Origin: Escherichia coli
Lineage (GTDB): Bacteria > Pseudomonadota > Gammaproteobacteria > Enterobacterales > Enterobacteriaceae
Length of the DNA: 64,000 nt
Strand: one strand, 5' to 3'
Assembly (NCBI RefSeq): GCF_041886205.1
Contig: NZ_CP169029.1
Shown here: positions 1 through 64,000 of the stretch, piece by piece
Layout: every line of letters starts with the position of its first letter
Numbering within the stretch: position 1 is the first letter of the stretch
Translations under genes and position numbers: made by a program
Notes under the pieces: generated by a model
What the model was told of the DNA's origin: nothing
The model's input: only the letters and a program-made list of their open reading frames with translations
Databases searched by the model: none

Positions 1-238
1 CATGTTCATGGCAATGATCAGGTAGCTATAAGTACGTTTGAAATGAACATGTTTGATTTCCGTCGTGATAATATAGGAAAAAGTATGCAATCCGGGTTAG
101 ATAAAAAAACTGCTCCTGCAGGAATCATAATGTAATAAATATTAGATATTTTTATATTAGAGGTGAGGAGATGGCGTCACCTCTAATATTTTCGCTGATT
201 GTATTTAGCATCAAATAATAAAGGTACAATTAATTTAA

Positions 239-424
239 GTGACTATCATGAAAAAATTAGTTCCGCCATATCAAGTAACCCCGGCACAAATCTATCGTTC
301 CGTTGCCAGTTCTACAGCCATTGAAACCGGAAAACCCGTGCAAGAAATTGAGCGACAGCTCAAACGTAACCGAACGCTGGCGAAGAACGTCGGCCTCGCC
401 AGCAAATCCAGAGATCCGATTTAA
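239..424 (+). CDS. Hypothetical small protein (61 aa), convergent with integrase
   Basis: ORF in six-frame track; no recognisable family; AT-rich context. Confidence 0.25.
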   Translation: MTIMKKLVPPYQVTPAQIYRSVASSTAIETGKPVQEIERQLKRNRTLAKNVGLASKSRDPI

Positions 425-428
425 GCCT

Positions 429-1736
429 CTATCTCTGCCCAAACAGGTTAACGACATTGTTTTCCTGCTGTTGCTGGTGGTTATTCACCCGAGACTCCCA
501 GATCTCGAGAGCCTTACGCTTTTCAACCAGGTAATCGTAACGATCGTAGTGTTTAGAACTCACATCCTGTAGAGCATGGTTCTGAATGCGGTCACGCAGG
601 TCTTTAGCAATACCCGCTTCGCCCATCAGGGTCTTACAGGTACGACGAATATCACGCGCAATAAAAGATGGGCTCAACGCAAAGTGTTGCCGGTAATAAA
701 TGATGGCTTGTGCAAAGCTGTCTGTGCGTAGATGCTGTTCCGGTTTAATACGCTGCGGGAAGATGTAAGGACTCTGACTATGATTCTCAGCTTTCAACTT
801 TTCGAGTATCTCAATGGCTGACTCAGTCAAAGGCACCAGATGATCCCTTTTATTTTTCGACACATCCGCCACTATCAATAACGTTTTTTCTTCCCAGTTA
901 ACGGCATCCCAACGGCTGGAAACCAGTTCATGAGGCCGCTGGCCACCCGTATAGACACACAAGTTAAGCAATTGGCTGATTAACGGGCCGACCTTTGGTG
1001 CTTTAGGGAAATCCCCCATCAGTTGCTGCAACTCATCCAGCTTCAGCCAGTTTGTCCCTGCCTTCTCCGCTGCAGATTGTTTGGGTATGACACTCACTGG
1101 GTTCATTTGAAGCCCAAACATCACGTTCTGCTGGTGGTTTGCCGGATCGTTGTCAGCCTTCAACCCATAATTGAATGCTGCCATCAGATAAGAGCGAACA
1201 CGATTTGCTTCAACTGATGCGCCACGTTTAATAATGGTGGCCAGAATTTGTTTGATATGAGCGGGGATAACGTCACGCGCTTTCGTCGCTTTAGGTATAA
1301 ATGGATAGGTTTCTTTTTCCAGCCGGTACAAAACCTGTTGCCAGGTGCGTTTACCGTCTTCACGCATTTTGGTGGTGTAACCCAAAATGAGTTGCTCAAT
1401 GCTGCCTTTGAGCTGGTCTTCACGTTGTTGTTGTTCGGCAGAGAAAAGCTGCTCTGCGATTTCAGCTTTGGGGTCTTTCCCTTCTTTAAGAAGACCCGCA
1501 TGTTCTTTACATTGCTGTCTTGCCTGCGCGAGTGACAACTCTGGGAAACGGCCAAGCAGAATGAATTGCCGTTTTCCTTGCCAAAAATAACGATAGTAAA
1601 ATACTCGCTGACCCGATGGCTCAACTTTCACCCCTAATCGCCCTGCCCCACGCTCACCACTTTTATCCCATTCATAATAAGCAGTAGTCTTCGGCTTCAA
1701 GCCACTAATCATTGAGACAGTTAAATTATCAGCCAT
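429..1736 (-). CDS. int: Tyrosine recombinase / phage integrase, P4 family (start probably Met at 1736; longest ORF extends to 1838)
   Basis: N-terminal arm-binding-like segment (FYYRYFWQGKRQFILLGRFPELSLAQARQQ) and C-terminal catalytic region ending HYDRYDY with conserved R/H/R/Y pattern. Confidence 0.8.
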   Translation of the reverse strand: MADNLTVSMISGLKPKTTAYYEWDKSGERGAGRLGVKVEPSGQRVFYYRYFWQGKRQFILLGRFPELSLAQARQQCKEHAGLLKEGKDPKAEIAEQLFSAEQQQREDQLKGSIEQLILGYTTKMREDGKRTWQQVLYRLEKETYPFIPKATKARDVIPAHIKQILATIIKRGASVEANRVRSYLMAAFNYGLKADNDPANHQQNVMFGLQMNPVSVIPKQSAAEKAGTNWLKLDELQQLMGDFPKAPKVGPLISQLLNLCVYTGGQRPHELVSSRWDAVNWEEKTLLIVADVSKNKRDHLVPLTESAIEILEKLKAENHSQSPYIFPQRIKPEQHLRTDSFAQAIIYYRQHFALSPSFIARDIRRTCKTLMGEAGIAKDLRDRIQNHALQDVSSKHYDRYDYLVEKRKALEIWESRVNNHQQQQENNVVNLFGQR

Positions 1737-1930
1737 AGTATTTTTCAGTCCTTTGTTCGTTACGTCACCCAGTCTGATTCTGGGTGACGTAGTGGGTGAC
1801 GTAAGGATGATACTGAAGGTAAAAACGCAGAACAACATGAAACAACAACCAGCAAATAACCTACTGTTATTTATTAAATTTAATCTAACGTGAAAAAAGA
1901 TGCAAAATCATGAAACATGGATTTCATATG

Positions 1931-1976
1931 ACTCATAATCGCTTGGTCGCTGGTTCAAGTCCAGCAGGGGCCACCA
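1931..1976 (+). other. Partial tRNA-Ile(CAU) gene, 3' half only (anticodon loop to CCA); att-site-like remnant
   Basis: ACTCATAATCGCTTGGTCGCTGGTTCAAGTCCAGCAGGGGCCACCA matches the ileX/ileY-type tRNA from the anticodon loop onward; upstream bases do not match the 5' half. Confidence 0.65.
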
Positions 1977-2731
1977 AATCATCATTCATGTATCAGGAAG
2001 AGTTAAGGGTACAAGGGGTACTCGATGGCGGTCTATATTTCACGATTAACGCCATTTCAAGGAAGAAGTGCGGTGGGTGGTTTCGAATGAGGGCTGGTGT
2101 TTTGGTACGTGGCATGCCACTGCAATGTATTTATCCATCAGTACTCATTCAAAAGTACCTGGAAAAAATGCCCGCTATGCCAAGCGGGCAAATTGCTTAC
2201 ATGTGGAATTAAGTAATTAACGATAAAGCCAGAGTATTATCATTTATCATGCCTCTTCATTTAATCAGGTTAATTACTCAAATCACTGAACTATTCTCTG
2301 TTCGCTTACTGATGATAAGTGAAGTGTCACAACCACGATTTGTATGTGGACCAATGCCGTAGAGTAAGGATGAAATGTCTCTGCCACGCATTAAACATCT
2401 ACTACTGACCAGAACACCCGCCGCAGGCAGATGAGTCTTGTGAGTATTACAGAAGCATGGCTATGCTCATTAACCAACTCTAATAGATATAAATTCCTAA
2501 CACTCGAAAAACGAATTTCACTAATAAGTCATAACGGGTGATTTTTATCATACAGCGAAATAACCTTTTGTTTATTAAATTTAACATTCTTGTGCTTATT
2601 TAATTAAAAATTCCATGCGTAGCATGTGAAACAGTTAATGTCAGCAAATGTCTCAAATGAGCGATTTTTTATAGTGACAAACAGTAATAACGTTAAAAAT
2701 AGCCATGAAGACATTAACTGAGGAATAGACA

Positions 2732-4081
2732 ATGTTAGTTAGTAAAAGCAACGAATTTAACACTAGCGCAGTTTTGGCTAGCAGGAATTATAATGAAAAC
2801 AATTCTTCCAACCCCATGGGGCTACTAGCTTATAGTATTTTAAATTTAATTTGTAAGGAAGCTGCCTCAGGGACGTACAACGGTGCTATTGAAATTTTAC
2901 AAAAAATGATGTCTGAATGTAAATATCAAGAAGGCAACGCCTTTGTCATTATGGGATCTGGAGAACAATTAAAACGTATTAAATATGATGTTGATGAAAA
3001 TAACTTAAAAGTATTCAACGTACACTTTAATAATAATGAAGAGTTAGTTACTGATGGTGAGCCTGACGTAGTATGTTTAAGCAAGCAGGAGTGGGAAAAT
3101 CTTCTCATTAAATTAAAACCGGAGATTAAAGAAAATGTGTTTTCTGAAAATAACAAATCATCGAGAGAAAATAATGTTGATCAGTATGTTCAATCCGCTA
3201 AAAGAAATGAACAGGCCCTTTTCGATAATATAATAAAAAGTGATTTTCATGTTGCTTCACTTCAGCCAGGTAGTACGCGTAGTGTTATTTCAGAAACGCC
3301 ACGAAATGTCTGTATGGAACCACGTAATTCCTATGAAACCAAAATAGATGAGATTTCATCTTTGTCAGAGTCAAAGGAACACTCCATAGATATTCAAGAA
3401 AAAACAGATGCGTTTGTGAATGAGTTCAAGGGGATATTATTTGATAAAAATGGAACGTCTTCAGAGTTTCTACTTAATTTTTATGAATGTTGCTATGAGT
3501 TTTTACCAAGAGCGCAGCCTCAGGATAAAATCGATAGCTATAATTCAGCACTGCAAGCTTTTTCCATCTTTTGTTCATCTACGTTGACACATAATAATAT
3601 AGGCTTTGATTTCAAATTATTTCCAGAAGTCAAGCTGTCTAGAGAACATCTTGAAACGGTATTCAAATACAAAAATGGCGATGATGTCCGGGAGATAGCC
3701 AAAATTAACATTACTCTCCAAAAAGAAGAGGGTGGTTTATATAATTTACGTGGATTAGATTTTAAGGGATGCTTCTTTTCTGGACAGAACTTCAGTAACT
3801 ATGATATTCAATATGTGAACTGGGGAACGTCATTGTTTGATCTTGATACTCCATGTATTTTTAATGCGCCTGCTTACAACAAGAGTAATGAAAAATCATT
3901 AGAACGCGTCAGCGAAAACGGTTTAAGTGGAGTCTTGTCTGATCGTAATAAAAAAATAAAACTCATCACGGGCGTGGCACCATTCGATGATATTTTATTT
4001 ATGGATGACGACTTTGATGATAGTTCCTCTGAGGATGATCCCGTTGAGAATAGTCCTGTTGTGACTAGTCCCCTTGTATAA
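2732..4081 (+). CDS. AT-rich hypothetical protein, ypjC-like, with pentapeptide-repeat-like segment near C-terminus
   Basis: 449-aa ORF, low GC, Asn/Ser-rich; segment NLRGLDFKGCFFSGQNFSNYDIQYVNW resembles pentapeptide repeats; position matches ypjC of K-12. Confidence 0.55.
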   Translation: MLVSKSNEFNTSAVLASRNYNENNSSNPMGLLAYSILNLICKEAASGTYNGAIEILQKMMSECKYQEGNAFVIMGSGEQLKRIKYDVDENNLKVFNVHFNNNEELVTDGEPDVVCLSKQEWENLLIKLKPEIKENVFSENNKSSRENNVDQYVQSAKRNEQALFDNIIKSDFHVASLQPGSTRSVISETPRNVCMEPRNSYETKIDEISSLSESKEHSIDIQEKTDAFVNEFKGILFDKNGTSSEFLLNFYECCYEFLPRAQPQDKIDSYNSALQAFSIFCSSTLTHNNIGFDFKLFPEVKLSREHLETVFKYKNGDDVREIAKINITLQKEEGGLYNLRGLDFKGCFFSGQNFSNYDIQYVNWGTSLFDLDTPCIFNAPAYNKSNEKSLERVSENGLSGVLSDRNKKIKLITGVAPFDDILFMDDDFDDSSSEDDPVENSPVVTSPLV

Positions 4082-4389
4082 AGTTCTAAAAGCAGTTTTC
4101 AATGATAAATAAATGGCTATTTTTACGAAGAGATAATAACGTAGATTGAAACAATATGTATTATTGATTGAGTAAACGGGATTATTATTCACACTACATC
4201 CATTTTAGTGTCACTACCAAAGAAAAAGGGGCTACGTTTTCATGTAACCCCTTGATTTATTTGGTGGGCTGGCAGTGACTGAATTGGTGCTGTAATTGGT
4301 TGAAATATTTCATCTAATGTCTGGTTTAACTTTCCTTAGCTGCCTGAAAGTTTTTTGATCTCACCCAGCAATAACAGCGTTACGGTGCA

Positions 4390-4680
4390 CCACGACTGAC
4401 TGAAGAACTGCGTGCTCAGGGTTACCACTTCAACGTAAAACCGTGGCAGGAGGTCCGGACTGAAAAAACTGCTCAGGACATTATCGGCAGGGTACGCACT
4501 GGTAGTCTGTAAACTGAACCGACTGGGGCGCAGTATGTGGCATCTTGTCGTGCTGTTGGAGGAGCTGTGCGAACGTGGTATTAACTTTCGTGCTCTGGCC
4601 CAATCTATATTTGCCCAACAATGGGGGGACGGAAGCTGTAAAAGTAAAACAATCTGCGATCTCAGAGTTATTGTGTGATT
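4390..4680 (+). pseudogene. pinH: Serine invertase (Pin/Hin family) fragment, pinH-like pseudogene
   Basis: Translation KLNRLGRSMWHLVVLLEELCERGINFRALAQSI matches the resolvase/invertase catalytic-domain core; frameshifted upstream, no intact N-terminus or HTH. Confidence 0.7.
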
Positions 4681-5007
4681 TTTATGTGAGCAGAAGATAT
4701 TCATCAGAAACGATTATGTAAATCATTTTATTTTGCCGACTGCCTGATTGTCGAAAGAAAAGAATACGCCCGGGTTTCCTGAATAGATTGACTTTTTTAT
4801 CCAACCACACTTCAGCGCACTGCGTTTAAAAAATGCCTCATTCTTATGCGGAATATCATCATTTCATCATGATGTCTTTGATGAGCGGTGAACACAATAC
4901 ACTTGCGCTGTCTCTTCAGGATGAATCCCCTGGTCTGGTGCCTGTGGGCTGATGTTGCAGCAAAGCTAAGGTCGCTTAAACGCTACTCAGTATTCACTTT
5001 TCAGAGG

Positions 5008-8000
5008 ATGAAATTTATGAACAGGACCAGTCCCTATTATTTTCGCCGCTCAGTACTTTCCTTATTGATATCTGCCCTGATATATGCTCCGCCCGGGATG
5101 GCGGCCTTTACTACTAATGTTATTGGTGTGGTAAATGATGAGACTGTAGATGGCAACCAACGAGTAGATGAACGAGGTACAACAAATAACACTCATATTA
5201 TCAACCATGGCCAGCAGAGTGTTTATGGCGGAGTATCTAATGGAAGTATTATTGAATCGGGTGGATATCAAGATGTTGGAAGGAATAACAATTATATGGG
5301 GCAGTCTAATAATACAACCATTAACGGAGGAAGACAGACAATTCATGACGGGGGCATTTCCACCGGTACGATAATCGACAGTGGCAATCAGGACGTTTAT
5401 ACAGGTGGTATCAGCAATGGAACGACAATTAAGGGTGGTAATTCACACATAAGTGGGGGGACTGCGAATGGAACAATCATTGATGGTGGCAGCCAACGAG
5501 TAACAACGCAGGGGCATGTTGACAGTACAACGATAAATAAGTCTGGCTCTCAGGACATCACGCAAGGAAGTCTGGCGACGAACACAATCATAAATGGTGG
5601 ACGACAGTATGTTGAACAGAGCACAGTAGGAACAACCACCATTAAAAATGGCGGTGAGCAAAGAGTATATGAAAGCCATGCGCTGGACACGACGATTGAA
5701 GGTGGAACTCAGTCTCTGAATAATAAGTCAACGGCAAAAAATACTCAGATCTATTCTGGTGGTACGCAAATTGTTGATAACACCAGCACCTCGGATGTTA
5801 TTGAAGTTTATTCCGGTGGCGTGCTTGATGTTAGTGGTGGTACGGCAACAAATGTTACCCAGCACGATGGTGCAATTTTAAAAACAAACACTAACGGTAC
5901 GACGGTGAACGGTACGAATAGTGAAGGTGCATTCTCCATCCACAATCACGTGGCAGACAATGTGTTGCTGGAAAACGGTGGTCATTTAGACATAAACGCA
6001 TATGGTTCGGCAAACAAGACTATTATCAAAGATAAAGGAACAATGTCAGTTTTAACCAATGCTAAAGCTGATGCGACCCGAATAGATAACGGCGGGGTAA
6101 TGGATGTTGCCGGAAACGCGACCAATACCATAATTAATGGTGGCACACAGAATATTAATAATTATGGCATAGCCACGGGAACCAATATCAACAGCGGAAC
6201 GCAAAATATCAAGAGCGGCGGGAAAGCTGACACGACAATTATATCCTCCGGGAGCCGGCAGGTTGTTGAGAAAGATGGTACGGCAACTGGCAGCAATATT
6301 AGCGCCGGAGGCTCGCTGATTGTCTATACCGGCGGTATTGCACATGGGGTTAACCAGGAGACGGGCAGTGCTTTAGTTGCCAACACGGGTGCAGGGACTG
6401 ATATCGAAGGATACAACAAGCTCTCTCACTTCACTATTACCGGAGGGGAGGCTAATTATGTTGTGCTGGAAAATACCGGCGAACTGACGGTAGTGGCTAA
6501 AACCTCGGCGAAAAATACTACCATTGATACTGGCGGTAAGCTGATTGTCCAGAAGGAGGCTAAAACAGATAGCACCAGACTTAATAATGGCGGCGTTCTG
6601 GAGGTTCAGGACGGTGGTGAGGCTAAGCATGTTGAGCAACAATCCGGCGGCGCATTAATTGCTTCCACGACCTCCGGAACACTTATCGAAGGAACCAACA
6701 GTTATGGTGATGCTTTCTACATCAGGAATTCAGAAGCTAAAAATGTAGTGCTGGAAAACGCTGGCTCATTAACAGTCGTCACTGGTTCCCGGGCAGTTGA
6801 TACGATTATTAATGCCAATGGCAAAATGGATGTTTATGGAAAAGATGTTGGCACTGTACTTAATAGTGCTGGCACCCAAACAATATATGCCAGTGCCACT
6901 TCTGATAAAGCAAATATCAAAGGTGGCAAGCAAACGGTATATGGTTTAGCCACTGAAGCAAATATCGAAAGTGGTGAACAAATTGTTGATGGTGGGTCAA
7001 CAGAGAAAACACACATCAATGGTGGCACGCAAATCGTTCAGAATTATGGTAAGGCAATCAATACCGATATCGTCTCTGGCCTACAACAAATTATGGCAAA
7101 CGGGACAGCGGAAGGTTCCATTATTAATGGGGGTTCACAGGTAGTTAATGAGGGCGGTCTGGCTGAAAACTCGGTGCTTAATGACGGCGGCACACTCGAT
7201 GTGCGGGAGAAAGGCAGCGCAACGGGGATACAGCAGAGTAGCCAGGGCGCTTTGGTTGCAACCACCAGGGCGACGCGGGTCACAGGAACACGCGCGGATG
7301 GCGTCGCGTTCAGCATCGAGCAGGGTGCGGCGAACAATATCCTGCTGGCAAATGGCGGCGTGTTAACCGTGGAGTCAGACACCTCTTCTGACAAAACACA
7401 GGTCAATATGGGCGGACGGGAGATCGTCAAAACAAAAGCCACTGCGACAGGCACGACGCTCACCGGCGGTGAACAAATTGTCGAGGGTGTGGCGAATGAG
7501 ACAACAATTAACGACGGCGGAATACAAACAGTTTCAGCTAACGGAGAGGCAATAAAAACAAAGATCAATGAAGGCGGTACGCTGACAGTCAACGATAATG
7601 GCAAAGCGACAGATATCGTCCAGAACAGCGGTGCCGCTCTCCAGACGAGCACGGCTAACGGTATTGAAATCAGCGGTACTCACCAGTACGGTACTTTTTC
7701 CATTTCCGGCAATTTAGCGACCAATATGTTGCTGGAAAATGGCGGTAATTTATTGGTATTAGCAGGTACCGAAGCTCGCGACTCCACGGTTGGCAAGGGT
7801 GGGGCAATGCAAAACCTGGGTCAGGACTCCGCCACAAAGGTTAACTCTGGCGGGCAATATACCCTTGGGCGGTCAAAAGATGAGTTTCAGGCTCTGGCCC
7901 GGGCAGAAGATCTCCAGGTCGCTGGCGGTACGGCAATCGTCTACGCAGGTACGCTGGCGGATGCATCGGTCAGTGGCGCGACAGGAAGCCTGTCGTTAAT

Positions 8001-9597
8001 GACGCCACGGGATAATGTTACGCCAGTTAAACTCGAAGGGGCGGTCCGGATTACCGATAGCGCGACATTGACTCTGGGAAATGGCGTCGATACCACGCTT
8101 GCCGACCTGACGGCTGCCAGCCGGGGCAGTGTCTGGCTTAACAGCAATAATTCCTGTGCAGGTACCAGCAACTGCGAATATAGAGTAAACAGTTTGCTAC
8201 TCAACGACGGTGATGTTTATTTGTCAGCACAAACAGCAGCGCCTGCCACAACTAACGGTATCTACAATACGCTGACAACCAATGAACTTTCCGGTAGCGG
8301 TAATTTCTACCTGCATACCAACGTTGCAGGCTCCCGGGGCGATCAACTGGTCGTCAACAACAACGCCACTGGTAATTTTAAAATCTTTGTTCAGGATACC
8401 GGCGTCAGCCCACAGTCTGACGACGCGATGACGCTGGTGAAAACAGGGGGAGGGGATGCTTCGTTTACGCTGGGCAATACCGGCGGTTTCGTTGATCTTG
8501 GGACCTATGAGTATGTCCTGAAAAGTGACGGCAACAGCAACTGGAACCTGACCAATGATGTCAAACCCAACCCGGACCCCATCCCAAATCCAAAGCCAGA
8601 CCCAAAACCCGATCCAAAGCCAGACCCAAATCCAAAACCAGACCCTACTCCCGATCCAACGCCGACACCCGTTCCGGAGAAACGCATTACGCCTTCTACG
8701 GCAGCCGTACTCAATATGGCAGCAACATTACCGTTGGTATTTGATGCTGAGCTAAACAGTATTCGCGAGCGGTTGAACATAATGAAAGCGAGTCCACACA
8801 ACAATAATGTCTGGGGGGCGACGTATAACACCCGTAATAATGTCACCACCGATGCGGGTGCCGGGTTTGAGCAGACGCTGACCGGAATGACAGTGGGGAT
8901 CGACAGCCGTAATGATATTCCTGAAGGAATTACCACGCTAGGCGCTTTTATGGGCTATTCCCATTCACATATCGGTTTTGATCGCGGAGGACATGGCAGT
9001 GTGGGCAGTTATTCTCTGGGCGGCTATGCCAGTTGGGAACATGAAAGTGGTTTCTATCTGGACGGTGTCGTGAAGCTGAACCGTTTTAAAAGTAACGTAG
9101 CAGGTAAAATGAGCAGCGGTGGAGCCGCCAATGGCAGTTACCACAGCAACGGGCTGGGCGGTCACATTGAAACCGGGATGCGATTTACCGATGGTAACTG
9201 GAACCTGACGCCGTATGCATCGTTAACGGGGTTCACCGCTGATAACCCCGAATATCATTTATCCAATGGCATGGAATCGAAATCAGTCGATACCCGCAGT
9301 ATATATCGTGAACTGGGTGCAACGCTGAGTTACAACATGCGTCTGGGGAACGGTATGGAAGTTGAGCCGTGGCTGAAGGCGGCTGTGCGCAAAGAATTTG
9401 TCGATGATAACCGGGTGAAGGTGAATAATGACGGTAATTTCGTCAATGATTTGTCGGGCAGACGTGGAATATACCAGGCAGGTATTAAAGCCTCATTCAG
9501 TAGTACGTTAAGCGGGCATCTCGGGGTGGGGTATAGCCATGGTGCCGGTGTGGAATCACCGTGGAACGCGGTGGCTGGTGTGAACTGGTCGTTCTGA
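5008..9597 (+). CDS. ypjA: Large adhesin-like autotransporter (ypjA-like); start assigned to the signal-peptide Met, ORF opens at 4888
   Basis: Signal peptide (MKFMNRTSPYYFRRSVLSLLISALIYAPPGMAA), long passenger of about 19-residue Gly/Thr/Asn-rich repeats, Pro-Asp-Lys linker, C-terminal beta-barrel ending VNWSF. Confidence 0.85.
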   Translation: MKFMNRTSPYYFRRSVLSLLISALIYAPPGMAAFTTNVIGVVNDETVDGNQRVDERGTTNNTHIINHGQQSVYGGVSNGSIIESGGYQDVGRNNNYMGQSNNTTINGGRQTIHDGGISTGTIIDSGNQDVYTGGISNGTTIKGGNSHISGGTANGTIIDGGSQRVTTQGHVDSTTINKSGSQDITQGSLATNTIINGGRQYVEQSTVGTTTIKNGGEQRVYESHALDTTIEGGTQSLNNKSTAKNTQIYSGGTQIVDNTSTSDVIEVYSGGVLDVSGGTATNVTQHDGAILKTNTNGTTVNGTNSEGAFSIHNHVADNVLLENGGHLDINAYGSANKTIIKDKGTMSVLTNAKADATRIDNGGVMDVAGNATNTIINGGTQNINNYGIATGTNINSGTQNIKSGGKADTTIISSGSRQVVEKDGTATGSNISAGGSLIVYTGGIAHGVNQETGSALVANTGAGTDIEGYNKLSHFTITGGEANYVVLENTGELTVVAKTSAKNTTIDTGGKLIVQKEAKTDSTRLNNGGVLEVQDGGEAKHVEQQSGGALIASTTSGTLIEGTNSYGDAFYIRNSEAKNVVLENAGSLTVVTGSRAVDTIINANGKMDVYGKDVGTVLNSAGTQTIYASATSDKANIKGGKQTVYGLATEANIESGEQIVDGGSTEKTHINGGTQIVQNYGKAINTDIVSGLQQIMANGTAEGSIINGGSQVVNEGGLAENSVLNDGGTLDVREKGSATGIQQSSQGALVATTRATRVTGTRADGVAFSIEQGAANNILLANGGVLTVESDTSSDKTQVNMGGREIVKTKATATGTTLTGGEQIVEGVANETTINDGGIQTVSANGEAIKTKINEGGTLTVNDNGKATDIVQNSGAALQTSTANGIEISGTHQYGTFSISGNLATNMLLENGGNLLVLAGTEARDSTVGKGGAMQNLGQDSATKVNSGGQYTLGRSKDEFQALARAEDLQVAGGTAIVYAGTLADASVSGATGSLSLMTPRDNVTPVKLEGAVRITDSATLTLGNGVDTTLADLTAASRGSVWLNSNNSCAGTSNCEYRVNSLLLNDGDVYLSAQTAAPATTNGIYNTLTTNELSGSGNFYLHTNVAGSRGDQLVVNNNATGNFKIFVQDTGVSPQSDDAMTLVKTGGGDASFTLGNTGGFVDLGTYEYVLKSDGNSNWNLTNDVKPNPDPIPNPKPDPKPDPKPDPNPKPDPTPDPTPTPVPEKRITPSTAAVLNMAATLPLVFDAELNSIRERLNIMKASPHNNNVWGATYNTRNNVTTDAGAGFEQTLTGMTVGIDSRNDIPEGITTLGAFMGYSHSHIGFDRGGHGSVGSYSLGGYASWEHESGFYLDGVVKLNRFKSNVAGKMSSGGAANGSYHSNGLGGHIETGMRFTDGNWNLTPYASLTGFTADNPEYHLSNGMESKSVDTRSIYRELGATLSYNMRLGNGMEVEPWLKAAVRKEFVDDNRVKVNNDGNFVNDLSGRRGIYQAGIKASFSSTLSGHLGVGYSHGAGVESPWNAVAGVNWSF

Positions 9598-9607
9598 CCA
9601 TCAACGA

Positions 9608-9630
9608 AAAAGCCCACATCTGTGGGCTTT
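9608..9630 (+). terminator. Hairpin downstream of ypjA (AAAGCCCACA-tctg-TGTGGGCTTT)
   Basis: Perfect 10-bp inverted repeat 11 nt after the stop codon; weak U-tract. Confidence 0.4.
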
Positions 9631-9760
9631 CATGTTACCAGGAGCCGCGGCTCTTTTGCGTATCCTGTTTTGTCTCCTCACCGTCTGGTCGGTGTCCTGC
9701 TGAGGCTGCTAACTTCCTGTTTTTGTTGGTGTTGTCCTTACACCGTCCAATCATGATTGG

Positions 9761-9771
9761 GCTGGCGGAGT
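9761..9771. other. Putative distal att core (imperfect repeat of ssrA 3' end)
   Basis: GCTGGCGGAGT resembles GCTGGCGGGAGT at the tmRNA 3' end (window 21340-21351); short and imperfect. Confidence 0.3.
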
Positions 9772-9825
9772 CTGAATAACATTTGCAACATAATGTTTTT
9801 ATTGTTTATTTTCCAATTCAACTTT

Positions 9826-9853
9826 CATTGGTATACCTAAGCGTATACCAATG
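9826..9853. repeat. Inverted repeat CATTGGTATAC-ctaagc-GTATACCAATG; candidate integrase arm-type site
   Basis: Perfect 11-bp arms; near-identical motif recurs at 21199-21223 at the opposite end of the element. Confidence 0.5.
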
Positions 9854-9937
9854 GCGATTTGTTGCAATGATTCCTGTGGTTAAGCGAACTTGTTGTTGAA
9901 TAGCTCACATCAAGAAAAAAACTTTTTTTACGGAAAA

Positions 9938-10030
9938 CTGTTCACACTGTTCACTCGCCATTATTTGTCTTTAATTTCAATGTGATATACGGTGAATAGT
10001 CCGTGAACAGTGAACACTTTACTGTTCACT
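9938..10030. repeat. Cluster of TGTTCAC iterons (P4 ori-like, alpha-binding type)
   Basis: At least five copies of TGTTCAC/GTGAACA in both orientations just downstream of the alpha gene. Confidence 0.6.
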
Positions 10031-10040
10031 TTCCGGGATT

Positions 10041-10070
10041 TCAGGTAAAAAAAGACCGGCTGATGCCGGT
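10041..10070 (-). terminator. Rho-independent terminator downstream of alpha
   Basis: On minus strand GACCGGCATCAGCCGGTC hairpin followed by TTTTTTT. Confidence 0.55.
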
Positions 10071-10079
10071 CCGGGTAGG

Positions 10080-12413
10080 TTATGTCGCGGTGGTTTCGTC
10101 GCACCGGGGCAGCCAGTCGGCGTTGCTTTCCTCCCTGAGCGCAAGGTTCGTCTGCATCCCCTGATTTGTTCGCCGCCTGGCGTAATTCAGCCCGTACTCT
10201 TTCAGCATCGATGACAGCCCTTTGCCGAACATGGTCAGGCTGAGGGTGTTCTTGTAGCCGTGCGCCTCCATGTAAACCAGATAGGCGTGATACAGGTACA
10301 GGCGCGGCTGTCGCGGGATGATATTCGCATTCCCCATGTACATACCGTCAGGCTCGGGCAGCGCCTCCAGATAGCCACAAAAATCGAATGTCGGGTCAGC
10401 GTCGCGCTTGATGCTGAGTGCCTCGTCGGAGTTCTGCTGCGACTGGAGCAGTGTGCGCGCGGTCATCGGGTCGCTGAACGTCTGCATAAGCTGACGCACG
10501 ATGACGGCCAGCTCGCGGGCAATTTTATCTTTCAGCTTCGGGTCACGCTCCTCCGGGGCAATCTGTTCCGGGAAGTGCATTATCACCCGGCGACGCGACA
10601 CGCCGCCGCTGCGGTCGGTGAAGCGCATCGGATTGTTGTTTACGGCCAGTATCACCGCCGGAATATGGGTGGAGTACGCATCGCGGTATTTCGGGTCAAC
10701 CGAGACCGCATCCCCGCCGGTGATGGCCTTGAGTCCTGCCCCGTCACCGCTCCATTTCTCCTGGTCAGGCAGACGTATCAGCGAGAAGCCAATCAGCGCC
10801 GCGCGCTCGCGGGGGGATTCCAGCGTTTCGATAGTCGCTGACGTGGCGTTATCTTCCCCGGCGAGCATGGTCGCTATTTCGGCCAGAATACTTTTCCCGC
10901 TGCCACCGGGACCGGTCACTTCGAGGAAGAGCTGCCAGTCGTAGCGGTTCGCCAGCACCATAAACAGCGCGGCGAGTATCACGTCACGTTTATCGGCACG
11001 CGAACCGGCGGCGCGGTCGAGCCAGCGCCAGAAATTCGGCGCGTGCGTCTCCAGCGTTTCCCCCTCCACCGGCGGGGTGAAATCCACGTCGCACAGGGTG
11101 CGCAGCCAGTGCGTTTTGCTGTGCGGGCTGAATATACCGGTACTGGTATCAAGCACGCCGTTGCGAAAGCCAATCAGCCGCCGTGGCGGGGCATCCTGCT
11201 GCGGAATAATCAGTTTCAGGGTGTCCACCACCGAGGCAATTTTCCCCGACGAAAACGGGGCGCGCAGACGCTGGAACAGCCCGGCCACGTCGCGCGCAAA
11301 GTCTGACGGCGGAATGATTTTCCATATACCGGCTTCATAGCGGGACAGGAGCTGCCCGTTCGCATCCACCGCCAGCGCTTCGCCGTAATGCTCATGCACC
11401 CGCATGGCTTTCTCACTGGTGCTCATGGCGGTAAATTCCGCCTCGCTCATGGTAGAGAAAGGGCTTTCAGCCGGTGGCCGGATGGCGTCATACATGGCTT
11501 TACGCGTGGCCTCCCCACCGTGCTGTGTATACGCATCATTCCAGTCACCGAACACCGGCGGCAGGGCGACCACGCCCTCACAGGACTCTGCGGCCGCAGA
11601 CGCTTTGGTCTGGCCGTCGCCGTTAAGGTCACGGTCGGCGGCAATGACAATCCGGCAGGCCGGGTATTTGTGACGGGCAAGGCTCGCCAGAGAAAGGAGG
11701 TTCACCGACGACAGCGCCACCATGACGGTTTCGCCGGTCAGGTGATGCACGGTGAGCGCGGTCGCGTAGCCCTCCGCTATCCACAGCCGTTTTCCCGCCT
11801 CTTTTTTCCCGTCGAGAATATGACATGTCCCTTTTACCTGCCCCCCTTTCAGGGTGCGCTTGAGACCGTCCGCGTTAATGAGCTGGACGTTAACCAGTGC
11901 GCCGCTATCGTCATACAGCGGGACAACCACATCCCCGGCACGGTACGTCACACCGCCGGTTTTGTGCATGGCCGTCAGTACCTGACATTCCCGGCCGGGA
12001 AAGCCCTTGCGGGTGAGGTAGGCGTTGCCGGTGGCCGGTTGGGTTTTCTCCATCAGTCTGGCGGCCAGCGCGGCCGCCGCTTTGCGGTCGGCCTCCGTTT
12101 CAGCGTCTGCGGCCGCAGTCACCGCCGGGGATACCGGAGGCAGGTTGCCGGTCACGGCGTTCACCTTCCCGGCCGCCTCTGACGGGGTCACGCCGAACAC
12201 TTTCTCAACCAGTTTCAGACCGTCCCCCGCGCCGCACTGGTTACAGAACCACGTCCCGCGTCCCTCCTTATCGTCAAAGCGAAAGCGGTCGGAGCCGCCA
12301 CACACCGGACAGGCCTGATGACGGTTTTTGATGACCGTTACCCCCAGCGCCGGGAGAATGCGCGGCCAGTGGCCGCACGCCTGTTTCACGGTGTCCGTTA
12401 CGTTCATTTTCAT
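10080..12413 (-). CDS. P4 alpha-like primase-helicase (777 aa)
   Basis: N-terminal zinc-binding cysteine pairs (CPVCGG ... CNQCG), central primase region, Walker A (GPGGSGKS) helicase domain; size identical to P4 alpha. Confidence 0.9.
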   Translation of the reverse strand: MKMNVTDTVKQACGHWPRILPALGVTVIKNRHQACPVCGGSDRFRFDDKEGRGTWFCNQCGAGDGLKLVEKVFGVTPSEAAGKVNAVTGNLPPVSPAVTAAADAETEADRKAAAALAARLMEKTQPATGNAYLTRKGFPGRECQVLTAMHKTGGVTYRAGDVVVPLYDDSGALVNVQLINADGLKRTLKGGQVKGTCHILDGKKEAGKRLWIAEGYATALTVHHLTGETVMVALSSVNLLSLASLARHKYPACRIVIAADRDLNGDGQTKASAAAESCEGVVALPPVFGDWNDAYTQHGGEATRKAMYDAIRPPAESPFSTMSEAEFTAMSTSEKAMRVHEHYGEALAVDANGQLLSRYEAGIWKIIPPSDFARDVAGLFQRLRAPFSSGKIASVVDTLKLIIPQQDAPPRRLIGFRNGVLDTSTGIFSPHSKTHWLRTLCDVDFTPPVEGETLETHAPNFWRWLDRAAGSRADKRDVILAALFMVLANRYDWQLFLEVTGPGGSGKSILAEIATMLAGEDNATSATIETLESPRERAALIGFSLIRLPDQEKWSGDGAGLKAITGGDAVSVDPKYRDAYSTHIPAVILAVNNNPMRFTDRSGGVSRRRVIMHFPEQIAPEERDPKLKDKIARELAVIVRQLMQTFSDPMTARTLLQSQQNSDEALSIKRDADPTFDFCGYLEALPEPDGMYMGNANIIPRQPRLYLYHAYLVYMEAHGYKNTLSLTMFGKGLSSMLKEYGLNYARRRTNQGMQTNLALREESNADWLPRCDETTAT

Positions 12414-12424
12414 GGTGTTCTCCC

Positions 12425-12745
12425 TCAGTGCAGCGCCGGTGCGGTGATATGACGGGCGCAGAGTTCATCCATCACGGCCAGCCCGAGAAAGGACAGCGAC
12501 GGCGCGGCCTTGAGTGGTCCGGCTTCCATTAAATCTTCGAGCAGGGCACAGGCAATCTGACGGCCTTTTTCCTCGCCATGCTGGCGCAGGTAGAAGCCCT
12601 CCAGCTCGGTCGCAATGGCGCTTTCCAGCGTACTGAGCGTGAGCTGCGGGTAGCGGTGCTGACGTTCGCACAGGGTCAGCCATGCACAGGCCACGGCGCG
12701 GCGATAGAGCGCGGCGCGTAAGACGGGCGTTAATGGCTTTTTCAT
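12425..12745 (-). CDS. Hypothetical protein (106 aa), satellite left operon
   Basis: ORF abutting the alpha start in the same operon. Confidence 0.45.
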
Positions 12746-13002
12746 ACGTTGCGCTCCCCGGCCAGCCAGCGCTGATTGCAGCGTTCGACCACACCTTCAA
12801 GCCGGGCGGTCATGAGGTAAATCACCGAGGTGAGCTGTAGCTGCTGCGCCGGATTGTGGCGCAAAGAGGTGCAGTCCTGCACCTGCATCAGTTCGCCGAC
12901 GAGCTGGCCGACGTTGCGAAGATGTTCGAGGCATTCGAGGTCTGCCCGGCTGATGGTGGGCTGGTTTATATTCTGCGACCGTTCCGTACTGTTAACAGGC
13001 AT
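12742..13002 (-). CDS. Hypothetical protein (about 86 aa; start at Met with AGGAG upstream)
   Basis: ORF with Shine-Dalgarno-like AGGAG before ATG at 13002; 4-nt overlap with downstream gene. Confidence 0.4.
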
Positions 13003-13073
13003 TATTTCGTCTCCTGAGGACGTGCGTATCCCTGCGCAGATACGCACATTTTATTTTGGGGTGTCGTTTTTAA

Positions 13074-13523
13074 TTACAGATAACGGCGGTAGCTGTTATC
13101 CGGTTTTATTTCCGTTTCCAGCCTGAAATTATTCCGCCATTTATGCGCCACCGGCGCCGGGCGTTTAACCGGGGGAATATCATCAGGATAGTTATCGATA
13201 TTCCGCGCCCGGTATTGCTGTAATGCCGGGTCGGCCGCTATTTCGCGTAATACGGCGTGGCGGTTTTCAGGGTTGCGCTTAAATACATCGGGATGCTCAC
13301 AGGTAAAGTCCCGCAAAAAACGACTGAGCGGAATTTCTGCCATACGGCCACCGGCAATAATACGAATGAGGATGGTGTAGGTGCGCCGGTAAGGGTTCCA
13401 GACCAGCCCCGGACAGCGGTACGGCATATCCCACGGAATACCGTCGGCCAGCACGCCCGACACCACCACATCAGGAAATCCTGTACAGCGATATGTTTCG
13501 CCCGGCTGAGGGAAATCAAACAT
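13074..13523 (-). CDS. P4 orf151-like protein (149 aa)
   Basis: Position and size match P4 orf151 upstream of alpha; GGAGG before ATG. Confidence 0.5.
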   Translation of the reverse strand: MFDFPQPGETYRCTGFPDVVVSGVLADGIPWDMPYRCPGLVWNPYRRTYTILIRIIAGGRMAEIPLSRFLRDFTCEHPDVFKRNPENRHAVLREIAADPALQQYRARNIDNYPDDIPPVKRPAPVAHKWRNNFRLETEIKPDNSYRRYL

Positions 13524-13815
13524 GGTGCTCCCCTCCGTTTCCCGACGTCGTGGCGAGAAAGTCACGGCACAGGCCTTTGGCTTTCAGCTCTTCCAGGACG
13601 TAGCTGACGTCCTCATGGATATAACTAAAAATCTGCGGCAGGTATAGCTGGTGTAAACCGTTCAGCTCACGGCGCAGCAAATCTCCACCGATGAACTGCG
13701 AGACGGCGCTGGCGCGATTGAGTTTATGGTACGCCTCAATGCTGAGGTGTTCCTGCATGGGGTTAAGGTCATCACGACGCGCTGAGATGGTCTGAGGGGT
13801 GTTTTTATTATGCAT
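13516..13815 (-). CDS. Small protein (99 aa), position of P4 epsilon
   Basis: In-frame Met inside a longer ORF; overlaps neighbours by 8 nt; position equivalent to epsilon. Confidence 0.45.
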
Positions 13816-14005
13816 GTGACACCTCCACAACCGGCAGACGGGCGGCAAGGGAAAGCACGTATTCCCGGACAAGGGTGCGGCGGGCGGCCAGCTCGTCACC
13901 GGCCACGGTGCGGAGCATACAGATACGGGGTTTACGGTCTGCACGACGGACGGCGGCAAACACAAAGACAAACTGAGGGTGTGACGGGGTGAGGGTCGTA
14001 GCCAT
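13808..14005 (-). CDS. Small protein (65 aa), position of P4 kil/eta
   Basis: AGGAGG 7 nt upstream of ATG at 14005; overlaps downstream gene start. Confidence 0.35.
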
Positions 14006-14403
14006 AAGGCAACCTCCTTCGAGTAGCAAATTATTGCTATCGCCGGAGTTCTCACGCTCAGTGGCGATAGCCCAGACGGGGGTGAGAATACCGGCCTCGA
14101 AGAATACCGGCCAGCCCGAGGGCTGCCCCGCCTGAGCTACCATTGACATGACAGCATGATATGCGATTGCGGACAGGAGACACAAAGTGACGTCTGCACG
14201 ACGATCCGCACACCACGCCATTATCTGGCGCTCTGTGGCGTTAGTTGCGACACAAAAAAAGACGCATGGCGCGTCTGGTGTCGCCTTCGAGTTACTCGGG
14301 TTCTCACGCCCGGTTACCGATTTTGCGGCAACAGCAAAACTGTACCAGGAAACACACAACGGATGCAAGCCAGAAAAAGGGGCTTTGTGAAATCGGCTCT
14401 GAT

Positions 14404-14670
14404 TCATGCGTCGTATTTCCGGTTGCGGTGCGCGACACGTTCTTCCATCCATGCCGTGATTTCAGACTGTAGCCAGGCGACATTTTTACCCCCGAGGGAA
14501 ACCTGCGCCGGGAAAGCGTTACGGGCGATTAAATCGTAGAGCGTGGAGCGGGACAGGCCGCACTGATGAATGACTTCCGGGAGACGTAAAAAACGTTCCT
14601 GAGTCGGGGCTGAAACCGGCATCGGGTGCGCGGCAGTGGGGGACGGTGGTGCTGATGAAACTGTGTGCAT
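14404..14670 (-). CDS. Vis/AlpA-family transcriptional regulator (start may be internal Met at 14622)
   Basis: [28 protein letters not shown] is an AlpA-type HTH; 88 aa as for P4 Vis; divergent from sid. Confidence 0.7.
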
Positions 14671-14944
14671 AACGCTACCTCGTTAATATCCGCAGAGATC
14701 CGGACGTATCCGTCCGGTATCAGGTAGCGCTCTATTTTGTGAATATTTTTCTTCAATGCAACAGAGGCATGTTGTGTCGTGGAGCAGTTTTGTCTGTTAT
14801 TTAAGCAGCGACCTGAAAATATGAAAAATAATTGGCACATGACGCGCTGAGACGTTCATAAATCACAGTCAATTGATATCGCCTATCAATAGATAAAAAT
14901 ATAATTATTAAAACAATGACTCTCTAAAAGGAGCTTGCCGAAAC

Positions 14945-15050
14945 CAGTGAACAGTAGTGAACAGTTGGTGAACACTTTTCTCTCAACTGTTCACTCTTTA
15001 ATTTATTGTTTTATTTATATTTTTATACTGAGTGAACAGTAGTGAATAGT
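14945..15050. repeat. Second TGTTCAC iteron cluster in the divergent vis/sid control region (crr-like)
   Basis: Six copies of GTGAACA/TGTTCAC in an AT-rich intergenic region about 5 kb from the first cluster. Confidence 0.5.
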
Positions 15051-15218
15051 TATATGTAAAAAAACAAATAGAGTGAGGGGTTTTCCTGCGACCTTTCTCT
15101 GGCCAGCCGGGTTTTTAAGTCCTGTTTGTGCCATGTCTGCGACAACGGCAATGAATCGAGTTGTTGTCTGAGGGACGGCAGAATGGCGTCAGGTTGAAAA
15201 CACAGAGAGAACCCGACG

Positions 15219-16022
15219 ATGAAACCAGATTTGTTTACCGCAGTAATGAAAACCATCGGCAGCACGCAGGATGAGAACATCCGCACGGCCATTGACAGCG
15301 CACTGGATACCCTTAACGAGAAAGCAAACCAGAACGCAGAGGCCACGATAAATAATGCGCTTGAGGCATTCAGCAAGGCCAAATCCGCGCACACGGAAAA
15401 TATGCTGAAACTGAATGATATTGATGCGGCCATTACCCGCAGTGAGAAAGAGCGTCAGAACGCCCTGAATGAAAGTGCCGAAGCGGAACAGAACTGGCGT
15501 ACCCGTTTTCGCGAACTGCGCGGCATGATGACCCCGGAACTGAAAGCCGAACACAGTCAGCGAGTGGCCGGTCGGGAGCTGGCGGAGGAATTCACCGCCC
15601 TGATTGATGAGCTCAACGATGATAAAGCCAGTACCATGCTGGCCGCCTGTACATCAGGAGATAAGTACGTCGGCACGCATTTTACGGTGTTCTCTGCCTA
15701 CTCCCGGAATGAGTGGGCGACCGTGATGAAAGACATCCCTCCCTCACTGGTGCGCGCATTTGCGTTACGTCTGCGTGAACTCGAAATGAAAGGAGAAGAA
15801 CACCCTCACAACGTTCTCATTCAGGAACTGGGGGAGAATGTACTGGCGCAAAGCAGGTACTACACATTCAACATGGCGCAGGAGCCGGTAATTTCAAAAA
15901 TTGGGCTTCACCGTCCGGCACTCACCGGCGTGGATATGAAACTCTATAAAAGCCCGGTTCTCAGAATGGCGCGGGCTAAAGAGCTGGCACAGAAGAAAAA
16001 ATCGCGGGGGGTTAAGCCATGA
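15219..16022 (+). CDS. sid: Sid-like capsid size-determination (external scaffold) protein
   Basis: Similarity to P4 Sid (NWRTRFRELRGMMTPELKAEHSQRVAGRELAEEF); first gene of sid-delta-psu. Confidence 0.75.
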   Translation: MKPDLFTAVMKTIGSTQDENIRTAIDSALDTLNEKANQNAEATINNALEAFSKAKSAHTENMLKLNDIDAAITRSEKERQNALNESAEAEQNWRTRFRELRGMMTPELKAEHSQRVAGRELAEEFTALIDELNDDKASTMLAACTSGDKYVGTHFTVFSAYSRNEWATVMKDIPPSLVRAFALRLRELEMKGEEHPHNVLIQELGENVLAQSRYYTFNMAQEPVISKIGLHRPALTGVDMKLYKSPVLRMARAKELAQKKKSRGVKP

Positions 16023-16261
16023 TGCGCTGTCCGTACTGCAAACAGGCTGCCCATGTCCGTACCAGCCGTTACCTGTCGGATAACGTCAAACAGAGCTACC
16101 TCCAGTGCGTGAATGTCTTTTGCTCCGCAACCTTTCGCACCACCGAGTCTATCGACGAGGTAATACGGCCACCGGCAGAAGAAAAGCCCGAACCGCCGCA
16201 GACAGTACCAGAAACACCGCCCCGAATTCTGGACTGCGCCCGGTCATCGCTGCGCCACTGA
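16019..16261 (+). CDS. Delta/Ogr-type zinc-finger late transcription activator
   Basis: MMRCPYCKQAAHVRTSRYLSDNVKQSYLQCVNVFCSATF with C-x2-C ... C-x4-C pattern typical of P2 Ogr/P4 Delta; 4-nt overlap with sid. Confidence 0.85.
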   Translation: MMRCPYCKQAAHVRTSRYLSDNVKQSYLQCVNVFCSATFRTTESIDEVIRPPAEEKPEPPQTVPETPPRILDCARSSLRH

Positions 16262-16277
16262 TTCAGGAGAAAAGACA

Positions 16278-16853
16278 ATGGCACGAGCACTACTGGAACA
16301 GGCCTTTGAAACCTGTCAGAAGAATAAATCGGACTGGGTGAGCAGCAAGTCAGCACTGGCGCGGGCTGAAATGGCGCTGAAAGAGCTGGAGCTGACCTGC
16401 ACCCGTTATGAACCGGAGGCCGCACAGGCGCTGCGGGATGATATTGACCTGAAAAAATGGGCGGTAAATCAGTCGGCCGGGCAGTACATCCGGTCACATG
16501 AGGCCGTGCAGCGTATCAGTATCCGGCGTCAGCTCCACGCCTTTATGCAGGTAAGCGGCGACGCGCTGGCCGCCGCACTGGCACCGGAATTAATGCATCT
16601 CTGCGAACAACCTGACATTGTCAGAGAACGGGCTCTCGACCGGGCGGCCGCCAGTGTTCGCGAAGCGCTGTCCGTTTATGTAACCCGCGGAGGAAATATT
16701 GATTACGCAGAGGATGATCGCGACATTCTGACAACCATCGGTTTCCGGCCTGACAGAGCATCGAGAGACGACAACCGGGCAAAATATACGCCTGAACAGA
16801 GTCAGATTTTCATGCGCCGACAGGCCGCGCAGACCCGCAAAAAATCCGCATAA
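16278..16853 (+). CDS. psu: Psu-like polarity suppression / capsid decoration protein
   Basis: KWAVNQSAGQYIRSHEAVQRISIRRQL and ALAAALAPEL and DILTTIGFRPD match P4 Psu; 191 aa. Confidence 0.85.
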   Translation: MARALLEQAFETCQKNKSDWVSSKSALARAEMALKELELTCTRYEPEAAQALRDDIDLKKWAVNQSAGQYIRSHEAVQRISIRRQLHAFMQVSGDALAAALAPELMHLCEQPDIVRERALDRAAASVREALSVYVTRGGNIDYAEDDRDILTTIGFRPDRASRDDNRAKYTPEQSQIFMRRQAAQTRKKSA

Positions 16854-17017
16854 AACGCCCCGAAAATACCCGTCTTTTTAATAAAAATAGCCATGCATGC
16901 CTACGCTGCATGGCTTTGCATGCAAAAACCTGAATTTTCCACACCCCGCCGCACCAGCACTGGCGCGGCCTGAGTCCCTTCATGCGCCTGCATTAAAAGT
17001 GCCCCACGAAGCGGGCA

Positions 17018-17036
17018 GGCGTGGCGGGGAGAGCAT
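17018..17036. other. cos-like cohesive-end site
   Basis: GGCGTGGCGGGGAGAGCAT matches 16 of 19 positions of the P2/P4 cohesive end as I recall it; lies after psu as in integrated P4. Confidence 0.45.
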
Positions 17037-17113
17037 TGCGCGCCAAGCGATATATAATTAATTAATGAAGAAGGATAGAATTAACCATATAGCCATAAAA
17101 AAGGATGCGGGTG

Positions 17114-18685
17114 ATGAAGGCGAGTGATATGCAGCACTTATGTAATATAGCCAGAGAGCTTGTTTCTGATGGCAAGTTTGAAAAGGCGTATGAGTTCACG
17201 TTGCAGATTTATAAATCCCTTGACGAAAATATCTTTGGGGATAATTACTATATACTTCTTTATAATATGGCTGCGAATTTTGTTGATATAGGAGGAATGC
17301 AACCGAATAAAGAGGCTTCTCTGCTAGGCTATAACTTAATGAATGAGCACTTTGACTCTTTTTCTAAAATTATGGATGAATCTACGCTCTATTATAACCT
17401 AGCAAACGCAAAGTCAAACTTGGTTGAAAAAGGCAGTGTTTTTAAACAAACGTTTACAACAATTGAGGATATGGTGGATGTAAAAAATTTATACTGGAAG
17501 GCATTTAAATTACTCGGTGATGATAATACTATATATAGCAAAGAACTGAAGGTCAATTTAGCAAACTCACTCAAGCAACAGTTTAGAGTTGTAGAGTCTA
17601 TTTCATATTATGATGATGTTATTTCCTCGGGGGAAGATATACCGCAAGCATGGATTAACAGGTCTGAAGCCTTAATGCTATTGCTGCAACTCTCTGGTTC
17701 TCATACTATAAAGCATATAAGAGAGATTAGACTTGGATATATGAAAGCAATTGAATCAACAGAGATGCCACCGCCATGGAAACCACACTTTCAATCACGT
17801 GCTGAAAAACTCACGGAAGATATAATCGAAATGTCGGGAAAACCATTTTTTGAAAAAGAAGATGAGCTTGATGAAAAACAGACGCTAGAAGAATATAGCA
17901 AACTTAATAATTATCAAAAATTCGTTTTAGATAACCACTTTGTTCTTTCTGAGCATGGGGTGTATTGTCCTTGCGTAGTTGGGGCTAAAGATAACCTAAC
18001 AATATTACCAACACATAATGATGTTTCTGGTGATTTTATTATTCCCATGGAAATGGTTTTGAATAGGCTAAAGTCTGAATATGCTTTGGCAAGGCGCTCG
18101 TTATTCGAGTATGAGTACATGGAGGAAGTTGATGATGTGGCCTGTTATTCAGAGTTGTATAACGATGAAGTTTTAAATGTTGGTGTTGAGAAGATAAGAA
18201 ATGCATTTCGTATATGTTTTGGTGTGTTAGATAAAATAGCTATTGCAATATGTGAGTTATACGATGTTTATCCAGCCAATAAAATAGTGTACTTTGAAAA
18301 TTTTTGGCAATTAAACCAAAATGGGCGAAGGGATAAGTTTGAAGAAATAAAAACTCCAGCTTTACTGGCTTTATATAGTCTAGCTACTGACCTAAATGAT
18401 AGAAAGAATGGTGAATTATCCTTTTATAAGGATTGGAGAAATGATTTGGAACATAATATAGTGATCGTTCATAAAGATTGCGAGCCTTTAGATATATATA
18501 ATTCCTACGGTTACATGAAGAATATTAGGTTGATATCGGAGTCTGATTTTACTAGACATTTTAAAGTGTTATTGCAAATAGTACGCTCAGCAATTTTTCT
18601 TTTTACCTTTATGGTAAGAGAAGAGGGGGGTAAAAGTAACAAGGATTCATTTTTGATATCAAACTCACTAGATTGGAAAATATGA
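17114..18685 (+). CDS. Cargo protein A (523 aa): TPR-like N-terminal half, C-terminal Rx4H HEPN-like motif; function unknown, candidate defence protein
   Basis: AT-rich ORF with AAGGA 8 nt before ATG at 17114 (ORF opens at 17105); helical repeat-like N-terminus; motif WRNDLEHN near C-terminus; lies in the cos/psu-int variable slot. Confidence 0.7.
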   Translation: MKASDMQHLCNIARELVSDGKFEKAYEFTLQIYKSLDENIFGDNYYILLYNMAANFVDIGGMQPNKEASLLGYNLMNEHFDSFSKIMDESTLYYNLANAKSNLVEKGSVFKQTFTTIEDMVDVKNLYWKAFKLLGDDNTIYSKELKVNLANSLKQQFRVVESISYYDDVISSGEDIPQAWINRSEALMLLLQLSGSHTIKHIREIRLGYMKAIESTEMPPPWKPHFQSRAEKLTEDIIEMSGKPFFEKEDELDEKQTLEEYSKLNNYQKFVLDNHFVLSEHGVYCPCVVGAKDNLTILPTHNDVSGDFIIPMEMVLNRLKSEYALARRSLFEYEYMEEVDDVACYSELYNDEVLNVGVEKIRNAFRICFGVLDKIAIAICELYDVYPANKIVYFENFWQLNQNGRRDKFEEIKTPALLALYSLATDLNDRKNGELSFYKDWRNDLEHNIVIVHKDCEPLDIYNSYGYMKNIRLISESDFTRHFKVLLQIVRSAIFLFTFMVREEGGKSNKDSFLISNSLDWKI

Positions 18686-18814
18686 AAACATTACGTTGCA
18701 AGTATATCTTGTATTCGTTCAACTTTGACCTGACACACCTCTGGCACAAAGCCCCAATCTCATAGGCGGTTCTATGCCAGGGGCTGAAAGTCTGTCTCTG
18801 GTAACATACACTTA

Positions 18815-19801
18815 TTATGTTATATTGAGGAAATCTGGGATATTAGCTGGTTCAAGGTCAAAAATATATTTAATGATTCCGGCTTTTAGGTTCTCCTCAA
18901 TTCCTTTCCTGAAATCTAGAATACTTGAGATTGTTGCATCATGTTGTAAATGATGTCGCCAGTGAACATCTTTTTCTCGACTATGAAAAGATAACAATCG
19001 GGTTAGAGCCATATGTGCGAACATTCCTGATTGTTCATCGATTGTATAATGGGCAACCACGTGGGAATCAGAATATGATTCTTTCGTAGAAAGATCCCAA
19101 GAATGAAATAATTGCTGAGCAATTGGTGATAGATCCCTTATTTGTTCATTTCTTCCGTTAGTGAAGTAAACATCATCTATGACGGTATGCCAGTTTTCTT
19201 GTGTCCCTTCATCTGTTTCAATGGTTTCAATAATATTTTCTTTCTTGAAACTTATATGAACACCTGAATTAACTTGTGGAGTGTAGGTGAAGTCACCTAA
19301 AACTTTACTCATTAAGCTATTACGCATTGCATCATTGAAATTAAGATTGAAATTTGTTTTTGCCTTTGTAAATAAATCTAGATCTACCAGGCTCCAAATT
19401 CCATGTCTTCTCCAGGCAATTAAAACGGGCAGCCCTAATAATTGGCCGTAAGCTCTTAATCTGGACACGTAATCTGGACGAAAAGACAAAACATTTCCCA
19501 TGTAAGATTTAACTTCAATCAAAACAGTAGTCTTGCCTGCGCCACGCACATTAAAATTTGCTAGTAAATCTGGAACCTGAAAAGTCTTGTTAGAAGTAGT
19601 TGGATACTGCTGTTGATCCAATTTATGGACTAGGTTGCATTGACCTAGCCAACCACAGATAATCGAAAACTCGTCTTCTAACGGGAGGCCAATATTAAGT
19701 CTATTTACACGTTCAGCGATAGCCTTAGCGTCAGCCTCCCAACCCAGTTGCTCTAGAGATTCATGTATAAGTCTCTCTAAATCTGTCGGCTTATCTTTCA
19801 A
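18815..19801 (-). CDS. Cargo protein B (328 aa): putative PD-(D/E)xK-fold nuclease; function unknown, candidate defence protein
   Basis: AT-rich ORF; VPDLL ... 16 residues ... VLIEVKS fits the PD-(D/E)xK spacing; convergent with protein A. Confidence 0.7.
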   Translation of the reverse strand: MKDKPTDLERLIHESLEQLGWEADAKAIAERVNRLNIGLPLEDEFSIICGWLGQCNLVHKLDQQQYPTTSNKTFQVPDLLANFNVRGAGKTTVLIEVKSYMGNVLSFRPDYVSRLRAYGQLLGLPVLIAWRRHGIWSLVDLDLFTKAKTNFNLNFNDAMRNSLMSKVLGDFTYTPQVNSGVHISFKKENIIETIETDEGTQENWHTVIDDVYFTNGRNEQIRDLSPIAQQLFHSWDLSTKESYSDSHVVAHYTIDEQSGMFAHMALTRLLSFHSREKDVHWRHHLQHDATISSILDFRKGIEENLKAGIIKYIFDLEPANIPDFLNIT

Positions 19802-19960
19802 GGTAGCTCCCTATAGGTTTAGTTCGAACTCAATAAGTTATATGTCATTAACATATTACAAAGTTATGCCATTATCGCTTAAAGCCGATCATCATGTAAG
19901 AATACATTATATCCGTGGCAACGGTTAGTGCTAATTCACAGATATACTGAGCAAAAATTT

Positions 19961-21148
19961 TTAATGATTTACTTTATCTCCCCACCAATCCATCAACTCA
20001 ACTCTTTGAAGTAAATAAGTTGAACGGTTGTAAGCTTTTCGAACTTCATTTTTGTCTGAGTGTGCTAATGCTGCTTCAATAACATCAGAATTAAATCCGG
20101 CTTCATTGAGTGCAGTACTTGCGATGGACCGTAACCCGTGAGCAACTAATTTCCCACCATAACCAATACGCTTAAGTGCGGCATTAGCAGTCTGACTATT
20201 CATTGGTTGCTTAGGGTTATTTCTGCTGGGAAAAACATGTTCACGGTGAGCGCTGATTGGTTTCATCACTTCCAGAATATCTAACGCCTGAGGAGATAGT
20301 GGGACTATGTGCTCACGCTTAGCTTTCATCCGTTCGGCAGGAATTGTCCAGAGCTTTGCATCAAGATCGATCTCTGCCCACCGGGTACTGGAAGCCTCAG
20401 AAGGGCGCACAAGGGTCAGGAGTTGCCATTCGATTAGACAGCGAGTCGGAACAGACAGATTTGACATGACTAAAGAACGCATCAGCTTCGGCAATTCTTC
20501 TGGCCGCAACGTCGGCATGTTTTGCTTTTTGGGCTTCTCAAAGGCCATGCCAACACCGGATGCTGGATTGGCATCAATCAGACCAGTGTTTACGGCATAA
20601 ATCATGATTTCGTTAATGCGCTGCACCAGTCGACGTACAGTCTCAAGCGCCCCACGTGCTTTTATTGGCTCAAGGGCTTCAACCAAAGTTCGGGCTTTGA
20701 TTTGCTGAACGGGGATCTCACCGATGGCAGGGAATACATCTTTCTCCAGTGAACGCCAAATGTCTTTTGCGTAATCAGGGGTAACGCTTTTGCTTTTGAG
20801 ATGGAACCAGTTAGCGGCGACCGTTGAAAAAATACTGTCCAGAGCGATTTGCTGCTGTTCCTCTGCAACTTCGGCCTGAATTTGCGGGTCAATTCCGTTG
20901 GCTAACAAGGCAAGGTAATCCGCTCTTAACCCTCGGGCGTCAGCAAGTGAGAGGGCGGGGAAAGCACCTAGCCCCATCATTGTCCGCTGTTTTGTCGCCG
21001 GACGTTGATAACGGAAACGCCAGAGCTTTTTCCCGCTGGTTTTCACTATCAGGAAAAGGCCATCGCCATCATGCAGCGTTAGATCCTTCTCTAACGCTTT
21101 AGCGCGCAGAACTTCGGTGTTGGTCAGGGGGCGTGTTGTCCGTGCCAC
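19961..21148 (-). CDS. int: P4-family integrase (IntA-like) next to ssrA
   Basis: 395 aa; N-terminal LWRFRYQRPATKQRTMMGLGAFPALSLADAR arm-binding-like domain; catalytic C-terminal domain; immediately downstream of tmRNA 3' end. Confidence 0.9.
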   Translation of the reverse strand: MARTTRPLTNTEVLRAKALEKDLTLHDGDGLFLIVKTSGKKLWRFRYQRPATKQRTMMGLGAFPALSLADARGLRADYLALLANGIDPQIQAEVAEEQQQIALDSIFSTVAANWFHLKSKSVTPDYAKDIWRSLEKDVFPAIGEIPVQQIKARTLVEALEPIKARGALETVRRLVQRINEIMIYAVNTGLIDANPASGVGMAFEKPKKQNMPTLRPEELPKLMRSLVMSNLSVPTRCLIEWQLLTLVRPSEASSTRWAEIDLDAKLWTIPAERMKAKREHIVPLSPQALDILEVMKPISAHREHVFPSRNNPKQPMNSQTANAALKRIGYGGKLVAHGLRSIASTALNEAGFNSDVIEAALAHSDKNEVRKAYNRSTYLLQRVELMDWWGDKVNH

Positions 21149-21167
21149 TGTGGCCGCTCCTTCATGA

Positions 21168-21232
21168 ATTGGTATACGCTTTTAGGTATACATCCTACCG
21201 TATACCTAAACGTATACCAATAATCACCGGAT
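21168..21232. repeat. Cluster of GGTATAC motifs incl. CGTATACCTAAACGTATACCAAT; candidate integrase arm sites between int and ssrA
   Basis: Three or more GTATACC/GGTATAC copies; 23-nt block nearly identical to 9832-9852. Confidence 0.45.
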
Positions 21233-21332
21233 TTAGCCGGATGTTCTCGGACAACTACAGACACAAAAAAGCCCGCAGAGCTTGTGCTATACGGGCTTTC
21301 TGTACTTCACCGGACGTATCCGGATCATCATT

Positions 21333-21695
21333 TGGTGGAGCTGGCGGGAGTTGAACCCGCGTCCGAAATTCCTACGTCCTCGGTACTACATGCTTAGTCA
21401 GTCTTTACATTCGCTTGCCAGCTGCGGACGGACACGCCACTAACAAACTAGCCTGATTAAGTTTTAACGCTTCAACCCCAGGCAGGGCTTCCACGCGATC
21501 TCTTTTGGGTTTGACCTCTCTTGATCCCCGTCCTAAGAGCGGAGGCTAGGGAGAGAGGGCTCTAAGCAGGTTATTAAGCTGCTAAAGCGTAGTTTTCGTC
21601 GTTTGCGACTATTTTTTGCGGCTTTTTACGAGGCCAACCGCCCCTCGGCATGCACCTTGGGTTTCGCAAATCCCGTCGAATCCAGAATCAGCCCC
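21333..21695 (-). ncRNA. ssrA: tmRNA (SsrA), 363 nt
   Basis: Reverse complement begins GGGGCTGATTCTGGATTCGACGGGATTTGCGAAACC and ends GGTTCAACTCCCGCCAGCTCCACCA; ANDENYALAA tag template region present. Confidence 0.95.
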
Positions 21696-21909
21696 AATGT
21701 GTAACGATAAGTATACCAGATTTATGAGCGCCATGACCAGCCTCAATGGCGTTATCGTTAAAGATTTAGCACCCATGTAGCCTGATTTTTATTCGATTAA
21801 GCAATGGGATGGCAACATTTTCGTCGGATGTGATAGCCAATAAGATGTTCATTCGCGCCGCCGGAGAGGGAGGCGCGGTGAGGAACTGGTCAATAATTGG
21901 AGTGCAGGT

Positions 21910-22392
21910 TTAACGGTGGGCGTTTTTCATGATACGCGCTTTATCCACCTGCCATTCGCGCTCTTTGATATCTGAACGTTTATCGTGCTGTTTCTTACCT
22001 TTGGCGACGCCGATTTTCACTTTGCACCAGGCATTTTTCCAGTACAGGGAGAGCGCCACTACGGTATAGCCTTCTCGATTGACGCGACCGTACAATGAGT
22101 CCAGTTCGCGCTGGTTGAGAAGTAACTTGCGGGTACGGGTAGGATCGCACACCACATGCGTGGAGGCCACTGCCATTGGCGTGATGTTTGCGCCAAACAG
22201 GAACGCTTCTCCGTCACGCAGAAGGACATAGCTGTCGCTGATATTGGCTTTTCCTGCGCGCAGGGATTTAACTTCCCAGCCTTGCAGGGCAAGTCCCGCT
22301 TCGAACTCTTCTTCGATAAAGTATTCGTGACGGGCGCGCTTGTTAAGCGCGATGGTCGCTGAACCAGGTTTATGTGCTTTTTTCTTCGTCAT
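21910..22392 (-). CDS. smpB: SsrA-binding protein SmpB
   Basis: 160 aa, [45 protein letters not shown]; directly upstream of ssrA. Confidence 0.95.
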
Positions 22393-22562
22393 AAGCGTCG
22401 TGAATCATCGGTAATCTGAAATCGAAAACACCCCATATCAATCCTGCGGGGGACAAGGCTCTATCTTAGCATGAACCCGATGTTACCCAGCGCCGGGATA
22501 GCGTTTTTTTTACAGCAGGATAAATGATATTATTTGTTGGATTTTTGTTGATGGAAATTGTT

Positions 22563-23000
22563 ATGCCTCAGATTAGCCGGACCGCACTGGTACCCTACAG
22601 CGCGGAGCAAATGTATCAGTTAGTGAATGACGTTCAGTCTTATCCTCAGTTTTTGCCGGGTTGTACCGGAAGTCGGATTCTGGAGTCCACTCCTGGGCAG
22701 ATGACTGCGGCGGTAGATGTCTCTAAGGCTGGGATCAGCAAAACGTTTACTACCCGCAACCAGTTGACCAGTAACCAAAGTATTCTTATGAATCTGGTGG
22801 ATGGGCCGTTTAAGAAATTGATCGGCGGCTGGACGTTTACGCCGCTGAGCCAGGAGGCGTGTCGTATCGAGTTTCATCTCGACTTTGAGTTTACCAATAA
22901 GTTGATTGAACTCGCCTTTGGTCGCGTGTTTAAAGAGCTGGCGGCTAATATGGTCCAGGCTTTTACGGTTCGTGCGAAAGAGGTTTACAGTGCCAGGTAA
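22563..23000 (+). CDS. ratA: Ribosome association toxin RatA (SRPBCC family)
   Basis: [37 protein letters not shown]; ORF opens at 22524, start chosen at conserved Met. Confidence 0.85.
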
Positions 23001-23280
23001 AATTGCCGTTGAGGTGGCTTATGCGCTACCTGAGAAGCAGTACATGCAGCGTGTGACGCTGCAGGAGGGTGCGACGGTTGAAGAAGCTATTCGCGCCAGT
23101 GGCTTGCTGGAATTGCGTACCGATATCGATTTAACTAAAAACAAAGTCGGCATTTACAGCCGTCCGGCAAAACTAAGCGATAGTGTGCATGATGGCGATC
23201 GGGTGGAGATTTATCGCCCTCTCATTGCCGATCCGAAAGAGCTGCGCAGGCAACGAGCAGAAAAATCAGCAAATAAATAA
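22990..23280 (+). CDS. ratB: RatB (UPF0125 protein), probable GTG start
   Basis: In-frame GTG at 22990 overlapping ratA stop; 96 aa; ORF track opens earlier at an internal Met of the overlap. Confidence 0.7.
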
Positions 23281-23341
23281 CAGACAGGAAAAAGGTGCTC
23301 ATTGAGCACCTTTTTTAACGTTTTTGAGAGCAACTTTATTA

Positions 23342-23683
23342 TTAATTACCACTCAGCGCAGGTTTGTTATCAATGTTGGTCAACACACCGCTACTGTTAA
23401 AGGTCAGCGTCAGCGTTTGCTGCGTTACACCTTCATGACCTGGTTGCTGGCGGAAGACATAGAACCAGGTATTCGTACCAAATGGATCGGACATCAGCGG
23501 TGTACCCAATGCGTACGCAACTTGTTGTTGCGTCATGCCAACACGTATTTTGGATACGTCGTTAGCGGTCAGATAGTTCCCCTGGTTGATGTCAGGACGG
23601 TAAACCACTCGCTCCAGAGTGGAACAGCCTGCGGTCAACATCAATAGTACTGCTGCTGCAGCAGTCAGCGTTTTACAGCGCAT
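23342..23683 (-). CDS. bamE: Outer membrane assembly lipoprotein BamE
   Basis: 113 aa, lipobox LTAGCS, conserved BamE core. Confidence 0.9.
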
Positions 23684-23831
23684 AGTGATTTGATTCCTTT
23701 TCGGGCCCGAGCAGTACGTGGCTCATCTGTAATATGCCGATGATAATAGACCTTTCATCACTTTAAAACCTTTTGCTTTCCGGTCTTACGGCGTTTTGCT
23801 GTTTACTCTGACCGTGAAGCAGGAAAAAAGT

Positions 23832-25493
23832 TTACGCCGCAAGCAGTTCTTTCGCATTCGCCAGTGTGTTACGTGTGACTTCGCTGCCACCAAGCAGGCG
23901 CGCCAGCTCTTGTAACCGCGCTTTTTTATCCAGGGATTGCATATGCGTTTCTGTCATCGCACCATCGGTTTCTTTGCTGACAAAATAGTGTTGATGACCA
24001 CATCCCGCGACTTGTGGCAGGTGGGTAACACACATTACCTGAGTTGATTCGCCGAGTTGACGCAGCAGTTTGCCGACAACTGCCGCTGTTGGACCGCTAA
24101 TCCCTACATCCACTTCATCAAAAATCAGTGCCGGGGTTTCCATTTTACGCGCGGTAATGACCTGGATTGCCAGTGCGATGCGGGACAATTCACCACCGGA
24201 TGCGACTTTGGCAATAGGCTGCATTGGCTGACCAGGGTTGGTGGTTACCCGAAATTCAATACGATCGGCACCGTCAGCGCCCAGGTGATGCTCGTCAAAT
24301 TTAACATCGATCGTAAACTGCCCATGCGGCATTGAGAGCGCATGCATACTGTCGGTGATCAGCTGTGCAAGTTCTTCTGCATATTGCTGGCGTTGTTGGT
24401 GTAATGCGCGCGCGGTTTCCAGTGCCTGCTGATGATGTTTCGTTACCGCCAGCGCGAGCGTTTCTTGTGAGTCGGCCTGATCGTCCAGTTGCTGCTGTTC
24501 TTCCAGTAGCGACTGGTAATACTGTGGTAATGCCTCAGGGCTGACGTGATGTTTACGTGCCAGCGAAATCTGTTTTGAGAGGCGCTGTTCAAGTTCAAAC
24601 AGTCGGTTGGGATCGAGATCCAGATGATCGCAGTAGTGGCGAAGTTCATCGCTGGCTTCAGCAATCTGGATGGTAGCTTCTTCCAGCATATCAAGTACGC
24701 CGGACAGTTTGCTGTCCATGCCAATCAATTCGCTCACCAGTTGTTTAGCCGTGTAAAGCTGACTTTGCAGGTTTGCGTCTTCACCGTCGGCCATTAATGC
24801 CAATGCATTCTGGCTGGTAGTCAGCAATTGACCGCTGTTCGCCAGACGTTTGTACTCTTCGTCGATTTGCTCAAACTCTCCGGGCTGCGGATTAAATTCG
24901 TTAAGTTCTTTCAATTGGTATTGCAGTAGTTCCGCACGGGCGGCGCGTTCCTGACTTAACTGTTGATGATGCGCGAGGTCGCGGCAGCTTTGATGCCACA
25001 ACTGATAACGTGCGGTCATTTCCTGAAGCAGAGAGGTTTCATTGGCATAGCCATCAAGCAGGAATTTTTGGTGCTCGGGTTTGGTGAGTAACTGATGAGC
25101 GTGCTGACCATGGATCTGAATCAGCAACTGACCCAGTTCGCGCAGTTGTGACAGAGGAACAGCTGTACCGTTGATGAAACCACGGGAGCGACCATCGCTG
25201 CTGATTACGCGACGAAGCAAACATTCATGCCCGTCTTCAAGCTGGTTTTCTTCCAGCCAGCGCAGGGCCGCTGGCGTATCTTTCAGAGAAAAACGGGCGC
25301 ACAGGTCAGCGCGAGCAGCGCCATTACGCACCATGTCGGCTTCAGCTCGACCACCGAGACAAAGGCCGAGGGCATCTATCGCAATAGATTTACCCGCGCC
25401 GGTTTCACCGGTTATTACGGTCATGCCGCTGTGAAAATCAATCTCAAGCTCACGAACGATAGCAAAGTTGCTGATGGTCAGTTGTGCCAACAT
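23832..25493 (-). CDS. recN: DNA repair protein RecN
   Basis: 553 aa, N-terminal Walker A GETGAGKS, coiled-coil middle, SMC-like C-terminus. Confidence 0.95.
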
Positions 25494-25578
25494 AGTCGTT
25501 TTCCTGTATGAAAAACCATTACTGTTATTGTGTACAGTATAAACTGGTTTTATATACAGTAAAGAGGCTGGCGTAAAA

Positions 25579-26457
25579 TTAGAATAATTTTTTTGACCAG
25601 CCGAGCTTTGTGCTTAATGTATTGAAATAACTGTAATCTTTAGGATGAATCAGATTCAGATGGTAATCACAGCGACGAATCAAGACATCTTCACCTTCCT
25701 GAATAGGTAGTGCTATCTGGCTGTCGCAACTGATTTCCAGGTCGTTACGGCGATGCGAAAAACGCAGACGGATCGTGCTGCTGCTGTTTATGACCAGTGG
25801 TCTTGCTGACAACGTATGCGGGAACATGGGCACCAGGGTAATCGCATCCAGAGAGGGGGTCAGAATAGGACCGCCTGCAGAGAGGGAATAAGCGGTGGAG
25901 CCTGTTGGTGTCGAAATAATCAGGCCATCAGATCGCTGAGAAAACGCAAAGATCTCGTCGATATACACTTCGAACTCAATCATATGCGCCACTTTACCAG
26001 GATGAAGTACCACTTCATTTATCGCGGTGCTGATGCGCTTTTGGCAATCTTGCTGACAGACTTGCGCTTCCAGCAAAAAACGTTTCTCGCTGATGTAGTG
26101 ACCTTCCAGCACATCGGCTAATTGTTGCTGGGCGTTATCGGGGTCAAGATCAGTCAGGAAACCCAGGTTGCCACGGTTGATTCCAATAACTTTTATATCG
26201 TAACGGGCGAGCGTGCGCGCCGCGCCCAGCATATTACCGTCGCCACCAACGACTACCGCGAGATCAGCCAGTTGCCCAATCTCCGCGAGCGTGCCAGTTT
26301 TCACATTCTTCAGTTGCAGTTCGTGAGCGATTTGCTGCTCAACGATGACCTCGTAACCTTTTGTGCACAGCCAGCGGTAGAGCATTTCATGTGTTGTCAG
26401 TGCAGTGGGGTGCCGTGGGTGTCCCACAATGCCAATACACTTGAAATGATTATTCAT
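25579..26457 (-). CDS. nadK: NAD kinase
   Basis: 292 aa with [11 protein letters not shown] motif. Confidence 0.95.
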
Positions 26458-26546
26458 TTTTCCGAGGTCCTTGTTGCGAAGATTGATGACAATGTGAGTG
26501 CTTCCCTTGAAACCCTGAAACTGATCCCCATAATAAGCGAAGTTAG

Positions 26547-27173
<627 letters not shown>

Positions 27174-27194
27174 TTTCTGTTTTCGTAATAAATA

Positions 27195-27228
27195 ACGGCC
27201 CAGCATGCGAATGCCGGGCCGTTTTTTT
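27195..27228. terminator. Hairpin ACGGCCC-(14 nt)-GGGCCGT plus T7 between convergent grpE and yfjD
   Basis: Perfect 7-bp stem followed by TTTTTTT. Confidence 0.6.
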
Positions 27229-28489
27229 ACTCCGCCACACTCTCGCGCAGCGGTTTCACAGGAAAAACTTTTACCTGCTTAATCATATTGTCCTGTACGT
27301 CGAGAATATCGATATCGTACTCGCCAATACGCACGCGGGTGCCAGCGACAGGGATCTCTTCCAGAGCTTCAAGAATGACGCCATTAACCGTGCGGGCATC
27401 GTCTTCAGGTAGATGCCAGTTAAAGGCTTTGTTGATTTCTCGCACGTTGGCGGTGCCATCGATAATCACCGAACCGTCGTTTTGCGGCGTAACCTCTTCG
27501 GCAAGTGTTGGCGACATCGACGTAGTGAAATCGCCGACAATCTCTTCCAGAATATCTTCAACCGTCACCAGCCCCTGAATGTCTCCATACTCGTTGACGA
27601 CCAGGCCGACTTTCTTTTTGTTGCGCTGAAACTTCACCAACTGTGTGCTGAGCGGCGTACCTTCCGGTACAAAATAGATCTCGTCCGCGGCGCGCAGCAT
27701 GGTTTCTTTGGTGAACTCTTTTTTCTCCGACATCAACCGCCAGGCTTCACGTACTCGCAGCATACTGATGGCGTCGTCCAGCGAATCACGGTAGAGCACG
27801 ATGCGCCCGTGAGGTGAGTGGGAGAGTTGGCGCAGAATCGATTTCCAGTCATCGTTGATATCAATACCGATAATTTCACTGCGCGGCACCATGATGTCAT
27901 CAACGGTCATCTTTTCCAGATCGAGCACAGACAGCAGCATATCCTGATTGCGACGGGAAATTTGTGAGCGTGATTCGTGCACGATAGTGCGCAACTCTTC
28001 TTTGCTCAAAGAGCCGCTAACCACGATATCGGTTTTGATACCCATCATGCGCATCAGCATACGGGTGATAGCATTCAGCAACCAGACCAGCGGCATCATC
28101 AAAATTTGCAGCGGAGCCAGCAGAAAACTACTCGGATAAGCGACTTTTTCCGGGTACAGCGCGGCAATGGTTTTCGGCAATACCTCAGCAAAAACCAGTA
28201 CGACAAAAGTCAGCACACCAGTCGCAATTGCCACGCCCGCATCGCCGTACAAACGCATCCCGACAATAGTGCCGAGCGCAGAGGCAAGAATATTGACCAG
28301 GTTATTGCCGATTAACACCAGGCTTATCAGGCGGTCTGGCTTACGCAGCAATTTTTCGACGCGTTTGGCCGAGCGATTACCCTGTTTCGCCATATGTCGA
28401 AGACGATAGCGGTTGAGGGTCATCATTCCGGTTTCGGACCCGGAAAAATAGGCTGAAATGACCACCATGATGATCAGAATAATGATCAA
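27227..28489 (-). CDS. yfjD: CNNM/CorC-family inner membrane protein with CBS domains (YfjD)
   Basis: DUF21-type membrane N-terminus, CBS pair, CorC_HlyC C-terminus; true start may lie slightly upstream. Confidence 0.85.
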   Translation of the reverse strand: MIIILIIMVVISAYFSGSETGMMTLNRYRLRHMAKQGNRSAKRVEKLLRKPDRLISLVLIGNNLVNILASALGTIVGMRLYGDAGVAIATGVLTFVVLVFAEVLPKTIAALYPEKVAYPSSFLLAPLQILMMPLVWLLNAITRMLMRMMGIKTDIVVSGSLSKEELRTIVHESRSQISRRNQDMLLSVLDLEKMTVDDIMVPRSEIIGIDINDDWKSILRQLSHSPHGRIVLYRDSLDDAISMLRVREAWRLMSEKKEFTKETMLRAADEIYFVPEGTPLSTQLVKFQRNKKKVGLVVNEYGDIQGLVTVEDILEEIVGDFTTSMSPTLAEEVTPQNDGSVIIDGTANVREINKAFNWHLPEDDARTVNGVILEALEEIPVAGTRVRIGEYDIDILDVQDNMIKQVKVFPVKPLRESVAE

Positions 28490-28533
28490 CGTAGTAGTAG
28501 AAATGTGTTCCAGGGGAAACTCCTTTTCTGGGT

Positions 28534-29400
28534 TTAGCTGATTAACTGCTGGACAATTCGGCTGCCGAAGTAGGCCAGTGTCAGAATTACCGCGCCCGCA
28601 ACGTTAAACCAGACGACGCGGCGTCCACGCCATCCTTCATGGTAATGTCCCCACAGCAGCACAATATAGACAAACCACGCCACGATAGAGAGCACAGCCT
28701 TGTCGATATTTTCCATGCTAAATAGGTTGTGCATGTAGAACAGGCCAGTGCAAAGCGTGAGCGTTAGCAGCACCACGCCAATCTGCGTGATGTGGAACAT
28801 TTTACGCTCGATACTCATCAATGGCGGCATTTCCTGGTTAAATGCCAGCTTCTTGTTCTTCAGTTGGTAATCAATCCACGCCAGTTGCAGCGCGTACAGG
28901 GCGGCGATAATTAGCGTGGCATAGGAAAAGAGCGATAAGCCAATGTGCACCAGCATCCCAGGCGTTGCTTCCAGATGGGTGATGTATTCATTGGGCATGA
29001 AGGTCGCCAGCGCCAGGTTGATAAGCGCAAAGGCATAGACAATGGGTAGCAGCAACCAGCCACGATTGCGAGAAGCCACAATGGTCATTACCGTACAGAT
29101 CATCAAACTGACCAATGAACCAACGTTCAGCAGGCTGAGGTTTTGTCCGCTATCACCGTCGGGTAGGATGCGGGCTTCCAGAGCGATTGCGTGGCAGACC
29201 AGCGCGATGACCGCAGAAATAATAGCCATGCGCCGCCAGCCGCCGTTTTTTTGCAGCAGACCGGGAACAATCAGCGCAAGACTGACGGAGTAGGCGACAA
29301 GCGCGAGCAGAGCAAAAACGGGCATAGTAATGTCGACAGTTTGAGCAATAAGAAAGAGAAGCAGTATAGCGTCAGGTGAACGCTGCTCCAACCGTTGCAT
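28534..29400 (-). CDS. ypjD: Inner membrane protein YpjD (cytochrome c assembly-like)
   Basis: Multi-pass hydrophobic protein divergent from ffh. Confidence 0.8.
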   Translation of the reverse strand: MQRLEQRSPDAILLLFLIAQTVDITMPVFALLALVAYSVSLALIVPGLLQKNGGWRRMAIISAVIALVCHAIALEARILPDGDSGQNLSLLNVGSLVSLMICTVMTIVASRNRGWLLLPIVYAFALINLALATFMPNEYITHLEATPGMLVHIGLSLFSYATLIIAALYALQLAWIDYQLKNKKLAFNQEMPPLMSIERKMFHITQIGVVLLTLTLCTGLFYMHNLFSMENIDKAVLSIVAWFVYIVLLWGHYHEGWRGRRVVWFNVAGAVILTLAYFGSRIVQQLIS

Positions 29401-29491
29401 AACAACAAAGACGCCTTCATGTTATACTGCGGCAAAATACTGATGATGTGTCGCGATTGCGGCCAACCGTTTCCACCCCAGGCGAGAGACA

Positions 29492-30853
29492 ATGTTTGAT
29501 AATTTAACCGATCGTTTGTCGCGCACGCTGCGCAATATCAGTGGCCGTGGACGCCTCACTGAAGACAACGTAAAAGATACGCTGCGCGAAGTGCGCATGG
29601 CGCTGCTGGAGGCGGATGTCGCTCTGCCGGTAGTGCGTGAGTTTATCAATCGCGTAAAAGAGAAAGCGGTTGGTCATGAAGTTAATAAGAGCCTGACGCC
29701 GGGGCAGGAGTTCGTCAAAATCGTCCGTAACGAACTGGTTGCGGCGATGGGCGAAGAGAACCAGACCCTGAATCTTGCAGCACAACCGCCTGCGGTCGTG
29801 CTGATGGCAGGCCTGCAAGGTGCTGGTAAAACAACCAGCGTTGGTAAACTTGGTAAGTTCCTGCGCGAGAAGCACAAGAAGAAAGTGCTGGTGGTTTCTG
29901 CCGACGTTTATCGCCCGGCGGCAATCAAACAGCTTGAGACGCTGGCAGAGCAGGTGGGCGTTGATTTCTTCCCTTCTGATGTTGGTCAGAAGCCGGTTGA
30001 TATTGTTAACGCGGCGCTGAAAGAAGCCAAACTGAAATTCTACGACGTGCTGCTGGTGGATACCGCTGGTCGTCTGCACGTTGACGAAGCGATGATGGAC
30101 GAGATCAAACAAGTCCATGCGTCGATTAACCCGGTTGAAACCCTGTTTGTGGTTGACGCCATGACCGGTCAGGATGCGGCCAATACGGCAAAAGCATTCA
30201 ATGAAGCGTTACCGCTTACCGGCGTAGTGTTGACCAAAGTGGACGGCGATGCCCGCGGCGGTGCGGCGCTCTCTATTCGTCACATCACTGGCAAACCGAT
30301 CAAGTTCCTCGGTGTTGGCGAGAAAACAGAGGCGCTGGAGCCGTTCCATCCGGACCGCATCGCGTCGCGTATTCTCGGCATGGGCGACGTACTGTCGCTG
30401 ATCGAAGATATCGAAAGCAAAGTTGACCGCGCGCAGGCAGAGAAATTAGCCAGCAAGCTGAAAAAAGGCGACGGCTTCGATCTCAACGATTTTCTTGAGC
30501 AACTGCGCCAGATGAAAAATATGGGCGGCATGGCTAGCCTGATGGGCAAGCTGCCGGGCATGGGGCAGATCCCGGATAATGTTAAGTCTCAGATGGACGA
30601 TAAAGTGCTGGTGCGTATGGAAGCCATCATCAACTCGATGACGATGAAAGAGCGCGCTAAGCCAGAAATCATCAAAGGTTCGCGTAAGCGTCGTATCGCT
30701 GCCGGTTGCGGTATGCAGGTGCAGGACGTTAACCGCCTTCTGAAGCAGTTCGACGACATGCAGCGCATGATGAAGAAAATGAAGAAAGGCGGAATGGCGA
30801 AGATGATGAGAAGCATGAAAGGGATGATGCCACCGGGATTTCCTGGTCGCTAA
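29492..30853 (+). CDS. ffh: Signal recognition particle protein Ffh
   Basis: 453 aa, GLQGAGKTT G-domain, Met-rich C-terminal M-domain. Confidence 0.95.
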   Translation: MFDNLTDRLSRTLRNISGRGRLTEDNVKDTLREVRMALLEADVALPVVREFINRVKEKAVGHEVNKSLTPGQEFVKIVRNELVAAMGEENQTLNLAAQPPAVVLMAGLQGAGKTTSVGKLGKFLREKHKKKVLVVSADVYRPAAIKQLETLAEQVGVDFFPSDVGQKPVDIVNAALKEAKLKFYDVLLVDTAGRLHVDEAMMDEIKQVHASINPVETLFVVDAMTGQDAANTAKAFNEALPLTGVVLTKVDGDARGGAALSIRHITGKPIKFLGVGEKTEALEPFHPDRIASRILGMGDVLSLIEDIESKVDRAQAEKLASKLKKGDGFDLNDFLEQLRQMKNMGGMASLMGKLPGMGQIPDNVKSQMDDKVLVRMEAIINSMTMKERAKPEIIKGSRKRRIAAGCGMQVQDVNRLLKQFDDMQRMMKKMKKGGMAKMMRSMKGMMPPGFPGR

Positions 30854-30911
30854 ATGACCTTATGCGATAGAGTTATTAACTGCTGATTGCATTTTCTCCA
30901 GAAATCAGTAA

Positions 30912-31238
<327 letters not shown>

Positions 31239-31256
31239 TCTGTCACGGTGGTCATG

Positions 31257-31805
31257 ATGAGCAAACAACTCACTGCGCAAGCACCTGTTGATCCCATCGT
31301 TTTGGGAAAAATGGGTTCGTCTTACGGTATTCGTGGGTGGCTCAGAGTGTTTTCTTCCACCGAAGACGCCGAAAGCATTTTTGACTATCAGCCCTGGTTT
31401 ATCCAGAAGGCGGGTCAGTGGCAGCAAGTCCAGCTGGAAAGCTGGAAGCACCACAATCAGGACATGATCATCAAGCTGAAAGGCGTTGACGATCGTGATG
31501 CGGCGAACCTGCTGACGAATTGTGAAATTGTCGTGGATTCATCGCAACTGCCTCAGCTTGAAGAGGGTGACTACTACTGGAAAGACCTGATGGGCTGCCA
31601 GGTAGTAACCACTGAAGGCTACGATCTCGGTAAAGTCGTCGATATGATGGAAACCGGATCCAATGACGTTCTCGTCATTAAGGCAAACCTGAAAGATGCG
31701 TTTGGTATCAAGGAACGCCTCGTACCGTTCCTCGATGGGCAGGTTATCAAGAAAGTCGATCTCACTACTCGTTCAATCGAAGTAGATTGGGATCCTGGTT
31801 TTTAA
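31257..31805 (+). CDS. rimM: Ribosome maturation factor RimM
   Basis: [33 protein letters not shown]. Confidence 0.9.
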
Positions 31806-31835
31806 ACCACCGGATAAACGGTAAAAGACGGCGCT

Positions 31836-32603
31836 ATGTGGATTGGCATAATTAGCCTGTTTCCTGAAATGTTCCGCGCAATTACCGATTACGGGGTAAC
31901 TGGCCGGGCAGTTAAAAATGGCCTGCTGAGCATCCAGAGCTGGAGTCCTCGCGACTTCACGCATGACCGGCACCGTACCGTGGACGATCGTCCTTACGGC
32001 GGCGGACCGGGGATGTTAATGATGGTGCAACCCTTGCGGGACGCCATTCATGCAGCAAAAGCCGCGGCGGGTGAAGGCGCAAAGGTGATTTATCTGTCAC
32101 CACAGGGACGCAAGCTTGATCAAGCGGGCGTCAGCGAACTGGCAACGAATCAAAAATTGATTCTGGTGTGCGGTCGCTACGAAGGTATAGATGAGCGCGT
32201 GATCCAAACCGAAATTGACGAAGAATGGTCAATCGGCGATTACGTTCTCAGTGGTGGTGAGTTACCAGCAATGACGCTGATTGACTCCGTTTCCCGGTTT
32301 ATTCCGGGAGTACTGGGACATGAAGCCTCAGCAACAGAAGATTCCTTTGCTGAAGGATTGCTGGATTGCCCGCACTATACGCGGCCTGAGGTGTTAGAAG
32401 GGATGGAAGTTCCGCCAGTGTTACTGTCGGGCAACCATGCCGAGATACGTCGCTGGCGTTTGAAACAGTCGCTGGGCCGTACCTGGCTTAGAAGACCTGA
32501 ACTTCTGGAAAACCTGGCTCTGACTGAAGAGCAAGCAAGGTTGCTGGCGGAGTTCAAAACGGAACACGCACAACAGCAACATAAACATGATGGGATGGCG
32601 TAA
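31836..32603 (+). CDS. trmD: tRNA (guanine37-N1)-methyltransferase TrmD
   Basis: 255 aa, [13 protein letters not shown] start and SPOUT fold motifs. Confidence 0.95.
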
Positions 32604-32641
32604 GCCCCCGAGATATCAGTTTACCCAGGATAAGAGATTAA

Positions 32642-32992
<351 letters not shown>

Positions 32993-33022
32993 GATTTCGC
33001 TTAAGCGACATCCTGTTAAGAA

Positions 33023-33051
33023 GGGCTGGCCAATTGGCTGGCCCTTTTTTT
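33023..33051 (+). terminator. Rho-independent terminator of the rpsP-rplS operon
   Basis: GGGCTGGCCAATTGGCTGGCCC hairpin (two G-U pairs) followed by TTTTTTT. Confidence 0.6.
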
Positions 33052-33068
33052 ATCTGTTTGCTCGTGTT

Positions 33069-33551
33069 TTAAGGGGTAGTAATCACCACTGCGACGCGGC
33101 GGTTCTCGGCGCGGCCCTGGGCGGTCTTGTTACTGGCTATGGGATATTTTTTTCCTAAACCCTGTGTGGTGAGATTGCTGCGCGGAATTTGTCCACCCTT
33201 AGCCCATGCATCGGCCACGACATTCGCCCGTTTCAATGATAAGCCTTCGTTGTAACTGTCTTCAACATAGTTATCGGTGTGTCCATCCATACGGGCATGT
33301 GTTAGCCCTGTCGAGGCCAATTTGGCTGCCATGGTTTGGATCTGTTGCTGGCTTTCCGGGAGCAATTTGTAGTCATTTTTGGCGAACAGAATGGCATCTG
33401 ATAAGCCCAGCGACCAGTCGCCGGCGGATTCAGTAAATCCATAAGATTGCATAGCGGCGACTTGCTCAGGAGTAAACTTTCCCTGAGGGGACTGGCAGCC
33501 AGTCAGTATTAGTGAGGTGAAAATCAGGGGTGCTACCAGGTGCTTTATCAT
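33069..33551 (-). CDS. yfiB: OmpA-family outer membrane lipoprotein YfiB
   Basis: 160 aa, lipobox LTGC, OmpA-like C-terminal domain; last gene of yfiR-dgcN-yfiB. Confidence 0.85.
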   Translation of the reverse strand: MIKHLVAPLIFTSLILTGCQSPQGKFTPEQVAAMQSYGFTESAGDWSLGLSDAILFAKNDYKLLPESQQQIQTMAAKLASTGLTHARMDGHTDNYVEDSYNEGLSLKRANVVADAWAKGGQIPRSNLTTQGLGKKYPIASNKTAQGRAENRRVAVVITTP

Positions 33552-33566
33552 ATCGATATATCCTTG

Positions 33567-34793
33567 TTATCTCACCAGCTTTTCGGCACGCTGGTGTTTG
33601 GCCTGATACATATTGTGATCGGCAAGCTCTTGTAATTTTTCCGCAGAGGAGTGCTCAATGGTCATCGCGTAACCAATGCTTAATGTCATGGTGGTCTGAT
33701 AGCCATTATGAAGATCAAACGGGAGATTAAAGATTTGTGTCAGTGCTGAACATATCTGCTGCACTTCAGATTCCGACTGTACATCATAGAGCACCATAGC
33801 GAATTCATCGCCGCCTATGCGGTATGCTTTATGTCGCAGCCCGCCAAATTCAGCTAACCGTTTTGCGATTTCAATCAAGACTCGATCGCCCGTCGCATGA
33901 CCCCAGGTATCATTGATATATTTGAAATTATCGCCATCAAGAAATAGTAACGCCGACGTTTTTCGGGCATCGGAACTGTTCATCAACGTGTTGATACCGC
34001 TACGAAACGCTGCGCGGTTAGCCAGCCCGGTTAATGGGTCATGTAGTGCGGTACGTAGAAGCTGCGCATTTTTGGCCTGTAAACGAAGCTGCCACTCTTC
34101 CATTTCATCCAGCAGACTGTTGAAGTCGAGAGCGAATCGGTGAAACTCAGCGATACGTTCTTCCGAAACTCGTCGGGAAAAATTGCGGTTGGAACGCACA
34201 TCATGTACGACATCGGTGATATTTTTCAGCGCTTCCACCAGGCCATTGTGCAAATGGCGGGTGAGGGTAATTGCGATGCCTGATGCCAGCAGAATACAAC
34301 CGGTCAGTACGGCGAGCGAAAACCAGATAAAATGGCTGATTGAACTGTCGCGAGCGGTTAAGCGTACTTCGCCAATGGTTTCACCATTGTGACGAATCGG
34401 CTGAATGATGGGGGCAGGGAAGAGCCAGTGGCTTATGAAATTGCTGAAAGTATCGCCTGGATCCTTACGGGTGTAATGCCAGGATGCCAGAATATTTTGC
34501 TGCTTATCACGCACTTCTGCAGTTGAAAATTGGCCTTGCTGGCCCAGCGCTGCCAGCGTTTCAGTTGCTGCAGGGCCATCGGCAAAAACGACCGCTGCTT
34601 CCAGACTGTAAGTCATTGTTGCTGCTGTCAGTGCCAGGTTTTTTTGCGCGTACTGTTTCAGGGTCAGCACCGAGGTCACGGAAAGCAGCAACCAGATCAG
34701 CATCATAGTGATAAATATGCTGGTCATACTGATGTTGCGTAATGCTCTTTTAAACGTGGGGCGCTTATTAAGAGAATTATCGTTATCCATCAT
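33567..34793 (-). CDS. dgcN: Diguanylate cyclase DgcN (YfiN)
   Basis: 408 aa, two TM segments, HAMP, GGDEF domain with RIGGDEF. Confidence 0.9.
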
Positions 34794-35301
34794 TTTTCTT
34801 CCGTGCGAGCATTAAGACATCCGGGTTGACCTTTACACCGCTACGCGATAAGGCATGCAGGTTTACGGCAAATCTGACGTCATTATTGTGGATGATCAGA
34901 CAAAAGGCGCTACCAATAATGCACTCGGTATTTTGTTCGGCAATTAATAATAACGCCTTTGACGGATATTGTTCGGTTAATTCCATCTGGAATGTCGGTG
35001 ACTCGTTGCCAAAATAAAAACCATTGCAGCCTGAAATCATCGCCTCTTGTTGAGTGTGAATGATGACAGGCAGATAAGGCAAAGATGTCGCGGCATTCTC
35101 TTGTAGGGCGGTACTAAAACGTGAAGATGAAAAGATACATAACTTTGGTGGCCCTGATAGCGCAGGCCAGCGGGTGTAACTGACAATACCGGAAACCATC
35201 ATACGCACGTTTTTCGCAACGTCAGAAGGCTCCTGAGCGAGTATTGGTGCTCCCGTCAGCAGGAGAATCAGAAGTAAGAACAGTCGGTGAGAAAAACGCA
35301 T
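34783..35301 (-). CDS. yfiR: Periplasmic repressor of DgcN, YfiR
   Basis: 172 aa with signal peptide; overlaps dgcN start by 11 nt. Confidence 0.85.
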
Positions 35302-35450
35302 TCAGGGATCCCCACCATCTTCGCTCGAAATGCATCGATATTTTTTCAGAATACTCATTAAAATATCATTTTTTCATGCGATAGTCATCAATGTGAGAAA
35401 TAAAACACAATGAGTAAAATTTTATGTTTAATTTATTTGTGGGGTTTTAA

Positions 35451-35813
35451 TTAATTTAATCGTATTGTGCTGGCATTTTCATCAGCCCCTTTTTGCCATA
35501 CTTCATGCAATTGGCTGGCATTTTCAACATTGTTGCAGCTGGCAGGAAAGCTTTTACCGGAAAGTCCTCGGGCATAAGTAAAATCGGTCTGGCAAGTTTT
35601 CTTTTGTCCTTCGGCATATCCTTTAAGGTATAGACCGCGATCCGCCTGTGAATCGCTAAATGCATCGTCATCTTTTATGGCGCTGCCCGATATCGCATCT
35701 TCCATACCAACATCATACCAGTCGGTGCTGGTCAAGGTTGGCGCGTGAGTATAAGGATCAATCTGACATCCGCTAACCAGTAAAGCCAACAAGGGGGCGA
35801 TAAATTTTTTCAT
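35451..35813 (-). CDS. yfiL: Lipoprotein YfiL
   Basis: Signal peptide with lipobox LVSGC; start chosen at MKKFIAPLLALL. Confidence 0.7.
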   Translation of the reverse strand: MKKFIAPLLALLVSGCQIDPYTHAPTLTSTDWYDVGMEDAISGSAIKDDDAFSDSQADRGLYLKGYAEGQKKTCQTDFTYARGLSGKSFPASCNNVENASQLHEVWQKGADENASTIRLN

Positions 35814-35912
35814 CATTTCTTTCTCCTTTTTCAAAGCATAGCGGATTGTTTTTAAAGGAGGTGTAAATTTATTTGTACGAAAATAAGCGTCAAAGCGCGA
35901 ATAAATTGTTTT

Positions 35913-35953
35913 TGTAAAGAAAAATGTACGAAATATGGATTGAAAACTTTACT
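35913..35953. promoter_or_regulatory. Candidate TyrR boxes upstream of aroF
   Basis: TGTAAAGAAAAATGTACG and TGGATTGAAAACTTTACT resemble TGTAAA-N6-TTTACA. Confidence 0.4.
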
Positions 35954-36024
35954 GTATGTGTTATCGTTACGTCATCCTCGCTGAGGATCAACTATCGCAA
36001 ACGAGCATAAACAGGATCGCCATC

Positions 36025-37095
36025 ATGCAAAAAGACGCGCTGAATAACGTACATATTACCGACGAACAGGTTTTAATGACTCCGGAACAACTGAAGGCCG
36101 CTTTTCCATTGAGCCTGCAACAAGAAGCCCAGATTGCTGACTCGCGTAAAACCATTTCAGATATTATCGCCGGGCGCGATCCTCGTCTGCTGGTAGTATG
36201 TGGTCCTTGTTCCATTCATGATCCGGAAACTGCTCTGGAATATGCTCGTCGATTTAAAGCCCTTGCCGCAGAGGTCAGCGATAGCCTCTATCTGGTAATG
36301 CGCGTCTATTTTGAAAAACCCCGTACCACTGTCGGCTGGAAAGGGTTAATTAACGATCCCCATATGGATGGCTCTTTTGATGTAGAAGCCGGGCTGCAGA
36401 TCGCGCGTAAATTGCTGCTTGAGCTGGTGAATATGGGACTGCCACTGGCGACGGAAGCGTTAGATCCGAATAGCCCGCAATACCTGGGCGATCTGTTTAG
36501 CTGGTCAGCAATTGGTGCTCGTACAACGGAATCGCAAACTCACCGTGAAATGGCCTCCGGGCTTTCCATGCCGGTTGGTTTTAAAAACGGCACCGATGGC
36601 AGTCTGGCAACGGCAATTAACGCTATGCGCGCCGCCGCCCAGCCGCACCGTTTTGTTGGCATTAACCAGGCAGGGCAGGTTGCGTTGCTACAAACTCAGG
36701 GAAATCCGGACGGGCATGTTATCCTGCGTGGTGGTAAAGCGCCGAACTATAGCCCTGCGGATGTTGCGCAATGTGAAAAAGAGATGGAACAGGCGGGACT
36801 GCGCCCGTCTCTGATGGTAGATTGCAGCCACGGTAATTCCAATAAAGATTATCGCCGTCAGCCTGCGGTGGCAGAATCCGTGGTTGCTCAAATCAAAGAT
36901 GGCAATCGCTCAATTATTGGTCTGATGATCGAAAGTAATATCCACGAGGGCAATCAGTCTTCCGAGCAACCGCGCAGTGAAATGAAATACGGTGTATCCG
37001 TAACCGATGCCTGCATTAGCTGGGAAATGACCGATGCCTTGCTGCGTGAAATTCACCAGGATCTGAACGGGCAGCTGACGGCTCGCGTGGCTTAA
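36025..37095 (+). CDS. aroF: DAHP synthase, Tyr-sensitive (AroF)
   Basis: [30 protein letters not shown]; ORF opens upstream at 35956. Confidence 0.95.
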
Positions 37096-37105
37096 GAGGT
37101 TTATT

Positions 37106-38227
37106 ATGGTTGCTGAATTGACCGCATTACGCGATCAAATTGATGAAGTCGATAAAGCGCTGCTGAATTTATTAGCGAAGCGTCTGGAACTGGTTGCTGA
37201 AGTGGGCGAGGTGAAAAGCCGCTTTGGACTGCCTATTTATGTTCCGGAGCGCGAGGCATCTATGCTGGCCTCACGTCGTGCAGAGGCGGAAGCTCTGGGT
37301 GTACCGCCAGATCTGATTGAGGATGTTTTGCGTCGGGTGATGCGTGAATCTTACTCCAGTGAAAACGACAAAGGATTTAAAACACTTTGTCCGTCACTGC
37401 GTCCGGTGGTTATCGTCGGTGGTGGCGGTCAGATGGGACGTCTGTTCGAGAAGATGCTGATACTCTCGGGTTATCAGGTGCGGATTCTGGAGCAACATGA
37501 CTGGGATCGAGCGGCTGATATTGTTGCCGATGCTGGAATGGTGATTGTTAGTGTGCCCATTCATGTTACTGAGCAAGTTATCGGCAAATTACCGCCTTTA
37601 CCGAAAGATTGTATTCTGGTTGATCTGGCATCAGTGAAAAATGGACCGTTACAGGCCATGCTGGCGGCGCACGATGGCCCGGTACTGGGGTTACACCCAA
37701 TGTTCGGTCCGGACAGCGGTAGCCTGGCAAAGCAAGTTGTGGTCTGGTGTGATGGACGTAAGCCGGAAGCATACCAATGGTTTCTGGAGCAAATTCAGGT
37801 CTGGGGCGCTCGGCTGCATCGTATTAGCGCTGTCGAGCACGATCAGAATATGGCGTTTATTCAGGCTCTGCGCCACTTTGCTACTTTTGCTTATGGGCTG
37901 CACCTGGCAGAAGAAAATGTTCAGCTTGAGCAACTTCTGGCGCTCTCTTCGCCGATTTACCGCCTTGAACTGGCGATGGTTGGGCGACTGTTTGCTCAGG
38001 ATCCGCAGCTTTATGCCGACATTATTATGTCGTCAGAGCGTAATCTGGCGTTAATCAAACGTTACTATAAGCGTTTCGGCGAGGCGATTGAGTTGCTGGA
38101 GCAGGGCGATAAGCAGGCGTTTATTGACAGTTTCCGCAAGGTGGAGCACTGGTTCGGCGATTACGCACAGCGTTTTCAGAGTGAAAGCCGCGTGTTATTG
38201 CGTCAGGCGAATGACAACCGCCAGTAA
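37106..38227 (+). CDS. tyrA: Chorismate mutase / prephenate dehydrogenase (TyrA)
   Basis: 373 aa, [30 protein letters not shown]. Confidence 0.95.
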
Positions 38228-38269
38228 TAATCCAGTGCCGGGTGATTCACATCATCCGGCACCTTTTCA

Positions 38270-39430
38270 TCAGGTTGGATCAACAGGCACTACGTTCTCA
38301 CTTGGGTAACAGCCCAATACCTTCATCGAACGGGTGATGTCCCCTAACTCTTTCAATGCTTTTTGCATTTCCGCTGATTCAAGATTGGCCTGAATATCCA
38401 GATAAAACATCTCTTCCCATGGATTACCGTGAATCGGGCGTGACTCCAGACGGGTCATAATCAGATTGTGGTTGCGCAATACCAGCAATGCTTCAACCAG
38501 CGCACCAGCTTGTTGTCCGGTCGCCATTAACAACGTCGTTTTCGCCGGAACCTGGTCAGACACATTAATGGCTTTACGTGCCAACACCACAAATCGGGTG
38601 AAGTTTTGTCGCTGATTCGCTTCAATACGCTCCAGTACCTGCAAACCGTACAAAGTGCCGCCAGCTTCGCTTCCCAACGCAGCAACATGCGGTGATTTTG
38701 CCTGTGCAACCTTTTCCATTGCCGCAGACGTACTTTCGGTATATTCAATCTTCCAGTGCGGATAACGATTAAGGAATTTGCTGCATTGCTGGAATGGCTG
38801 CGGATGGCTGTAGACCGTATTAATGGTGGATAAATCAGTCGTGCCGGAGACCAACAAACAATGGTCGATAGTTAACGTCATCTCGCCAACAATCGACAAG
38901 CTGGTATGTTGCAGCAGATCGTAAACGTCGTTTATGGCACCGGAGCTGGTATTTTCAATCGGTACGACGGCATAGTCGGCCTGGCCGGTTTCCACCTGAT
39001 TAAAAATATCGGCAAATTTGGCGCAGCCACTTTCAATGAATTGCTCAAAGTGACGGGCAGCATACTGGCGCGCCGCAAGATGGGAATAAGAACCTTTGGG
39101 GCCGAGAAAAGCGATGCGTGCTGAGTGCGGATTAATTTTATTGAGATGTTGCTGGAGCAAAGCCTGCTGAGTTAATACGGAATCTTCAATGATGAGCTGG
39201 AACAGGCGAGTAATGTAATGGGCGTCCAGATGGTGCGCTTTACCGAGCGTAATTAATCTTTCCAGTAAATCGCGTTCACGATCAATATCACGTACCGGGC
39301 GATGCGAGAGCAGTTTGGCTTTTCCCACCTCGACGGCCAGTTCGCGCCGCTCTGCGAGTAATGCTAATAATTTTTCATCCAGCGCGCTGATTTTCTCTCG
39401 CAGCGCCAGTAACGGGTTTTCCGATGTCAT
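38270..39430 (-). CDS. pheA: Chorismate mutase / prephenate dehydratase (PheA)
   Basis: 386 aa, [32 protein letters not shown]; ACT domain at C-terminus. Confidence 0.95.
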
Positions 39431-39452
39431 AGTGTTGCCTTTTTGTTATCAA

Positions 39453-39482
39453 TAAAAAAGGCCCCCCGATTTGGGAGGCCTT
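39453..39482 (-). terminator. pheA attenuator terminator
   Basis: On minus strand GGCCTCCC-aaatc-GGGGGGCC hairpin followed by T-run, between pheL and pheA. Confidence 0.6.
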
Positions 39483-39528
39483 ATTGTTCGTCTTCGCATT
39501 CTGTTTCACACGACGAAACGCCTCCCAT

Positions 39529-39576
39529 TCAGGGGAAGGTAAAAAAGAATGCGAAGAAAAACGGTGTGTGTTTCAT
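39529..39576 (-). CDS. pheL: pheA leader peptide (15 aa, [15 protein letters not shown])
   Basis: Seven Phe codons in 15; not in the ORF track because of its size. Confidence 0.85.
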   Translation of the reverse strand: [15 protein letters not shown]

Positions 39577-39629
39577 GTTTGTTTCCTTAAGTGACTTTAG
39601 TACAGTACCCGTACTGTTTTCACGCTGTC

Positions 39630-39656
39630 AACAAAAAACGCGCCCGAAGGCGCGTT
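39630..39656 (-). terminator. Terminator downstream of raiA
   Basis: On minus strand GCGCC-ttcg-GGCGC hairpin plus TTTTTT. Confidence 0.5.
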
Positions 39657-39679
39657 GGCGATACACTCAATATAAAGGA

Positions 39680-40075
<396 letters not shown>

Positions 40076-40291
40076 TCAAAATGTGTGATGGAAATCTCAT
40101 AATTTTGTCACTTTTTGTCAACGAATCTTTTTTGTGAGAAATCGCAGGAAGAGGTGTTTTTTTACTTGAGGAATATCTCAAAGCGAGCCATATTTGATGA
40201 GATAGATAGTGACTAAATCGCTTCAGTTTCACAACTAACAGAATAAAAAAACGGCAGCTCAAGGGCTGCCGTTTTGTGTTTCAGGTTTCTG

Positions 40292-41029
40292 TTATGTATT
40301 GCTGCTGTTTGCGGCGATGATTTTCGCTACTTTTTCAGCTTGCGCATTCATCTGCATCTGACGGTATGCATTTTCCATCAGCGGCAGCGCATCACGCGTA
40401 GCCTGGGTATCCGGGTAGTCGCGCAACATGCCTTCTACGCGGTTAACGACGGCAACCCATGCGCCACGTTCTGTATAGTACTCGGCCACGGAGTATTCAT
40501 ATTTCGCCAGACGATCTTTCAGGAATACCAGACGTTTGGTGGCATCGGTGGTGTACTGACTGTTTGGATAGCCGCGCACCAGTTTGGAAAAGTCACTAAA
40601 CGCAGCTCGTGCATGTTGAGGATCGCGATCGCTACGATCGACGCCAAAGAACCCTTGCAGCGCACTGTCATCCAGCGCCATATTGGTCAGGCCACGCATG
40701 TACATAACATAATCGATATTCGGATGGGTCGGGTTAAGGCGAATAAAACGATCGATGGCAGCCTGTGCTAACGGCAAATCGGCGTTTTTATAGTAGGCGT
40801 AGATGAGATCCAGCTGCACCTGCTGCGAATACGGACCAAACGGATAGCGATTATCTAACGCTTCCAGTTGCGTTATTGCCTGTCTCCAGTTACCGTCCTG
40901 CAGCTTTTGTTGTGCAGTCGCGTAAATTTCATTTGGCGGATTATCAGGTACTTCTTCCTTTGACCCCGAGCAACCCGCCAAAAACAGGCTTAGTGTGGCG
41001 GCTGCCACCAGATATTTCATGCGCGTCAT
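40292..41029 (-). CDS. bamD: Outer membrane assembly lipoprotein BamD
   Basis: 245 aa, lipobox LAGCSGS, TPR repeats. Confidence 0.95.
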
Positions 41030-41163
41030 GACGTTTTGACTTTCCTCAAAATGTAATACGGGAGATTCTCTGTTCCTGCTCCCGGTTAAGACCAGCTACA
41101 ATAGCACACTATATTAAACGGCAAAGCCGTAAAACCCCAACGATAAACGAAGAAGCAGTATAT

Positions 41164-42144
41164 ATGGCACAACGAGTACAGCTCACTGCAACGGTGTCCG
41201 AAAACCAACTCGGTCAACGCTTAGATCAGGCTTTGGCCGAAATGTTCCCGGATTATTCACGTTCGCGGATAAAAGAATGGATCCTCGACCAGCGCGTGCT
41301 GGTTAACGGCAAAGTTTGTGATAAGCCGAAAGAAAAAGTATTGGGTGGCGAGCAGGTTGCCATCAACGCTGAGATTGAAGAAGAAGCGCGTTTTGAACCG
41401 CAGGATATCCCGCTGGATATCGTCTATGAAGATGAAGACATTATTATCATTAATAAACCGCGCGACCTGGTGGTACATCCTGGCGCGGGTAACCCGGATG
41501 GCACGGTACTGAATGCGTTGCTTCATTACTATCCACCCATTGCCGATGTACCGCGTGCGGGCATCGTCCATCGTCTGGATAAAGACACCACTGGCCTGAT
41601 GGTTGTGGCAAAAACCGTTCCGGCTCAGACGCGTTTAGTCGAATCTTTGCAACGGCGTGAAATTACTCGTGAGTATGAAGCGGTGGCGATTGGTCATATG
41701 ACCGCTGGCGGTACAGTAGATGAACCAATCAGCCGCCACCCGACCAAACGTACTCACATGGCGGTGCATCCGATGGGCAAACCAGCGGTGACTCACTATC
41801 GCATCATGGAACACTTCCGTGTGCACACGCGTCTGCGGTTGCGTCTGGAAACTGGACGTACGCACCAGATCCGCGTGCATATGGCCCATATCACTCATCC
41901 GCTGGTGGGCGATCCGGTTTATGGTGGTCGTCCGCGTCCGCCAAAAGGTGCTTCGGAAGCATTTATCTCCACGCTGCGTAAGTTTGACCGCCAGGCGCTT
42001 CATGCAACCATGCTGCGTCTTTATCACCCGATCTCCGGCATCGAAATGGAATGGCATGCGCCTATTCCACAAGATATGGTGGAGCTGATTGAGGTGATGC
42101 GCGCCGATTTCGAAGAGCATAAAGATGAAGTGGACTGGTTATGA
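41164..42144 (+). CDS. rluD: 23S rRNA pseudouridine synthase RluD
   Basis: 326 aa, S4 domain then RluA-family catalytic domain (HRLDKDTTGLMVVAK). Confidence 0.95.
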   Translation: MAQRVQLTATVSENQLGQRLDQALAEMFPDYSRSRIKEWILDQRVLVNGKVCDKPKEKVLGGEQVAINAEIEEEARFEPQDIPLDIVYEDEDIIIINKPRDLVVHPGAGNPDGTVLNALLHYYPPIADVPRAGIVHRLDKDTTGLMVVAKTVPAQTRLVESLQRREITREYEAVAIGHMTAGGTVDEPISRHPTKRTHMAVHPMGKPAVTHYRIMEHFRVHTRLRLRLETGRTHQIRVHMAHITHPLVGDPVYGGRPRPPKGASEAFISTLRKFDRQALHATMLRLYHPISGIEMEWHAPIPQDMVELIEVMRADFEEHKDEVDWL

Positions 42145-42872
42145 GTAAGCTGATTGTCCCGCAGTGGCCGCTGCCAAAAGGTGTTGCGGCCTGTAGCTCT
42201 ACTCGTATCGGCGGCGTGAGCTTGCCCCCGTATGACTCGCTCAACCTCGGTGCCCATTGTGGCGATAACCCGGATCACGTTGAGGAGAATCGCAAGCGAC
42301 TTTTTGCTGCGGGCAATTTGCCTTCTAAACCGGTCTGGCTTGAGCAGGTACACGGCAAAGATGTGCTTAAGCTTACTGGCGAACCTTATGCCTCAAAACG
42401 AGCAGATGCCTCTTATAGCAATACGCCTGGCACGGTTTGCGCAGTGATGACTGCCGACTGCCTCCCTGTGCTGTTTTGCAATCGAGCGGGAACGGAAGTC
42501 GCCGCCGCTCATGCTGGCTGGCGTGGACTGTGCGCAGGCGTGCTGGAAGAGACGGTTTCCTGTTTTGCTGATAAACCTGAAAACATTCTCGCCTGGTTAG
42601 GGCCGGCAATTGGTCCACGCGCGTTCGAAGTGGGGGCGGAGGTTCGCGAGGCGTTTATGGCAGTAGACGCTAAAGCAAGTGCAGCTTTCATTCAGCATGG
42701 TGATAAGTATCTGGCGGATATTTATCAGCTTGCCCGGCAGCGTCTGGCGAACGTGGGTGTTGAGCAAATTTTCGGCGGCGACCGTTGTACATATACGGAA
42801 AATGAGACTTTCTTCTCTTATCGTCGCGACAAGACCACCGGTCGTATGGCAAGTTTCATTTGGCTGATATAA
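42141..42872 (+). CDS. yfiH: Purine nucleoside phosphorylase / laccase-domain protein YfiH (PgeF)
   Basis: 243 aa; 4-nt overlap with rluD stop. Confidence 0.9.
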   Translation: MSKLIVPQWPLPKGVAACSSTRIGGVSLPPYDSLNLGAHCGDNPDHVEENRKRLFAAGNLPSKPVWLEQVHGKDVLKLTGEPYASKRADASYSNTPGTVCAVMTADCLPVLFCNRAGTEVAAAHAGWRGLCAGVLEETVSCFADKPENILAWLGPAIGPRAFEVGAEVREAFMAVDAKASAAFIQHGDKYLADIYQLARQRLANVGVEQIFGGDRCTYTENETFFSYRRDKTTGRMASFIWLI

Positions 42873-43001
42873 CCTAAAGAATCAAGACGATCCGGTACGC
42901 GTGATTTTCTTTTCACATTAATCTGGTCAATAACCTTGAATAATTGAGGGATGACCTCATTTAATCTCCAGTAGCAACTTTGATCCGTTATGGGAGGAGT
43001 T

Positions 43002-45575
43002 ATGCGTCTGGATCGTCTTACTAATAAATTCCAGCTTGCTCTTGCCGATGCCCAATCACTTGCACTCGGGCACGACAACCAATTTATCGAACCACTTCAT
43101 TTAATGAGCGCCCTGCTGAATCAGGAAGGGGGTTCGGTTAGTCCTTTATTAACATCCGCTGGCATAAATGCTGGCCAGTTGCGCACAGATATCAATCAGG
43201 CATTAAATCGTTTACCGCAGGTTGAAGGTACTGGTGGTGATGTCCAGCCATCACAGGATCTGGTGCGCGTTCTTAATCTTTGCGACAAGCTGGCGCAAAA
43301 ACGTGGTGATAACTTTATCTCGTCAGAACTGTTCGTTCTGGCGGCACTTGAGTCTCGCGGCACGCTGGCCGACATCCTGAAAGCAGCAGGGGCGACCACC
43401 GCCAACATTACTCAAGCGATTGAACAAATGCGTGGAGGTGAAAGCGTGAACGATCAAGGTGCTGAAGACCAACGTCAGGCTTTGAAAAAATATACCATCG
43501 ACCTTACCGAACGAGCCGAACAGGGCAAACTCGATCCGGTGATTGGTCGTGATGAAGAAATTCGCCGTACCATTCAGGTGCTGCAACGTCGTACTAAAAA
43601 TAACCCGGTACTGATTGGTGAACCCGGCGTCGGTAAAACTGCCATCGTTGAAGGTCTGGCGCAGCGTATTATCAACGGCGAAGTGCCGGAAGGATTGAAA
43701 GGCCGCCGCGTGCTGGCGCTGGATATGGGCGCGCTGGTGGCTGGGGCGAAATATCGCGGTGAGTTTGAAGAACGTTTAAAAGGCGTGCTTAACGATCTTG
43801 CCAAACAGGAAGGCAACGTCATCCTGTTTATCGACGAATTACATACCATGGTCGGCGCGGGTAAAGCTGATGGCGCAATGGACGCCGGAAACATGCTGAA
43901 ACCGGCGCTGGCGCGTGGTGAATTGCACTGCGTAGGTGCCACGACGCTTGACGAATATCGCCAGTACATTGAAAAAGATGCTGCGCTGGAACGTCGTTTC
44001 CAGAAAGTGTTTGTTGCCGAGCCTTCTGTTGAAGATACCATTGCGATTCTGCGTGGCCTGAAAGAACGTTACGAATTGCACCACCATGTGCAAATTACTG
44101 ACCCGGCAATTGTTGCAGCGGCGACGTTGTCTCATCGCTACATTGCTGACCGTCAGCTGCCGGATAAAGCCATCGACCTGATCGATGAAGCAGCATCCAG
44201 CATTCGTATGCAGATTGACTCAAAACCAGAAGAACTCGACCGACTCGATCGTCGTATCATCCAGCTCAAACTGGAACAACAGGCGTTAATGAAAGAGTCT
44301 GATGAAGCCAGTAAAAAACGCCTGGATATGCTCAACGAAGAACTGAGCGACAAAGAACGTCAGTACTCCGAGTTAGAAGAAGAGTGGAAAGCAGAGAAAG
44401 CATCGCTTTCTGGTACGCAGACCATTAAAGCGGAACTGGAACAGGCGAAAATCGCTATTGAACAGGCTCGCCGTGTGGGGGACCTGGCGCGGATGTCTGA
44501 ACTGCAATACGGCAAAATCCCGGAACTGGAAAAGCAACTGGAAGCCGCAACGCAGCTCGAAGGCAAAACTATGCGTCTGTTGCGTAATAAAGTGACCGAT
44601 GCCGAAATTGCTGAAGTGCTGGCGCGTTGGACTGGGATTCCGGTTTCTCGCATGATGGAAAGCGAGCGCGAAAAACTGCTGCGTATGGAGCAAGAACTGC
44701 ACCATCGCGTTATTGGTCAGAACGAAGCGGTTGATGCGGTATCTAACGCTATTCGTCGTAGCCGTGCGGGGCTGGCGGATCCAAATCGCCCGATTGGTTC
44801 ATTCCTGTTCCTCGGCCCAACGGGTGTGGGGAAAACAGAGCTTTGTAAGGCGCTGGCGAACTTTATGTTTGATAGCGACGAGGCGATGGTCCGTATCGAT
44901 ATGTCCGAGTTTATGGAGAAACACTCGGTGTCTCGTTTGGTTGGTGCGCCTCCGGGATATGTCGGTTATGAAGAAGGTGGCTACCTGACCGAAGCGGTGC
45001 GTCGTCGTCCGTATTCCGTCATCCTGCTGGATGAAGTGGAAAAAGCGCATCCGGATGTCTTCAACATTCTGTTGCAGGTACTGGATGATGGGCGTCTGAC
45101 TGACGGGCAGGGGAGAACGGTCGACTTCCGTAATACGGTTGTCATTATGACCTCTAACCTCGGTTCCGATTTGATTCAGGAACGCTTCGGTGAACTGGAT
45201 TATGCGCACATGAAAGAGCTGGTGCTCGGTGTGGTAAGCCATAACTTCCGTCCGGAATTCATTAACCGTATCGATGAAGTGGTGGTTTTCCATCCGCTGG
45301 GTGAACAGCACATTGCGTCGATTGCGCAGATTCAGTTGAAACGTCTGTACAAACGTCTGGAAGAACGTGGTTATGAAATCCACATTTCTGACGAGGCGCT
45401 GAAACTGCTGAGCGAGAACGGTTACGATCCGGTCTATGGTGCACGTCCTCTGAAACGTGCAATTCAGCAGCAGATCGAAAACCCGCTGGCACAGCAAATA
45501 CTGTCTGGTGAATTGGTTCCGGGTAAAGTGATTCGCCTGGAAGTTAATGAAGACCGGATTGTCGCCGTCCAGTAA
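43002..45575 (+). CDS. clpB: Chaperone/disaggregase ClpB
   Basis: [35 protein letters not shown]; two AAA+ modules ([17 protein letters not shown]); ORF opens at 42990. Confidence 0.95.
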
Positions 45576-45584
45576 ATGATAAAA

Positions 45585-45607
45585 CGAGCCCTTCGGGGCT
45601 CGTTTTT
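45585..45607 (+). terminator. clpB terminator
   Basis: CGAGCCC-ttcg-GGGCTCG hairpin followed by TTTTTG. Confidence 0.6.
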
Positions 45608-45690
45608 GTCTATAAGTTAGACGGGAAAGACTATATTTAAGATGTTTTGCCTGAAAAGTGAGCGAACGATAAAGTTTTTATATTTTTCGC

Positions 45691-45718
45691 TTGTCAGGCC
45701 GGAATAACTCCCTATAAT
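45691..45718 (+). promoter_or_regulatory. rRNA operon promoter P1
   Basis: TTGTCA -35 and TATAAT -10 with 16-bp spacer, AT-rich UP region upstream. Confidence 0.6.
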
Positions 45719-45809
45719 GCGCCACCACTGACACGGAACAACGGCAAACACGCCGCCGGGTCAGCGGGGTTCTCCTGAGAATTCCGGCAGAGAAAGCAAA
45801 AATAAATGC

Positions 45810-45837
45810 TTGACTCTGTAGCGGGAAAGCGTATTAT
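45810..45837 (+). promoter_or_regulatory. rRNA operon promoter P2
   Basis: TTGACT -35 and TATTAT -10 with 16-bp spacer; boxA-like GCTCTTTAACAA follows. Confidence 0.55.
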
Positions 45838-46018
45838 GCACACCCCGCGCCGCTGAGAAAAAGCGAAGCGGCACTGCTCTTTAACAATTTATCAGACAAT
45901 CTGTGTGGGCACTCGAAGATACGGATTCTTAACGTCGCAAGACGAAAAATGAATACCAAGTCTCAAGAGTGAACACGTAATTCATTACGAAGTTTAATTC
46001 TTTGAGCATCAAACTTTT

Positions 46019-47561
<1,543 letters not shown>

Positions 47562-47645
47562 CTTAAAGAAGCGTACTTTGCAGTGCTCACACAGATTGTC
47601 TGATAGAAAGTGAAAAGCAAGGCGTCTTGCGAAGCAGACTGATAC

Positions 47646-47721
47646 GTCCCCTTCGTCTAGAGGCCCAGGACACCGCCCTTTCACGGCGGTAACAGGGGTT
47701 CGAATCCCCTAGGGGACGCCA
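47646..47721 (+). tRNA. gltW: tRNA-Glu(UUC) in 16S-23S spacer
   Basis: GTCCCCTTCGTCTAGAGGCCCAGGACACCGCCCTTTCACGGCGGTAACAGGGGTTCGAATCCCCTAGGGGACGCCA. Confidence 0.95.
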
Positions 47722-47914
47722 CTTGCTGGTTTGTGAGTGAAAGTCACCTGCCTTAATATCTCAAAACTCATCTTCGGGTGATGTTTGAGATATTTGCTCT
47801 TTAAAAATCTGGATCAAGCTGAAAATTGAAACACTGAACAACGAAAGTTGTTCGTGAGTCTCTCAAATTTTCGCAACACGATGATGAATCGCAAGAAACA
47901 TCTTCGGGTTGTGA

Positions 47915-50818
<2,904 letters not shown>

Positions 50819-50911
50819 ACAACGCCGAAGATGTTTTGGCGGATTGAGAGAAGATTTTCAGCCTGATACAGATTAAATCAGAACGCAGAAGCGGTCTGAT
50901 AAAACAGAATT

Positions 50912-51031
50912 TGCCTGGCGGCCTTAGCGCGGTGGTCCCACCTGACCCCATGCCGAACTCAGAAGTGAAACGCCGTAGCGCCGATGGTAGTGTGGGGTCT
51001 CCCCATGCGAGAGTAGGGAACTGCCAGGCAT
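50912..51031 (+). rRNA. rrfG: 5S ribosomal RNA
   Basis: TGCCTGGCGGCCTTAGCGCGGTGGTCCCACCTGACCCCATGCCGAACTCAG ... GGAACTGCCAGGCAT; 120 nt. Confidence 0.95.
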
Positions 51032-51043
51032 CAAATCATGCGA

Positions 51044-51069
51044 AAGGCCATCCGTCAGGATGGCCTTTT
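51044..51069 (+). terminator. rRNA operon terminator T1
   Basis: AAAGGCCATCC-gtca-GGATGGCCTTT hairpin followed by T-run. Confidence 0.6.
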
Positions 51070-51382
51070 TGCGCTGGCGGCAGAAACAATGCCGGATGCG
51101 ACGCCAGCGCGTCTTATCCAGCCTGCGCGAGGACATAAATGATGTAATTTCAGCAAGTTATCTCGACATCCTCTACCTGCAAGTCAAAGTGCTTATTCAC
51201 GATCAATCCCAACCACATCGATTTTCTATATAACCAGAATCCCCCAAAATCATTCTCCTGCTAACGAATTCACATTTGTGGTTGTATAATTATATGCAAC
51301 AATTACATAACATTTAATTCACCAAAAAACAAACAAAGCAATCGACAGAAAACATCAGGTTTATGGCAGGAGTAATATTCAC

Positions 51383-52681
51383 ATGACAGAAAGCACTGTA
51401 ACGACAGGCGATGAACTGACGTCCAAAGAGACCCGCCGTCGCATATGGGCAATTGTAGGGGCATCATCCGGCAATCTGGTAGAGTGGTTTGATTTCTATG
51501 TCTACTCGTTCTGCTCCCTCTACTTTGCTCACATATTTTTCCCTTCAGGTAACACTACTACGCAACTATTACAAACAGCTGGCGTTTTTGCTGCGGGCTT
51601 TCTAATGCGCCCTATAGGCGGCTGGCTATTTGGCCGCATAGCCGATAAACATGGTCGCAAAAAATCGATGCTTTTATCGGTGTGTATGATGTGTTTCGGC
51701 TCACTGATTATCGCCTGTTTGCCAGGCTACGAAACAATCGGTACCTGGGCCCCGGCATTATTGCTTCTTGCTCGTTTATTCCAGGGATTATCCGTTGGCG
51801 GAGAATATGGCACCAGCGCCACCTATATGAGTGAAGTCGCTGTCGAAGGGCGCAAAGGATTCTATGCCTCGTTCCAGTATGTCACGTTAATTGGTGGGCA
51901 ACTGCTGGCGTTACTGGTTGTGGTTGTTCTGCAACAGACGCTTGATGACACCACGTTGAGACAGTGGGGCTGGCGCATACCTTTTGTGATCGGTGCCGTG
52001 TTGGCAATTGTGGCTTTGTGGTTACGTCGCCAGTTAGATGAAACTTCGCAACATGAAACGCGAGCGTTAAAAGAAGCGGGCTCAATGAAAGGGCTATGGC
52101 GCAATCGCCGTGCATTCATGATGGTGCTAGGCTTTACTGCTGCGGGCTCGCTCTGCTTTTACACCTTCACCACCTATATGCAAAAGTATCTGGTCAACAC
52201 CGCTGGTATGCATGCCAACATGGCGAGTGGCATTATGACTGCTGCATTGTTTGTATTCATGCTTATTCAACCACTCATTGGTGCACTGTCGGATAAAATT
52301 GGCCGCCGGACATCAATGTTATGCTTCGGTTCGCTGGCTGCTATTTTTACCGTCCCGATCCTGTCGGCATTGCAGAATGTCACCTCACCTTATGCAGCCT
52401 TTGGGCTGGTGATGTGCGCATTGCTGATTGTCAGTTTTTATACCTCTATCAGTGGCATCCTTAAAGCAGAAATGTTTCCGGCACAGGTTCGCGCCCTGGG
52501 CGTCGGCCTTTCTTATGCAGTTGCTAACGCCTTATTTGGCGGCTCTGCGGAGTATGTGGCGCTGTCGCTGAAATCGGTAGGGATGGAAACAGCATTCTTC
52601 TGGTATGTGACCTTGATGGCCGTGGTGGCGTTTCTGGTTTCTTTGATGCTACATCGCAAAGGGAAGGGGATGCGTCTTTAG
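51383..52681 (+). CDS. kgtP: Alpha-ketoglutarate permease (MFS)
   Basis: 432 aa, 12 predicted TM segments, MFS signature [13 protein letters not shown]. Confidence 0.9.
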
Positions 52682-53022
52682 TGACGGGTCAGTTGCCAGA
52701 CGGTATAGCCGGTGCTTGCACCGGCGACATCCCAGGCCAAATCCTTCCAGCTCCAGCCGCTCCCTTCGGGGCGGCTATCCCAAAGCTCTTTTGACGCCCC
52801 CAAACTGACAGAGAACATCAATCCAAACATGGCACTGCGATCCCGGCTCATCCCCTGATGCTGTGAATATTCATTTCCGGCGGCGGAAAGCATCGCCGAG
52901 GCGATAAAGTGTTGAGCTTTATCCTGCCCGCTCCAGCTATCGTTAGCCATATGGCTGCATCCAGAAAGTAACAATAGCGAACAGACAAAAAGAATACGCA
53001 AAACGTGGCCTCCAAAAAACAA
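52678..53022 (-). CDS. yfiM: Lipoprotein YfiM (start uncertain within ORF)
   Basis: Lipobox LLSGCS; overlaps kgtP stop by 4 nt. Confidence 0.7.
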
Positions 53023-53046
53023 ACCCCGTACAGGACGGGGTTGTGA

Positions 53047-54405
53047 TTACAGGATGCGGCTAATTAATCGGTCGATGCGGATACGGCGCAAACGGCGGAT
53101 GAGTTTACGAACCTTCACCGGATAATCGGCAATACTTTGCAGATCGCGATAGTGCTTAACGATGGTGGTATGCTCGCGGATCAGCTCCAGTTCTTTCTCT
53201 CGCTGCGGCGCAAGCTCCAGTTGTGGATCGTGGATCAAAATGGCGTTTTCCAGATCCAGACGCCAGGCGCGCGGGTTCAGGTTATTACCGGTGATCAACA
53301 TCCACTTATCATCAACCCACATCCCTTTTAGGTGATAGGTGTTGTCGTCATCTTTCCATAACCGAACCACTAGCTGGTCAGTATTGACGTAATACTGCAA
53401 ACGGCTCAGGAAACGACGCAGATTGATCTCATAGAGATAAGGCAATGCGCCAATTATCTTGAAAGGTTCATCTTCCGGAATGTAGAAGTCATTCGCGGTT
53501 TTATCACCAACAATAATTTCGACCTTTTTCCCTTCGCGCAGCAACTGGATAATATTGCGCACAAGGATTGCAGGCAGGTTGAAGTATGGCGTACAGATGG
53601 TTAGTTTCTGCTCGGCACAAGGCATAAGATGGAAAATGGTTTTGTTCAACAGACTCGATTTCCCCAGCCCCACTAGCGGCGTTACGGAAAGCTGATCGTT
53701 GTCGGCATCGCCCTGGAAATGATAAGCGGCATCACGCAGCTCCTGGCGGAACAGACGAATATCGTTCTTGATTTCCGGGCTTTTTGGCCGATTAACATCA
53801 TCCAGACGATTAACGCCGCGACCATTCATAATATTCTGTGTAACCCATTCAAACATAATGTCTGACATCTTACGGTTACGGATCAGATGATAACGGTCGT
53901 AGCGATATTTATCGTGCTGATGCAGGTAAACATCGTTCAGGCTGGCACCGCTATAAAGTACGCTATCGTCGATGATAAAGCCTTTAAAGTGCAGAACACC
54001 AAGAGCTTCACGGGTATTGATTGGAACGCCATAAACCGGAACATCTACGCCCGGATTTTCCTGCGCCATGCGGCAGTACCAGTCAGCGTTAGTGTTAGAT
54101 GCCGCAGCGCCAATGCGTCCACGTTGTGCACGATGCCAGTCGACCAGCACCCGCACATCCAGTTCCGGACGCTGCCTTTTAGCCTCATACAACGCGTTCA
54201 GAATGCCTTTGCCACCGTCATCCTGTTCGAGATACAGGGCGACAATGCAAATGCGCTGCTTCGCGCTGGCTATTTTTTCCAGCAGCGTCTCCCGGAAGTC
54301 GGCGGGAGCGTAAAAGAAATCGACATCATCAACTGATTGAGAAATCTTGGGTAGTTGGGCAAGGTGTTGTTGATGTTTATTACGCTTAAATTTTGACAAC
54401 ATCAC
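53047..54405 (-). CDS. pssA: CDP-diacylglycerol-serine O-phosphatidyltransferase (phosphatidylserine synthase)
   Basis: 452 aa, two phospholipase-D-like HKD halves (HFKGFIIDD; HLKGMWVDD). Confidence 0.95.
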   Translation of the reverse strand: MMLSKFKRNKHQQHLAQLPKISQSVDDVDFFYAPADFRETLLEKIASAKQRICIVALYLEQDDGGKGILNALYEAKRQRPELDVRVLVDWHRAQRGRIGAAASNTNADWYCRMAQENPGVDVPVYGVPINTREALGVLHFKGFIIDDSVLYSGASLNDVYLHQHDKYRYDRYHLIRNRKMSDIMFEWVTQNIMNGRGVNRLDDVNRPKSPEIKNDIRLFRQELRDAAYHFQGDADNDQLSVTPLVGLGKSSLLNKTIFHLMPCAEQKLTICTPYFNLPAILVRNIIQLLREGKKVEIIVGDKTANDFYIPEDEPFKIIGALPYLYEINLRRFLSRLQYYVNTDQLVVRLWKDDDNTYHLKGMWVDDKWMLITGNNLNPRAWRLDLENAILIHDPQLELAPQREKELELIREHTTIVKHYRDLQSIADYPVKVRKLIRRLRRIRIDRLISRIL

Positions 54406-54515
54406 AGTGCATTTCTTCTCTGTTCATTGAAGGGTCCTCTGTGCAATGCAGACGACATAAGCGGGCAATAATAACACCAGTCCCGATTAAGTGGTCAACA
54501 TTTCCAGTACCTTAC

Positions 54516-57176
54516 TCATGATTCCTCGCGCTGGGCAAGATTTAGCGTAAGCCCAACGATCCCCTCTTCGAGCTGGATATCAACGTTAAACCCGAGCTTG
54601 CGGGCCAGCGCCACCATGCCACGATTGTTTGGCATCGTAATACCATTCAGACGTTGTAGTCCGTGATCTCGCGTATAGGTAATCAACTTTTCCATTAAGC
54701 GTCGACCTAAGCCTAACCCTTTGAGATCCGAGCGAACCAGCACGGCAAATTCGGCATCGATGTTATCAGGATCGGAAATCGCACGCGTGACGCCGAGGAT
54801 CTCTTCCGTTTGATCAATACGTCGTACCGCTACAAACGCCATTTCCCGATCGTAGTCGATCTGTGTCATGTTGGCTAAATCTTCATGGGTAAATTCGTTG
54901 ATCTCGCTAAAGTAGCGGTAATAAAGATCTTCTTTGGTGACTCGCGAAATGAATTGCTGAAGTTGTGGCTCATCTTCTGGCAAAATCGGGCGGAACAAGC
55001 AGCGTTCACCGTTTTTCAATTCTACCCATTCTTCCAGCTGATGCGGATAAGGGCGCACTGCCAGCCGACTCTCGTTATCGCCTTCAAACGGCGAGATATC
55101 CAGCGTGACATCCAGCGCGGTAAATTCACTGCCAGAAGCCAGCAAAGGATGAATATCCAGACGCTGAATTTCCGGGCAATCGACAATCAAGTTGGAAACC
55201 TGCACCAGAAGCTGGCTCAAGCCTGCAACATCCAATGGGCGTAGCGCACTGCGCGCACGAATCTTTTTACTTTTGATCCCCTGAATAACCAGATAGCGGG
55301 CCAGGTTCATATTCAGCGGCGGCAGTGCGACGACGGCTTGATCTTCAGGACGCCACTCCACACCGCCTTCACCCAGCATGATCAACGGCCCGAAAACCGG
55401 ATCGTGCTCAACCACAACCCGCAACTCCTGAGCGCCAGCACGGTTAGCCATACTTTGCACCAACAGGCCGTGGACCCGCGCCTGTGGCCAGGCCATTTTT
55501 ACGCGATCGAAAATAGCGTTCGCCGCTTGCTGGACTTCATTGGCTGTACGCAGGTAAAGCATGACGCCCTGAACTTCCGATTTATGTGGAATATCCGGCG
55601 AACGCAATTTCAGCGCCACCGGATAACCAATCTGTTCGGCAATATGCACCGCTTCGGTGCTATCGCTGGCAATCCAGGTAGGGAGCGTGTTCATGCCATA
55701 CGCTTGCAGGATGGGCTGAACTTCATGGGTATCGAGCGACGTAGCCCCTTCGGCAATCGCCTGTTGCAACAGAAGATGCGCTTCTGCGGTATTGGAAGTC
55801 AGATTGCTGGGCAACGCCGGCGTTTCGCGTAGTTGCTTCTGATTACGCCGGTACTCCACCATATGCATAAAAGCAGTGATGGTTCCTTCCGGGGTACGGT
55901 AGGTCGGCAGCCCGGCTTCGCTGAATAAACGTCGTGCCTCTTGCGAGGAGTGCTCGCCGCACCAGTTCGTCAGCAAAGAGACATATTTGCTGCGGGGATG
56001 ATGCTTTACCGCTTCAATTAATACTTGCGCGCTTTCTGTTGCGGGAGCAGCGGCGCTGGGCGAATGAATAACCATCAGCGCATCAAAATCCTGGCTGTGG
56101 AGCAGAATGTCCAGCGTTTTGACATAATGCTCGCTGCTGGCGTCATCGCGCAGATCGAGCGGGTTAGAGACTGCCACATGTTCTGGCAATGCATCGCGCA
56201 ATTTCTGGCAGGTTTCTTCGCTTAGCGTTGCCAGCTTGCCATTGCGTGACCATAAGGCATCCAGCGCCAGCGCGGCAGGCGCAGCACCGTTGCTGATAAT
56301 CATCAGCCGGTCGCCACGTAGCGGGCGCATATGGCTAAGGGTTTCCACCGCCGAAAACAGCTCGTGGGTGTCCTGTACCCGCAACAAACCGGCACGCTGA
56401 ATAGCCGCATCCCATGCCGGGTCCATTCCTGCCGTGGTGTTGAGCAGTCGCTGTGCCGCCGGGCTACGTCCGCTTTTAATCACCAGTATCGGTTTATTAC
56501 GCGAGGCACTACGGGCCGCCGAAACAAAGCGTCGCGCGTCGCTTAACTGTTCGAGATAGAGCAGGATGGCGCTGGTTTTACTGTCGCGTGCCAGATAGTC
56601 AAGCAATTCATCAACGTCGATATCCAGGCTGTCGCCGAGCGCAATAAAGTAGGAAAAGCCCATCTTACGCTGTTGCGCCCAGTCGAGGATGGTGTTGGAG
56701 ACGGCAGCCGATTGCGAAATAAACGCCAGCTTGCCGCGTTTAATCGGCACAGGCGAAAAGCTGGCATTCAGACCTTGCCAGGGAGCCAGTAAACCCAGAC
56801 TGTTTGGTCCAAGCAGGCGCATGTTATGGCGCAGGGCGCAGACGCGTAGCTCTTCGTGTTGTGATGCCGGTGCAGAAAGAATAATGCAGGTTTTACAGCC
56901 TTTCTCGCCGAGCTCTTCCAGAAGAGCAAGATTACGGCTGGCATTGGTACATAAAACCGCAAGGTCGGGTGTAAAGGGCAAGCTGGCAATATCCGGCCAG
57001 GCCAACACACCCAACACCTCTTTCCAGGCTGGCGTCACCGGGAGTACCGGTCCGTTAAAGCCTCCCGCCAGCAGGTTACGCATCATCAGGTAACCTGCGC
57101 GATTGGGTTTCATCGACGCGCCAATTACCGCTATCGATTTTGGTCGCAGTAGTGCTTCCAGTCCTCGCTGACTCAT
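54516..57176 (-). CDS. pat: Protein lysine acetyltransferase Pat/PatZ (YfiQ): ADP-forming acyl-CoA synthetase-like domain plus C-terminal GNAT
   Basis: 886 aa; CoA-binding/succinyl-CoA synthetase-like N-terminal region, GNAT motif (KGLGLGRRLMEKL) at C-terminus. Confidence 0.9.
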   Translation of the reverse strand: MSQRGLEALLRPKSIAVIGASMKPNRAGYLMMRNLLAGGFNGPVLPVTPAWKEVLGVLAWPDIASLPFTPDLAVLCTNASRNLALLEELGEKGCKTCIILSAPASQHEELRVCALRHNMRLLGPNSLGLLAPWQGLNASFSPVPIKRGKLAFISQSAAVSNTILDWAQQRKMGFSYFIALGDSLDIDVDELLDYLARDSKTSAILLYLEQLSDARRFVSAARSASRNKPILVIKSGRSPAAQRLLNTTAGMDPAWDAAIQRAGLLRVQDTHELFSAVETLSHMRPLRGDRLMIISNGAAPAALALDALWSRNGKLATLSEETCQKLRDALPEHVAVSNPLDLRDDASSEHYVKTLDILLHSQDFDALMVIHSPSAAAPATESAQVLIEAVKHHPRSKYVSLLTNWCGEHSSQEARRLFSEAGLPTYRTPEGTITAFMHMVEYRRNQKQLRETPALPSNLTSNTAEAHLLLQQAIAEGATSLDTHEVQPILQAYGMNTLPTWIASDSTEAVHIAEQIGYPVALKLRSPDIPHKSEVQGVMLYLRTANEVQQAANAIFDRVKMAWPQARVHGLLVQSMANRAGAQELRVVVEHDPVFGPLIMLGEGGVEWRPEDQAVVALPPLNMNLARYLVIQGIKSKKIRARSALRPLDVAGLSQLLVQVSNLIVDCPEIQRLDIHPLLASGSEFTALDVTLDISPFEGDNESRLAVRPYPHQLEEWVELKNGERCLFRPILPEDEPQLQQFISRVTKEDLYYRYFSEINEFTHEDLANMTQIDYDREMAFVAVRRIDQTEEILGVTRAISDPDNIDAEFAVLVRSDLKGLGLGRRLMEKLITYTRDHGLQRLNGITMPNNRGMVALARKLGFNVDIQLEEGIVGLTLNLAQREES

Positions 57177-57207
57177 ACCGGTCTCCCGCAGAAGTGACCG
57201 AATGATT

Positions 57208-57906
57208 TTAAACGCTTTCTAACTGTTCTGCTGTGATGCTACCCAGATGTTGCGTTTTTCCTGCCAGATAGCGTGTTTTAAAGCGGGTAAAATGCTCGCC
57301 TAACCCTGCTGCCGCCCCGGTATCGCCGGCCATATCTAACAGTGCGATGGCTACCTCGGCAGTACAATATTGGCCTTCAGCCTGGGCTTCACGCAGGCGA
57401 TAGGCAGAAAGCCGGGAAAGATCGACGGAAATGACGGGAAGATTATCCAGATACGGACTTTTACGAAACATCTTGCGAGCTTCCGGCCAGGTACCATCGA
57501 GCATGATAAACAGCGGTGGCTTACCGGCAGGTGGTGTGAAGATCACTTCCCGTTGCTCATCAGCATACGAGGCGGGAAAGACCACCATTGGCTGATAGTC
57601 CGGGTTTTGTACCAGATCCAGCAAATCTTGCGAGGGTTCGGTACGCGACCATTGAAACGCAACGGTATCAGGCAAAATATCAGCAATCAGACGCCCGGTA
57701 TTACTGGGCTTCATTGGCTCGGTGTCGAACATCAGCAAACAGAAGCGACTTTTTGCTTGCGCTGGGGTAATTGTCGAACAGAGACATAATTTCTCTGGTA
57801 AAAGGCAGCGTTGGCAGCGACGAACGCGATTACCGCGGGCAAGAAAAGGACGTGTTGCGCGCGCAATACGCTCGGCGCGTAACTGGAGAACAGCGTTTTC
57901 GGTCAT
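57208..57906 (-). CDS. yfiP: DTW-domain tRNA-uridine aminocarboxypropyltransferase (YfiP/TapT)
   Basis: CQRCLLPEKLCLC zinc motif and LDGTW motif; start chosen at MTENAVLQL, ORF opens at 57957. Confidence 0.8.
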   Translation of the reverse strand: MTENAVLQLRAERIARATRPFLARGNRVRRCQRCLLPEKLCLCSTITPAQAKSRFCLLMFDTEPMKPSNTGRLIADILPDTVAFQWSRTEPSQDLLDLVQNPDYQPMVVFPASYADEQREVIFTPPAGKPPLFIMLDGTWPEARKMFRKSPYLDNLPVISVDLSRLSAYRLREAQAEGQYCTAEVAIALLDMAGDTGAAAGLGEHFTRFKTRYLAGKTQHLGSITAEQLESV

Positions 57907-57974
57907 AAGAGAGCGTCGAAAAAACGCCATTGTCGCAGAGGAGAAAACGGGGCACAAGATGCGCCCCGGTAAGA

Positions 57975-58394
57975 TTAAAGAGATTCGTTCAGCCAGCTAT
58001 CAAACGGCGCTTTCGGTACTGCGCCATTAAGCATGTCGACAACCTGACCGTTTTTGAAAATCATGATCGTCGGTATACTACGAATTCCAAAGCGGCTGCT
58101 TAATTCACGTTCAGCTTCGGTATTCACTTTCACAAAGCGCACTTTACCGCTACGCTCTTGCGCGACATCTTCAAAAATTGGTGCGAAATTACGGCAGGGG
58201 CCGCACCACGGTGCCCAGAAGTCGATCACCACAGGTAGATCATCTTTCAGCAATTTGTCGAGCGTTTCACCGGTCGCATTAATCACCTCTCCGTCAAACA
58301 AGTCGTGACCGCAGCGTCCGCATTTTGCCGCATCTTCGATCCGATCGTCGGGAATGCGATTGATGGCCTGACAATGGGTACAAACGGTATTCAT
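57975..58394 (-). CDS. trxC: Thioredoxin 2
   Basis: 139 aa, N-terminal zinc-finger CxxC pairs (CTHCQ, CGRCG), WCGPC active site. Confidence 0.95.
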
Positions 58395-58600
58395 AACTAA
58401 CCTCGGGATGAGTAAGGAGACTTATCGGCAACGACGCCGGTATGTTTCTAATATGTTACATATTATCGGGGACATTGTTCCAGACAACAATCTGTTTTAT
58501 TCAATAGGTATGATAGTCGCAGGCTTTGGTACGAAATCATGGCGAACCGCGCGGACTTCGGGTAATCTGCGCGCTTCGCGCAGCGCTGGTGGAGAAAAGC

Positions 58601-59638
58601 ATGAACGATGAAATGAAAGGTAAAAGCGGCAAGGTCAAAGTGATGTATGTCCGCAGTGATGATGATTCTGATAAACGTACCCACAACCCGCGTACCGGGA
58701 AAGGGGGCGGGCGTCCAGGAAAATCTCGTGCTGACGGTGGCCGTCGCCCCGCCCGCGATGACAAACAGAGTCAGCCCCGTGACCGCAAGTGGGAAGATTC
58801 GCCGTGGCGCACGGTTTCCCGCGCGCCGGGTGATGAGACGCCGGAAAAGGCCGATCACGGTGGCATCAGTGGTAAAAGTTTTATTGATCCGGAAGTTTTG
58901 CGTCGTCAGCGTGCGGAAGAAACCCGCGTCTACGGCGAAAATGCATGTCAGGCACTGTTCCAGAGCCGTCCGGAAGCGATTGTTCGCGCCTGGTTTATCC
59001 AGAGCGTAACGCCACGTTTTAAAGAAGCCTTGCGCTGGATGGCGGCAAACCGCAAAGCGTACCATGTGGTGGATGAAGCGGAATTGACAAAAGCGTCAGG
59101 CACGGAACATCACGGCGGCGTTTGCTTCCTGATCAAAAAGCGTAATGGCACAACCGTGCAGCAGTGGGTAAGCCAGGCAGGTGCGCAGGATTGCGTTCTG
59201 GCACTGGAAAACGAATCTAACCCGCATAACCTGGGTGGCATGATGCGCAGCTGCGCGCACTTCGGCGTGAAAGGCGTTGTGGTGCAGGATGCGGCACTGC
59301 TGGAGTCGGGTGCGGCTATCCGTACCGCAGAAGGCGGCGCAGAGCACGTTCAGCCGATTACTGGCGACAACATTGTTAACGTGCTGGATGATTTTCGTCA
59401 GGCGGGTTACACCGTAGTGACCACTTCCAGCGAGCAGGGGAAACCGCTGTTCAAAACCAGCCTGCCAGCGAAAATGGTACTGGTGCTGGGTCAGGAATAT
59501 GAAGGGTTACCGGATGCCGCACGCGATCCGAACGATCTGCGCGTGAAGATTGACGGTACGGGCAACGTTGCCGGGCTGAATATCTCTGTTGCAACAGGCG
59601 TTTTGCTTGGTGAATGGTGGCGTCAGAATAAAGCCTGA
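58601..59638 (+). CDS. yfiF: SpoU-family RNA 2'-O-methyltransferase YfiF
   Basis: Basic Arg/Lys-rich N-terminus then SPOUT methyltransferase domain; start chosen at [13 protein letters not shown] opens at 58526. Confidence 0.8.
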
Positions 59639-59685
59639 TAAATCAGCCGGGTGGCAACGCTGCCATCCGGCATTTTCCCGCAAAT

Positions 59686-60375
59686 TTACTCACTCTCTGC
59701 CGGTAATACTGGCATCCAGTCAATCGGCGTCTCGCCATGTTGTTCCAGCCACTGATTTGCCAGCACAAAATGGTTACAGCCAAAGAATCCACGATGCGCA
59801 GAAAGCGGTGACGGATGCGGTGCTTTCAGTACGTGATGGCGTTGCTTATCTATAATCGCCCCTTTCTTTTGCGCATGCGATCCCCACAACAAAAACACCA
59901 CGCCTTCGCGATGCTGGTTAATCAGGCTGATGACTTTATCGGTGAAGGTCTCCCAGCCGAGGCTGGCATGGGAATGCGCCTGACCTGCGCGTACCGTCAA
60001 CACAGTATTGAGTAGCAGAACGCCCTGACGCGCCCAGCTTTCAAGATAACCATGATTAGGGCGGGTGAAGCCCGGAATAGTATTTTCCAGCTCTTTATAC
60101 ATATTCAGCAGTGACGGAGGAGTGGCGATTCCGGGGCGAACGGAAAATGCCAGCCCATGCGCCTGTCCCGGTCCGTGATAAGGATCCTGGCCGAGAATCA
60201 CCACTTTAACGTCACCCAACTCGGTAAAGCGGAACGCGTTAAAGACATCTTTTTGTGGCGGATAGATAGTGACGCCGGACTGCCGCTCGCTGGCGACGGT
60301 CTGAAGGGTATTAAGAAAATAGGGTTGCTTCTTCTCTTCAGCCAGCACGTCATGCCAGGTTAATTCGTTAGCCAT
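59686..60375 (-). CDS. ung: Uracil-DNA glycosylase
   Basis: 229 aa, [20 protein letters not shown]; GQDPYH motif; HPSPLS motif. Confidence 0.95.
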
Positions 60376-60678
60376 CTCGCTCTCCTGCGAATCTTCAATC
60401 CGCCTAGCTTAACTGCTTCTTTCTACAGAACAAAATCATGCTCATTTTTAGACTTAAACGAGTGCAAAAAAATGTAAATTGGTAAAATTTCACACCTGCA
60501 TAAGTTGATGTAAAACAATAAAATCCATTTGCGACCATACTTGATGTGTGGTTTTTGTTGATTTAAATCAAAGATTCAAGGGTGTTTGAGGAGTATATAT
60601 ACACTCAAGCAACAATGGTTTTACCAATTGGCCGCGACAGGCTGAACAAATCAAATAATTTTGCCGGGGAGGCATCAC

Positions 60679-61062
60679 ATGATTACAGGTATCCAGATTA
60701 CTAAAGCCGCTAACGACGATCTGCTGAACTCTTTCTGGCTGCTGGACAGCGAAAAAGGCGAAGCACGTTGCATCGTTGCGAAAGCAGGTTTTGCAGAAGA
60801 TGAAGTGGTTGCAGTAAGCAAACTGGGTGACATTGAGTACCGTGAAGTTCCAGTAGAAGTGAAACCAGAAGTTCGCGTTGAAGGTGGTCAGCACCTGAAC
60901 GTTAACGTTCTGCGTCGTGAAACTCTGGAAGATGCAGTTAAGCATCCGGAAAAATATCCGCAGCTGACCATCCGTGTATCCGGATATGCAGTTCGCTTTA
61001 ACTCTCTGACTCCGGAACAGCAACGCGACGTTATTGCTCGTACCTTTACTGAAAGCCTGTAA
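60679..61062 (+). CDS. grcA: Autonomous glycyl radical cofactor GrcA (YfiD)
   Basis: [22 protein letters not shown] ... glycyl-radical C-terminal motif RVSGYAV. Confidence 0.95.
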
Positions 61063-61117
61063 GGCTTAAGTAGCAAGTTACTAAGCGGAAGAGGGCGACT
61101 TCTTCCGCTTTTTTTCG

Positions 61118-61705
61118 TTAATAGAAAATGCGTACCGCGCAATAGACCAGCAACAGTGCAAGCACGATATTCAACTGGCGACCATACTGGCGAAACAATC
61201 GCTGAAACAGATGCCCCGCCAGCGCCCAGCACACATTGCCAAACGTCCCAATCATCGCCAGCAAAACGCTGACGCCAACTACCCAGCTTAACGCCTGTGT
61301 TTGCGGCAGAACAAATGTCGACAGTGCCGTAACACCGTACAAAATGATTTTGACGTTCACAAACTGCAAAGCAAAGCTGGCCCAAAAACTGATTGGTTTT
61401 GTCTGAAGTCCATCTTCCTTTGTTGGACTGGTAGCGATTTTCCACGCCAGCCAGACAATATATGCCGCTCCTGCCCAACTCAACAGATGCACTGCTGCCG
61501 GGTCGATAACAGCCAGTGAAAACGAAATGCCCGCACACAGCAACATGACGATTAAAAATCCCAGACTCATCCCTGCCAGCACGCGGGTACTCTGACGAAA
61601 TCCGTGCGTTGTAGCTGAGCTAAGGGCGAGAATATTGTTCGGTCCTGGCGTCATGGCGGTAATCAGGGTGTAAGTCCAAAAAGCACTTAAAAGGGTCGGT
61701 GTCAC
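61118..61705 (-). CDS. eamB: Cysteine/O-acetylserine exporter (LysE family) EamB/YfiK
   Basis: 195 aa, six hydrophobic segments, LysE-type. Confidence 0.85.
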   Translation of the reverse strand: MTPTLLSAFWTYTLITAMTPGPNNILALSSATTHGFRQSTRVLAGMSLGFLIVMLLCAGISFSLAVIDPAAVHLLSWAGAAYIVWLAWKIATSPTKEDGLQTKPISFWASFALQFVNVKIILYGVTALSTFVLPQTQALSWVVGVSVLLAMIGTFGNVCWALAGHLFQRLFRQYGRQLNIVLALLLVYCAVRIFY

Positions 61706-61806
61706 TTGTTATCTCCTCTGTTTTGGTAGACAGTACCCGACACGGAACATTTAAAAAAATGAATGTTTTTACATTCTAAATTCGATATTTTCGATAGGTT
61801 TGGGTT

Positions 61807-62688
61807 ATGGATCTGCGCCGTTTTATTACGCTTAAAACCGTGGTGGAAGAGGGTTCCTTTTTGCGTGCTTCGCAAAAATTGTGCTGCACACAATCGACGG
61901 TGACTTTTCATATTCAGCAGCTTGAGCAGGAGTTCTCGGTACAGTTGTTTGAGAAAATTGGTCGACGGATGTGCCTTACCCGCGAGGGGAAAAAGCTGCT
62001 GCCGCACATCTATGAACTTACCAGAGTGATGGATACGCTTCGTGAGGCTGCCAAAAAAGAGTCGGATCCGGACGGGGAACTACGCGTTGTTTCGGGCGAA
62101 ACGCTGCTCTCTTACCGAATGCCGCAGGTGTTGCAGCGTTTTCGGCAACGCGCACCAAAAGTACGTTTATCGTTGCAGTCACTGAACTGTTACGTGATCC
62201 GTGATGCGCTACTGAATGATGAGGCCGATGTCGGAGTTTTTTATCGCGTAGGGAATGATGATGCTCTGAATCGACGAGAGTTGGGTGAACAATCACTGGT
62301 GCTGGTGGCTTCACCGCAAATTGCAGATGTCGATTTTACTGAGCCGGGAAGACATAACGCCTGTAGCTTTATTATCAATGAACCACAATGTGTCTTCCGG
62401 CAGATATTTGAGAGCACGCTGCGCCAGCGACGGATCACGGTGGAAAACACCATTGAGCTTATAAGTATCGAAAGCATCAAGCGTTGTGTCGCGGCAAATA
62501 TCGGGGTCAGTTACTTACCGCGTTTTGCGGTGGTAAAAGAGTTGGAGTGCGGAGAATTAATTGAATTGCCTTTTGGCGAACAGTCGCAGACCATTACGGC
62601 AATGTGCGCTCACCATGCCGGAAAAGCGGTTAGCCCGGCGATGCACACTTTTATTCAGTGTGTTGAAGAGAGTTTTGTGGCTGGATAA
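61807..62688 (+). CDS. yfiE: LysR-family transcriptional regulator YfiE
   Basis: N-terminal HTH (ITLKTVVEEGSFLRASQKLCCTQSTVTFHIQQLEQE) plus LysR substrate-binding domain; divergent from eamB. Confidence 0.8.
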   Translation: MDLRRFITLKTVVEEGSFLRASQKLCCTQSTVTFHIQQLEQEFSVQLFEKIGRRMCLTREGKKLLPHIYELTRVMDTLREAAKKESDPDGELRVVSGETLLSYRMPQVLQRFRQRAPKVRLSLQSLNCYVIRDALLNDEADVGVFYRVGNDDALNRRELGEQSLVLVASPQIADVDFTEPGRHNACSFIINEPQCVFRQIFESTLRQRRITVENTIELISIESIKRCVAANIGVSYLPRFAVVKELECGELIELPFGEQSQTITAMCAHHAGKAVSPAMHTFIQCVEESFVAG

Positions 62689-62746
62689 AAATAATGTCGG
62701 GATTAAACCCGGCATTTAACTTGTCGACAAAGTGCGCTTTATTCAT

Positions 62747-62844
62747 GCCGGATGCGGCGTGAACGCCTTATCCGGCCTACAAGATCGTGCAAATTCAATA
62801 TATTGCATGAGCCACGTAGGCCTGATAAGCGTAGCGCATCAGGC
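62747..62844. repeat. REP/BIME palindromic elements (two units)
   Basis: GCCGGATGCGGCGTGAACGCCTTATCCGGCCTAC and GTAGGCCTGATAAGCGTAGCGCATCAGGC are canonical REP units in opposite orientation. Confidence 0.6.
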
Positions 62845-62896
62845 AGTTTTGCGTTTGCCAGCACTTTTAATACCAGGCTTAAACCCGGCATTGAGA

Positions 62897-64000
62897 TTAC
62901 TCTTCTGTCGTTTGCGGTGGCACGCCCGTTCCGCTCGGTTTACGGCGCTTACCAATATTTTTGGTGTCGCGATGGCGTTTTTTCACCCGCGGCTTCTCTT
63001 TCTCTTTAGCTTTTTTCTTCTCGGCGCGTTTTGCCAGTACTTTCTTCGATGGCTTGCCGGTCTGCTTCTCGCTTGGCGCACGCGTTTTCGGGCGTAACTC
63101 ATCAATTACGCGAGCTTTAATTGGCTCTTCAATATAGCGACCAACTTTGCCCAGCAGCAGATGGTCATGGGCTTCTACCAGCGAAATTGCGGTGCCTTTA
63201 CGACCGGCGCGCGCGGTACGTCCGATACGGTGCAAATAAGTATCGCCACTGCGCGGCATATCGAAGTTAAAGACGTGGCTGACGTCAGGAATGTCGATAC
63301 CGCGCGCGGCAACATCGGTTGCAACCAGTACGTTTACGCGACCTTCGGTCAAACGCTTGATCGCTTCGTTACGCTTGCCTTGTACCATCTCACCTTCGAG
63401 ATAGCAGTTGTTGATGCCCGCTTCGCGCAGCCAGTTTGCCAGCTCATGCACACGTTCACGCTTACGCACAAACACAATTGAGCGGGTCGCTTCCGGCTGT
63501 TTTAACAGATGCACCAGCAACGCGGTTTTATGCTCAAGATCATCGGCGCGGTAATACCACTGATGAATTTTTTTGCGCTCACGGGTGGACGGATTGGCAG
63601 AAACTTCCACCGGGTCTTCCAGCAGACGCTCGGCAAAGTCCTGAATCGCATCGCCTTCCAGCGTTGCCGAAAAGAGCAGGGTCTGTTTACGCCAGCGCGT
63701 TTCGCCAGCAATATGTTCGATATCCTGAGCGAAGCCCATATCCAGCATACGGTCTGCTTCGTCGAGGATCAGCGTTTCAACCGCGCGGCAATCGAAGTTC
63801 TCTTCTTTTATGTATTGCAGCAGACGTCCGGTCGTGGCGACCACGATGTCCTGATTTTCGCTGAACACTTCCGCGTGGTTCATATAGGCTACGCCGCCGG
63901 TGATGGTGGCGATATCCAGATGCGTATGTTTCGCCAGTTCGCGGGCATGATCGGCTACCTGCATCGCCAGCTCGCGAGTTGGGGTGAGGATCAAAATACG
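62897..64000 (-). CDS. srmB: DEAD-box RNA helicase SrmB, C-terminal part (N-terminus beyond window end)
   Basis: DEAD box (ILDEADRML), SAT, HRIGRTARAG motifs; basic C-terminal tail; ORF runs off the window. Confidence 0.9.
   Translation of the reverse strand, partial: RILILTPTRELAMQVADHARELAKHTHLDIATITGGVAYMNHAEVFSENQDIVVATTGRLLQYIKEENFDCRAVETLILDEADRMLDMGFAQDIEHIAGETRWRKQTLLFSATLEGDAIQDFAERLLEDPVEVSANPSTRERKKIHQWYYRADDLEHKTALLVHLLKQPEATRSIVFVRKRERVHELANWLREAGINNCYLEGEMVQGKRNEAIKRLTEGRVNVLVATDVAARGIDIPDVSHVFNFDMPRSGDTYLHRIGRTARAGRKGTAISLVEAHDHLLLGKVGRYIEEPIKARVIDELRPKTRAPSEKQTGKPSKKVLAKRAEKKKAKEKEKPRVKKRHRDTKNIGKRRKPSGTGVPPQTTEE

What the first reader, a model, noticed from the sequence alone, without database searches (positions are those of the whole stretch)
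1..1976. Second P4-family integrase abutting a 3' half of tRNA-Ile(CAU): edge of another integrative element
Positions 1931-1976 reproduce the 3' 46 nt of an ileX/ileY-type tRNA (anticodon loop CUCAUAA through CCA) but the preceding bases do not form the 5' half, so this is a duplicated att-type remnant rather than a gene. A 435-aa tyrosine recombinase ends about 200 bp away, transcribed away from it. The element body and the intact tRNA should lie upstream of the window; the ypjC/pinH/ypjA side is the original downstream flank.
Basis: partly seen in the sequence, partly recalled or inferred. Interest (0 to 1): 0.5.

Follow-up and report, generated by a model that had tools for sequence, protein, structure and literature searches.

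The report
Defence island end at tRNA-Ile gene

Summary

- **tRNA remnant:** Window 1930-1976 is the exact 3' 47 nt of tRNA-Ile(CAU) ileY, with no 5' half.
- **Integrase:** A 435-aa tyrosine integrase (429-1736, minus strand) starts 193 bp away and is transcribed away from the remnant.
- **Upstream proxy:** Window 1-11,736 is 100% identical to a public E. coli contig. That contig has an intact ileY 20,056 bp upstream, next to the native amylase/glaH/gab flank.
- **Cargo:** The island carries Drt1a (its last 44 codons are window 1-135), a type I restriction-modification system, McrBC, and an AlpA/YfjJ-type backbone.
- **Empty site:** Strain 6EVA has the unoccupied site, which fits the attB/attL/attR pattern exactly.
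- **Mobility:** The same island, at least 99.95% identical, sits at ileX in a host whose rpoD is at most 90.9% identical to E. coli. This indicates recent transfer between genera.
- **Arm sites:** Five copies of TGGGTGACGTA flank the tRNA block, in the same layout as phage P4 attP.
- **Mirrored layout:** The tRNA block has the opposite polarity to P4, so int lies beside the remnant rather than the intact gene. Relatives in Pantoea, Yersinia and Vibrio share this, including one at the published VPaI-1 site.

The kind of element is already known and this one is a new member of it. Interest is low to moderate.

The parts
1..135 (+). Last 44 codons plus stop of the island's Drt1a gene (reverse transcriptase-nitrilase, 1274 aa in full)
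   Evidence: The translation of window 1-135 is identical to the C-terminus of the 1274-aa ORF at L004:11602-15426. That ORF matches PADLOC Drt1a over its full length at 1396 bits.
154..189 (+). Perfect 13-bp hairpin followed by a T-run, probably the terminator of the Drt1a gene
   Evidence: the repeat finder pair I6: arms 154-166 and 177-189, 100% complementary, followed by TTTTCGC. Its function is inferred.
248..424 (+). 58-aa ORF conserved in the island; no family match
   Evidence: It is called as a gene in nearly all copies of the island. It has no NCBIfam, PADLOC or PHROG match.
429..1736 (-). 435-aa tyrosine integrase of the tRNA-Ile(CAU)-targeting clade
   Evidence: Pfam finds Arm-DNA-bind_3, Phage_int_M and Phage_integrase, and the protein matches phrog_1 integrase. 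The exact protein is carried on many NCBI contigs. Catalytic R267, K294/296, R364, H387 and Y397 are conserved, with Arg in place of the His of the H-x-x-R box.
1737..1929 (.). Integrase-side arm of the attachment site (element DNA), AT-rich
   Evidence: It is identical (0-1 mismatch) in seven copies of the element from at least four different host flanks, and diverged but alignable in L012, whose integrase is the 97%-identical P0001. It is unrelated to the sequence upstream of an intact ileY.
1761..1803 (.). Three copies of the 11-mer TGGGTGACGTA (1761-1771 inverted; 1781-1791 and 1793-1803 direct), presumed arm-type integrase-binding sites
   Evidence: Two more tandem copies lie 58-81 bp beyond the tRNA at the island's far end (L025 8706-8729). 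Number, orientation and spacing match the annotated attP arm repeats of phage P4. Relatives keep the layout with their own repeat sequences.
1930..1976 (+). attR identity block: the displaced native 3' 47 nt of tRNA-Ile(CAU) ileY, tRNA positions 30-76
   Evidence: The block is repeated 20,056 bp upstream inside the intact tRNA in the identical contig.
1977..4081 (+). Native chromosomal flank downstream of ileY, including an intact ypjCB gene (2732-4081)
   Evidence: It is 100% identical to strain 6EVA, where it follows the intact tRNA directly. NCBIfam YpjCB scores 939 bits.

Best explanation
Window 1-1976 is the right-hand (attR) end of a roughly 20-kb integrative genomic island inserted in the tRNA-Ile(CAU) gene ileY of an E. 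coli chromosome.

How it inserts. The island's integrase recombines an attachment site on the excised circular form with the tRNA gene. The island carries its own copy of tRNA positions 30-76 plus a terminator hairpin, so a complete tRNA gene is rebuilt at the far (attL) end. The native 3' 47 nt are pushed about 20 kb away and remain as the remnant at 1930-1976. The integrase probably binds the five TGGGTGACGTA arm sites through its N-terminal arm-binding domain. It probably exchanges strands near the anticodon loop. A 67-aa AlpA-family protein at the other end is the likely excision factor.

What it carries. The cargo is anti-phage defence: Drt1a, a type I restriction-modification system and McrBC.

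What is unusual. Compared with P4, the tRNA segment lies in the opposite polarity relative to int and the arm sites. As a result int ends up beside the remnant rather than beside the intact gene. The whole integrase clade shares this layout.

Shown versus inferred. Shown: the anatomy, the far end in an identical contig, the empty site, and insertion at two loci in hosts of different genera. Inferred: arm-site binding, the crossover position, the role of AlpA, present-day activity, and the state of the window's own upstream sequence.
For: - Remnant and breakpoint.
- Integrase domains and catalytic residues.
- Proxy contig: window 1-11,736 is 100% identical to L004. The same contig (L025) has an intact tRNA at 8573-8648, next to the amylase/glaH/lhgO/gabDT flank.
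- Island boundaries and composition: the 47-bp block (50 bp exact) is repeated 20,056 bp apart. The island is 45.2% GC against about 49-50% for the flanks.
- att-site relationships: attL matches attB on the left and attR matches attB on the right.
- Mobility: the same junction is joined to at least four different flanks. The island is 99.95-100% identical across hosts, while the neighbouring rpoD in an ileX-context host is at most 90.9% identical to any E. coli. Names attached to the identical protein include Citrobacter braakii and freundii, Salmonella and 'MULTISPECIES Enterobacteriaceae'.
- Arm repeats and P4 attP.
- Clade-wide layout.
- Cargo: PADLOC, NCBIfam and PHROG matches.
Against: - The window does not contain the far end. 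In other genomes the island has been rearranged: int and the RT gene are lost next to an IS1 in L017/L024, and the cargo is replaced in L006/L027. A related island in LHM10-1 has no annotated intact ileY nearby. The window's own copy could therefore be truncated upstream.
- No excised (attP) junction was found in the viral or metagenome contig collections, so current excision activity is not shown.
- The crossover position is ambiguous. L040 versus L041 place it 5' of tRNA position 50, but the hybrid T stem in L038 would fit a T-loop crossover.
- The His of the H-x-x-R box is Arg in this clade. The effect on catalysis is unknown.
Confidence: 0.9

Rival explanations
1. The remnant is a decayed or IS-truncated ileY, with its 5' half removed by a deletion, and an unrelated integrase gene happens to lie next to it. 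On this reading it is not an att site.
For: IS-mediated loss of ileY is documented in E. coli W and B (PMC3032704). In LHM10-1 an IS1 has truncated the neighbouring amylase gene and no intact ileY is annotated nearby.
Against: - The breakpoint at tRNA position 30 and the adjoining arm are identical in copies joined to at least four unrelated host flanks.
- The same boundary (position 29/30) recurs in relatives only 54-58% identical.
- The block is a direct repeat of the intact tRNA 20,056 bp away.
- No IS sequence is present in window 1-1976.
Confidence: 0.02
2. The element is the end of a P4-like satellite prophage, packaged with a helper phage's capsids, rather than a non-phage genomic island.
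For: The integrase has the P4-type domain architecture, and the arm-site layout matches P4 attP. An AlpA/Vis-like regulator and a YagK/YfjJ protein with a faint inovirus Gp2-type replication-initiator domain are present. The window also holds a P4-like element at ssrA with a 777-aa P4-family primase.
Against: None of the 12 island genes matches P4 alpha primase, sid, delta, psu or any capsid or terminase function. The backbone has no match in 50,697 phage records, and the closest phage integrase is 41% identical. The 264-aa ORF is unrelated to P4 cII. The attP junction is absent from IMG/VR viral contigs.
Confidence: 0.1
3. The island is a fixed, immobile remnant. The integrase is inactive (Arg replaces the conserved His), and the copies in other genomes reflect transfer by general recombination of large chromosome segments rather than site-specific integration.
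For: No attP junction was found. VPaI-1, at the same site in Vibrio, gave no circular intermediates by inverse PCR (PMC1464126). All clade members have R-D-[IL]-R instead of H-x-x-R.
Against: - The same island, at least 99.95% identical, occupies two different loci (ileY and ileX) in hosts whose housekeeping genes differ by about 9%.
- The junctions are precise to the base at the tRNA block in every case. Only site-specific integration explains that.
- The integrase ORF is intact and 100% conserved across many assemblies.
- The Arg substitution is conserved across a clade that has plainly integrated many times.
Confidence: 0.05

Closest known systems
VPaI-1 of pandemic Vibrio parahaemolyticus, and the Vibrio 'tRNA-Met' hotspot that also holds VSP-II of V. 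cholerae and VVI-I of V. vulnificus (Hurley et al. 2006, PMC1464126)
   Same: - VPaI-1 has a P4-like integrase (VP0380) at the end opposite the intact CAU-anticodon tRNA, a 45-bp direct repeat, a size of about 24 kb, low GC and a type I restriction system.
- A 55%-identical integrase (P0063, L040) sits at that very site. The published VP0379 primers match its flank and give the published 589-bp product.
- L040 has the same arm-repeat layout and a tRNA block that starts at position 29.
   Different: The host genus, the cargo genes and the arm-repeat sequence (TAGTCAAGTAA) all differ. The L040 integrase is not VP0380 itself, since the VP0380 primers do not match. The paper calls the target tRNA-Met. 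I infer it is the tRNA-Ile2 type from its 85% match to ileY, including the acceptor stem.
Satellite phage P4 Int/attP, which integrates at leuX
   Same: - The integrase domain architecture is the same.
- The attP anatomy is the same: one inverted plus two tandem arm repeats between the int start and the core, and two tandem repeats about 55 bp beyond the core (against 25, 27).
- The target is the 3' part of a tRNA gene, which the element restores.
   Different: - Protein identity is only 21%.
- The identity block is 47 bp from the anticodon stem onward, against 20 bp at the extreme 3' end in P4.
- The tRNA segment is inverted relative to int, so int is at attR.
- The H-x-x-R box reads R-x-x-R.
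- There are no P4 replication or capsid-hijacking genes.
CP4-57-type island at ssrA (IntA, PRK09692 family), present in this same window at about 9.6-21.3 kb
   Same: It is an integrative element with an arm-binding tyrosine integrase, targeting the 3' end of a small RNA gene, with AlpA- and YfjJ-type backbone genes.
   Different: The ssrA-side integrase passes the PRK09692 cutoff (589.8 against 434 bits). The ileY-side one does not (95.4 bits), and the two are 28% identical. At ssrA, int lies directly downstream of the intact gene and is co-oriented with it.
Previously noted ileY- and ileX-associated elements in E. coli: the 'ileY-associated phage' of APEC O78 (PMC4313913) and the LAA island listed at ileX among other sites (PMC7545054). 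A paper on P2-like phage integrases (PMC3448106) also mentions ileY.
   Same: They use the same chromosomal target genes. A P2-like prophage lies in tandem with this island at the tRNA-Ile site in L028.
   Different: These are different elements with different integrases and cargo. The window's integrase DNA has no megablast match in 5,426 complete RefSeq E. coli genomes.

Membership tests
tRNA-gene-targeting integrative genomic island (Islander-type definition) | A displaced 3' fragment of the tRNA lies downstream of, and in the same orientation as, the intact gene | tested here: met
   The fragment is at window 1930-1976. The intact gene lies 20,056 bp upstream in the same orientation in the contig that is 100% identical to window 1-11,736. 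The intact copy lies outside the window itself.
tRNA-gene-targeting integrative genomic island (Islander-type definition) | A tyrosine integrase gene lies between the tRNA gene and its fragment | tested here: met
   Window 429-1736; Pfam PF13356, PF22022 and PF00589.
tRNA-gene-targeting integrative genomic island (Islander-type definition) | An unoccupied site exists in related genomes, and the junctions fit attB x attP recombination | tested here: met
   Strain 6EVA has ileY followed directly by ypjCB. attL matches attB on the left and attR matches attB on the right.
tRNA-gene-targeting integrative genomic island (Islander-type definition) | Excision to a circular form (an attP junction) | tested here: not met
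   An exact 78-nt attP junction pattern found nothing in viral contigs or metagenome contigs. This is a weak test, because assemblies rarely capture circles. An inverse PCR is needed.
P4-type (Arm-DNA-bind_3 / DUF4102) tyrosine integrases | N-terminal Arm-DNA-bind_3 domain plus a C-terminal Phage_integrase catalytic domain | tested here: met
   PF13356 E=2.1e-15; PF00589 E=1.2e-14.
P4-type (Arm-DNA-bind_3 / DUF4102) tyrosine integrases | The catalytic set R, K, H-x-x-R, H/W and Y | tested here: inconclusive
   R267, K294/296, R364, H387 and Y397 are invariant in the alignment with P4 Int. The His of H-x-x-R is Arg (R361) in all five clade members.
P4-type (Arm-DNA-bind_3 / DUF4102) tyrosine integrases | Significant sequence similarity to P4 Int | tested here: met
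   BLASTP gives 21% identity over about 400 aa, E=5e-10. The relationship is distant, and the NCBIfam PRK09692 score of 95.4 is far below the 434 cutoff.
P4-type (Arm-DNA-bind_3 / DUF4102) tyrosine integrases | The P4 layout, with the tRNA 3' end pointing toward int so that int adjoins the restored tRNA gene | tested here: not met
   In P4 the core reads ...GGCACCA toward int. Here the block reads away from int, and int adjoins the remnant.
P4-like satellite phage | P4 alpha-type primase and the sid, delta and psu capsid-hijacking genes | tested here: not met
   No such Pfam, PHROG or NCBIfam hits were found among the island's 12 genes.
DRT type 1 defence system (cargo) | A single large protein with a reverse transcriptase domain fused to a C-terminal nitrilase-like domain, matching the Drt1a profile end to end | tested here: met
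   PADLOC PDLC03745 Drt1a scores 1396 bits over residues 20-1272 of 1274, and RTasNitrilase scores 393 bits over 761-1272. Only the last 44 codons lie in the window. Anti-phage activity was not tested.
VPaI-1-type islands at the CAU-anticodon tRNA hotspot | A clade integrase at the end distal to the intact tRNA, with a direct repeat of about 45-47 bp of the tRNA 3' part | tested here: met
   Integrase identity to the Vibrio member is 55%.

The most novel reading that the evidence does not exclude
The integrases at tRNA-Ile(CAU) form a distinct clade, from Vibrio to Enterobacteriaceae, with three consistent features:
- They use a P4-like attP arm architecture, but with the tRNA-derived segment inverted relative to int. 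Every member therefore places int next to the displaced fragment.
- They carry R-x-x-R instead of the canonical H-x-x-R catalytic box.
- They serve as a small swappable chassis, about 3.9 kb plus 2.3 kb of end sequences, for cargo that can be defence systems or a capsule locus.

If nobody has formally described this inverted geometry and active-site variant, it would be a new variant of tRNA-targeting integration modules. It would be of some use for island-finding software and for integrase engineering.
Probability: 0.3. Interest if true: 0.45.

Novelty: new member of a known kind. Interest (0 to 1): 0.3.

Why it matters
For annotation:
- The tRNA-like piece at 1930-1976 is an att remnant, not a gene.
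- The 100-aa 'hypothetical protein' called across it in public assemblies is probably spurious.
- The first 1.9 kb of the window is foreign DNA belonging to a defence island.

For biology:
- It documents a very recently spreading 20-kb island carrying DRT1, a type I restriction-modification system and McrBC.
- The island moves between genera of Enterobacteriaceae (names attached to the identical integrase include Citrobacter and Salmonella) and uses both tRNA-Ile2 genes.
- It links the E. coli ileX/ileY hotspot to the well-known Vibrio 'tRNA-Met' island hotspot (VPaI-1) through one integrase clade.
- That clade has a consistent mirrored layout. Island-finding rules that expect int beside the intact tRNA should allow for it.

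None of this overturns current understanding.

Tried and rejected
- **Source genome not found.** Megablast of window 1-1935 against 5,426 complete RefSeq E. coli genomes gave no match. The identical contig found (L004) cannot itself hold the whole window, because it ends about 45.7 kb into window coordinates.
- **No species-representative genome carries the arm.** An exact 48-mer of the arm and junction is absent from the 100,044 species-representative genomes, so host species could not be named that way.
- **No excised form found.** The attP junction is absent from the viral and metagenome contig collections.
- **No known vehicle.** The backbone has no match in 72,556 plasmid records or 50,697 phage records.
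- **264-aa ORF is not P4 cII.** It has the same length as P4 cII but no similarity.
- **Williams 2002 not available.** The paper on integration sublocations is not in the held library. Statements about the 'usual' int-next-to-tRNA layout therefore rest on P4, on the ssrA element in this window, and on my own recollection.
- **LHM10-1 is not a clean comparison.** It lacks an annotated intact ileY because of an IS1-associated rearrangement.
- **L040 is not VP0380.** The VP0380 primers do not match L040, so I could not equate that integrase with VP0380. Only the insertion site is shared.
- **Crossover not mapped.** The evidence from polymorphisms conflicts.
Full report

Yes.

ARAGORN finds only the tmRNA (21333-21695, minus strand) and a tRNA-Glu in the window, and nothing near 1.9 kb. 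I aligned window 1840-2010 with the intact, RefSeq-annotated tRNA-Ile of E. coli 6EVA (L001 5972-6047). The two are identical from 'GACTCATAATCG...' through CCACCA and on into the downstream flank, and unrelated before that point.

The shared tRNA part is window 1930-1976. Rfam gives only a sub-threshold partial tRNA hit there.

The neighbouring ORF (429-1736, minus strand; 435 aa from MADNL) has the Arm-DNA-bind_3, Phage_int_M and Phage_integrase domains. Its start codon is 193 bp from the remnant, and it is transcribed away from it.

A first integrase of the same broad type lies at 19961-21148, beside ssrA. 'Second' is therefore apt.

**2. What lies upstream of the window?**

The integrase DNA has no megablast match in 5,426 complete RefSeq E. 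coli genomes. The exact protein, however, is carried on many NCBI contigs.

One of them, L004 (GCA_036252075.1), is 100% identical to window 1-11,736. I walked along that contig using its HsdS and YfjJ-like proteins and reached the far end, L025. There an intact CAU-anticodon tRNA sits at L025 8573-8648. ARAGORN calls it tRNA-Met, and its sequence is identical to ileY. It directly follows the amylase/glaH/lhgO/gabDT genes, which are the native upstream flank of ileY (compared).

I joined L004 and L025, which overlap exactly over 4,161 bp. In the joined sequence the 47-bp block (50 bp exact) is repeated 20,056 bp apart. The enclosed DNA is 45.2% GC, against about 49-50% for the flanks.

A three-way alignment of the empty site (6EVA), attL (L025) and attR (window) gives the textbook pattern. 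attL matches attB on the left, attR matches attB on the right, and all three share the block.

**3. Gene content**

In window orientation the island reads as follows:

| Feature | Strand | Notes |
|---|---|---|
| Intact tRNA | + | attL end |
| Island-supplied hairpin | . | Probable terminator (L025 8649-8696) |
| Two tandem TGGGTGACGTA repeats | . | |
| 264-aa ORF | + | No family match |
| 67-aa AlpA-family protein | + | phrog_66, 'excisionase and transcriptional regulator' |
| 438-aa YagK/YfjJ-type protein | + | |
| 215-aa putative regulator | − | |
| McrC, McrB | − | |
| HsdR, HsdS, HsdM | − | Type I restriction-modification |
| Drt1a | + | 1274 aa; PADLOC 1396 bits, end to end |
| 58-aa ORF | + | Window 248-424 |
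| int | − | Window 429-1736 |
| Three arm repeats | . | Window 1761-1803 |
| tRNA remnant | + | Window 1930-1976 |

Window 1-135 is the in-frame C-terminus of Drt1a. A perfect 13-bp hairpin follows at 154-189.

**4. Evidence that it moves**

The identical int-side arm plus block is joined to at least four different host flanks:
- the ypjCB/ypjA flank, as in the window (L004, L011, L016);
- two sequence variants of a flank next to a DUF1889 gene and a diol-dehydratase operon (L005, L008), and a third arrangement with T6SS/Tlde1 genes between that operon and int (L007);
- a flank next to an Abi_C gene (L006).

In the non-ypjCB contexts the far end abuts rpsU-dnaG-rpoD-mug, which is the ileX locus.

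The island is 99.95-100% identical in all of them. By contrast, the rpoD next to it in L026 is at most 90.9% identical to any of 5,425 E. coli genomes. Names attached to the identical integrase include 'MULTISPECIES Enterobacteriaceae', Citrobacter braakii and freundii, and Salmonella. This combination indicates recent site-specific spread between genera.

The island is sporadic:
- absent from complete RefSeq E. coli genomes;
- absent from all 100,044 species-representative genomes;
- absent from plasmid and phage records.

No excised attP junction was found in the contig collections.

**5. Mechanism and comparison with P4**

P4's annotated attP has one inverted plus two tandem arm repeats between the int start codon and the core. 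It has two more tandem repeats about 55 bp beyond the core. The island has the same arrangement with its own 11-mer. The copies lie at 1761-1771 (inverted), 1781-1791 and 1793-1803, plus two copies 58-81 bp beyond the block at the far end.

The difference is polarity. In P4 the tRNA-derived core reads toward int. Here it reads away from int. As a consequence int lies beside the displaced remnant (attR), and the restored tRNA is at the other end.

This holds across the clade:
- the 58%-identical integrase of E. coli LHM10-1, also at ileY;
- the 58%-identical integrases P0017 (named Pantoea agglomerans) and P0015 (named Yersinia pseudotuberculosis);
- the 55%-identical integrase P0063 (named Vibrio parahaemolyticus).

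All of them show int, then lineage-specific arm repeats, then about 125 bp of spacer, then a tRNA-Ile2 3' block beginning at position 29 or 30, then host flank. None has an intact tRNA next to int.

The clade also has R-D-[IL]-R where P4 Int and the ssrA-side integrase have H-x-x-R. R267, K294/296, R364, H387 and Y397 are conserved.

The crossover point is inferred and not settled:
- The conserved block boundary favours the anticodon-loop region.
- So do the compensatory, host-specific T-stem variants in L040 and L041, which have identical element arms.
- An A49·C65 hybrid in L038 would instead fit a T-loop crossover, or a later mutation of the non-functional remnant.

**6. What is known**

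ileY and ileX are recorded insertion sites in E. coli.

The closest published relative in architecture is VPaI-1 of pandemic V. parahaemolyticus. It has a P4-like int (VP0380) at one end, the 'tRNA-Met' gene at the other, a 45-bp direct repeat, a size of 24 kb and a type I restriction system. No circular form was detected by inverse PCR (PMC1464126).

The published VP0379 primers match the flank of L040 and give the published 589-bp product. That clade member therefore sits at the VPaI-1 site, although its integrase is not VP0380.

The window's island is thus a new member of a known kind: a tRNA-targeting integrative island with a P4-type integrase and defence cargo. The mirrored polarity and the R-x-x-R box may not have been formally described, but I could not check this, because Williams 2002 is not held.

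**7. Verdict**

The minor corrections are 47 nt rather than 46, that the gene's start rather than its end is near the remnant, and that 'P4-family' holds only in the broad sense.

The main residual uncertainty is that the window's own upstream sequence is inferred from an identical contig. Rearranged copies exist elsewhere (L017/L024, L006/L027).

Interest is low to moderate.

Noticed in passing
window 9600-21700: A second integrative element lies between ypjA and ssrA. It has an integrase at 19961-21148 (minus strand; NCBIfam PRK09692, 589.8 bits) directly downstream of, and co-oriented with, the tmRNA gene (21333-21695). It also has a 777-aa P4-family primase at 10080-12413. This is a CP4-57/P4-like satellite-type element in the canonical int-next-to-target layout. 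L011 and LHM10-1 lack it; there ypjA adjoins ssrA.
   Followed up: partly
window 1910-2212: A 100-aa ORF starts in the island arm and reads through the tRNA remnant into the native flank. It is called as a gene or 'hypothetical protein' in public assemblies (L004 9525-9827; LHM10-1 WP_032314419.1). It matches no family and is probably an annotation artefact.
   Followed up: partly
L006 11602-21308 and L027 11317-21317 (CP095170.1): In this variant only the ends survive: about 3.9 kb with the 264-aa ORF, AlpA and the YfjJ-like gene, and about 2.3 kb with a truncated RT gene, the 58-aa ORF and int. The defence cargo is replaced by an IS (DDE_Tnp_1) and a capsule-synthesis/export cluster (Capsule_synth, Poly_export, ABC transporter). 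This suggests a small chassis with exchangeable cargo.
   Followed up: partly
L028 1-8600 (GCA_965285645.1): A P2/186-like prophage (Phage_GPA, CI repressor, Int_N integrase at 7495-8538) lies immediately left of the island, where the intact tRNA should be. ARAGORN finds no tRNA in that locus. This looks like a tandem array of two elements at the same tRNA-Ile site.
   Followed up: no
L002/L003 (E. coli LHM10-1, NZ_CP037903.1 1,133,000-1,157,900): A different island with a 58%-identical clade integrase occupies the same ileY breakpoint. No intact tRNA-Ile is annotated upstream. Instead an IS1 truncates the amylase gene, and pgaABCD, a GGDEF gene, an RtT sRNA hit and another integrase follow. 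That suggests an IS1-mediated rearrangement removed the attL end.
   Followed up: partly
integrase residue 361 (window about 654-656, minus strand): The His of the H-x-x-R catalytic box is Arg (A-R-D-[IL]-R-R-T) in all five tRNA-Ile-clade integrases examined. P4 Int and the window's ssrA-side integrase keep the His.
   Followed up: partly
L038 2257-2303; L011 about 9761-9807: There are single-base oddities in the displaced tRNA remnants. L038 has an A49·C65 mismatch in the T stem, and L011 has A67 instead of G67. These could mark the crossover position or be decay of a non-functional remnant.
   Followed up: no
window 2732-4081: ypjCB is an intact 449-aa ORF here (NCBIfam YpjCB, 939 bits). It is annotated as frameshifted in strain 6EVA. 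The downstream pin-like recombinase is only a fragment in the genomes examined.
   Followed up: no
L025 8649-8696: The island supplies a terminator-like hairpin immediately after the restored tRNA (AATAAAACAAGGACTTAG...CTAAGTCCTTTTTG). It resembles the native downstream hairpins of tRNA-Ile2 genes in other hosts, for example the L037 flank AATAAAACAAGGAGTTACG.... The captured tRNA segment may once have extended into the terminator.
   Followed up: no

What the first reader, a model, noticed from the sequence alone, without database searches (positions are those of the whole stretch)
156..217. 11-bp inverted repeat enclosing a Shine-Dalgarno/ATG of a 15-codon hydrophobic mini-ORF
ATTAGAGGTGA-ggagatggcg-TCACCTCTAAT forms a perfect hairpin whose loop contains GGAG followed by ATG; the ATG opens a 15-codon ORF (MASPLIFSLIVFSIK). 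Occlusion of a start site in a hairpin is seen for leader peptides and small toxin genes. It could equally be a terminator for an off-window gene.
Basis: seen in the sequence. Interest (0 to 1): 0.2.

Follow-up and report, generated by a model that had tools for sequence, protein, structure and literature searches.

The report
Terminator hairpin after drt1a defence gene
The inverted repeat is real, but it is most likely the ordinary terminator / 3'-end stem-loop of an anti-phage reverse-transcriptase gene (drt1a) whose last 44 codons lie at the window's left edge, and the 15-codon ORF inside it looks like a by-product.

Summary
The repeat is real and longer than reported. Perfect 13-nt arms lie at 154-166 and 177-189 around a 10-nt loop, and it is the only perfect hairpin of that size in the 64 kb window. 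It starts 18 nt after the TAA-TAA that closes a 1274-aa gene running off the left edge. PADLOC calls that gene Drt1a (DRT type 1, RT-nitrilase).

The hairpin follows the drt1a stop in every close relative examined (75-97% protein identity; seven sequence variants). Five base pairs show compensatory changes, and two wobbles pair only in + strand RNA. It is absent from islands with the same hsdM/58-aa/integrase backbone but no drt1a, and from distant Drt1a loci.

In the window it is followed by UUUCGCUGAUU, so an intrinsic terminator and 3'-end protector of drt1a mRNA is the best reading. It would shield the convergent integrase from read-through.

The mini-ORF (171-218) is frame-shifted in Hafnia and has no ATG in two other variants. 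Where it is kept, dN/dS is about 1. The loop GGAG touches the ATG; the usable Shine-Dalgarno is GAGGTGA, buried in the stem. It is not Drt1b (146-169 aa).

Verdict: ordinary feature, low interest.

The parts
1..135 (+). 3' end of drt1a (last 44 codons plus TAA, followed by a second TAA at 136-138). The gene is DRT type 1 (UG1), a reverse transcriptase-nitrilase.
   Evidence: Frame 1 is open from base 1. The whole 1274-aa gene is seen in L001-L010. PADLOC Drt1a E=0, 1396 bits; Pfam RVT_1.
154..189 (+). Stem-loop: 13-bp perfect stem (154-166 / 177-189) and 10-nt loop (167-176). Proposed terminator / 3'-end hairpin of drt1a mRNA.
   Evidence: Conserved structure with 5 compensatory pairs across 7 variants.
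190..200 (+). U-rich tail UUUCGCUGAUU directly after the stem (U189 is the last paired base, giving a run of four U).
   Evidence: Sequence. 4 U in the first 8 nt; tail score 3.73. Conserved in all variants in the hsd/integrase-island context.
171..218 (+). 15-codon mini-ORF MASPLIFSLIVFSIK plus stop. Judged incidental.
   Evidence: Frame-shifted in L011, no ATG in L016 and L013. dN/dS about 1 against L061 and L016.
194..209 (+). Weak second hairpin GCUGA-uuguau-UUAGC in the 3' UTR. The right end of the drt1a cassette lies at about 218-220.
   Evidence: Folds. Cassette boundary from comparison with drt1a-less islands and with L016 and L061.
248..424 (+). Conserved 58-aa ORF of unknown function. 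It belongs to the integrase module, not to the hairpin.
   Evidence: Called as a gene in all loci. Present without drt1a or the hairpin in L068-L071. dN/dS 0.108/0.572. No Pfam, PADLOC or NCBIfam hit.
429..1736 (-). P4-type tyrosine integrase (435 aa), convergent with drt1a and the 58-aa ORF.
   Evidence: Pfam Arm-DNA-bind_3, Phage_int_M, Phage_integrase. Start codon read.
1930..1976 (+). 3' fragment of tRNA-Ile(CAU), from the anticodon loop to CCA. This is the att remnant where the island joins the E. coli chromosome.
   Evidence: Sequence. No whole tRNA found there. E. coli homology resumes at about 1917, with tRNA-Ile annotated under the match.

Best explanation
The inverted repeat is the 3'-terminal stem-loop of the drt1a transcript. 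As the + strand is transcribed past the drt1a stop, the 13-bp hairpin forms in the nascent RNA 18 nt after the stop. That is far enough for a terminating ribosome not to melt it. Together with the following UUUCGCUGAUU it releases RNA polymerase (Rho-independent termination). It then protects the mRNA 3' end from 3'-exonucleases. This keeps drt1a transcription from running into the 58-aa ORF and, antisense, into the convergent integrase gene. What is shown: position, stability, non-random occurrence, linkage to drt1a, and conservation of pairing on the + strand RNA. What is inferred: that transcripts actually end here. The mini-ORF, the loop GGAG and the SD-like GAGGTGA are by-products of the hairpin sequence and the U-rich tail. 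U at second codon positions gives F/L/I/V, which explains the 'hydrophobic' peptide.
For: (1) The hairpin sits 18 nt after the TAA-TAA of a co-oriented 1274-aa gene identified as Drt1a. (2) A hairpin is present 15-21 nt after the drt1a stop in all seven sequence variants of the >=75%-identity subclade (window, L060, L011, L016, L061, L014, L013), although loop sequence and length vary (6-13 nt) and the stop-to-stem spacer is essentially unalignable. (3) On the 14-pair helix, 91.8% of cells pair and 5 pairs carry changes on both sides. 0/500 shuffles reach the observed values, and slid controls pair only 37-52%. (4) The two one-sided changes are G.U (L013) and U.G (L061). These pair only in + strand RNA; on the - strand or in DNA they are mismatches. 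(5) Hairpin dG is -15 to -20 kcal/mol in every variant. The tail has 4-5 U in the first 8 nt in all five variants that sit in the window's island context. (6) Linkage: every held locus that keeps the drt1a 3' flank has the hairpin, including the IS-truncated ones (L003, L004, L067). Four loci with the same hsdM/58-aa/integrase backbone but no drt1a (L068-L071) lack it. (7) Solo drt1a genes in distant taxa are also followed by terminator-like hairpins of unrelated sequence, e.g. L022 and L035 (read). (8) No Rfam family matches the hairpin.
Against: The stem is AU-rich (4 G-C pairs of 13) and the loop is 10 nt, so the tool's own terminator scan did not call it. The U tract is short (UUUU then CGC). 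In the two variants that sit in other genomic contexts the tail is not U-rich: L013 UACUACAAG scores 2.5 and L014 AAGUGUCU scores 1.8. There the conserved hairpin cannot be a classical intrinsic terminator, so the selected function may be 3'-end stabilisation or something else. An in-frame start codon just before TC(A/G)-CCT occurs in two independent loop types (ATG in A-type and B-type). The third has only a TTG with no SD spacing, which is more than I would have guessed by chance. No transcript data were available.
Confidence: 0.75

Rival explanations
1. SD-sequestering hairpin that gates translation of a downstream reading frame. GAGGTGA in the 5' arm would be a ribosome-binding site for an ORF starting at the loop / 3'-arm border. 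That ORF would be the mini-ORF here, or a longer partner gene in some relatives. The window's version would be a working micro-ORF or a vestige of such a start.
For: GAGGTGA matches the anti-SD complement at 7 nt and lies at workable spacing from the ATG (read). In L014 GAGGTGA-N7-ATG opens an ORF (MSPQKVSGTKTGLLT...) that is still open where the contig ends. L061 has a different loop but again an in-frame ATG, giving MSPLISLLIVFSFK. About 18% of DRT1 genes have a downstream partner gene, drt1b (PMC9226505, PMC13275509).
Against: The frame is broken in the intact Hafnia locus and the ATG is missing in L016 and L013. dN/dS is about 1. The peptide sequence after the 3' arm is not shared by L013 or L014. 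A -19 kcal/mol stem over the SD would almost abolish initiation (inference from established knowledge of mRNA structure and initiation). True Drt1b is 146-169 aa and starts 3-23 nt after the stop with no such hairpin.
Confidence: 0.1
2. The mini-ORF encodes a functional hydrophobic micropeptide: a type I toxin-like peptide, or a minimal membrane partner of DRT1.
For: The sequence is hydrophobic and an SD is sequestered in a stem, as in several type I toxin mRNAs (own knowledge). A promoter-like site lies on the - strand at 274->245 and could give an antisense RNA. The ORF is intact in the window-type, Enterobacter-type and L061 variants.
Against: It has 15 residues with a hydrophobic run of only about 10, too short to span a bilayer. 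The shortest type I toxins I know of (Ibs) are 18-19 aa (own knowledge). The ORF is not conserved and evolves neutrally. Promoter-like sites occur at chance frequency: 7 found against 6.4 expected. A distantly related DRT1 defends on its own from a heterologous promoter (PMC13275509).
Confidence: 0.04
3. DNA-level element: a palindromic protein-binding or recombination site marking the 3' edge of a mobile drt1a cassette.
For: Homology between the window-type, Pantoea (L013) and L014 loci stops right at the 3' arm. The drt1a segment is present or absent as a block between hsdM and the 58-aa ORF.
Against: G.U and U.G changes keep an RNA helix but would be mismatches in a DNA cruciform, and they break the symmetry of a palindromic site. 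In the island context the block's right end lies about 30 nt beyond the hairpin, not at it. No matching repeat was noticed in the left-boundary sequences read, and the hairpin is unique in the window.
Confidence: 0.05
4. Structured RNA used by the Drt1a reverse transcriptase itself, as template, primer or regulator, like the ncRNAs of DRT2, DRT3 and DRT9.
For: It is a conserved structure physically linked to an RT gene.
Against: [quoted passage not shown] That enzyme is only a distant relative: PDB 9yfd matches at 510 bits. Drt1a loci at 28-58% identity have no homologous hairpin. No Rfam hit.
Confidence: 0.03

Closest known systems
Rho-independent (intrinsic) transcription terminators of enterobacteria
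   Same: A stable stem-loop a short distance after the stop codon of a co-oriented gene, followed by a U run. Pairing is conserved while the loop and flanks drift. It sits between convergent genes.
   Different: The stem is AU-rich (4 G-C of 13), the loop is long (10 nt) and only four consecutive U follow. Two relatives keep the hairpin without a U-rich tail.
Type I toxin mRNAs (e.g. Ibs/Sib, Ldr/Rdl, TisB/IstR, Hok/Sok; own knowledge)
   Same: A small hydrophobic ORF whose Shine-Dalgarno is locked in a stem.
   Different: The ORF is shorter than any of these toxins and is not conserved in frame or start codon. It shows no purifying selection, and no antisense RNA gene is evident.
Leader-peptide attenuators (trpL, pheL, ivbL type; own knowledge)
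   Same: A very short ORF overlapping a terminator-like hairpin upstream of another gene.
   Different: The hairpin encloses the start rather than following the ORF, and no alternative antiterminator is conserved. The downstream 58-aa gene exists unchanged in islands that lack the hairpin (L068-L071).
Drt1b, the transmembrane partner encoded after about 18% of drt1a genes (PMC9226505, PMC13275509)
   Same: A hydrophobic product encoded immediately downstream of drt1a.
   Different: Drt1b is 146-169 aa and matches PADLOC Drt1b models at E of about 1e-58 to 1e-60. Nothing of that size or similarity lies here.

Membership tests
Intrinsic terminator | Stable RNA stem-loop on the transcribed strand | tested here: met
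   13-bp perfect stem, -19.1 kcal/mol. z -3.8 to -4.7.
Intrinsic terminator | U-rich tract immediately 3' of the stem | tested here: inconclusive
   UUUCGCUGAUU: 4 U in the first 8 nt, decay-weighted tail score 3.73. The formula and the usual cut-off of about 2.5 are from my memory of TransTermHP. The tool's own scan did not call it because the loop exceeds 8 nt. The tail is not U-rich in L013 and L014.
Intrinsic terminator | Lies just downstream of the stop of a co-oriented gene | tested here: met
   18 nt after the TAA-TAA of drt1a.
Intrinsic terminator | Pairing maintained in evolution on the sense strand | tested here: met
   5 compensatory pairs; 91.8% of cells paired against 37-52% for slid controls; G.U and U.G wobbles.
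Intrinsic terminator | Transcript 3' ends map to the U tract | not testable with these tools
   No RNA-seq or Term-seq data available.
Type I toxin / functional micropeptide | ORF (start, frame, length) conserved in homologous loci | tested here: not met
   Frame-shift in L011; ATA for ATG in L016; no ATG in L013.
Type I toxin / functional micropeptide | Purifying selection on the peptide | tested here: not met
   dN/dS 0.111/0.107 (L061) and 0.113/0.102 (L016), against 0.108/0.572 for the neighbouring 58-aa ORF. There are few substitutions, so power is low.
Type I toxin / functional micropeptide | Antisense or trans-acting antitoxin RNA | tested here: inconclusive
   One promoter-like site on the - strand (274->245), but such sites occur at chance frequency.
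Leader-peptide attenuator | Element is coupled to the downstream regulated gene | tested here: not met
   The 58-aa ORF and integrase occur without the hairpin in L068-L071. The hairpin occurs without them in L013.
Drt1b | Match to Drt1b profile; about 150-aa TM protein directly after drt1a | tested here: not met
   True Drt1b: L019 146 aa and L030 169 aa, E 5.5e-60 and 3e-58. The 58-aa ORF has no PADLOC hit. The mini-ORF is too short to scan.
DRT-associated ncRNA (DRT2/3/9 type) | Structured RNA conserved across the RT family and required by the RT | tested here: not met
   Absent after the stop in the 36 Drt1a loci examined, apart from Pantoea (L036), at 28-58% identity. No Rfam hit. Whether the RT requires it is not testable here.

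The most novel reading that the evidence does not exclude
In this enterobacterial DRT1 lineage, which lacks drt1b, the conserved SD / anti-SD-like hairpin (GAGGUGA / UCACCUC) is a translational gate. When the stem is opened, a hydrophobic micropeptide (or, in L014-type loci, a longer partner) is made and takes part in DRT1 defence or in its regulation.
Probability: 0.04. Interest if true: 0.55.

Novelty: new member of a known kind. Interest (0 to 1): 0.1.

Why it matters
It matters little in itself. It gives the 3' boundary and likely terminator of a DRT type 1 defence gene carried on a tRNA-Ile-integrated island, and it removes a false lead (a 'toxin / leader peptide'). It is of practical use to anyone cloning this drt1a with native flanks. 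The expression unit runs from the divergent hsdM/drt1a intergenic region to about window 218, and it needs no small downstream ORF by the evidence here. The one point that keeps any curiosity alive is that the hairpin is retained in two relatives without a U tract.

Tried and rejected
1. Megablast of window 1-450 against 5,426 complete E. coli genomes, and blastn of 100-260 against plasmids, found nothing. The island is rare in finished E. coli genomes, so no public annotation could be consulted.

2. An Rfam scan of 1-3000 at E<=1 gave nothing at the hairpin.

3. The idea that the mini-ORF is a miscalled Drt1b was rejected. Real Drt1b is 146-169 aa and unrelated.

4. The idea that the hairpin regulates the 58-aa ORF was rejected using the drt1a-less islands.

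5. The longer (93-107 aa) 'versions' of the 58-aa protein could have been N-terminal extensions reaching the hairpin. They are C-terminal read-throughs caused by a 1-nt deletion at the stop.

6. I tried to extend the open L014 ORF. The contig ends 83 nt after the stop, the sister contig L015 is no longer, and a megablast of the tail found nothing.

7. A viral-contig scan with the C-terminal coding pattern gave 0 hits.

8. The left-boundary alignment was poorly set up because gene starts differ between loci. I used it only to confirm that L011 shares the L001 boundary.

9. The DRT1 sequence used in PMC13275509 could not be located in the stored supplements. PDB 9yfd shows it is only a distant relative.

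Full report
**Observation.** ATATTAGAGGTGA (154-166) pairs perfectly with TCACCTCTAATAT (177-189) around the 10-nt loop GGAGATGGCG. The hairpin alone folds at -19.1 kcal/mol. In context it is 3.8-4.7 sd better than dinucleotide shuffles. It is the only perfect inverted repeat of >=13 bp with a loop of <=12 nt in the 64 kb window. First-order random sequences of the same composition gave none in 40 trials, and 0.2 per sequence at >=11 bp. It is single-copy in the window. The ORF ATG171..TAA218 reads MASPLIFSLIVFSIK. The loop GGAG abuts the ATG with no spacer. The SD-like element with usable spacing is GAGGTGA (160-166), inside the 5' arm. Short ORFs are abundant here: 92 ORFs of >=20 aa occur in 6 kb.

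**What lies around it.** Frame 1 is open from base 1 to TAA 133-135, followed by a second TAA. An exact-sequence look-up of the neighbouring 58-aa ORF (248-424) returned ten long contigs that are about 100% identical to window 1-450.
- In eight of them the open frame is the end of a 1258-1274-aa gene. In L003 and L004 only IS-truncated C-terminal remnants remain.
- PADLOC scores the gene as Drt1a: E=0, 1396 bits, full-length match to the 1176-position model. Pfam sees RVT_1. It is therefore a DRT type 1 (UG1) reverse transcriptase-nitrilase defence gene.
- Upstream, off the window, is a type I restriction-modification operon (hsdRSM).
- Downstream are the 58-aa ORF, a convergent P4-type integrase (429-1736, - strand) and a 47-nt 3' fragment of tRNA-Ile(CAU) at 1930-1976.
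- The window is E. coli chromosome: the ssrA/smpB region is 99.7% identical to E. coli, and E. coli homology resumes at about 1917 with tRNA-Ile annotated under the match.
- So the hairpin lies inside a tRNA-Ile-integrated defence island. That island is missing from all 5,426 complete E. coli genomes searched. It is recorded in Citrobacter, Enterobacter, Morganella and some E. coli drafts.

**Is the hairpin conserved, and with what?** I collected every sequence variant I could reach.
- Sources were the closest protein clusters (97, 90, 87, 84 and 75% identity), a degenerate-pattern scan of metagenomes with the C-terminal coding sequence, and variants of the 58-aa protein.
- Seven distinct versions of the drt1a 3' flank resulted: window, L060/Enterobacter, L011/Hafnia, L016, L061, L014 and L013/Pantoea.
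- All carry a hairpin 15-21 nt after the stop. Loops differ in sequence and length (6-13 nt), and the spacer between stop and stem is essentially unalignable.
- On a 14-pair helix, 91.8% of cells pair and five pairs have changes on both sides (A-U to U-A, U-A to G-C, and so on). None of 500 column shuffles reaches the observed values. Sliding the partner by 1-3 columns drops pairing to 37-52%.
- The two one-sided changes are G.U in L013 and U.G in L061. These keep an RNA helix on the + strand only. On the - strand, or in a DNA cruciform, they would be mismatches.
- Stability is -15 to -20 kcal/mol in every variant.

**Linkage.** Every held locus that keeps the drt1a 3' flank has the hairpin. 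That includes L003 and L004, where IS elements truncated the gene, and L067, where an IS3 element ends 5 nt before the stem. Four loci (L068-L071) have the same hsdM, 58-aa ORF and integrase but no drt1a. There hsdM is followed after 110 nt by the 58-aa ORF and no hairpin is present. Comparison with L001, L016 and L061 places the right end of the drt1a segment at about window 218-220. In Pantoea the gene sits alone between unrelated chromosomal genes and still has the hairpin. The hairpin therefore belongs to drt1a, not to the integrase module. At greater distance (36 loci at 28-58% identity, from a scan of 100,044 species representatives) no homologous hairpin exists. Those genes are followed by Drt1b, by other genes, or by unrelated terminator-like hairpins.

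**Terminator or not.** In the window and in the four other variants that share its island context, the stem is followed by U-rich sequence (UUUCGCUGAUU or UCUUUGCUGAUU). That is 4-5 U in the first eight nucleotides and a decay-weighted tail score of 3.5-3.7. The scoring scheme and its usual cut-off of about 2.5 are from my memory of TransTermHP. The tool's own scan missed the hairpin because its loop limit is 8 nt.

The geometry fits a terminator: it sits just after a stop codon, on the sense strand, before a convergent gene. On the - strand the hairpin is followed by AAAAAUAUCU, so it is not the integrase terminator. A candidate for that lies at 363-348.

The weak point is that L013 and L014 keep the hairpin but have tails scoring 2.5 and 1.8. 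In those loci homology with the window stops exactly at the 3' arm. What selection preserves everywhere is the stem-loop. Its role as an intrinsic terminator is well supported only for the island context that includes the window. 3'-end protection of the mRNA is the function common to all variants. Both roles are inferred, not shown.

**The mini-ORF.**
- It is intact in the window type, in the Enterobacter type (loop GGGG instead of GGAG) and, with one synonymous change, in L004.
- In L061 a different loop provides another in-frame ATG (MSPLISLLIVFSFK).
- In Hafnia, where drt1a and the 58-aa ORF are intact, a 1-nt insertion in the loop shifts the frame (MGITSNIFADCI*).
- In L016 the ATG is ATA, though that locus is decaying. 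In Pantoea there is no ATG and the downstream sequence is unrelated. In L014 the frame opens but continues into unrelated sequence.
- Against L061, the part of the ORF that can be aligned has dN 0.111 and dS 0.107. Against L016 the values are 0.113 and 0.102. The 58-aa ORF gives 0.108/0.572 and the drt1a C-terminus 0.087/0.728 for the same pair.
- The 29 nt after the stem are conserved at the nucleotide level (26/29 against L061), but not in a codon-wise pattern.
- With 15 residues and a hydrophobic run of about 10, the peptide could not span a membrane.
- It is not Drt1b. In real examples Drt1b is 146-169 aa, starts 3-23 nt after the stop and hits the PADLOC models at about 1e-58 to 1e-60.
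- The literature says only about 18% of UG1/DRT1 genes have drt1b (33 of 175; PMC9226505). [quoted passage not shown] That enzyme is only a distant relative of this one: PDB 9yfd matches at 510 bits.

**Residual oddities.**
- The stem core GAGGUGA/UCACCUC is an SD / anti-SD look-alike.
- An in-frame ATG precedes TC(A/G)-CCT in two independent loop types. The third has only a TTG with no spacing.
- I give about 10% to a translational-gate or vestigial-RBS reading, about 4% to a functional micropeptide, about 5% to a DNA-level cassette-boundary site and about 3% to an RNA used by the RT. The wobble pairs argue against the DNA reading, and the absence in distant DRT1 loci argues against an RT cofactor.

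**Verdict.** This is an ordinary, previously unannotated instance of a known kind of element. Its only added value is to define the 3' end of a DRT1 expression unit.

Noticed in passing
window 1-135 (gene continues off the left edge; whole in L001 6064-9888): The window's left edge is the end of a DRT type 1 (Drt1a, RT-nitrilase) anti-phage gene. It sits next to a type I R-M operon on an island integrated at tRNA-Ile. This lineage has no drt1b. The island is absent from 5,426 complete E. coli genomes but is recorded in Citrobacter, Enterobacter, Morganella and E. coli drafts.
   Followed up: yes
window 248-424 (+): A 58-aa ORF, convergent with the integrase with stops 4 nt apart. It is under purifying selection (dN/dS 0.108/0.572 against L061) and always accompanies this integrase, even without drt1a. 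It has no Pfam, PADLOC or NCBIfam match. The 93-107-aa 'versions' in databases are read-throughs caused by a 1-nt deletion at its stop. Its function is unknown; it might be an excision or regulatory factor.
   Followed up: partly
window 1761-1803: A perfect 12-bp inverted repeat, TACGTCACCCAG-tctgatt-CTGGGTGACGTA (1761-1791), lies 25 nt upstream of the integrase start (1736). It is followed by a third, direct copy of GGGTGACGTA (1794-1803). This looks like a set of protein-binding sites in the int promoter / att arm region.
   Followed up: no
window 1930-1976 (+): A 47-nt 3' fragment of tRNA-Ile(CAU) (ileX/ileY type), with no complete tRNA here. It is the att remnant at the island-chromosome junction. 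The integrase is adjacent to it and reads away from it, which is the reverse of the usual tRNA->int order.
   Followed up: partly
window about 2000-21695: A second block of accessory DNA lies between the tRNA-Ile fragment and ssrA (tmRNA at 21333-21695, - strand). It includes a DUF5507/DUF5508 protein (2732-4081) and a 1569-aa ORF (4888-9597; 1524-1526 aa as called in L001/L009) that looks to me like an Ag43-type autotransporter, an attribution not tested here. In L001 a P4-type primase gene follows.
   Followed up: no
window 9826-9853 and 21181-21210: Two perfect 11-bp hairpins share a GGTATAC/GTATACC core (CATTGGTATAC..GTATACCAATG and TTTAGGTATAC..GTATACCTAAA). One lies after the large ORF at 4888-9597 and the other next to the 3' end of ssrA. 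They could be related att or terminator elements.
   Followed up: no
L067 1-150; L003 and L004 about 8400-9900: IS elements have repeatedly hit drt1a: IS3 family ending 5 nt before the hairpin in L067, a DDE_Tnp_1 element in L003 and IS1 in L004. The hairpin, the 58-aa ORF and the integrase remain intact in each case.
   Followed up: partly
L014 6655-6698: In the 87%-identity relative, GAGGTGA-N7-ATG at the hairpin opens an ORF (MSPQKVSGTKTGLLT...) that is still open at the contig end. The sequence after the 3' arm is unrelated to the window. What it encodes is unknown.
   Followed up: partly
L020, L026, L047, L049 just after the drt1a stop: Several marine Drt1a loci are followed within 3-30 nt by a conserved ORF starting MAIEQGIWR(I/L)... 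It is not Drt1b and may be another recurrent DRT1 partner gene.
   Followed up: no

What the first reader, a model, noticed from the sequence alone, without database searches (positions are those of the whole stretch)
1762..1802. Perfect 11-bp palindrome plus a third half-site in the integrase leader
ACGTCACCCAG-tctgatt-CTGGGTGACGT is a perfect inverted repeat, followed 3 nt later by GGGTGACGT again. It lies between the probable int start (1736) and the tRNA-derived att remnant, a typical place for an operator (autoregulation of int) or recombination directionality factor sites.
Basis: seen in the sequence. Interest (0 to 1): 0.35.

Follow-up and report, generated by a model that had tools for sequence, protein, structure and literature searches.

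The report
Integrase arm-binding sites beside int
The palindrome plus extra half-site is three copies of an 11-base motif that most likely serves as docking ("arm-type") sites for the neighbouring island's integrase, laid out as in satellite phage P4; it is a real but ordinary part of a mobile element's attachment site.

Summary
TGGGTGACGTA occurs three times exactly: 1761-1771 (-), 1781-1791 (+) and 1793-1803 (+). The first two form a perfect 12-bp inverted repeat. The last two form a tandem pair with a 12-bp period.

The sites lie in the 193 bp between the true int start (ATG at 1736, minus strand) and a 47-nt tRNA-Ile2 3' fragment (1930-1976). That fragment is the att core at the right end of an island inserted in ileY.

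Relatives show what the sites are:
- Integrases 75-97% identical keep the tandem pair at the same place.
- Integrases 58% identical, at the same tRNA, keep the same layout with a different motif (TGGGTCAGGTA). Their arm-binding domain also changes with the motif.
- In complete islands the motif occurs only in the two att arms. A second tandem pair sits about 58 bp beyond the intact tRNA.
- The phage P4 record annotates the same layout as "attP arm sequence repeats": an inverted copy, a tandem pair, the core, then another tandem pair.

I conclude these are arm-type integrase sites. They begin 3 nt downstream of a conserved putative int promoter (TTGTTC-17-TATCAT), so autorepression of int is likely, as reported for P4 and KplE1. 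The third, inverted site is dispensable in several lineages. This is a new member of a known kind, of low interest.

The parts
429..1736 (-). int: 435-aa P4-type (heterobivalent) tyrosine integrase with an N-terminal arm-binding domain
   Evidence: Pfam gives Arm-DNA-bind_3 (PF13356, E 2.9e-16), Phage_int_M and Phage_integrase. PDB arm-binding domains 3ju0 and 3jtz match residues 34-95. The start at 1736 agrees with 58-97% identical homologues.
1749..1753 (-). Putative Shine-Dalgarno sequence AAGGA for the int start at 1736
   Evidence: Read directly from the sequence. AAGGA is kept in relatives upstream of the ATG/TTG start. Inferred.
1761..1771 (-). Arm-type repeat 3 (int-proximal, inverted copy): TGGGTGACGTA on the minus strand
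   Evidence: Exact copy. It forms the 12-bp palindrome with repeat 2. It is present in L007, L022 and most CAGGTA-class relatives. It is absent in L017, L020, L021, L023-25, L001, L040, L041, L043 and L046. P4 has an inverted copy at the equivalent place.
1781..1791 (+). Arm-type repeat 2: TGGGTGACGTA, first member of the tandem pair
   Evidence: Conserved in all relatives examined.
1793..1803 (+). Arm-type repeat 1: TGGGTGACGTA, second member of the tandem pair (12-bp period), 3 nt from the putative -10
   Evidence: Conserved in all relatives. Same position relative to TATCAT as the P4 tandem arm repeats.
1807..1812 (-). Putative int promoter -10 hexamer TATCAT
   Evidence: Invariant in 9 relatives with 75-100% identical Int. 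P4 has TATCAT directly before its tandem arm repeats. The consensus scan did not call the promoter because its -35 matches only 3 of 6 positions. Inferred.
1830..1835 (-). Putative int promoter -35 hexamer TTGTTC, 17-nt spacer to the -10
   Evidence: The hexamer and the 17-nt spacing are conserved while the spacer sequence varies at many positions. Inferred.
1836..1844 (+). CATGAAACA, first copy of a second P-arm repeat (TGTTTCATG on the int strand), abutting the -35
   Evidence: Direct repeat D3. TGTTTCA/TGTTTCT recurs at about -108 and about -181 from the int start in relatives of both classes. The binding protein is unknown; an RDF or host factor is a candidate.
1909..1917 (+). CATGAAACA, second copy of the second P-arm repeat, 12 nt from the core
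1930..1976 (+). att core identity block: the 3' 47 nt of tRNA-Ile2 (CAU), from the anticodon loop to CCA. This is the attR copy at the right end of the island.
   Evidence: E. coli genomes with an empty site carry the intact tRNA-Ile here, and identity with the window starts at 1930. ARAGORN finds no intact tRNA here. The same fragment lies next to int in every relative.

Best explanation
The three TGGGTGACGTA copies are the P-arm 'arm-type' binding sites of the attachment site of a genomic island inserted in tRNA-Ile2 (ileY). Mechanism (inferred): the N-terminal arm-binding domain of the island's own integrase (429-1736, minus strand) binds these repeats, while its C-terminal domains bind the core in the tRNA anticodon-loop region about 127 bp away. 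With a matching tandem pair in the other arm (outside this window, next to the intact tRNA) and DNA bending in the AT-rich stretch between, this assembles the intasome for integration and excision. The sites start 3 nt downstream of the putative int promoter -10 and cover the predicted transcription start. Bound integrase would therefore also repress its own gene. The palindrome exists only because the int-proximal third copy is inverted; that copy is an optional extra site.
For: Shown here:
(1) The integrase carries an arm-binding domain: Pfam PF13356 and sequence matches to solved arm-binding domains 3ju0 and 3jtz.
(2) The position is a P arm, between int and the 47-nt tRNA-Ile2 core fragment, in the window and in every relative.
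(3) The motif lies on both arms. In E. coli ECL27977 the class motif GGGTCAGGTAA occurs exactly 5 times in 48 kb. Three copies are in the P arm beside int, and a tandem pair lies 58 bp after the intact tRNA.
(4) The window's own motif type forms the same tandem pair at the same distance from intact tRNA-Ile2 in Citrobacter, Silvania and Buttiauxella.
(5) One contig (IMGVR_UViG_3300009944_000158) carries both a 79%-identical Int with GAYGTA P-arm sites and a GAYGTA P' arm beside the intact tRNA.
(6) Covariation: nine integrases of 75-100% identity with GA(C/T)GTA sites share an invariant segment, WDKSGERGAGRLG(V/M)KVEPSGQRVFYYRY. All CAGGTA-site integrases have WSNS.QRG.GRLG.KVQ.SGSK.FYFRY.
(7) int plus the arms is the only conserved module. 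Neighbouring cargo differs completely between islands: IS1, type I R-M, BREX, pyocin, Fic, AlpA/YfjI.
(8) The P4 GenBank record annotates 12-nt 'attP arm sequence repeats' in the same layout: an inverted copy at the int start, a tandem pair at 12-bp period right after TATCAT, the core, then a tandem pair on the other arm.
(9) For autoregulation: -35 TTGTTC and -10 TATCAT are invariant with a fixed 17-nt but sequence-variable spacer. Overlap of an int promoter with arm sites, causing negative autoregulation, is documented for KplE1 IntS and stated there for P4 (PMC2951348).
Against: - No binding experiment exists for this motif.
- The island's own other arm lies outside the window, so the both-arms evidence comes from relatives.
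- The promoter is a weak consensus match (3/6 plus 5/6). The scanning tool did not call it, and the transcription start is unmapped.
- An RDF could in principle bind the same repeats.
- In L007 and L022, sites 2 and 3 changed in parallel and kept the palindrome. This hints at some selection, or gene conversion, on the inverted pair itself.
Confidence: 0.78

Rival explanations
1. The repeats are binding sites for a recombination directionality factor (an AlpA/Vis/Xis-type small wHTH protein) rather than for integrase. The RDF would bend the P arm to drive excision and repress int.
For: RDFs bind head-to-tail direct repeats close to int promoters in KplE1 (TorI), and an RDF represses int in P4 (Vis) (PMC2951348). 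AlpA-family genes are present in the related E. coli islands L004 and L005.
Against: The motif occurs as a tandem pair on both arms. Known RDF sites lie on one arm only (background knowledge of lambda Xis and of KplE1 TorI). The motif class tracks the integrase arm-binding domain. No AlpA-like gene was called within 10 kb of int in L017, L020 or L021, yet the sites persist. The homologous positions in P4 are annotated as att arm repeats.
Confidence: 0.1
2. The perfect palindrome (1761-1791) is a classical operator for a dimeric repressor, either element-encoded or from the host, that controls int transcription independently of recombination.
For: Perfect 12-bp arms with a 7-nt spacer lie just downstream of the putative promoter. 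In L007 and L022, sites 2 and 3 changed in parallel, preserving symmetry.
Against: The inverted copy is absent in many relatives that keep the promoter and the tandem pair: L017, L020, L021, L023-25, L001, L040, L041, L043, L046. The distance between the inverted half-sites varies from 12 to 14 nt between relatives, which does not suit a rigid dimer. The same half-site occurs as direct tandem pairs in both arms, and as 3-4 tandem copies in L033 and L042.
Confidence: 0.05
3. The palindrome acts at the RNA level. It forms a 12-bp stem-loop in the int 5' UTR that attenuates transcription, alters mRNA stability or modulates translation.
For: If transcription starts near 1800, the leader folds into a 12-bp hairpin (MFE -23.4 kcal/mol, z = -3.8). 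Stem-loops in an int 5' UTR attenuate int transcripts in ICEKp1 (PMC13023037). Parallel changes in L007 and L022 keep the stem.
Against: Any perfect palindrome folds this way. No U-run follows the stem (it is followed by AACGAACAAAGGA), so it is not an intrinsic terminator. The hairpin does not sequester the SD or the start codon. The inverted copy, and hence the hairpin, is missing in about half of the lineages. This can only be a secondary, lineage-specific function on top of the arm sites.
Confidence: 0.07

Closest known systems
attP arm sequence repeats of satellite phage P4 (NC_001609 annotation; P4 Int/Pint)
   Same: The layout is the same on the int strand. A TATCAT hexamer is followed by a tandem pair of 12-nt repeats and, 7-15 nt further on, an inverted third copy next to the int start. 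The core in a tRNA 3' end lies about 112-127 bp upstream, and a second tandem pair at 12-bp period lies about 53-58 bp beyond the core. Both integrases have the Arm-DNA-bind_3 N-terminal domain (product name). Int-mediated repression of Pint in P4 is stated in PMC2951348.
   Different: The integrases are only 21% identical. The motif differs (TGGGGGCAT in P4, TGGGTGACGTA here). The target tRNA differs (leuX for P4, from background knowledge, against tRNA-Ile2 here), and the core identity block is 20 bp in P4 against 47 nt here. P4's inverted copy overlaps the annotated int start, whereas here it lies 25 nt upstream. The element here is a genomic island with variable cargo, not a P4 satellite.
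KplE1 (CPS-53) prophage intS promoter/attL module (IntS arm-type sites, TorI sites)
   Same: The integrase promoter is embedded in the att recombination region, so Int arm-type sites overlap the -10/+1 region and give negative autoregulation (PMC2951348).
   Different: In KplE1, int sits next to the intact tRNA (argW) in attL, and separate TorI (RDF) sites have been mapped. Here int sits next to the tRNA fragment at the far end of the island, divergent from it. No RDF sites have been identified and nothing has been tested experimentally.
Lambda attP arm-type sites (P1, P2, P'1-P'3)
   Same: Five or so short repeats, distinct from the core, lie on both arms and are bound by a separate N-terminal domain of a heterobivalent integrase. 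An IHF-type bend lies between arm and core. An IHF consensus site sits at a conserved P-arm position in the CAGGTA-class relatives.
   Different: Lambda int is transcribed towards attP from distant promoters, so its arm sites do not overlap the int promoter. The arm-binding domain belongs to a different Pfam family, and the number and orientation of sites differ.

Membership tests
Arm-type integrase binding sites of a heterobivalent (P4-type) tyrosine recombinase att site | The adjacent integrase has a dedicated N-terminal arm-binding domain | tested here: met
   PF13356 Arm-DNA-bind_3, E 2.9e-16. Residues 34-95 match the solved arm-binding domains 3ju0 and 3jtz.
Arm-type integrase binding sites of a heterobivalent (P4-type) tyrosine recombinase att site | A short repeated motif, different from the core, lies in the arm between int and the core | tested here: met
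   Three exact copies at 1761-1803. The core fragment is at 1930-1976 and the motif is absent from the core.
Arm-type integrase binding sites of a heterobivalent (P4-type) tyrosine recombinase att site | The same motif is present on the other arm (P') of the same element | tested here: met
   Not testable for this island, because its left end is outside the window. Met in relatives: ECL27977 has all 5 exact copies in the arms, 3 in P and 2 in P'. Contig IMGVR_UViG_3300009944_000158 carries a 79% Int with a GAYGTA P arm and a GAYGTA P' arm beside the intact tRNA. GACGTA P' arms are also found in Citrobacter, Silvania and Buttiauxella.
Arm-type integrase binding sites of a heterobivalent (P4-type) tyrosine recombinase att site | Site sequence co-varies with the integrase arm-binding domain | tested here: met
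   There are two motif classes (GA[C/T]GTA and CAGGTA). Each goes with its own invariant arm-binding-domain segment, across 9 and 14 integrases respectively.
Arm-type integrase binding sites of a heterobivalent (P4-type) tyrosine recombinase att site | Direct binding of the Int N-terminal domain to the repeats | not testable with these tools
   Requires EMSA or footprinting.
P4-like attP architecture | Tandem pair at 12-bp period plus an inverted copy on the int side, and a tandem pair on the far side of a tRNA-3'-end core | tested here: met
   P4 record features 3915-3926(+), 3942-3953(-), 3954-3965(-), core 4078-4097, 4151-4162(-) and 4163-4174(-). These correspond to window sites 1761-1771(-), 1781-1791(+) and 1793-1803(+), the core at 1930-1976, and the P' pairs seen in relatives.
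Self-regulated integrase promoter overlapping the att region (KplE1 IntS / P4 Pint paradigm) | The int promoter lies inside the att arm and overlaps Int binding sites | tested here: inconclusive
   A conserved TTGTTC-17-TATCAT lies 3 nt upstream of site 1, with invariant hexamers and a variable spacer. It falls below the consensus-scan threshold, and no transcription start data exist.
Self-regulated integrase promoter overlapping the att region (KplE1 IntS / P4 Pint paradigm) | Int represses its own promoter | not testable with these tools
   Needs a Pint reporter fusion with and without Int in trans.
RDF (Xis/Vis/AlpA/TorI) binding sites | Sites confined to one arm of att | tested here: not met
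   Tandem pairs of the motif lie on both arms.
Palindromic operator of a dimeric repressor | The inverted repeat, with fixed half-site spacing, is conserved among relatives | tested here: not met
   The inverted copy is absent in L017, L020, L021, L023-25, L001, L040, L041, L043 and L046. The spacing varies from 12 to 14 nt.
Intrinsic terminator / attenuator hairpin | A GC-rich stem followed by a U-run | tested here: not met
   The stem is followed by AACGAACAAAGGA. No terminator was called in 1600-2000.

The most novel reading that the evidence does not exclude
Two integrase lineages (58% identical) use the same 47-nt tRNA-Ile2 core but have diverged in arm-site sequence (TGGGTGACGTA against TGGGTCAGGTA) together with their arm-binding domains. 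They might therefore form mutually orthogonal recombination modules. Different islands could then compete for, or stack in tandem at, the same attB without excising each other. Tandem junctions are seen in L006 and L194. Within this reading, the optional inverted third site and leader hairpin could be a lineage-specific extra layer of int control.
Probability: 0.3. Interest if true: 0.4.

Novelty: new member of a known kind. Interest (0 to 1): 0.17.

Why it matters
The result defines the recombination module (int, putative Pint, arm sites and core) of a family of tRNA-Ile2 islands. These islands carry varied defence and virulence cargo in Enterobacterales.

It has three practical uses:
- It gives a rule for delimiting such islands: a tandem 12-bp-period pair about 58 bp after the tRNA, and the same motif beside int.
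- It corrects over-long integrase gene calls.
- It offers a natural pair of arm-site and arm-binding-domain specificities for studying, or engineering, integrase specificity.

It does not reveal a new mechanism.

Tried and rejected
- Coding-region explanation (start at 1838): rejected. Homologues start at M/L-ADNLT, some with TTG. The 'extension' peptides resemble each other only where the promoter and arm DNA is conserved, and the ATG at 1838 lies upstream of the putative -35.
- Megablast of window 1-1929 against 5,426 complete E. coli genomes found nothing. The source island's other end could therefore not be retrieved there. blastn 'distant' found only the 58% class.
- The genome contigs pattern scan found P' arms but no P arm with the exact pattern. 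Hits in Bradyrhizobium, Tritonibacter and a Porphyromonadaceae MAG lack the tRNA core and are unrelated or chance matches.
Only L194 was useful.
- Comparing candidate RDFs between motif classes was uninformative. The 76-aa ORF near int in L020 is not AlpA-like and has no similarity to the AlpA-family protein of L005.
- The consensus promoter scan found no minus-strand promoter. The promoter proposal rests on conservation only.
- The P4 Pint paper (PubMed 16847139) is not in the held library. Its content is cited only through PMC2951348.
- The tandem-island idea for L022 was rejected: chromosomal flank, not another island's arm, lies beyond its core.

Full report
**1. Observation**

The sequence at 1761-1803 reads TACGTCACCCAG tctgatt CTGGGTGACGTA g TGGGTGACGTA.
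- The repeat finder reports a 100% complementary inverted repeat with 12-nt arms (1761-1772 and 1780-1791) and a 7-nt spacer.
- It also reports an exact 11-nt direct repeat (1781-1791 and 1793-1803) with a spacing of 12.
- The unit TGGGTGACGTA occurs exactly three times in the 64-kb window, all in this cluster.
- At <=1 mismatch there are 6 matches against 0.74 +/- 0.80 expected, and 0 of 100 shuffles reached 6.

It is better described as three copies of one motif: one inverted copy and two in tandem.

**2. Context**

The integrase:
- The minus-strand ORF 429-1838 is a tyrosine integrase with an N-terminal Arm-DNA-bind_3 domain, a Phage_int_M domain and a catalytic domain.
- Residues 34-95 match the solved arm-binding domains 3ju0 and 3jtz.
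- Its real start is the ATG at 1736 (MADNLT...). Homologues that are 58% identical are annotated from the same position. Homologues 75-81% identical begin with TTG at the same codon.
- The 34-codon 'extension' to 1838 is similar between relatives only where the underlying DNA is conserved.

The att core:
- Positions 1930-1976 are the 3' 47 nt of tRNA-Ile2 (anticodon CAU), running from the anticodon loop to CCA.
- E. coli genomes with an empty site have the intact tRNA-Ile at this place, and their identity with the window begins at 1930.
- ARAGORN finds no intact tRNA here.

The island:
- Window 1-1929 has no megablast match in 5,426 complete E. coli genomes, whereas 1930 onward is 99-100% E. 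coli.
- The window therefore starts inside an island that is inserted in ileY and extends to the left.
- The finding lies in the 193-bp arm between int and the core copy at the island's right end.

**3. Relatives**

The protein search gave a graded series of integrases at 97, 87, 81, 79, 78, 75, 73 and about 58% identity. I read the int-upstream DNA of 25 loci.

The invariant layout on the int strand is:

core fragment - about 70 nt of AT-rich DNA - [-35] - 17 nt - [-10] - 3 nt - site 1 - site 2 - (7-9 nt - inverted site 3) - SD - start

| Class | Int identity to window | -35 / -10 | Sites 1 and 2 | Inverted site 3 |
|---|---|---|---|---|
| GA(C/T)GTA | 75-100% | TTGTTC / TATCAT | TTAC(G/A)TCACC(CA/TG) | Present only in the window, L007 and L022 |
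| CAGGTA | 58%; E. coli LHM10-1, ECL27977 and many IMG/VR contigs, also at tRNA-Ile2 | TTGGTT / TAC(T/G)AT | TTACCTGACCCA TTACCTGACCCA (three or four tandem copies in L033 and L042) | Present in most; absent in L001, L040, L041, L043 and L046 |

The tandem pair is the constant element and the palindrome is not.

**4. Both arms**

- In the complete island of E. coli ECL27977, exact GGGTCAGGTAA occurs five times in 48 kb. Three copies are beside int, and a tandem pair lies 58 bp after the intact tRNA-Ile at the other end.
- The window's own motif forms the same tandem pair, at the same distance from an intact tRNA-Ile2 and behind the same tRNA terminator hairpin, in Citrobacter sp. R56, Silvania hatchlandensis and Buttiauxella massiliensis. 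It also does so in IMG/VR contigs L006, L194 and L222-L224.
- One 30-kb contig (IMGVR_UViG_3300009944_000158) carries both ends of one element. One end has a 79%-identical Int with P-arm sites CTGGGTGATGTAG CAGGTGACGTAA (L025). The other, about 20 kb away, has the intact tRNA followed by CAGGTGATGTAG TGGGTGATGTAAG ... TGGGTGACGCAAG (L225).

**5. Covariation and modularity**

- All nine GA(C/T)GTA-class integrases share WDKSGERGAGRLG(V/M)KVEPSGQRVFYYRY in the arm-binding domain, despite as little as 75% overall identity.
- All CAGGTA-class integrases have WSNS.QRG.GRLG.KVQ.SGSK.FYFRY.
- The genes beyond int differ completely between islands: IS1; type I R-M; BREX; pyocin; Fic; AlpA/YfjI/CbtA.
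- The sites therefore travel with int, not with any other gene.

**6. Comparison with P4**

The P4 record (NC_001609) annotates 12-nt 'attP arm sequence repeats':
- 3915-3926 (+), at the int start;
- 3942-3953 (-) and 3954-3965 (-);
- the core at 4078-4097;
- 4151-4162 (-) and 4163-4174 (-).

On the int strand P4 reads TATCAT TGGGGGCATAAT TGGGGGCATCTT -15 nt- ATGTGCCCCCAA. This is the same arrangement, including a TATCAT hexamer directly upstream of the tandem pair. The two integrases are only 21% identical. The window feature is therefore the positional equivalent of the P4 arm repeats in a distant member of the P4-type integrase group.

**7. Mechanism**

Shown here: the anatomy, the distribution on both arms, the covariation, and the equivalence to the annotated P4 arm repeats.

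Inferred:
- The Int N-terminal domain binds the repeats and bridges them to the core to build the intasome.
- An IHF-type bend probably helps. A perfect IHF consensus sits at a conserved position (-136 from the int start) in the CAGGTA class. The window has only a two-mismatch version at the equivalent place (and my reading of the sequence).
- Sites 1-3 cover +1 to about +45 of the putative Pint, so bound Int should repress int. The promoter hexamers are invariant and the 17-nt spacer varies in sequence. The tool did not call this promoter because its -35 matches only 3 of 6 positions.
- This matches what Panis et al. showed for KplE1 IntS and report for P4 (PMC2951348).

**8. Rivals**

- RDF sites: disfavoured by the presence of the motif on both arms and by covariation with Int.
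- Dimeric-repressor operator: disfavoured because the inverted copy is often absent and its spacing varies from 12 to 14 nt.
- Leader RNA hairpin: the stem is stable (-23.4 kcal/mol), and int 5'-UTR stem-loops attenuate int in ICEKp1 (PMC13023037). However, there is no U-run, the SD is not sequestered, and the hairpin is missing in about half of the lineages. It can at most be a secondary function.
- One unexplained detail remains. In L007 and L022, sites 2 and 3 changed in parallel and kept the symmetry. This could reflect gene conversion within the palindrome or weak selection on the hairpin.

**9. Verdict**

This is a real, conserved protein-binding cluster. It is most likely the P-arm arm-type integrase sites of a P4-type att site, doubling as the int autoregulatory region. 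It is a new member of a known kind, and interest is low.

Noticed in passing
window 1836-1844 and 1909-1917: A second P-arm direct repeat, CATGAAACA (TGTTTCATG on the int strand). One copy abuts the putative -35 and the other lies 12 nt from the core. TGTTTCA/TGTTTCT recurs at about the same two positions in relatives of both motif classes. These are candidate sites for an RDF or another accessory protein.
   Followed up: partly
window ~1856-1868; L002, L026, L027 and L039 at -136 from the int start: A perfect IHF consensus (AATCAATCNGTTA) sits at a fixed P-arm position in the CAGGTA-class relatives. GAYGTA-class relatives have 1-mismatch versions. The window has only a 2-mismatch version (TAACAGTAGGTTA) at the equivalent place.
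   Followed up: partly
window 1928-1936: ATGACTCAT, a 4+1+4 palindrome, is created at the junction of island DNA and the tRNA anticodon loop. It is conserved in all P arms read. It is a candidate for core-type Int half-sites flanking the crossover.
   Followed up: no
window 429-1838; proteins P0004-P0007: Gene callers extend this integrase family by 27-38 codons at the N terminus (462-473 aa entries, and the 469-aa ORF here). The conserved promoter and arm-site DNA happens to be open in frame, but the true start is M/L-ADNLT.
   Followed up: yes
window 1-1929: This island end is absent from all 5,426 complete E. coli genomes at megablast level, although the flank from 1930 is 99-100% E. coli. 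The nearest integrase (97%) is on metagenome contigs next to a bcs cellulose operon, with IS1 inserted about 245 bp after int. Window 186-430 is 98% identical to that DNA, and the similarity stops at window 186.
   Followed up: partly
L033 and L042 (IMG/VR), int-upstream region: The number of tandem arm repeats varies: three copies in L033 and four in L042, always at a 12-bp period. This suggests expansion by slippage.
   Followed up: no
L006 4500-4620 and L194 8100-8290: In these contigs the tRNA-Ile2 core preceding a GACGTA-type P' arm is itself preceded by non-tRNA DNA. In L006 that DNA carries other tandem repeats (AAAGTGTCGCA x2, TTGCCCTATA x2), and a 345-aa ORF reads towards the core. 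This looks like two different elements stacked in tandem at one att site.
   Followed up: no
L044/L045 (48% Int), int-upstream region: A more distant integrase of the family has a different repeat (CTAACGACA/ACGACACTAA) in the same place upstream of int, and again about 200 bp further upstream. It has no tRNA-Ile core.
   Followed up: no
window 2732-4081, 4888-9597, 21333-21695: Chromosomal neighbours are a YpjCB-family protein gene, a 1,569-aa YpjA/EhaD-type autotransporter gene and, further on, the tmRNA gene on the minus strand. This is the ileY-ypjA-ssrA region of E. coli.
   Followed up: no

Follow-up and report, generated by a model that had tools for sequence, protein, structure and literature searches.

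The window analysed here, a stretch of 64,000 nucleotides from Escherichia coli (NZ_CP169029.1), carries a block of genes and gene remnants arranged as ileY, ypjCB, a recombinase remnant and ypjA. The block begins with the 3′ 47 nt of the tRNA-Ile gene ileY (1930..1976, plus strand), the att copy at the junction of an island integrated in ileY. These 47 nt run from the anticodon loop to CCA and are identical to positions 7531-7577 of locus L001, within the tRNA-Ile of strain wlxctx60, with the similarity ending exactly at 1930. The 5′ part of ileY has been replaced in the window by foreign DNA with an integrase ORF, and ARAGORN found no intact tRNA at the remnant. The tyrosine integrase of the island (429..1838, minus strand; Pfam Arm-DNA-bind_3, Phage_int_M and Phage_integrase) is context and not part of ypjCB, and window positions 1-1929 gave no megablast match among 5,426 complete E. 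coli genomes. The tRNA-Ile att remnant placed upstream of the gene by the first-pass annotation is real, and ypjCB starts 755 bp downstream of it.

The intervening spacer (1977..2731, plus strand) has no annotated gene, is part of the ileY-ypjCB-ypjA block and is collinear with wlxctx60, DH1, O157 and others; it is 92.5-93.7% identical between alleles. Downstream of ypjCB lies an internal fragment of a serine recombinase, a pinH-type remnant (4442..4609, plus strand; Pfam Resolvase positions 48-101, E=3.6e-10) annotated as an incomplete pseudogene in every genome examined, and then the co-inherited autotransporter adhesin gene ypjA/ehaD (5017..9597, plus strand; annotation of the identical strain wlxctx60). 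The order ileY, ypjCB, recombinase fragment, 39-aa ORF and ypjA was the same in all eight genomes examined with their flanks, and ypjCB sits between ileY and ypjA in wlxctx60, DH1, EC11, Xuzhou21, 2014C-3655, 675SK2, WL297, KSC9 and 55989. The gene belongs to this fixed chromosomal block and not to the newer ileY island. On its two sides are the integration hot spots ileY and ssrA, which gather mobile elements with defence cargo, e.g., SIR2 in wlxctx60 and a HEPN-domain ORF in this window, and a P4-like satellite is also found among the neighbours of the locus.

The ypjCB coding sequence (2732..4081, plus strand, stop codon included; from the ORF list, NCBIfam NF050179 and Pfam) starts with ATG, has a Shine-Dalgarno-like GAGGA read from the sequence 7 nt 5′ of that codon (2720..2724, plus strand) and encodes 449 amino acids. 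The protein matches NF050179, the 'YpjCB family' of NCBIfam, at 939.4 bits, where the curated cutoff is 650 bits, with residues 1-449 aligned to profile positions 1-465 of 465. Pfam places DUF5507 at aa 1-160 (264 bits) and then DUF5508 at aa 195-449 (561 bits), on a single polypeptide. The window therefore holds an intact, full-length allele of ypjCB, from a known but uncharacterised family. Calling the gene ypjC-like and its product uncharacterised, as the first-pass annotation did, was correct on both points, as the protein is a full-length family member and the family has no assigned function. The gene, the family model, the K-12 pseudogene status and the exact protein were all public already: strain wlxctx60 has 100% DNA identity over the gene, which is annotated as ypjCB there, and the identical protein is present in NCBI on 134 public contigs.

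The GC content of ypjCB is 34.9%, compared with 49.6% for the whole window, its GC3 is 30%, and the low-GC tract around it spans approximately 2200-4200. The gene had been described as more AT-rich than the neighbouring core genes; its AT-richness holds, but the neighbours, namely the island integrase and the ypjA autotransporter, are accessory rather than core. The description as Asn/Ser/Glu-rich is accurate (Ser 10.5%, Asn 9.8%, Glu 8.9%), and the protein is strongly acidic (net charge -25, pI ~4.4). Rare codons are heavily used, with AUA, which is read by the adjacent ileY-type tRNA, making up 8 of the 27 Ile codons. At this base composition a stop is expected every 13 codons (per-codon probability 0.077), so that 449 open codons have a probability of ~2e-16 and an ORF of such length is not due to chance. 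An Rfam scan of the locus, including the spacer, gave no family match above background, and promoter and terminator scans gave nothing above background near the gene.

In K-12 this gene is the ypjC/ypjB pair (b2650/b2649 region), which occupies the corresponding locus (ileY, ypjCB, pin remnant, ypjA) and has 93.5% DNA identity to the window allele. However, a stop at Gln161 splits the K-12 copy, leaving YpjC with 160 aa and YpjB, which restarts at Met195, with 263 aa, whereas the window allele is intact at 449 aa. The profile lengths of DUF5507 and DUF5508, 160 and 263, are the lengths of the two K-12 pseudogene pieces, and as such the DUFs are annotation units and not proven structural domains; to judge from these lengths, the two together make up a single protein that the K-12 nonsense mutation divides, and they are not independent domains. 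Literature mentions of ypjC are confined to one biofilm study and to gene lists from GalR site prediction, RNAP-omega ChIP and promoter catalogues, and a search under guessed O157 locus tags returned nothing relevant. The biofilm study contains the only published phenotype: when ypjC was deleted in K-12, pathogens colonised the biofilm to a greater extent and biofilm cell numbers were 3.5-fold higher, and the deletion was not complemented by constitutive expression (PMC3646849). Given that the K-12 gene is already a pseudogene and that complementation failed, this phenotype may be the result of polar or regulatory effects.

Among 5426 complete E. coli genomes, ypjCB is present in 3109, the 5′ 2 kb of ypjA in 3096 and the spacer in 3058, which puts the block in ~57% of genomes. 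The window allele is rare, being matched at ≥99% identity in 9 of the 3109 carriers. Other alleles encode 457, 484 or 491-492 aa and owe their extra length to an extended C-terminus and to 35 aa inserted at the linker; in the 484-492-aa alleles this is a 105-bp insertion directly after the linker end (after window nt 3356). Beyond the species, an exhaustive phmmer search over 1.84e9 representatives returned one full-length cluster plus fragments, with all named homologues from E. coli or Shigella except one entry, 'Enterobacteriaceae bacterium TzEc077'. A word-index search for distant homologues, seeded with the most divergent member, found E. coli and Shigella only, ypjCB was absent from 50,697 phage records, and the sole match in a degenerate-pattern scan of GTDB species representatives, which include the remaining Escherichia species and further genera that have type III systems, was K-12 contamination. 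Across these searches the YpjCB family is confined to E. coli and Shigella. ypjCB is an AT-rich, horizontally acquired orphan gene. Since no homologue was found in 15 billion proteins, it could also, though this is improbable, have arisen as a de novo gene or have come from an unsampled donor.

Between diverged ypjCB allele classes dN/dS is 0.58-0.82, compared with 0.16-0.28 for ypjA at the same dS. The ratio differs by region, being 0-0.34 at aa 336-380, 0.26-0.36 in most comparisons at aa 381-449 and 0.4-0.67 at aa 31-135. The highest values, 1.1-1.95, are those of a hypervariable linker at aa 136-208 (to ~220; 3137..3355, plus strand), which is delimited by dN/dS, indels, stops and low pLDDT and has an excess of nonsynonymous over synonymous changes relative to the rest of the gene (Fisher p=0.02). 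The K-12 nonsense site (codon 161, nt 3212-3214) falls within it. Homologues are pseudogenes in most genomes, an outcome that the first-pass annotation had set against its own reading: of 24 genomes sampled systematically, 18 have a broken copy, through at least six independent lesions including Q161stop, a stop at codon 235, 1-bp deletions at nt 471, 609 and 1324, and IS1 insertions. EAEC 55989 likewise has a broken copy, with a frameshift and an internal stop, so that essentiality of the YpjCB protein can play no role in that strain. A functionless gene, too, would be expected to show an overall dN/dS near 0.7 and to be broken in most copies.

ypjCB is an accessory gene under weak, regionally uneven constraint and is largely decaying. 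The best explanation overall, which we consider probable, is that the window carries an intact allele of an E. coli/Shigella orphan gene in a fixed block, with a soluble, very acidic product that has no signal peptide. It is unlikely that ypjCB is functionless in every present lineage, i.e., a relic of an old insertion drifting to loss whose intact copies have not yet been hit. The range of dN/dS, a total divergence equal to that of the flanking non-coding spacer and the many independent lesions in the broken copies are consistent with a relic, as are the ~43% of complete genomes without the gene and the lack of a homologue anywhere else. However, constraint is uneven, with the low ratios at aa 336-380 and, in most comparisons, aa 381-449 set against values above 1 in the linker. 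Furthermore, 43 alleles whose proteins diverge by as much as 24% are all open for 444-492 codons in 35%-GC DNA, and single intact variants are each found on hundreds of contigs (e.g., 718, 547, 510 and 494).

The strongly constrained parts of YpjCB are, as judged from the allele alignment, only a seven-pentad motif and a C-terminal acidic tail. The motif, which is the best-conserved stretch of the protein, consists of seven in-register pentapeptide-like repeats at aa 337-371 (3740..3844, plus strand), namely YNLRG, LDFKG, CFFSG, QNFSN, YDIQY, VNWGT and SLFDL, whose residues are nearly all invariant among alleles. The peptide that had been quoted as resembling pentapeptide repeats, LRGLDFKGCFFSGQNFSNYDIQYVNW, corresponds to aa 339-364 (nt 3746-3823). 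Over the seven pentads the strict consensus score is 18/35, a value reached in none of 2000 composition-preserving shuffles, and extension to eight pentads brought no gain in score. The longest invariant DNA run of the gene, 39 nt at 3770-3808, is within this region; by a rough estimate, a run of that length is close to chance expectation given the fraction of invariant columns. The conserved acidic-aromatic tail at aa 417-435, PFDDILFMDDDFDDSSSED (3980..4036, plus strand), was defined on the allele alignment, in which columns P417-D430 are invariant or nearly so in the 43 alleles. A reading of this tail as an SSB tail or as a clamp-binding, FFAT or LIR motif is a likeness by eye only and is not claimed.

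PF00805 matched the isolated 74-aa segment at 14.5 bits (E=0.027) and the C-terminal half at 12.5 bits, with an alignment that spans 19 residues only (aa 338-356), and full-length YpjCB gives no reported match. The best of these scores is below the PF00805 gathering threshold of 20.2 bits, so on score YpjCB falls outside the pentapeptide-repeat Pfam families (PF00805, PF13576 and PF13599). Its seven pentads are also fewer than the eight A(D/N)LXX pentads taken here as the minimum for a tandem array of this family, a number sufficient for two or more complete four-sided coils. The resemblance noted in the first-pass annotation holds in that the seven pentads are non-random and nearly invariant, but they score below the Pfam threshold and have no fold match; in sequence, the resemblance is real and too weak for family membership.

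Single-sequence AlphaFold2 gave no usable model (pLDDT 35). With the 43 alleles the mean pLDDT was 40.8, with values of 50-77 in aa 295-365 and 23-31 in the linker, a poor result because the alleles are too alike (76-96% identity to the query) for covariation. This model has beta-bridges every five residues over 338-368, at pLDDT 50-69. No pentapeptide-repeat protein was among the matches of three fold searches, and sequence and profile searches of the PDB with YpjCB gave nothing below E=0.5. The lack of a predicted pentapeptide fold, also listed beforehand as counting against the resemblance, holds weakly, only in the sense that no confident fold was obtained. Tentatively, the layout would comprise a conserved N-terminal module at approximately aa 30-135, the hypervariable linker, and a C-terminal module containing the pentads and the tail.

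For the preferred reading of a dispensable orphan gene, we can offer a tentative and rather doubtful picture of how the product may work. YpjCB would be a soluble, very acidic protein that stays in the cytoplasm and binds a partner rather than catalysing a reaction, both location and binding being inferred, and the short solenoid-like repeat surface together with the acidic tail would serve as the surface for interaction or as a decoy. YpjCB would be of benefit only under certain conditions, which would make the gene dispensable and lead to its repeated loss. The basis for a binding or decoy mechanism is composition and the sub-threshold repeat motif. We think it distinctly improbable that intact YpjCB would be exported or directed to the host as a protein specific to E. 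coli, or be a decoy mimicking DNA or protein, with a minimal pentad solenoid and a tail that bind a host or phage target and with losses that reflect antagonistic pleiotropy rather than neutrality.

The proposal that YpjCB is an effector-like, secreted protein is unsupported. YpjCB lacks both a signal peptide and a TM segment (maximum Kyte-Doolittle 19-residue hydropathy 1.02), Pfam and NCBIfam searches at E<=10 list only YpjCB/DUF models, with no HECT-like, WEX5F or other effector domain, and neither a T3SS nor a chaperone gene nor an effector-carrying lambdoid prophage is linked to ypjCB among its neighbours. A WEX5F / WEK(I/M)xxFF translocation motif was considered at W121-E122 and rejected, as Phe is missing from the required positions of the NLLIKL that follows and there was no match to a SopD/EspY-type HMM. 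It is very unlikely that YpjCB is a type III secretion substrate, i.e., a LEE or ETT2 effector with its Ser/Asn-rich N-terminus as the signal and with a pentapeptide-like module and acidic tail that would work within the host cell, in the manner of NleL/SopA, PipB2 or EspY3. Known E. coli and Salmonella effectors do carry pentapeptide repeats (PMC3013003; PMC6313403), with about 200 residues of them in NleL (PMC3013003), about 30 pentads in PipB2 and arrays of only 8 and 9 in EspY3 (PMC6313403), and the array in YpjCB is in line with this. The gene is also low-GC, tRNA-adjacent and lineage-restricted, and two O157:H7 genomes carry it intact. The first 30 residues include few acidic ones and are 50% Ser, Thr, Asn, Gln or Pro, compared with 29% for the rest of the protein, but this bias is weak evidence because the whole protein is Asn/Ser-rich. 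However, no similarity to effector families appears even at this permissive E-value, what surrounds ypjCB is an autotransporter gene, a recombinase remnant and a P4-like satellite, the gene is on no phage record and in no other GTDB species representative, including genera with type III systems, and it is broken in 75% of sampled carriers.

Pentapeptide-repeat proteins such as Qnr and MfpA act as DNA mimics. By analogy, YpjCB could be a single-gene phage-defence, anti-defence or DNA-mimic factor, an acidic solenoid imitating DNA, with an arms race or a fitness cost as the reason why it evolves fast and is often lost. We give this very little credence: the net charge, the pentapeptide-like motif, the fast-evolving linker and the position between the ileY and ssrA hot spots with their defence cargo would agree with it, but there is no match among 5027 PADLOC models (PADLOC-DB 2.0) at E<=10, the only PHROG match is a family without known function that is the same protein as YpjCB, the gene is absent from the phage records, its position is fixed in the chromosome and not that of hot-spot cargo, and an array of seven pentads does not complete two coils, whereas the solenoids of Qnr and MfpA are much longer. 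If an intact allele proved functional, it would be an example of a young, lineage-restricted gene between retention and loss. The seven-pentad motif and the acidic tail are the places for experiments to target.

In comparison with pentapeptide-repeat proteins (PF00805, right-handed quadrilateral beta-helix), the pentads of YpjCB likewise fit A(D/N)(L/F)XX, with Leu, Phe, Ile or Trp at the centre, and its low-confidence AlphaFold2 model likewise has a beta-bridge at every fifth residue. However, at 35 aa the array is shorter than those of NleL, PipB2 and EspY3. The gene also resembles the AT-rich, tRNA-flanking, decaying islets of E. coli, such as the cryptic-prophage and 'y-gene' remnants of K-12, in that it has low GC (35%) and rare codons, adjoins a tRNA gene and a recombinase fragment, is patchy in distribution (57%) and is often inactivated. 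Unlike typical decaying islets, the ypjCB ORF in the window is still whole, and parts of it are still under purifying selection.

The gene under study, ypjCB (2732..4081, + strand), is an uninterrupted reading frame of 449 codons with an ATG start and a GAGGA Shine-Dalgarno sequence 7 nt 5' of it. At its base composition one stop is expected per ~13 codons and the probability of 449 open codons is ~2e-16, therefore the ORF is not a chance feature. The first-pass annotation had described an AT-rich, ypjC-like ORF, and this is confirmed: GC content is 34.9% compared with 49.6% for the window (GC3 30%), within a low-GC tract from ~2200 to 4200 (33-36% GC), and the protein, in which Ser (10.5%), Asn (9.8%) and Glu (8.9%) are the commonest residues, scores 939 bits against NCBIfam NF050179 'YpjCB family protein' (cutoff 650) over its whole length. 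Pfam assigns aa 1-160 to DUF5507 and aa 195-449 to DUF5508. By family score, by the presence of both Pfam entries and by its position between ileY (a tRNA-Ile gene) and ypjA (an autotransporter gene), YpjCB belongs to a known family, and NCBI already has the exact protein (134 contigs). In K-12 (DH1, DH5a) an internal stop after codon 160 divides ypjCB into 'ypjC' (160 aa) and 'ypjB' (263 aa), which restarts at Met195 in the 457-aa allele. In length, the profiles PF17612 and PF17621 (DUF5507, 160 positions; DUF5508, 263 positions) equal these fragments exactly, therefore both are annotation fossils of one protein, its two halves cut at a strain-specific nonsense mutation, and not demonstrated domains.

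The locus DNA was found in 3109 of 5426 complete E. coli genomes, chromosomal in all, with 100% identity in strain wlxctx60 (bear faeces, Japan) and 90-95% in most others. The order ileY, ypjCB, serine-recombinase fragment, 39-aa ORF, ypjA was the same in all genomes examined, and the prevalence of ypjA (3096 genomes) and of the ileY-proximal spacer (3058) matches that of ypjCB; ileY-ypjCB-ypjA is one block, present in ~57% of complete genomes. The internal recombinase fragment between ypjCB and ypjA (4442-4609, + strand, 56 codons, Resolvase profile positions 48-101) is kept as a pseudogene in each genome inspected, which suggests that an invertase or resolvase was formerly part of the block. 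When 1.84 billion cluster representatives (~15 billion proteins) were searched exhaustively with phmmer, 44 matches were returned, comprising one full-length cluster (78% identity) and fragments of the same protein. Apart from one entry labelled 'Enterobacteriaceae bacterium', everything retrieved by word-index searching came from E. coli or Shigella sonnei; by length these entries form classes of 449, 457, 484 and 491-492 aa. The gene was on none of 50,697 phage records. Of the four 'plasmid' matches, three are mislabelled 4.8-4.9-Mb chromosomes and one is a 356-bp fragment. The invariant peptide CFFSGQNFSNYDI, written as a codon-degenerate DNA pattern that a motif-diverged homologue would escape, was scanned against 100,044 GTDB species representatives and gave a single match, on a 2.8-kb contig of the Planococcaceae bacterium UBA3370 MAG (DEQI01000374.1); this contig is 100% identical to the ypjCB locus of K-12 DH1 and represents laboratory E. 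coli contamination.

Upstream of ypjCB, the tRNA-Ile att remnant proposed from the first reading is real: 1930..1976 is the 3' 47 nt of tRNA-Ile (ileY), from the anticodon loop to CCA, identical to the tRNA-Ile annotated in wlxctx60 831 bp upstream of ypjCB, and similarity to that gene stops exactly at 1930; ARAGORN calls no tRNA at the remnant. To its left lies a 469-aa tyrosine integrase ORF (429..1838, - strand; Arm-DNA-bind_3, Phage_int_M, Phage_integrase), and together with the split tRNA this indicates that a mobile island has integrated into ileY in this strain. Positions 1-1929 form the right end of the island, which runs on past the left edge of the window, and have no megablast match among the 5,426 complete E. 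coli genomes, although the ypjCB region beside them has a 100% match in a sequenced strain. Since ypjCB occupies the same place with identical sequence in wlxctx60, which lacks the island, it is not part of it. The local ileY copy is split here, and an intact copy must lie beyond the window. The tRNA flanking the block, of the ileX/ileY type, decodes the rare codon AUA, which accounts for 8 of the 27 Ile codons of ypjCB and 19 of the 93 of ypjA. A GC-rich, terminator-like hairpin (2169-2190; 8-bp stem, TGCCCGCT...AGCGGGCA) with a T-run next to it on the minus strand lies 190 bp downstream of the ileY remnant; no minus-strand gene ends at it.

Further along, a P4-like satellite (10080-21148) is integrated at ssrA (tmRNA, 21333..21695, - strand), with a primase-helicase (10080..12413, - strand) and an integrase (19961..21148, - strand). 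The variable slot beside the integrase holds a 526-aa ORF (17105..18685, + strand) with an LA2681-like HEPN domain (E=1.5e-35) and a 328-aa ORF (18815..19801, - strand) with no Pfam or PADLOC match, which may be uncatalogued defence cargo; in the closely related wlxctx60 this slot carries a SIR2 protein.

In 24 locus-carrying genomes, taken at even steps down the ranked list of 3109, ypjCB was intact in six (wlxctx60, two O157:H7 strains and three strains with the 484-aa allele) and disrupted in the other 18 (75%; Wilson 95% interval roughly 55-88%). That homologues are pseudogenes in most genomes, named beforehand as an outcome counting against the first-pass annotation, is thus clearly the case in this sample. 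The lesions are independent events: Gln161stop (10 genomes, K-12 among them); single-base deletions at nt 609 (three genomes, one of them with additional lesions), at nt 1324 and, accompanied by a 15-bp deletion, at nt 471; a stop at codon 235 of the allele that bears the insertion; and two IS1 insertions. In absolute terms intact variants are still frequent, individual protein sequences occurring on 718, 547, 510 and 494 contigs. By the Nei-Gojobori method, comparisons of diverged allele classes give a dN/dS of 0.58-0.82 (0.68-0.73 among intact alleles). For the same strain pairs, 2.4 kb at the 5' end of ypjA have the same dS (0.09-0.14) but a ratio of 0.16-0.28, and the non-coding ileY-ypjCB spacer has diverged equally to ypjCB (92.5-93.7% identity). 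Along the protein, dN/dS is 0.4-0.67 at aa 31-135, 0-0.34 at aa 336-380 and 0.3-0.5 at aa 381-449, and reaches 1.1-1.95 in the linker (aa 136-208), where N:S is in excess of the remainder (Fisher p=0.02). A functionless relic would fit the high dN/dS and the share of pseudogenes, but the regional constraint and the long ORFs still open across diverged alleles make it unlikely. On this evidence ypjCB codes, or until recently coded, for a genuine protein; two of its regions are constrained, selection on the whole is weak and the gene is repeatedly lost. Erosion appears to affect the whole ileY-ypjA block, since ypjA is also frequently damaged: in E. coli 55989 (NC_011748.1, 2992902-2993342) it breaks off at a neighbouring IS3-family element, and in EC11, 2014C-3655, 675SK2 and KSC9 it is frameshifted or truncated.

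The literature on ypjC consists of gene-list mentions and one biofilm study, in which its deletion in K-12 increased EAEC colonisation of biofilm and constitutive expression failed to complement, and no mutant could be made in EAEC 55989 (PMC3646849). As K-12 ypjC is a pseudogene fragment, the K-12 effect may be polar or regulatory. The 55989 failure is no sign of an essential protein: that copy is itself frameshifted with an internal stop.

We consider it highly probable that ypjCB is a known-family accessory gene, gained together with the ileY-ypjA block. Tentatively, and with considerable doubt, we further propose that YpjCB is a soluble acidic cytoplasmic protein acting through partner binding, with a short solenoid-like repeat segment and a conserved acidic-aromatic tail as the putative interaction surface; its benefit would be conditional, making it dispensable in most lineages. 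The protein has no signal peptide or transmembrane segment (maximum 19-residue hydropathy 1.02) and is very acidic (Asp+Glu 70 vs Lys+Arg 45; pI ~4.4), and the tail (PFDDILFMDDDFDD, aa 417-430) is invariant or nearly so across 43 alleles. That YpjCB is a lineage-specific protein with a minimal solenoid that is secreted or acts as a mimic, or that its gene is very young, seems quite improbable. A type III effector is very unlikely; composition, the pentads and the intact O157 copies are the only arguments for it. Ser/Thr/Asn/Gln/Pro make up 50% of residues 1-30 vs 29% elsewhere, which is compatible with a type III signal, though weakly so in a protein Asn/Ser-rich overall. Against it, no effector family, defence family or solved structure matched at any permissive threshold (Pfam, NCBIfam, PADLOC, PDB), no secretion system or chaperone gene lies near ypjCB (past ypjA, wlxctx60 has a P4-like satellite at ssrA, then core genes), and phage carriage and homologues in other species are lacking in the records searched; nothing demonstrates that YpjCB is an effector. 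A role in defence or anti-defence or as a DNA mimic, suggested by acidity and location, is very unlikely given no PADLOC match and a very short repeat array.

The pentapeptide likeness stands in part. The peptide first cited (aa 339-364) falls within seven in-register pentads at aa 337-371 (YNLRG LDFKG CFFSG QNFSN YDIQY VNWGT SLFDL), which match the strict consensus [STAV][DN][LF][STR][G] at 18 of 35 positions, a score reached by 0/2000 composition-preserving protein shuffles (<=1/2000 for arrays of 4-8 pentads). This is the most conserved stretch of YpjCB (dN/dS 0-0.34), with N338-D370 almost wholly invariant in 43 alleles and the longest invariant DNA run in 23 alleles (39 nt, 3770-3808). 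At the sequence level the pentads are real and non-random, but the likeness is sub-threshold: Pfam Pentapeptide (PF00805), whose gathering score is 20.2, reached 14.5 bits across 19 residues, and this solely when the segment was scanned by itself. The absence of a predicted pentapeptide fold counts only weakly against the first-pass annotation, as no confident fold was obtained; its observation holds, its interpretation only in part. On two defining features, the Pfam score and the length of the array, YpjCB lies outside the pentapeptide-repeat family. Its seven pentads amount to <2 coils of a four-sided beta-helix, whereas NleL has ~200 residues of repeats (PMC3013003), PipB2 ~30 pentads and EspY3 arrays of 8 and 9 (PMC6313403).

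Follow-up and report, generated by a model that had tools for sequence, protein, structure and literature searches.

A probable internal remnant of a Pin/Gin-type invertase gene, pinH, between IS3 DNA and the ypjA module of Escherichia coli

The 64-kb stretch of Escherichia coli DNA analysed here (the window) very probably carries a dead internal remnant of a Pin/Gin-type serine invertase gene, pinH, at positions 4451-4609; to judge from its sequence, the remnant would be enzymatically inactive and drifting neutrally. By alignment, this relic is the pinH pseudogene of K-12, which is already catalogued in K-12 and is also annotated by PGAP, and it illustrates how genes decay at a hot spot of integration. 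Additions to the existing annotation are a 5′ truncation that is bounded by IS3 DNA, about 42 bp of non-invertase sequence within the annotated pinH, and the edge of the ypjA module. The relic and ypjA also appear to lie inside an old element integrated at ssrA, which helps in reading the layered ileY-ssrA region. The features of the locus are listed below by position in the window.

4200-4283, minus strand: match to the ogr-side attP arm, with a hairpin and a degenerate ssrA 3′ end (left-hand context)
4356-4373, plus strand: first 18 bp of the IS3 left terminal inverted repeat, TGATCTCACCCAGCAATA
4373-4447, plus strand: internal IS3 fragment from insF/orfB, about nucleotides 543-618 of the 1258-bp element
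4439-4678, plus strand: span equivalent to the K-12 pinH (b2648) annotation, an open frame to the first stop
4451-4609, plus strand: invertase fragment proper, approximately PinE codons 42-94 (pinE nucleotides 124-282)
4610-4636, plus strand: unassigned 27 bp between the fragment and the ypjA module
4637-4987, plus strand: right-hand boundary, formed by native upstream DNA of the ypjA autotransporter module

Extent and identity of the invertase fragment

The sequence-only reading of this DNA had recognised a Pin/Hin-type invertase, and alignment to e14 Pin bears this out at both the nucleotide (85%) and the amino acid (80%) level. Nucleotides 124-270 of pinE (b1158), a gene of the defective prophage e14, match window 4451-4597 without gaps in blastn (125/147 identical, E 2e-45), and BLASTP aligns PinE residues 44-94 to the translated fragment with 41/51 identities (E 8e-25). 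The tblastn match to PinE covers window 4439-4609 (E 2e-22), and protein-level similarity of the invertase fragment reaches 4609, beyond the end of the DNA match at 4597. The Pfam Resolvase profile (PF00239) scores 35.5 bits on the fragment against a cut-off of 23.3, with a match that is limited to profile positions 51-102 of 145. About 53 codons (~160 bases) survive of a 184-codon gene. Only the central catalytic-domain portion is therefore present, as had been proposed, and matches to PinE residues 44-94 and to the middle of the Resolvase profile define it.

The fragment retains the region of the (D/N)RLGRS motif, where the conserved arginines of the catalytic domain lie, and lacks the serine nucleophile, the E-helix and the HTH. 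Relative to PinE, conserved residues have been substituted (D to Y, W to C, D to N, R to W and R to C). Nothing in 3800-5100 corresponds, at E values up to 50, to PinE residues 1-37, in which the nucleophilic serine (Ser9/10) lies, and residues 95-184, which hold the E-helix and HTH, have no significant match in the same interval at the same threshold; the earlier remark that the C-terminal HTH is missing thus stands. Further invertase sequence was found on neither side of the fragment in any frame at lenient thresholds, the invertase-homologous frame has no start codon, and the 64-kb window has no other invertase (pin) or IS3 sequence. The first 123 nucleotides of the invertase gene (the N-terminal 41-43 codons) are missing at the locus. 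In genes of this type, the Fis-dependent recombinational enhancer lies within the 5′ portion.

Two short segments further right, CTGATTGTCGAAAGAA at 4744-4759 and GGTTTCCTG at 4773-4781, were considered as collinear invertase matches and were rejected as chance resemblances; both lie inside the ymgJ-like block. The 27 bp at 4610-4636 could be what is left, in degraded form, of the next part of the invertase gene. In the allele alignment, two alleles (L007 and L010) are more pin-like just upstream of this interval, and local alignment to pinE nucleotides 271-555 scores at shuffle level, with 60-81 of 300 shuffles attaining the score.

Crossover sites and invertible segment

A 26-bp pattern for pix/gix/hix-like crossover sites, with up to 3 mismatches allowed, has no match in the 64-kb window, and neither does the AAACCNNSGTTT core. 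The same 26-bp pattern recovered both pix sites when it was applied to e14 as a positive control; these sites are 1.8 kb apart and one of them lies 55 bp upstream of pinE. An inverted-repeat scan gave no plausible inverted repeat framing the relic. The view that the relic has no invertible segment is upheld by these searches for flanking inverted repeats and gix/hix-like sites. Homology with e14 Pin, Gin of Mu, Cin of P1 and Hin of Salmonella extends only across PinE residues 44-94, and in comparison with these four systems the fragment is without a start codon, the serine region, the E-helix, the HTH, crossover sites and an invertible segment.

IS3 remnant on the left side

On the left, invertase sequence runs out at approximately 4449-4451 and directly abuts IS3 DNA. 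The adjoining piece of insF (~75 bp) matches IS3 at 69/76 positions (91%, E 2e-25, blastn) and InsF at residues ~57-83 (E 8e-10, tblastn); Pfam HTH_21 is detected on it at E 5e-4, below the Pfam cut-off. This piece is joined directly to the invertase fragment on its right and to the left terminal inverted repeat on its left. The repeat matches the IS3B terminus at 17/18 positions in the window and at 18/18 in the K-12 allele; an 18-bp match is not significant by itself and becomes convincing through the abutting insF piece in the same orientation and the exact element end. About 93 of the 1258 bp of IS3 are left, without the right end or a transposase ORF, so the element is far from complete. 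The IS3 remnant that bounds pinH on its 5′ side carries no annotation in the RefSeq records examined, and its recognition is a modest addition.

These boundaries revise two points of the sequence-only reading. It had placed a frameshift upstream of the recognisable portion; there is no invertase frame there, the sequence to the left of ~4449-4451 being the IS3 remnant. It had also given the relic a span of 4390-4680, which does contain the invertase fragment and includes foreign sequence at both ends, namely IS3 insF at 4390-4447 (~58 bp) and the ypjA upstream block at 4637-4680 (~44 bp).

Right flank and the ypjA module

The block at 4637-4987 is 88.6% identical to the ymgJ-ycgI locus over 351 bp, and 9253-9607 is 96.6% identical to the same locus. 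The ymgJ-ycgI paralogue (L005 7001-7704) lacks everything equivalent to 4988-9252. Since both ends match the ymgJ-ycgI locus, 4637-9607 can be delimited as the ypjA gene module with its left edge at 4637; the module extends from 380 bp upstream of ypjA to 10 bp beyond its stop codon. The genes pinE, ymgJ and ycgI of K-12 (~13 kb apart) have the same order and orientation as the pin relic, the block and ypjA here, and this parallel may be a coincidence.

Inside the upstream block, a 39-aa ORF, MPHSYAEYHHFIMMSLMSGEHNTLALSLQDESPGLVPVG, at 4833-4952 is conserved. The stretch 4833-5016 just upstream of ypjA has 4 variable sites among 7 alleles (variability 0.02), compared with ~20% variable columns in the ypjA 5′ coding region and in the relic, and it is conserved in the ymgJ paralogue too. 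Neither Rfam nor Pfam gives a match for it, and Rfam has no match anywhere in 4000-5100. The stretch could serve as a conserved leader or have a regulatory role.

Plasmid matches to 4637-4800 were set aside, being stretches of chromosomal ymgJ-minE DNA in entries that are filed as plasmids. Two PLSDB entries filed as E. coli plasmids, NZ_CP041417.1 and NZ_CP010135.1 (L005 and L006), carry ymgA-ariR ... minCDE ... hlyE, which are core genes of the chromosome; the entries represent either replicons of very large size that derive from the chromosome or contigs that were assigned wrongly.

Correspondence with K-12 pinH

The pinH pseudogene of K-12 MG1655 (b2648) occupies 2783065-2783304, between ypjA and ypjB. 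Window 4083-5020 (938 bp) aligns with the K-12 ypjB-pinH-ypjA interval at 98% identity without internal gaps, and this alignment places b2648 on 4439-4678; the match to the K-12 pinH position that had been suggested from the letters is correct. Locus, neighbours, orientation relative to ypjA and truncation points are the same in both, and the frame equivalent to K-12 pinH differs from that in the window at 7/79 residues. Because its span runs to the first in-frame stop, the annotated K-12 pinH includes 42 bp of non-invertase sequence. In other strains, PGAP labels the equivalent of window 4442-4609 as ‘recombinase family protein, missing N-terminus and C-terminus’.

The surroundings differ from K-12 in two respects: ypjC and ypjB are fused in one ORF (ypjCB) in the source strain and are separate genes in K-12, and the spacer between ypjA and ssrA holds a P4-like satellite in the source strain, not CP4-57. 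The ‘PinH’ of O157:H7 is an intact 22-kDa invertase of prophage CP-933H that shares the name and family and lies at a different locus. A search for literature on pinH yielded a deletion list and, apart from that, nothing but this unrelated PinH of O157.

Distribution and neutral decay

An 801-bp region around the relic is 100% identical in several complete E. coli genomes, and related sequence is present in nearly all. The same truncated architecture occurs in 3002/5426 complete E. coli genomes (~55%) at 89.9-100% identity. In a spread sample of these genomes, every copy that covers the region is 799-802 bp long relative to the 801-bp query, and this equality of length indicates that the truncations are old and fixed; the same spread sample has no more complete ancestral or intermediate allele. 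The junctions are identical in all 6 aligned alleles. A species scan with one genome per bacterial species, based on a degenerate pattern that requires an exact match, returned two contigs only, both E. coli-like. These contigs, L012 and L013, carry the pinH locus at 96.5% and 94.3% identity; their assemblies go under the names Terrisporobacter mayombei DSM 6539 and Planococcaceae MAG UBA3370, and E. coli contamination or mis-binning is the probable explanation.

Several alleles show further decay, with a 1-bp deletion that causes a frameshift in L009 and in-frame stop codons in L007 and L010. Among alleles, variable sites of the relic fall on codon positions 1/2/3 in the numbers 7/10/8, and pairwise dN/dS is 1.1-1.9, compared with 0.36-0.48 for the adjacent ypjA coding sequence. 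This even spread over codon positions, together with dN/dS values of 1 or more, argues for neutral decay. Column variability of the IS3 and pin pieces is 0.19-0.24, equal to that of the left intergenic DNA (0.22) and much higher than the 0.02 of the stretch at 4833-5016. The pinH fragment is not an intact ORF under purifying selection.

Other readings of the locus

The relic could have been co-opted: features on its minus strand could together yield a novel gene, or a transcript, antisense or divergent, with an influence on ypjA. Two features come into consideration besides the terminator hairpin at 4253-4226.

4754-4725, minus strand: promoter-like site upstream of the antisense ORF
4704-4336, minus strand: antisense 122-codon ORF across the whole IS3-pin relic

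The promoter-like site matches 10/12 positions; 2 such sites were counted, against 2.0 expected from shuffles, and the hairpin that would end the transcript is equally explicable as a terminator of ssrA or ypjCB. The antisense ORF is open in 9/11 copies examined, including alleles that are 8-9% divergent, yet it is frameshifted in L009, its C-terminus is altered in L008, it has no Pfam match and PGAP leaves it uncalled in most genomes. Its dN/dS of 0.41-0.56 against the two most divergent alleles would suit a coding sequence, whereas values against closer alleles are 0.82 and 2.4, and variable sites are spread over its codon positions as 23/17/23 (chi-square p 0.56). Constraint on the 122-aa ORF is not convincing. 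Co-option in general is thus very improbable, and its specific form is a shade less probable again; in this form the ORF, or a transcript from 4754-4725 to 4253-4226, would have arisen from pseudogene DNA as a young gene or a regulatory RNA, divergent from the ypjA leader.

A neutrally decaying invertase remnant is the preferred reading, and no result speaks against it. The Pfam match is to the generic Resolvase catalytic domain that is common to all small serine recombinases, and would by itself also fit descent from a Tn3-family resolvase or another small serine recombinase outside the Hin/Gin/Pin group. Such a descent is extremely unlikely given the 80% amino acid and 85% nucleotide identity to e14 Pin. 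Among invertases, the fragment comes closest to genes of the pinE type (85-88%) and to those of P2-like phages (79-85%), the top phage and plasmid DNA matches are all annotated as DNA invertase, pinE or hin, and the sole PDB matches at E <1e-3 are the Gin structures 3UJ3 and 4M6F, which match the fragment at residues 44-95. No evidence was found for a truncation that arose in assembly or sequencing, or that is peculiar to this strain, with an intact invertase at the locus; the probability of this is negligible because the same junctions recur in 3002 independently assembled complete genomes and in all aligned alleles.

Proposed origin and the ssrA-end repeats

The arrangement of the locus suggests a sequence of events for the pinH remnant. 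An invertase gene of the e14/P2-phage type would have been carried by an old mobile element that used the ssrA 3′ end as its integration site. IS3 would then have inserted upstream of this gene, its left terminus at 4356 still being intact today. A deletion inside IS3 would have removed nucleotides ~19-542, and a second deletion, from IS3 nucleotide ~619 to invertase nucleotide 123, would have taken away what was left of IS3 on the right, the beginning of the invertase gene and the intervening DNA; the order of the insertion and the two deletions is presumed. The promoter-proximal crossover site and the invertible segment would have lain in this lost interval. Because the left end of IS3 is intact, the 5′ part of the invertase gene appears not to have been displaced leftward, but to have been deleted along with the right part of IS3. 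The 3′ part ends within 27 bp of the module edge, which suggests that it was lost when the ypjA module was joined or in a deletion that ended there. Afterwards the remnant would have drifted neutrally and been inherited vertically in ~55% of E. coli genomes.

The left-hand context of the relic contains phage-like and ssrA-like sequence. Among the 290 bp that precede the IS3 end on its left, a 75-bp stretch is 90.7% identical to the ogr-side attP arm of Fels-2 and P2-like phages with ssrA as integration site, and a terminator hairpin, AAGGGGTTACATGAAAACGTAGCCCCTT, lies within this match at 4226-4253. A degenerate copy of the ssrA 3′ end at 4262-4283 is followed by ~20 bp (to 4302) with a resemblance to the distal CP4-57 end beside psaA in K-12. 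Just past ypjA, at 9757-9776, there is another ssrA-end-like copy, and the real ssrA is at 21333-21695, behind the P4-like satellite. The IS3 remnant, the pin relic and ypjA are bracketed by these direct ssrA-end repeats, which points to an old ssrA-integrated element and not to core chromosome. This position is as would be expected, from the layout of the repeats, for an old ssrA element that was pushed outward by later integrations. The location of the relic between ssrA-end-like repeats and beside a Fels-2-like attP arm agrees with the proposal that a phage or invertible-segment system once present here has decayed. All E. coli copies of the arm at 4200-4261 occur at this one locus, and the arm is either phage-derived or a displaced native ssrA terminator.

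Other features of the window

The P4-like satellite at ssrA occupies 9785-21330 and encodes a primase-helicase (10080-12413, minus strand), Psu (16278-16853, plus strand) and an integrase (19961-21148, minus strand). Its cargo between psu and int consists of a 526-aa HEPN_LA2681 protein (17105-18685) and a 328-aa protein without a Pfam match (18815-19801). The closest genome has an ATP-binding protein and a SIR2 protein in the same slot of the satellite, and this difference in contents suggests that the slot is variable and probably devoted to defence cargo.

Near the left end of the window, at 429-1982, the gene for a 469-aa tyrosine integrase (429-1838, minus strand) adjoins what is apparently the 3′ part only of the tRNA-Ile gene ileY. 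Homology of this ileY remnant to other genomes begins at 1930; ARAGORN predicts no tRNA there, and Rfam gives a weak tRNA-like match at 1916-1966. It seems that ileY has received an island, the other end of which lies outside the window.

Between this island and the pinH locus, ypjCB (2732-4081) forms one 449-aa ORF with DUF5507 and DUF5508 domains, in a region of very low G+C content (33-36%). The same ORF is frameshifted or has internal stop codons in several other strains.
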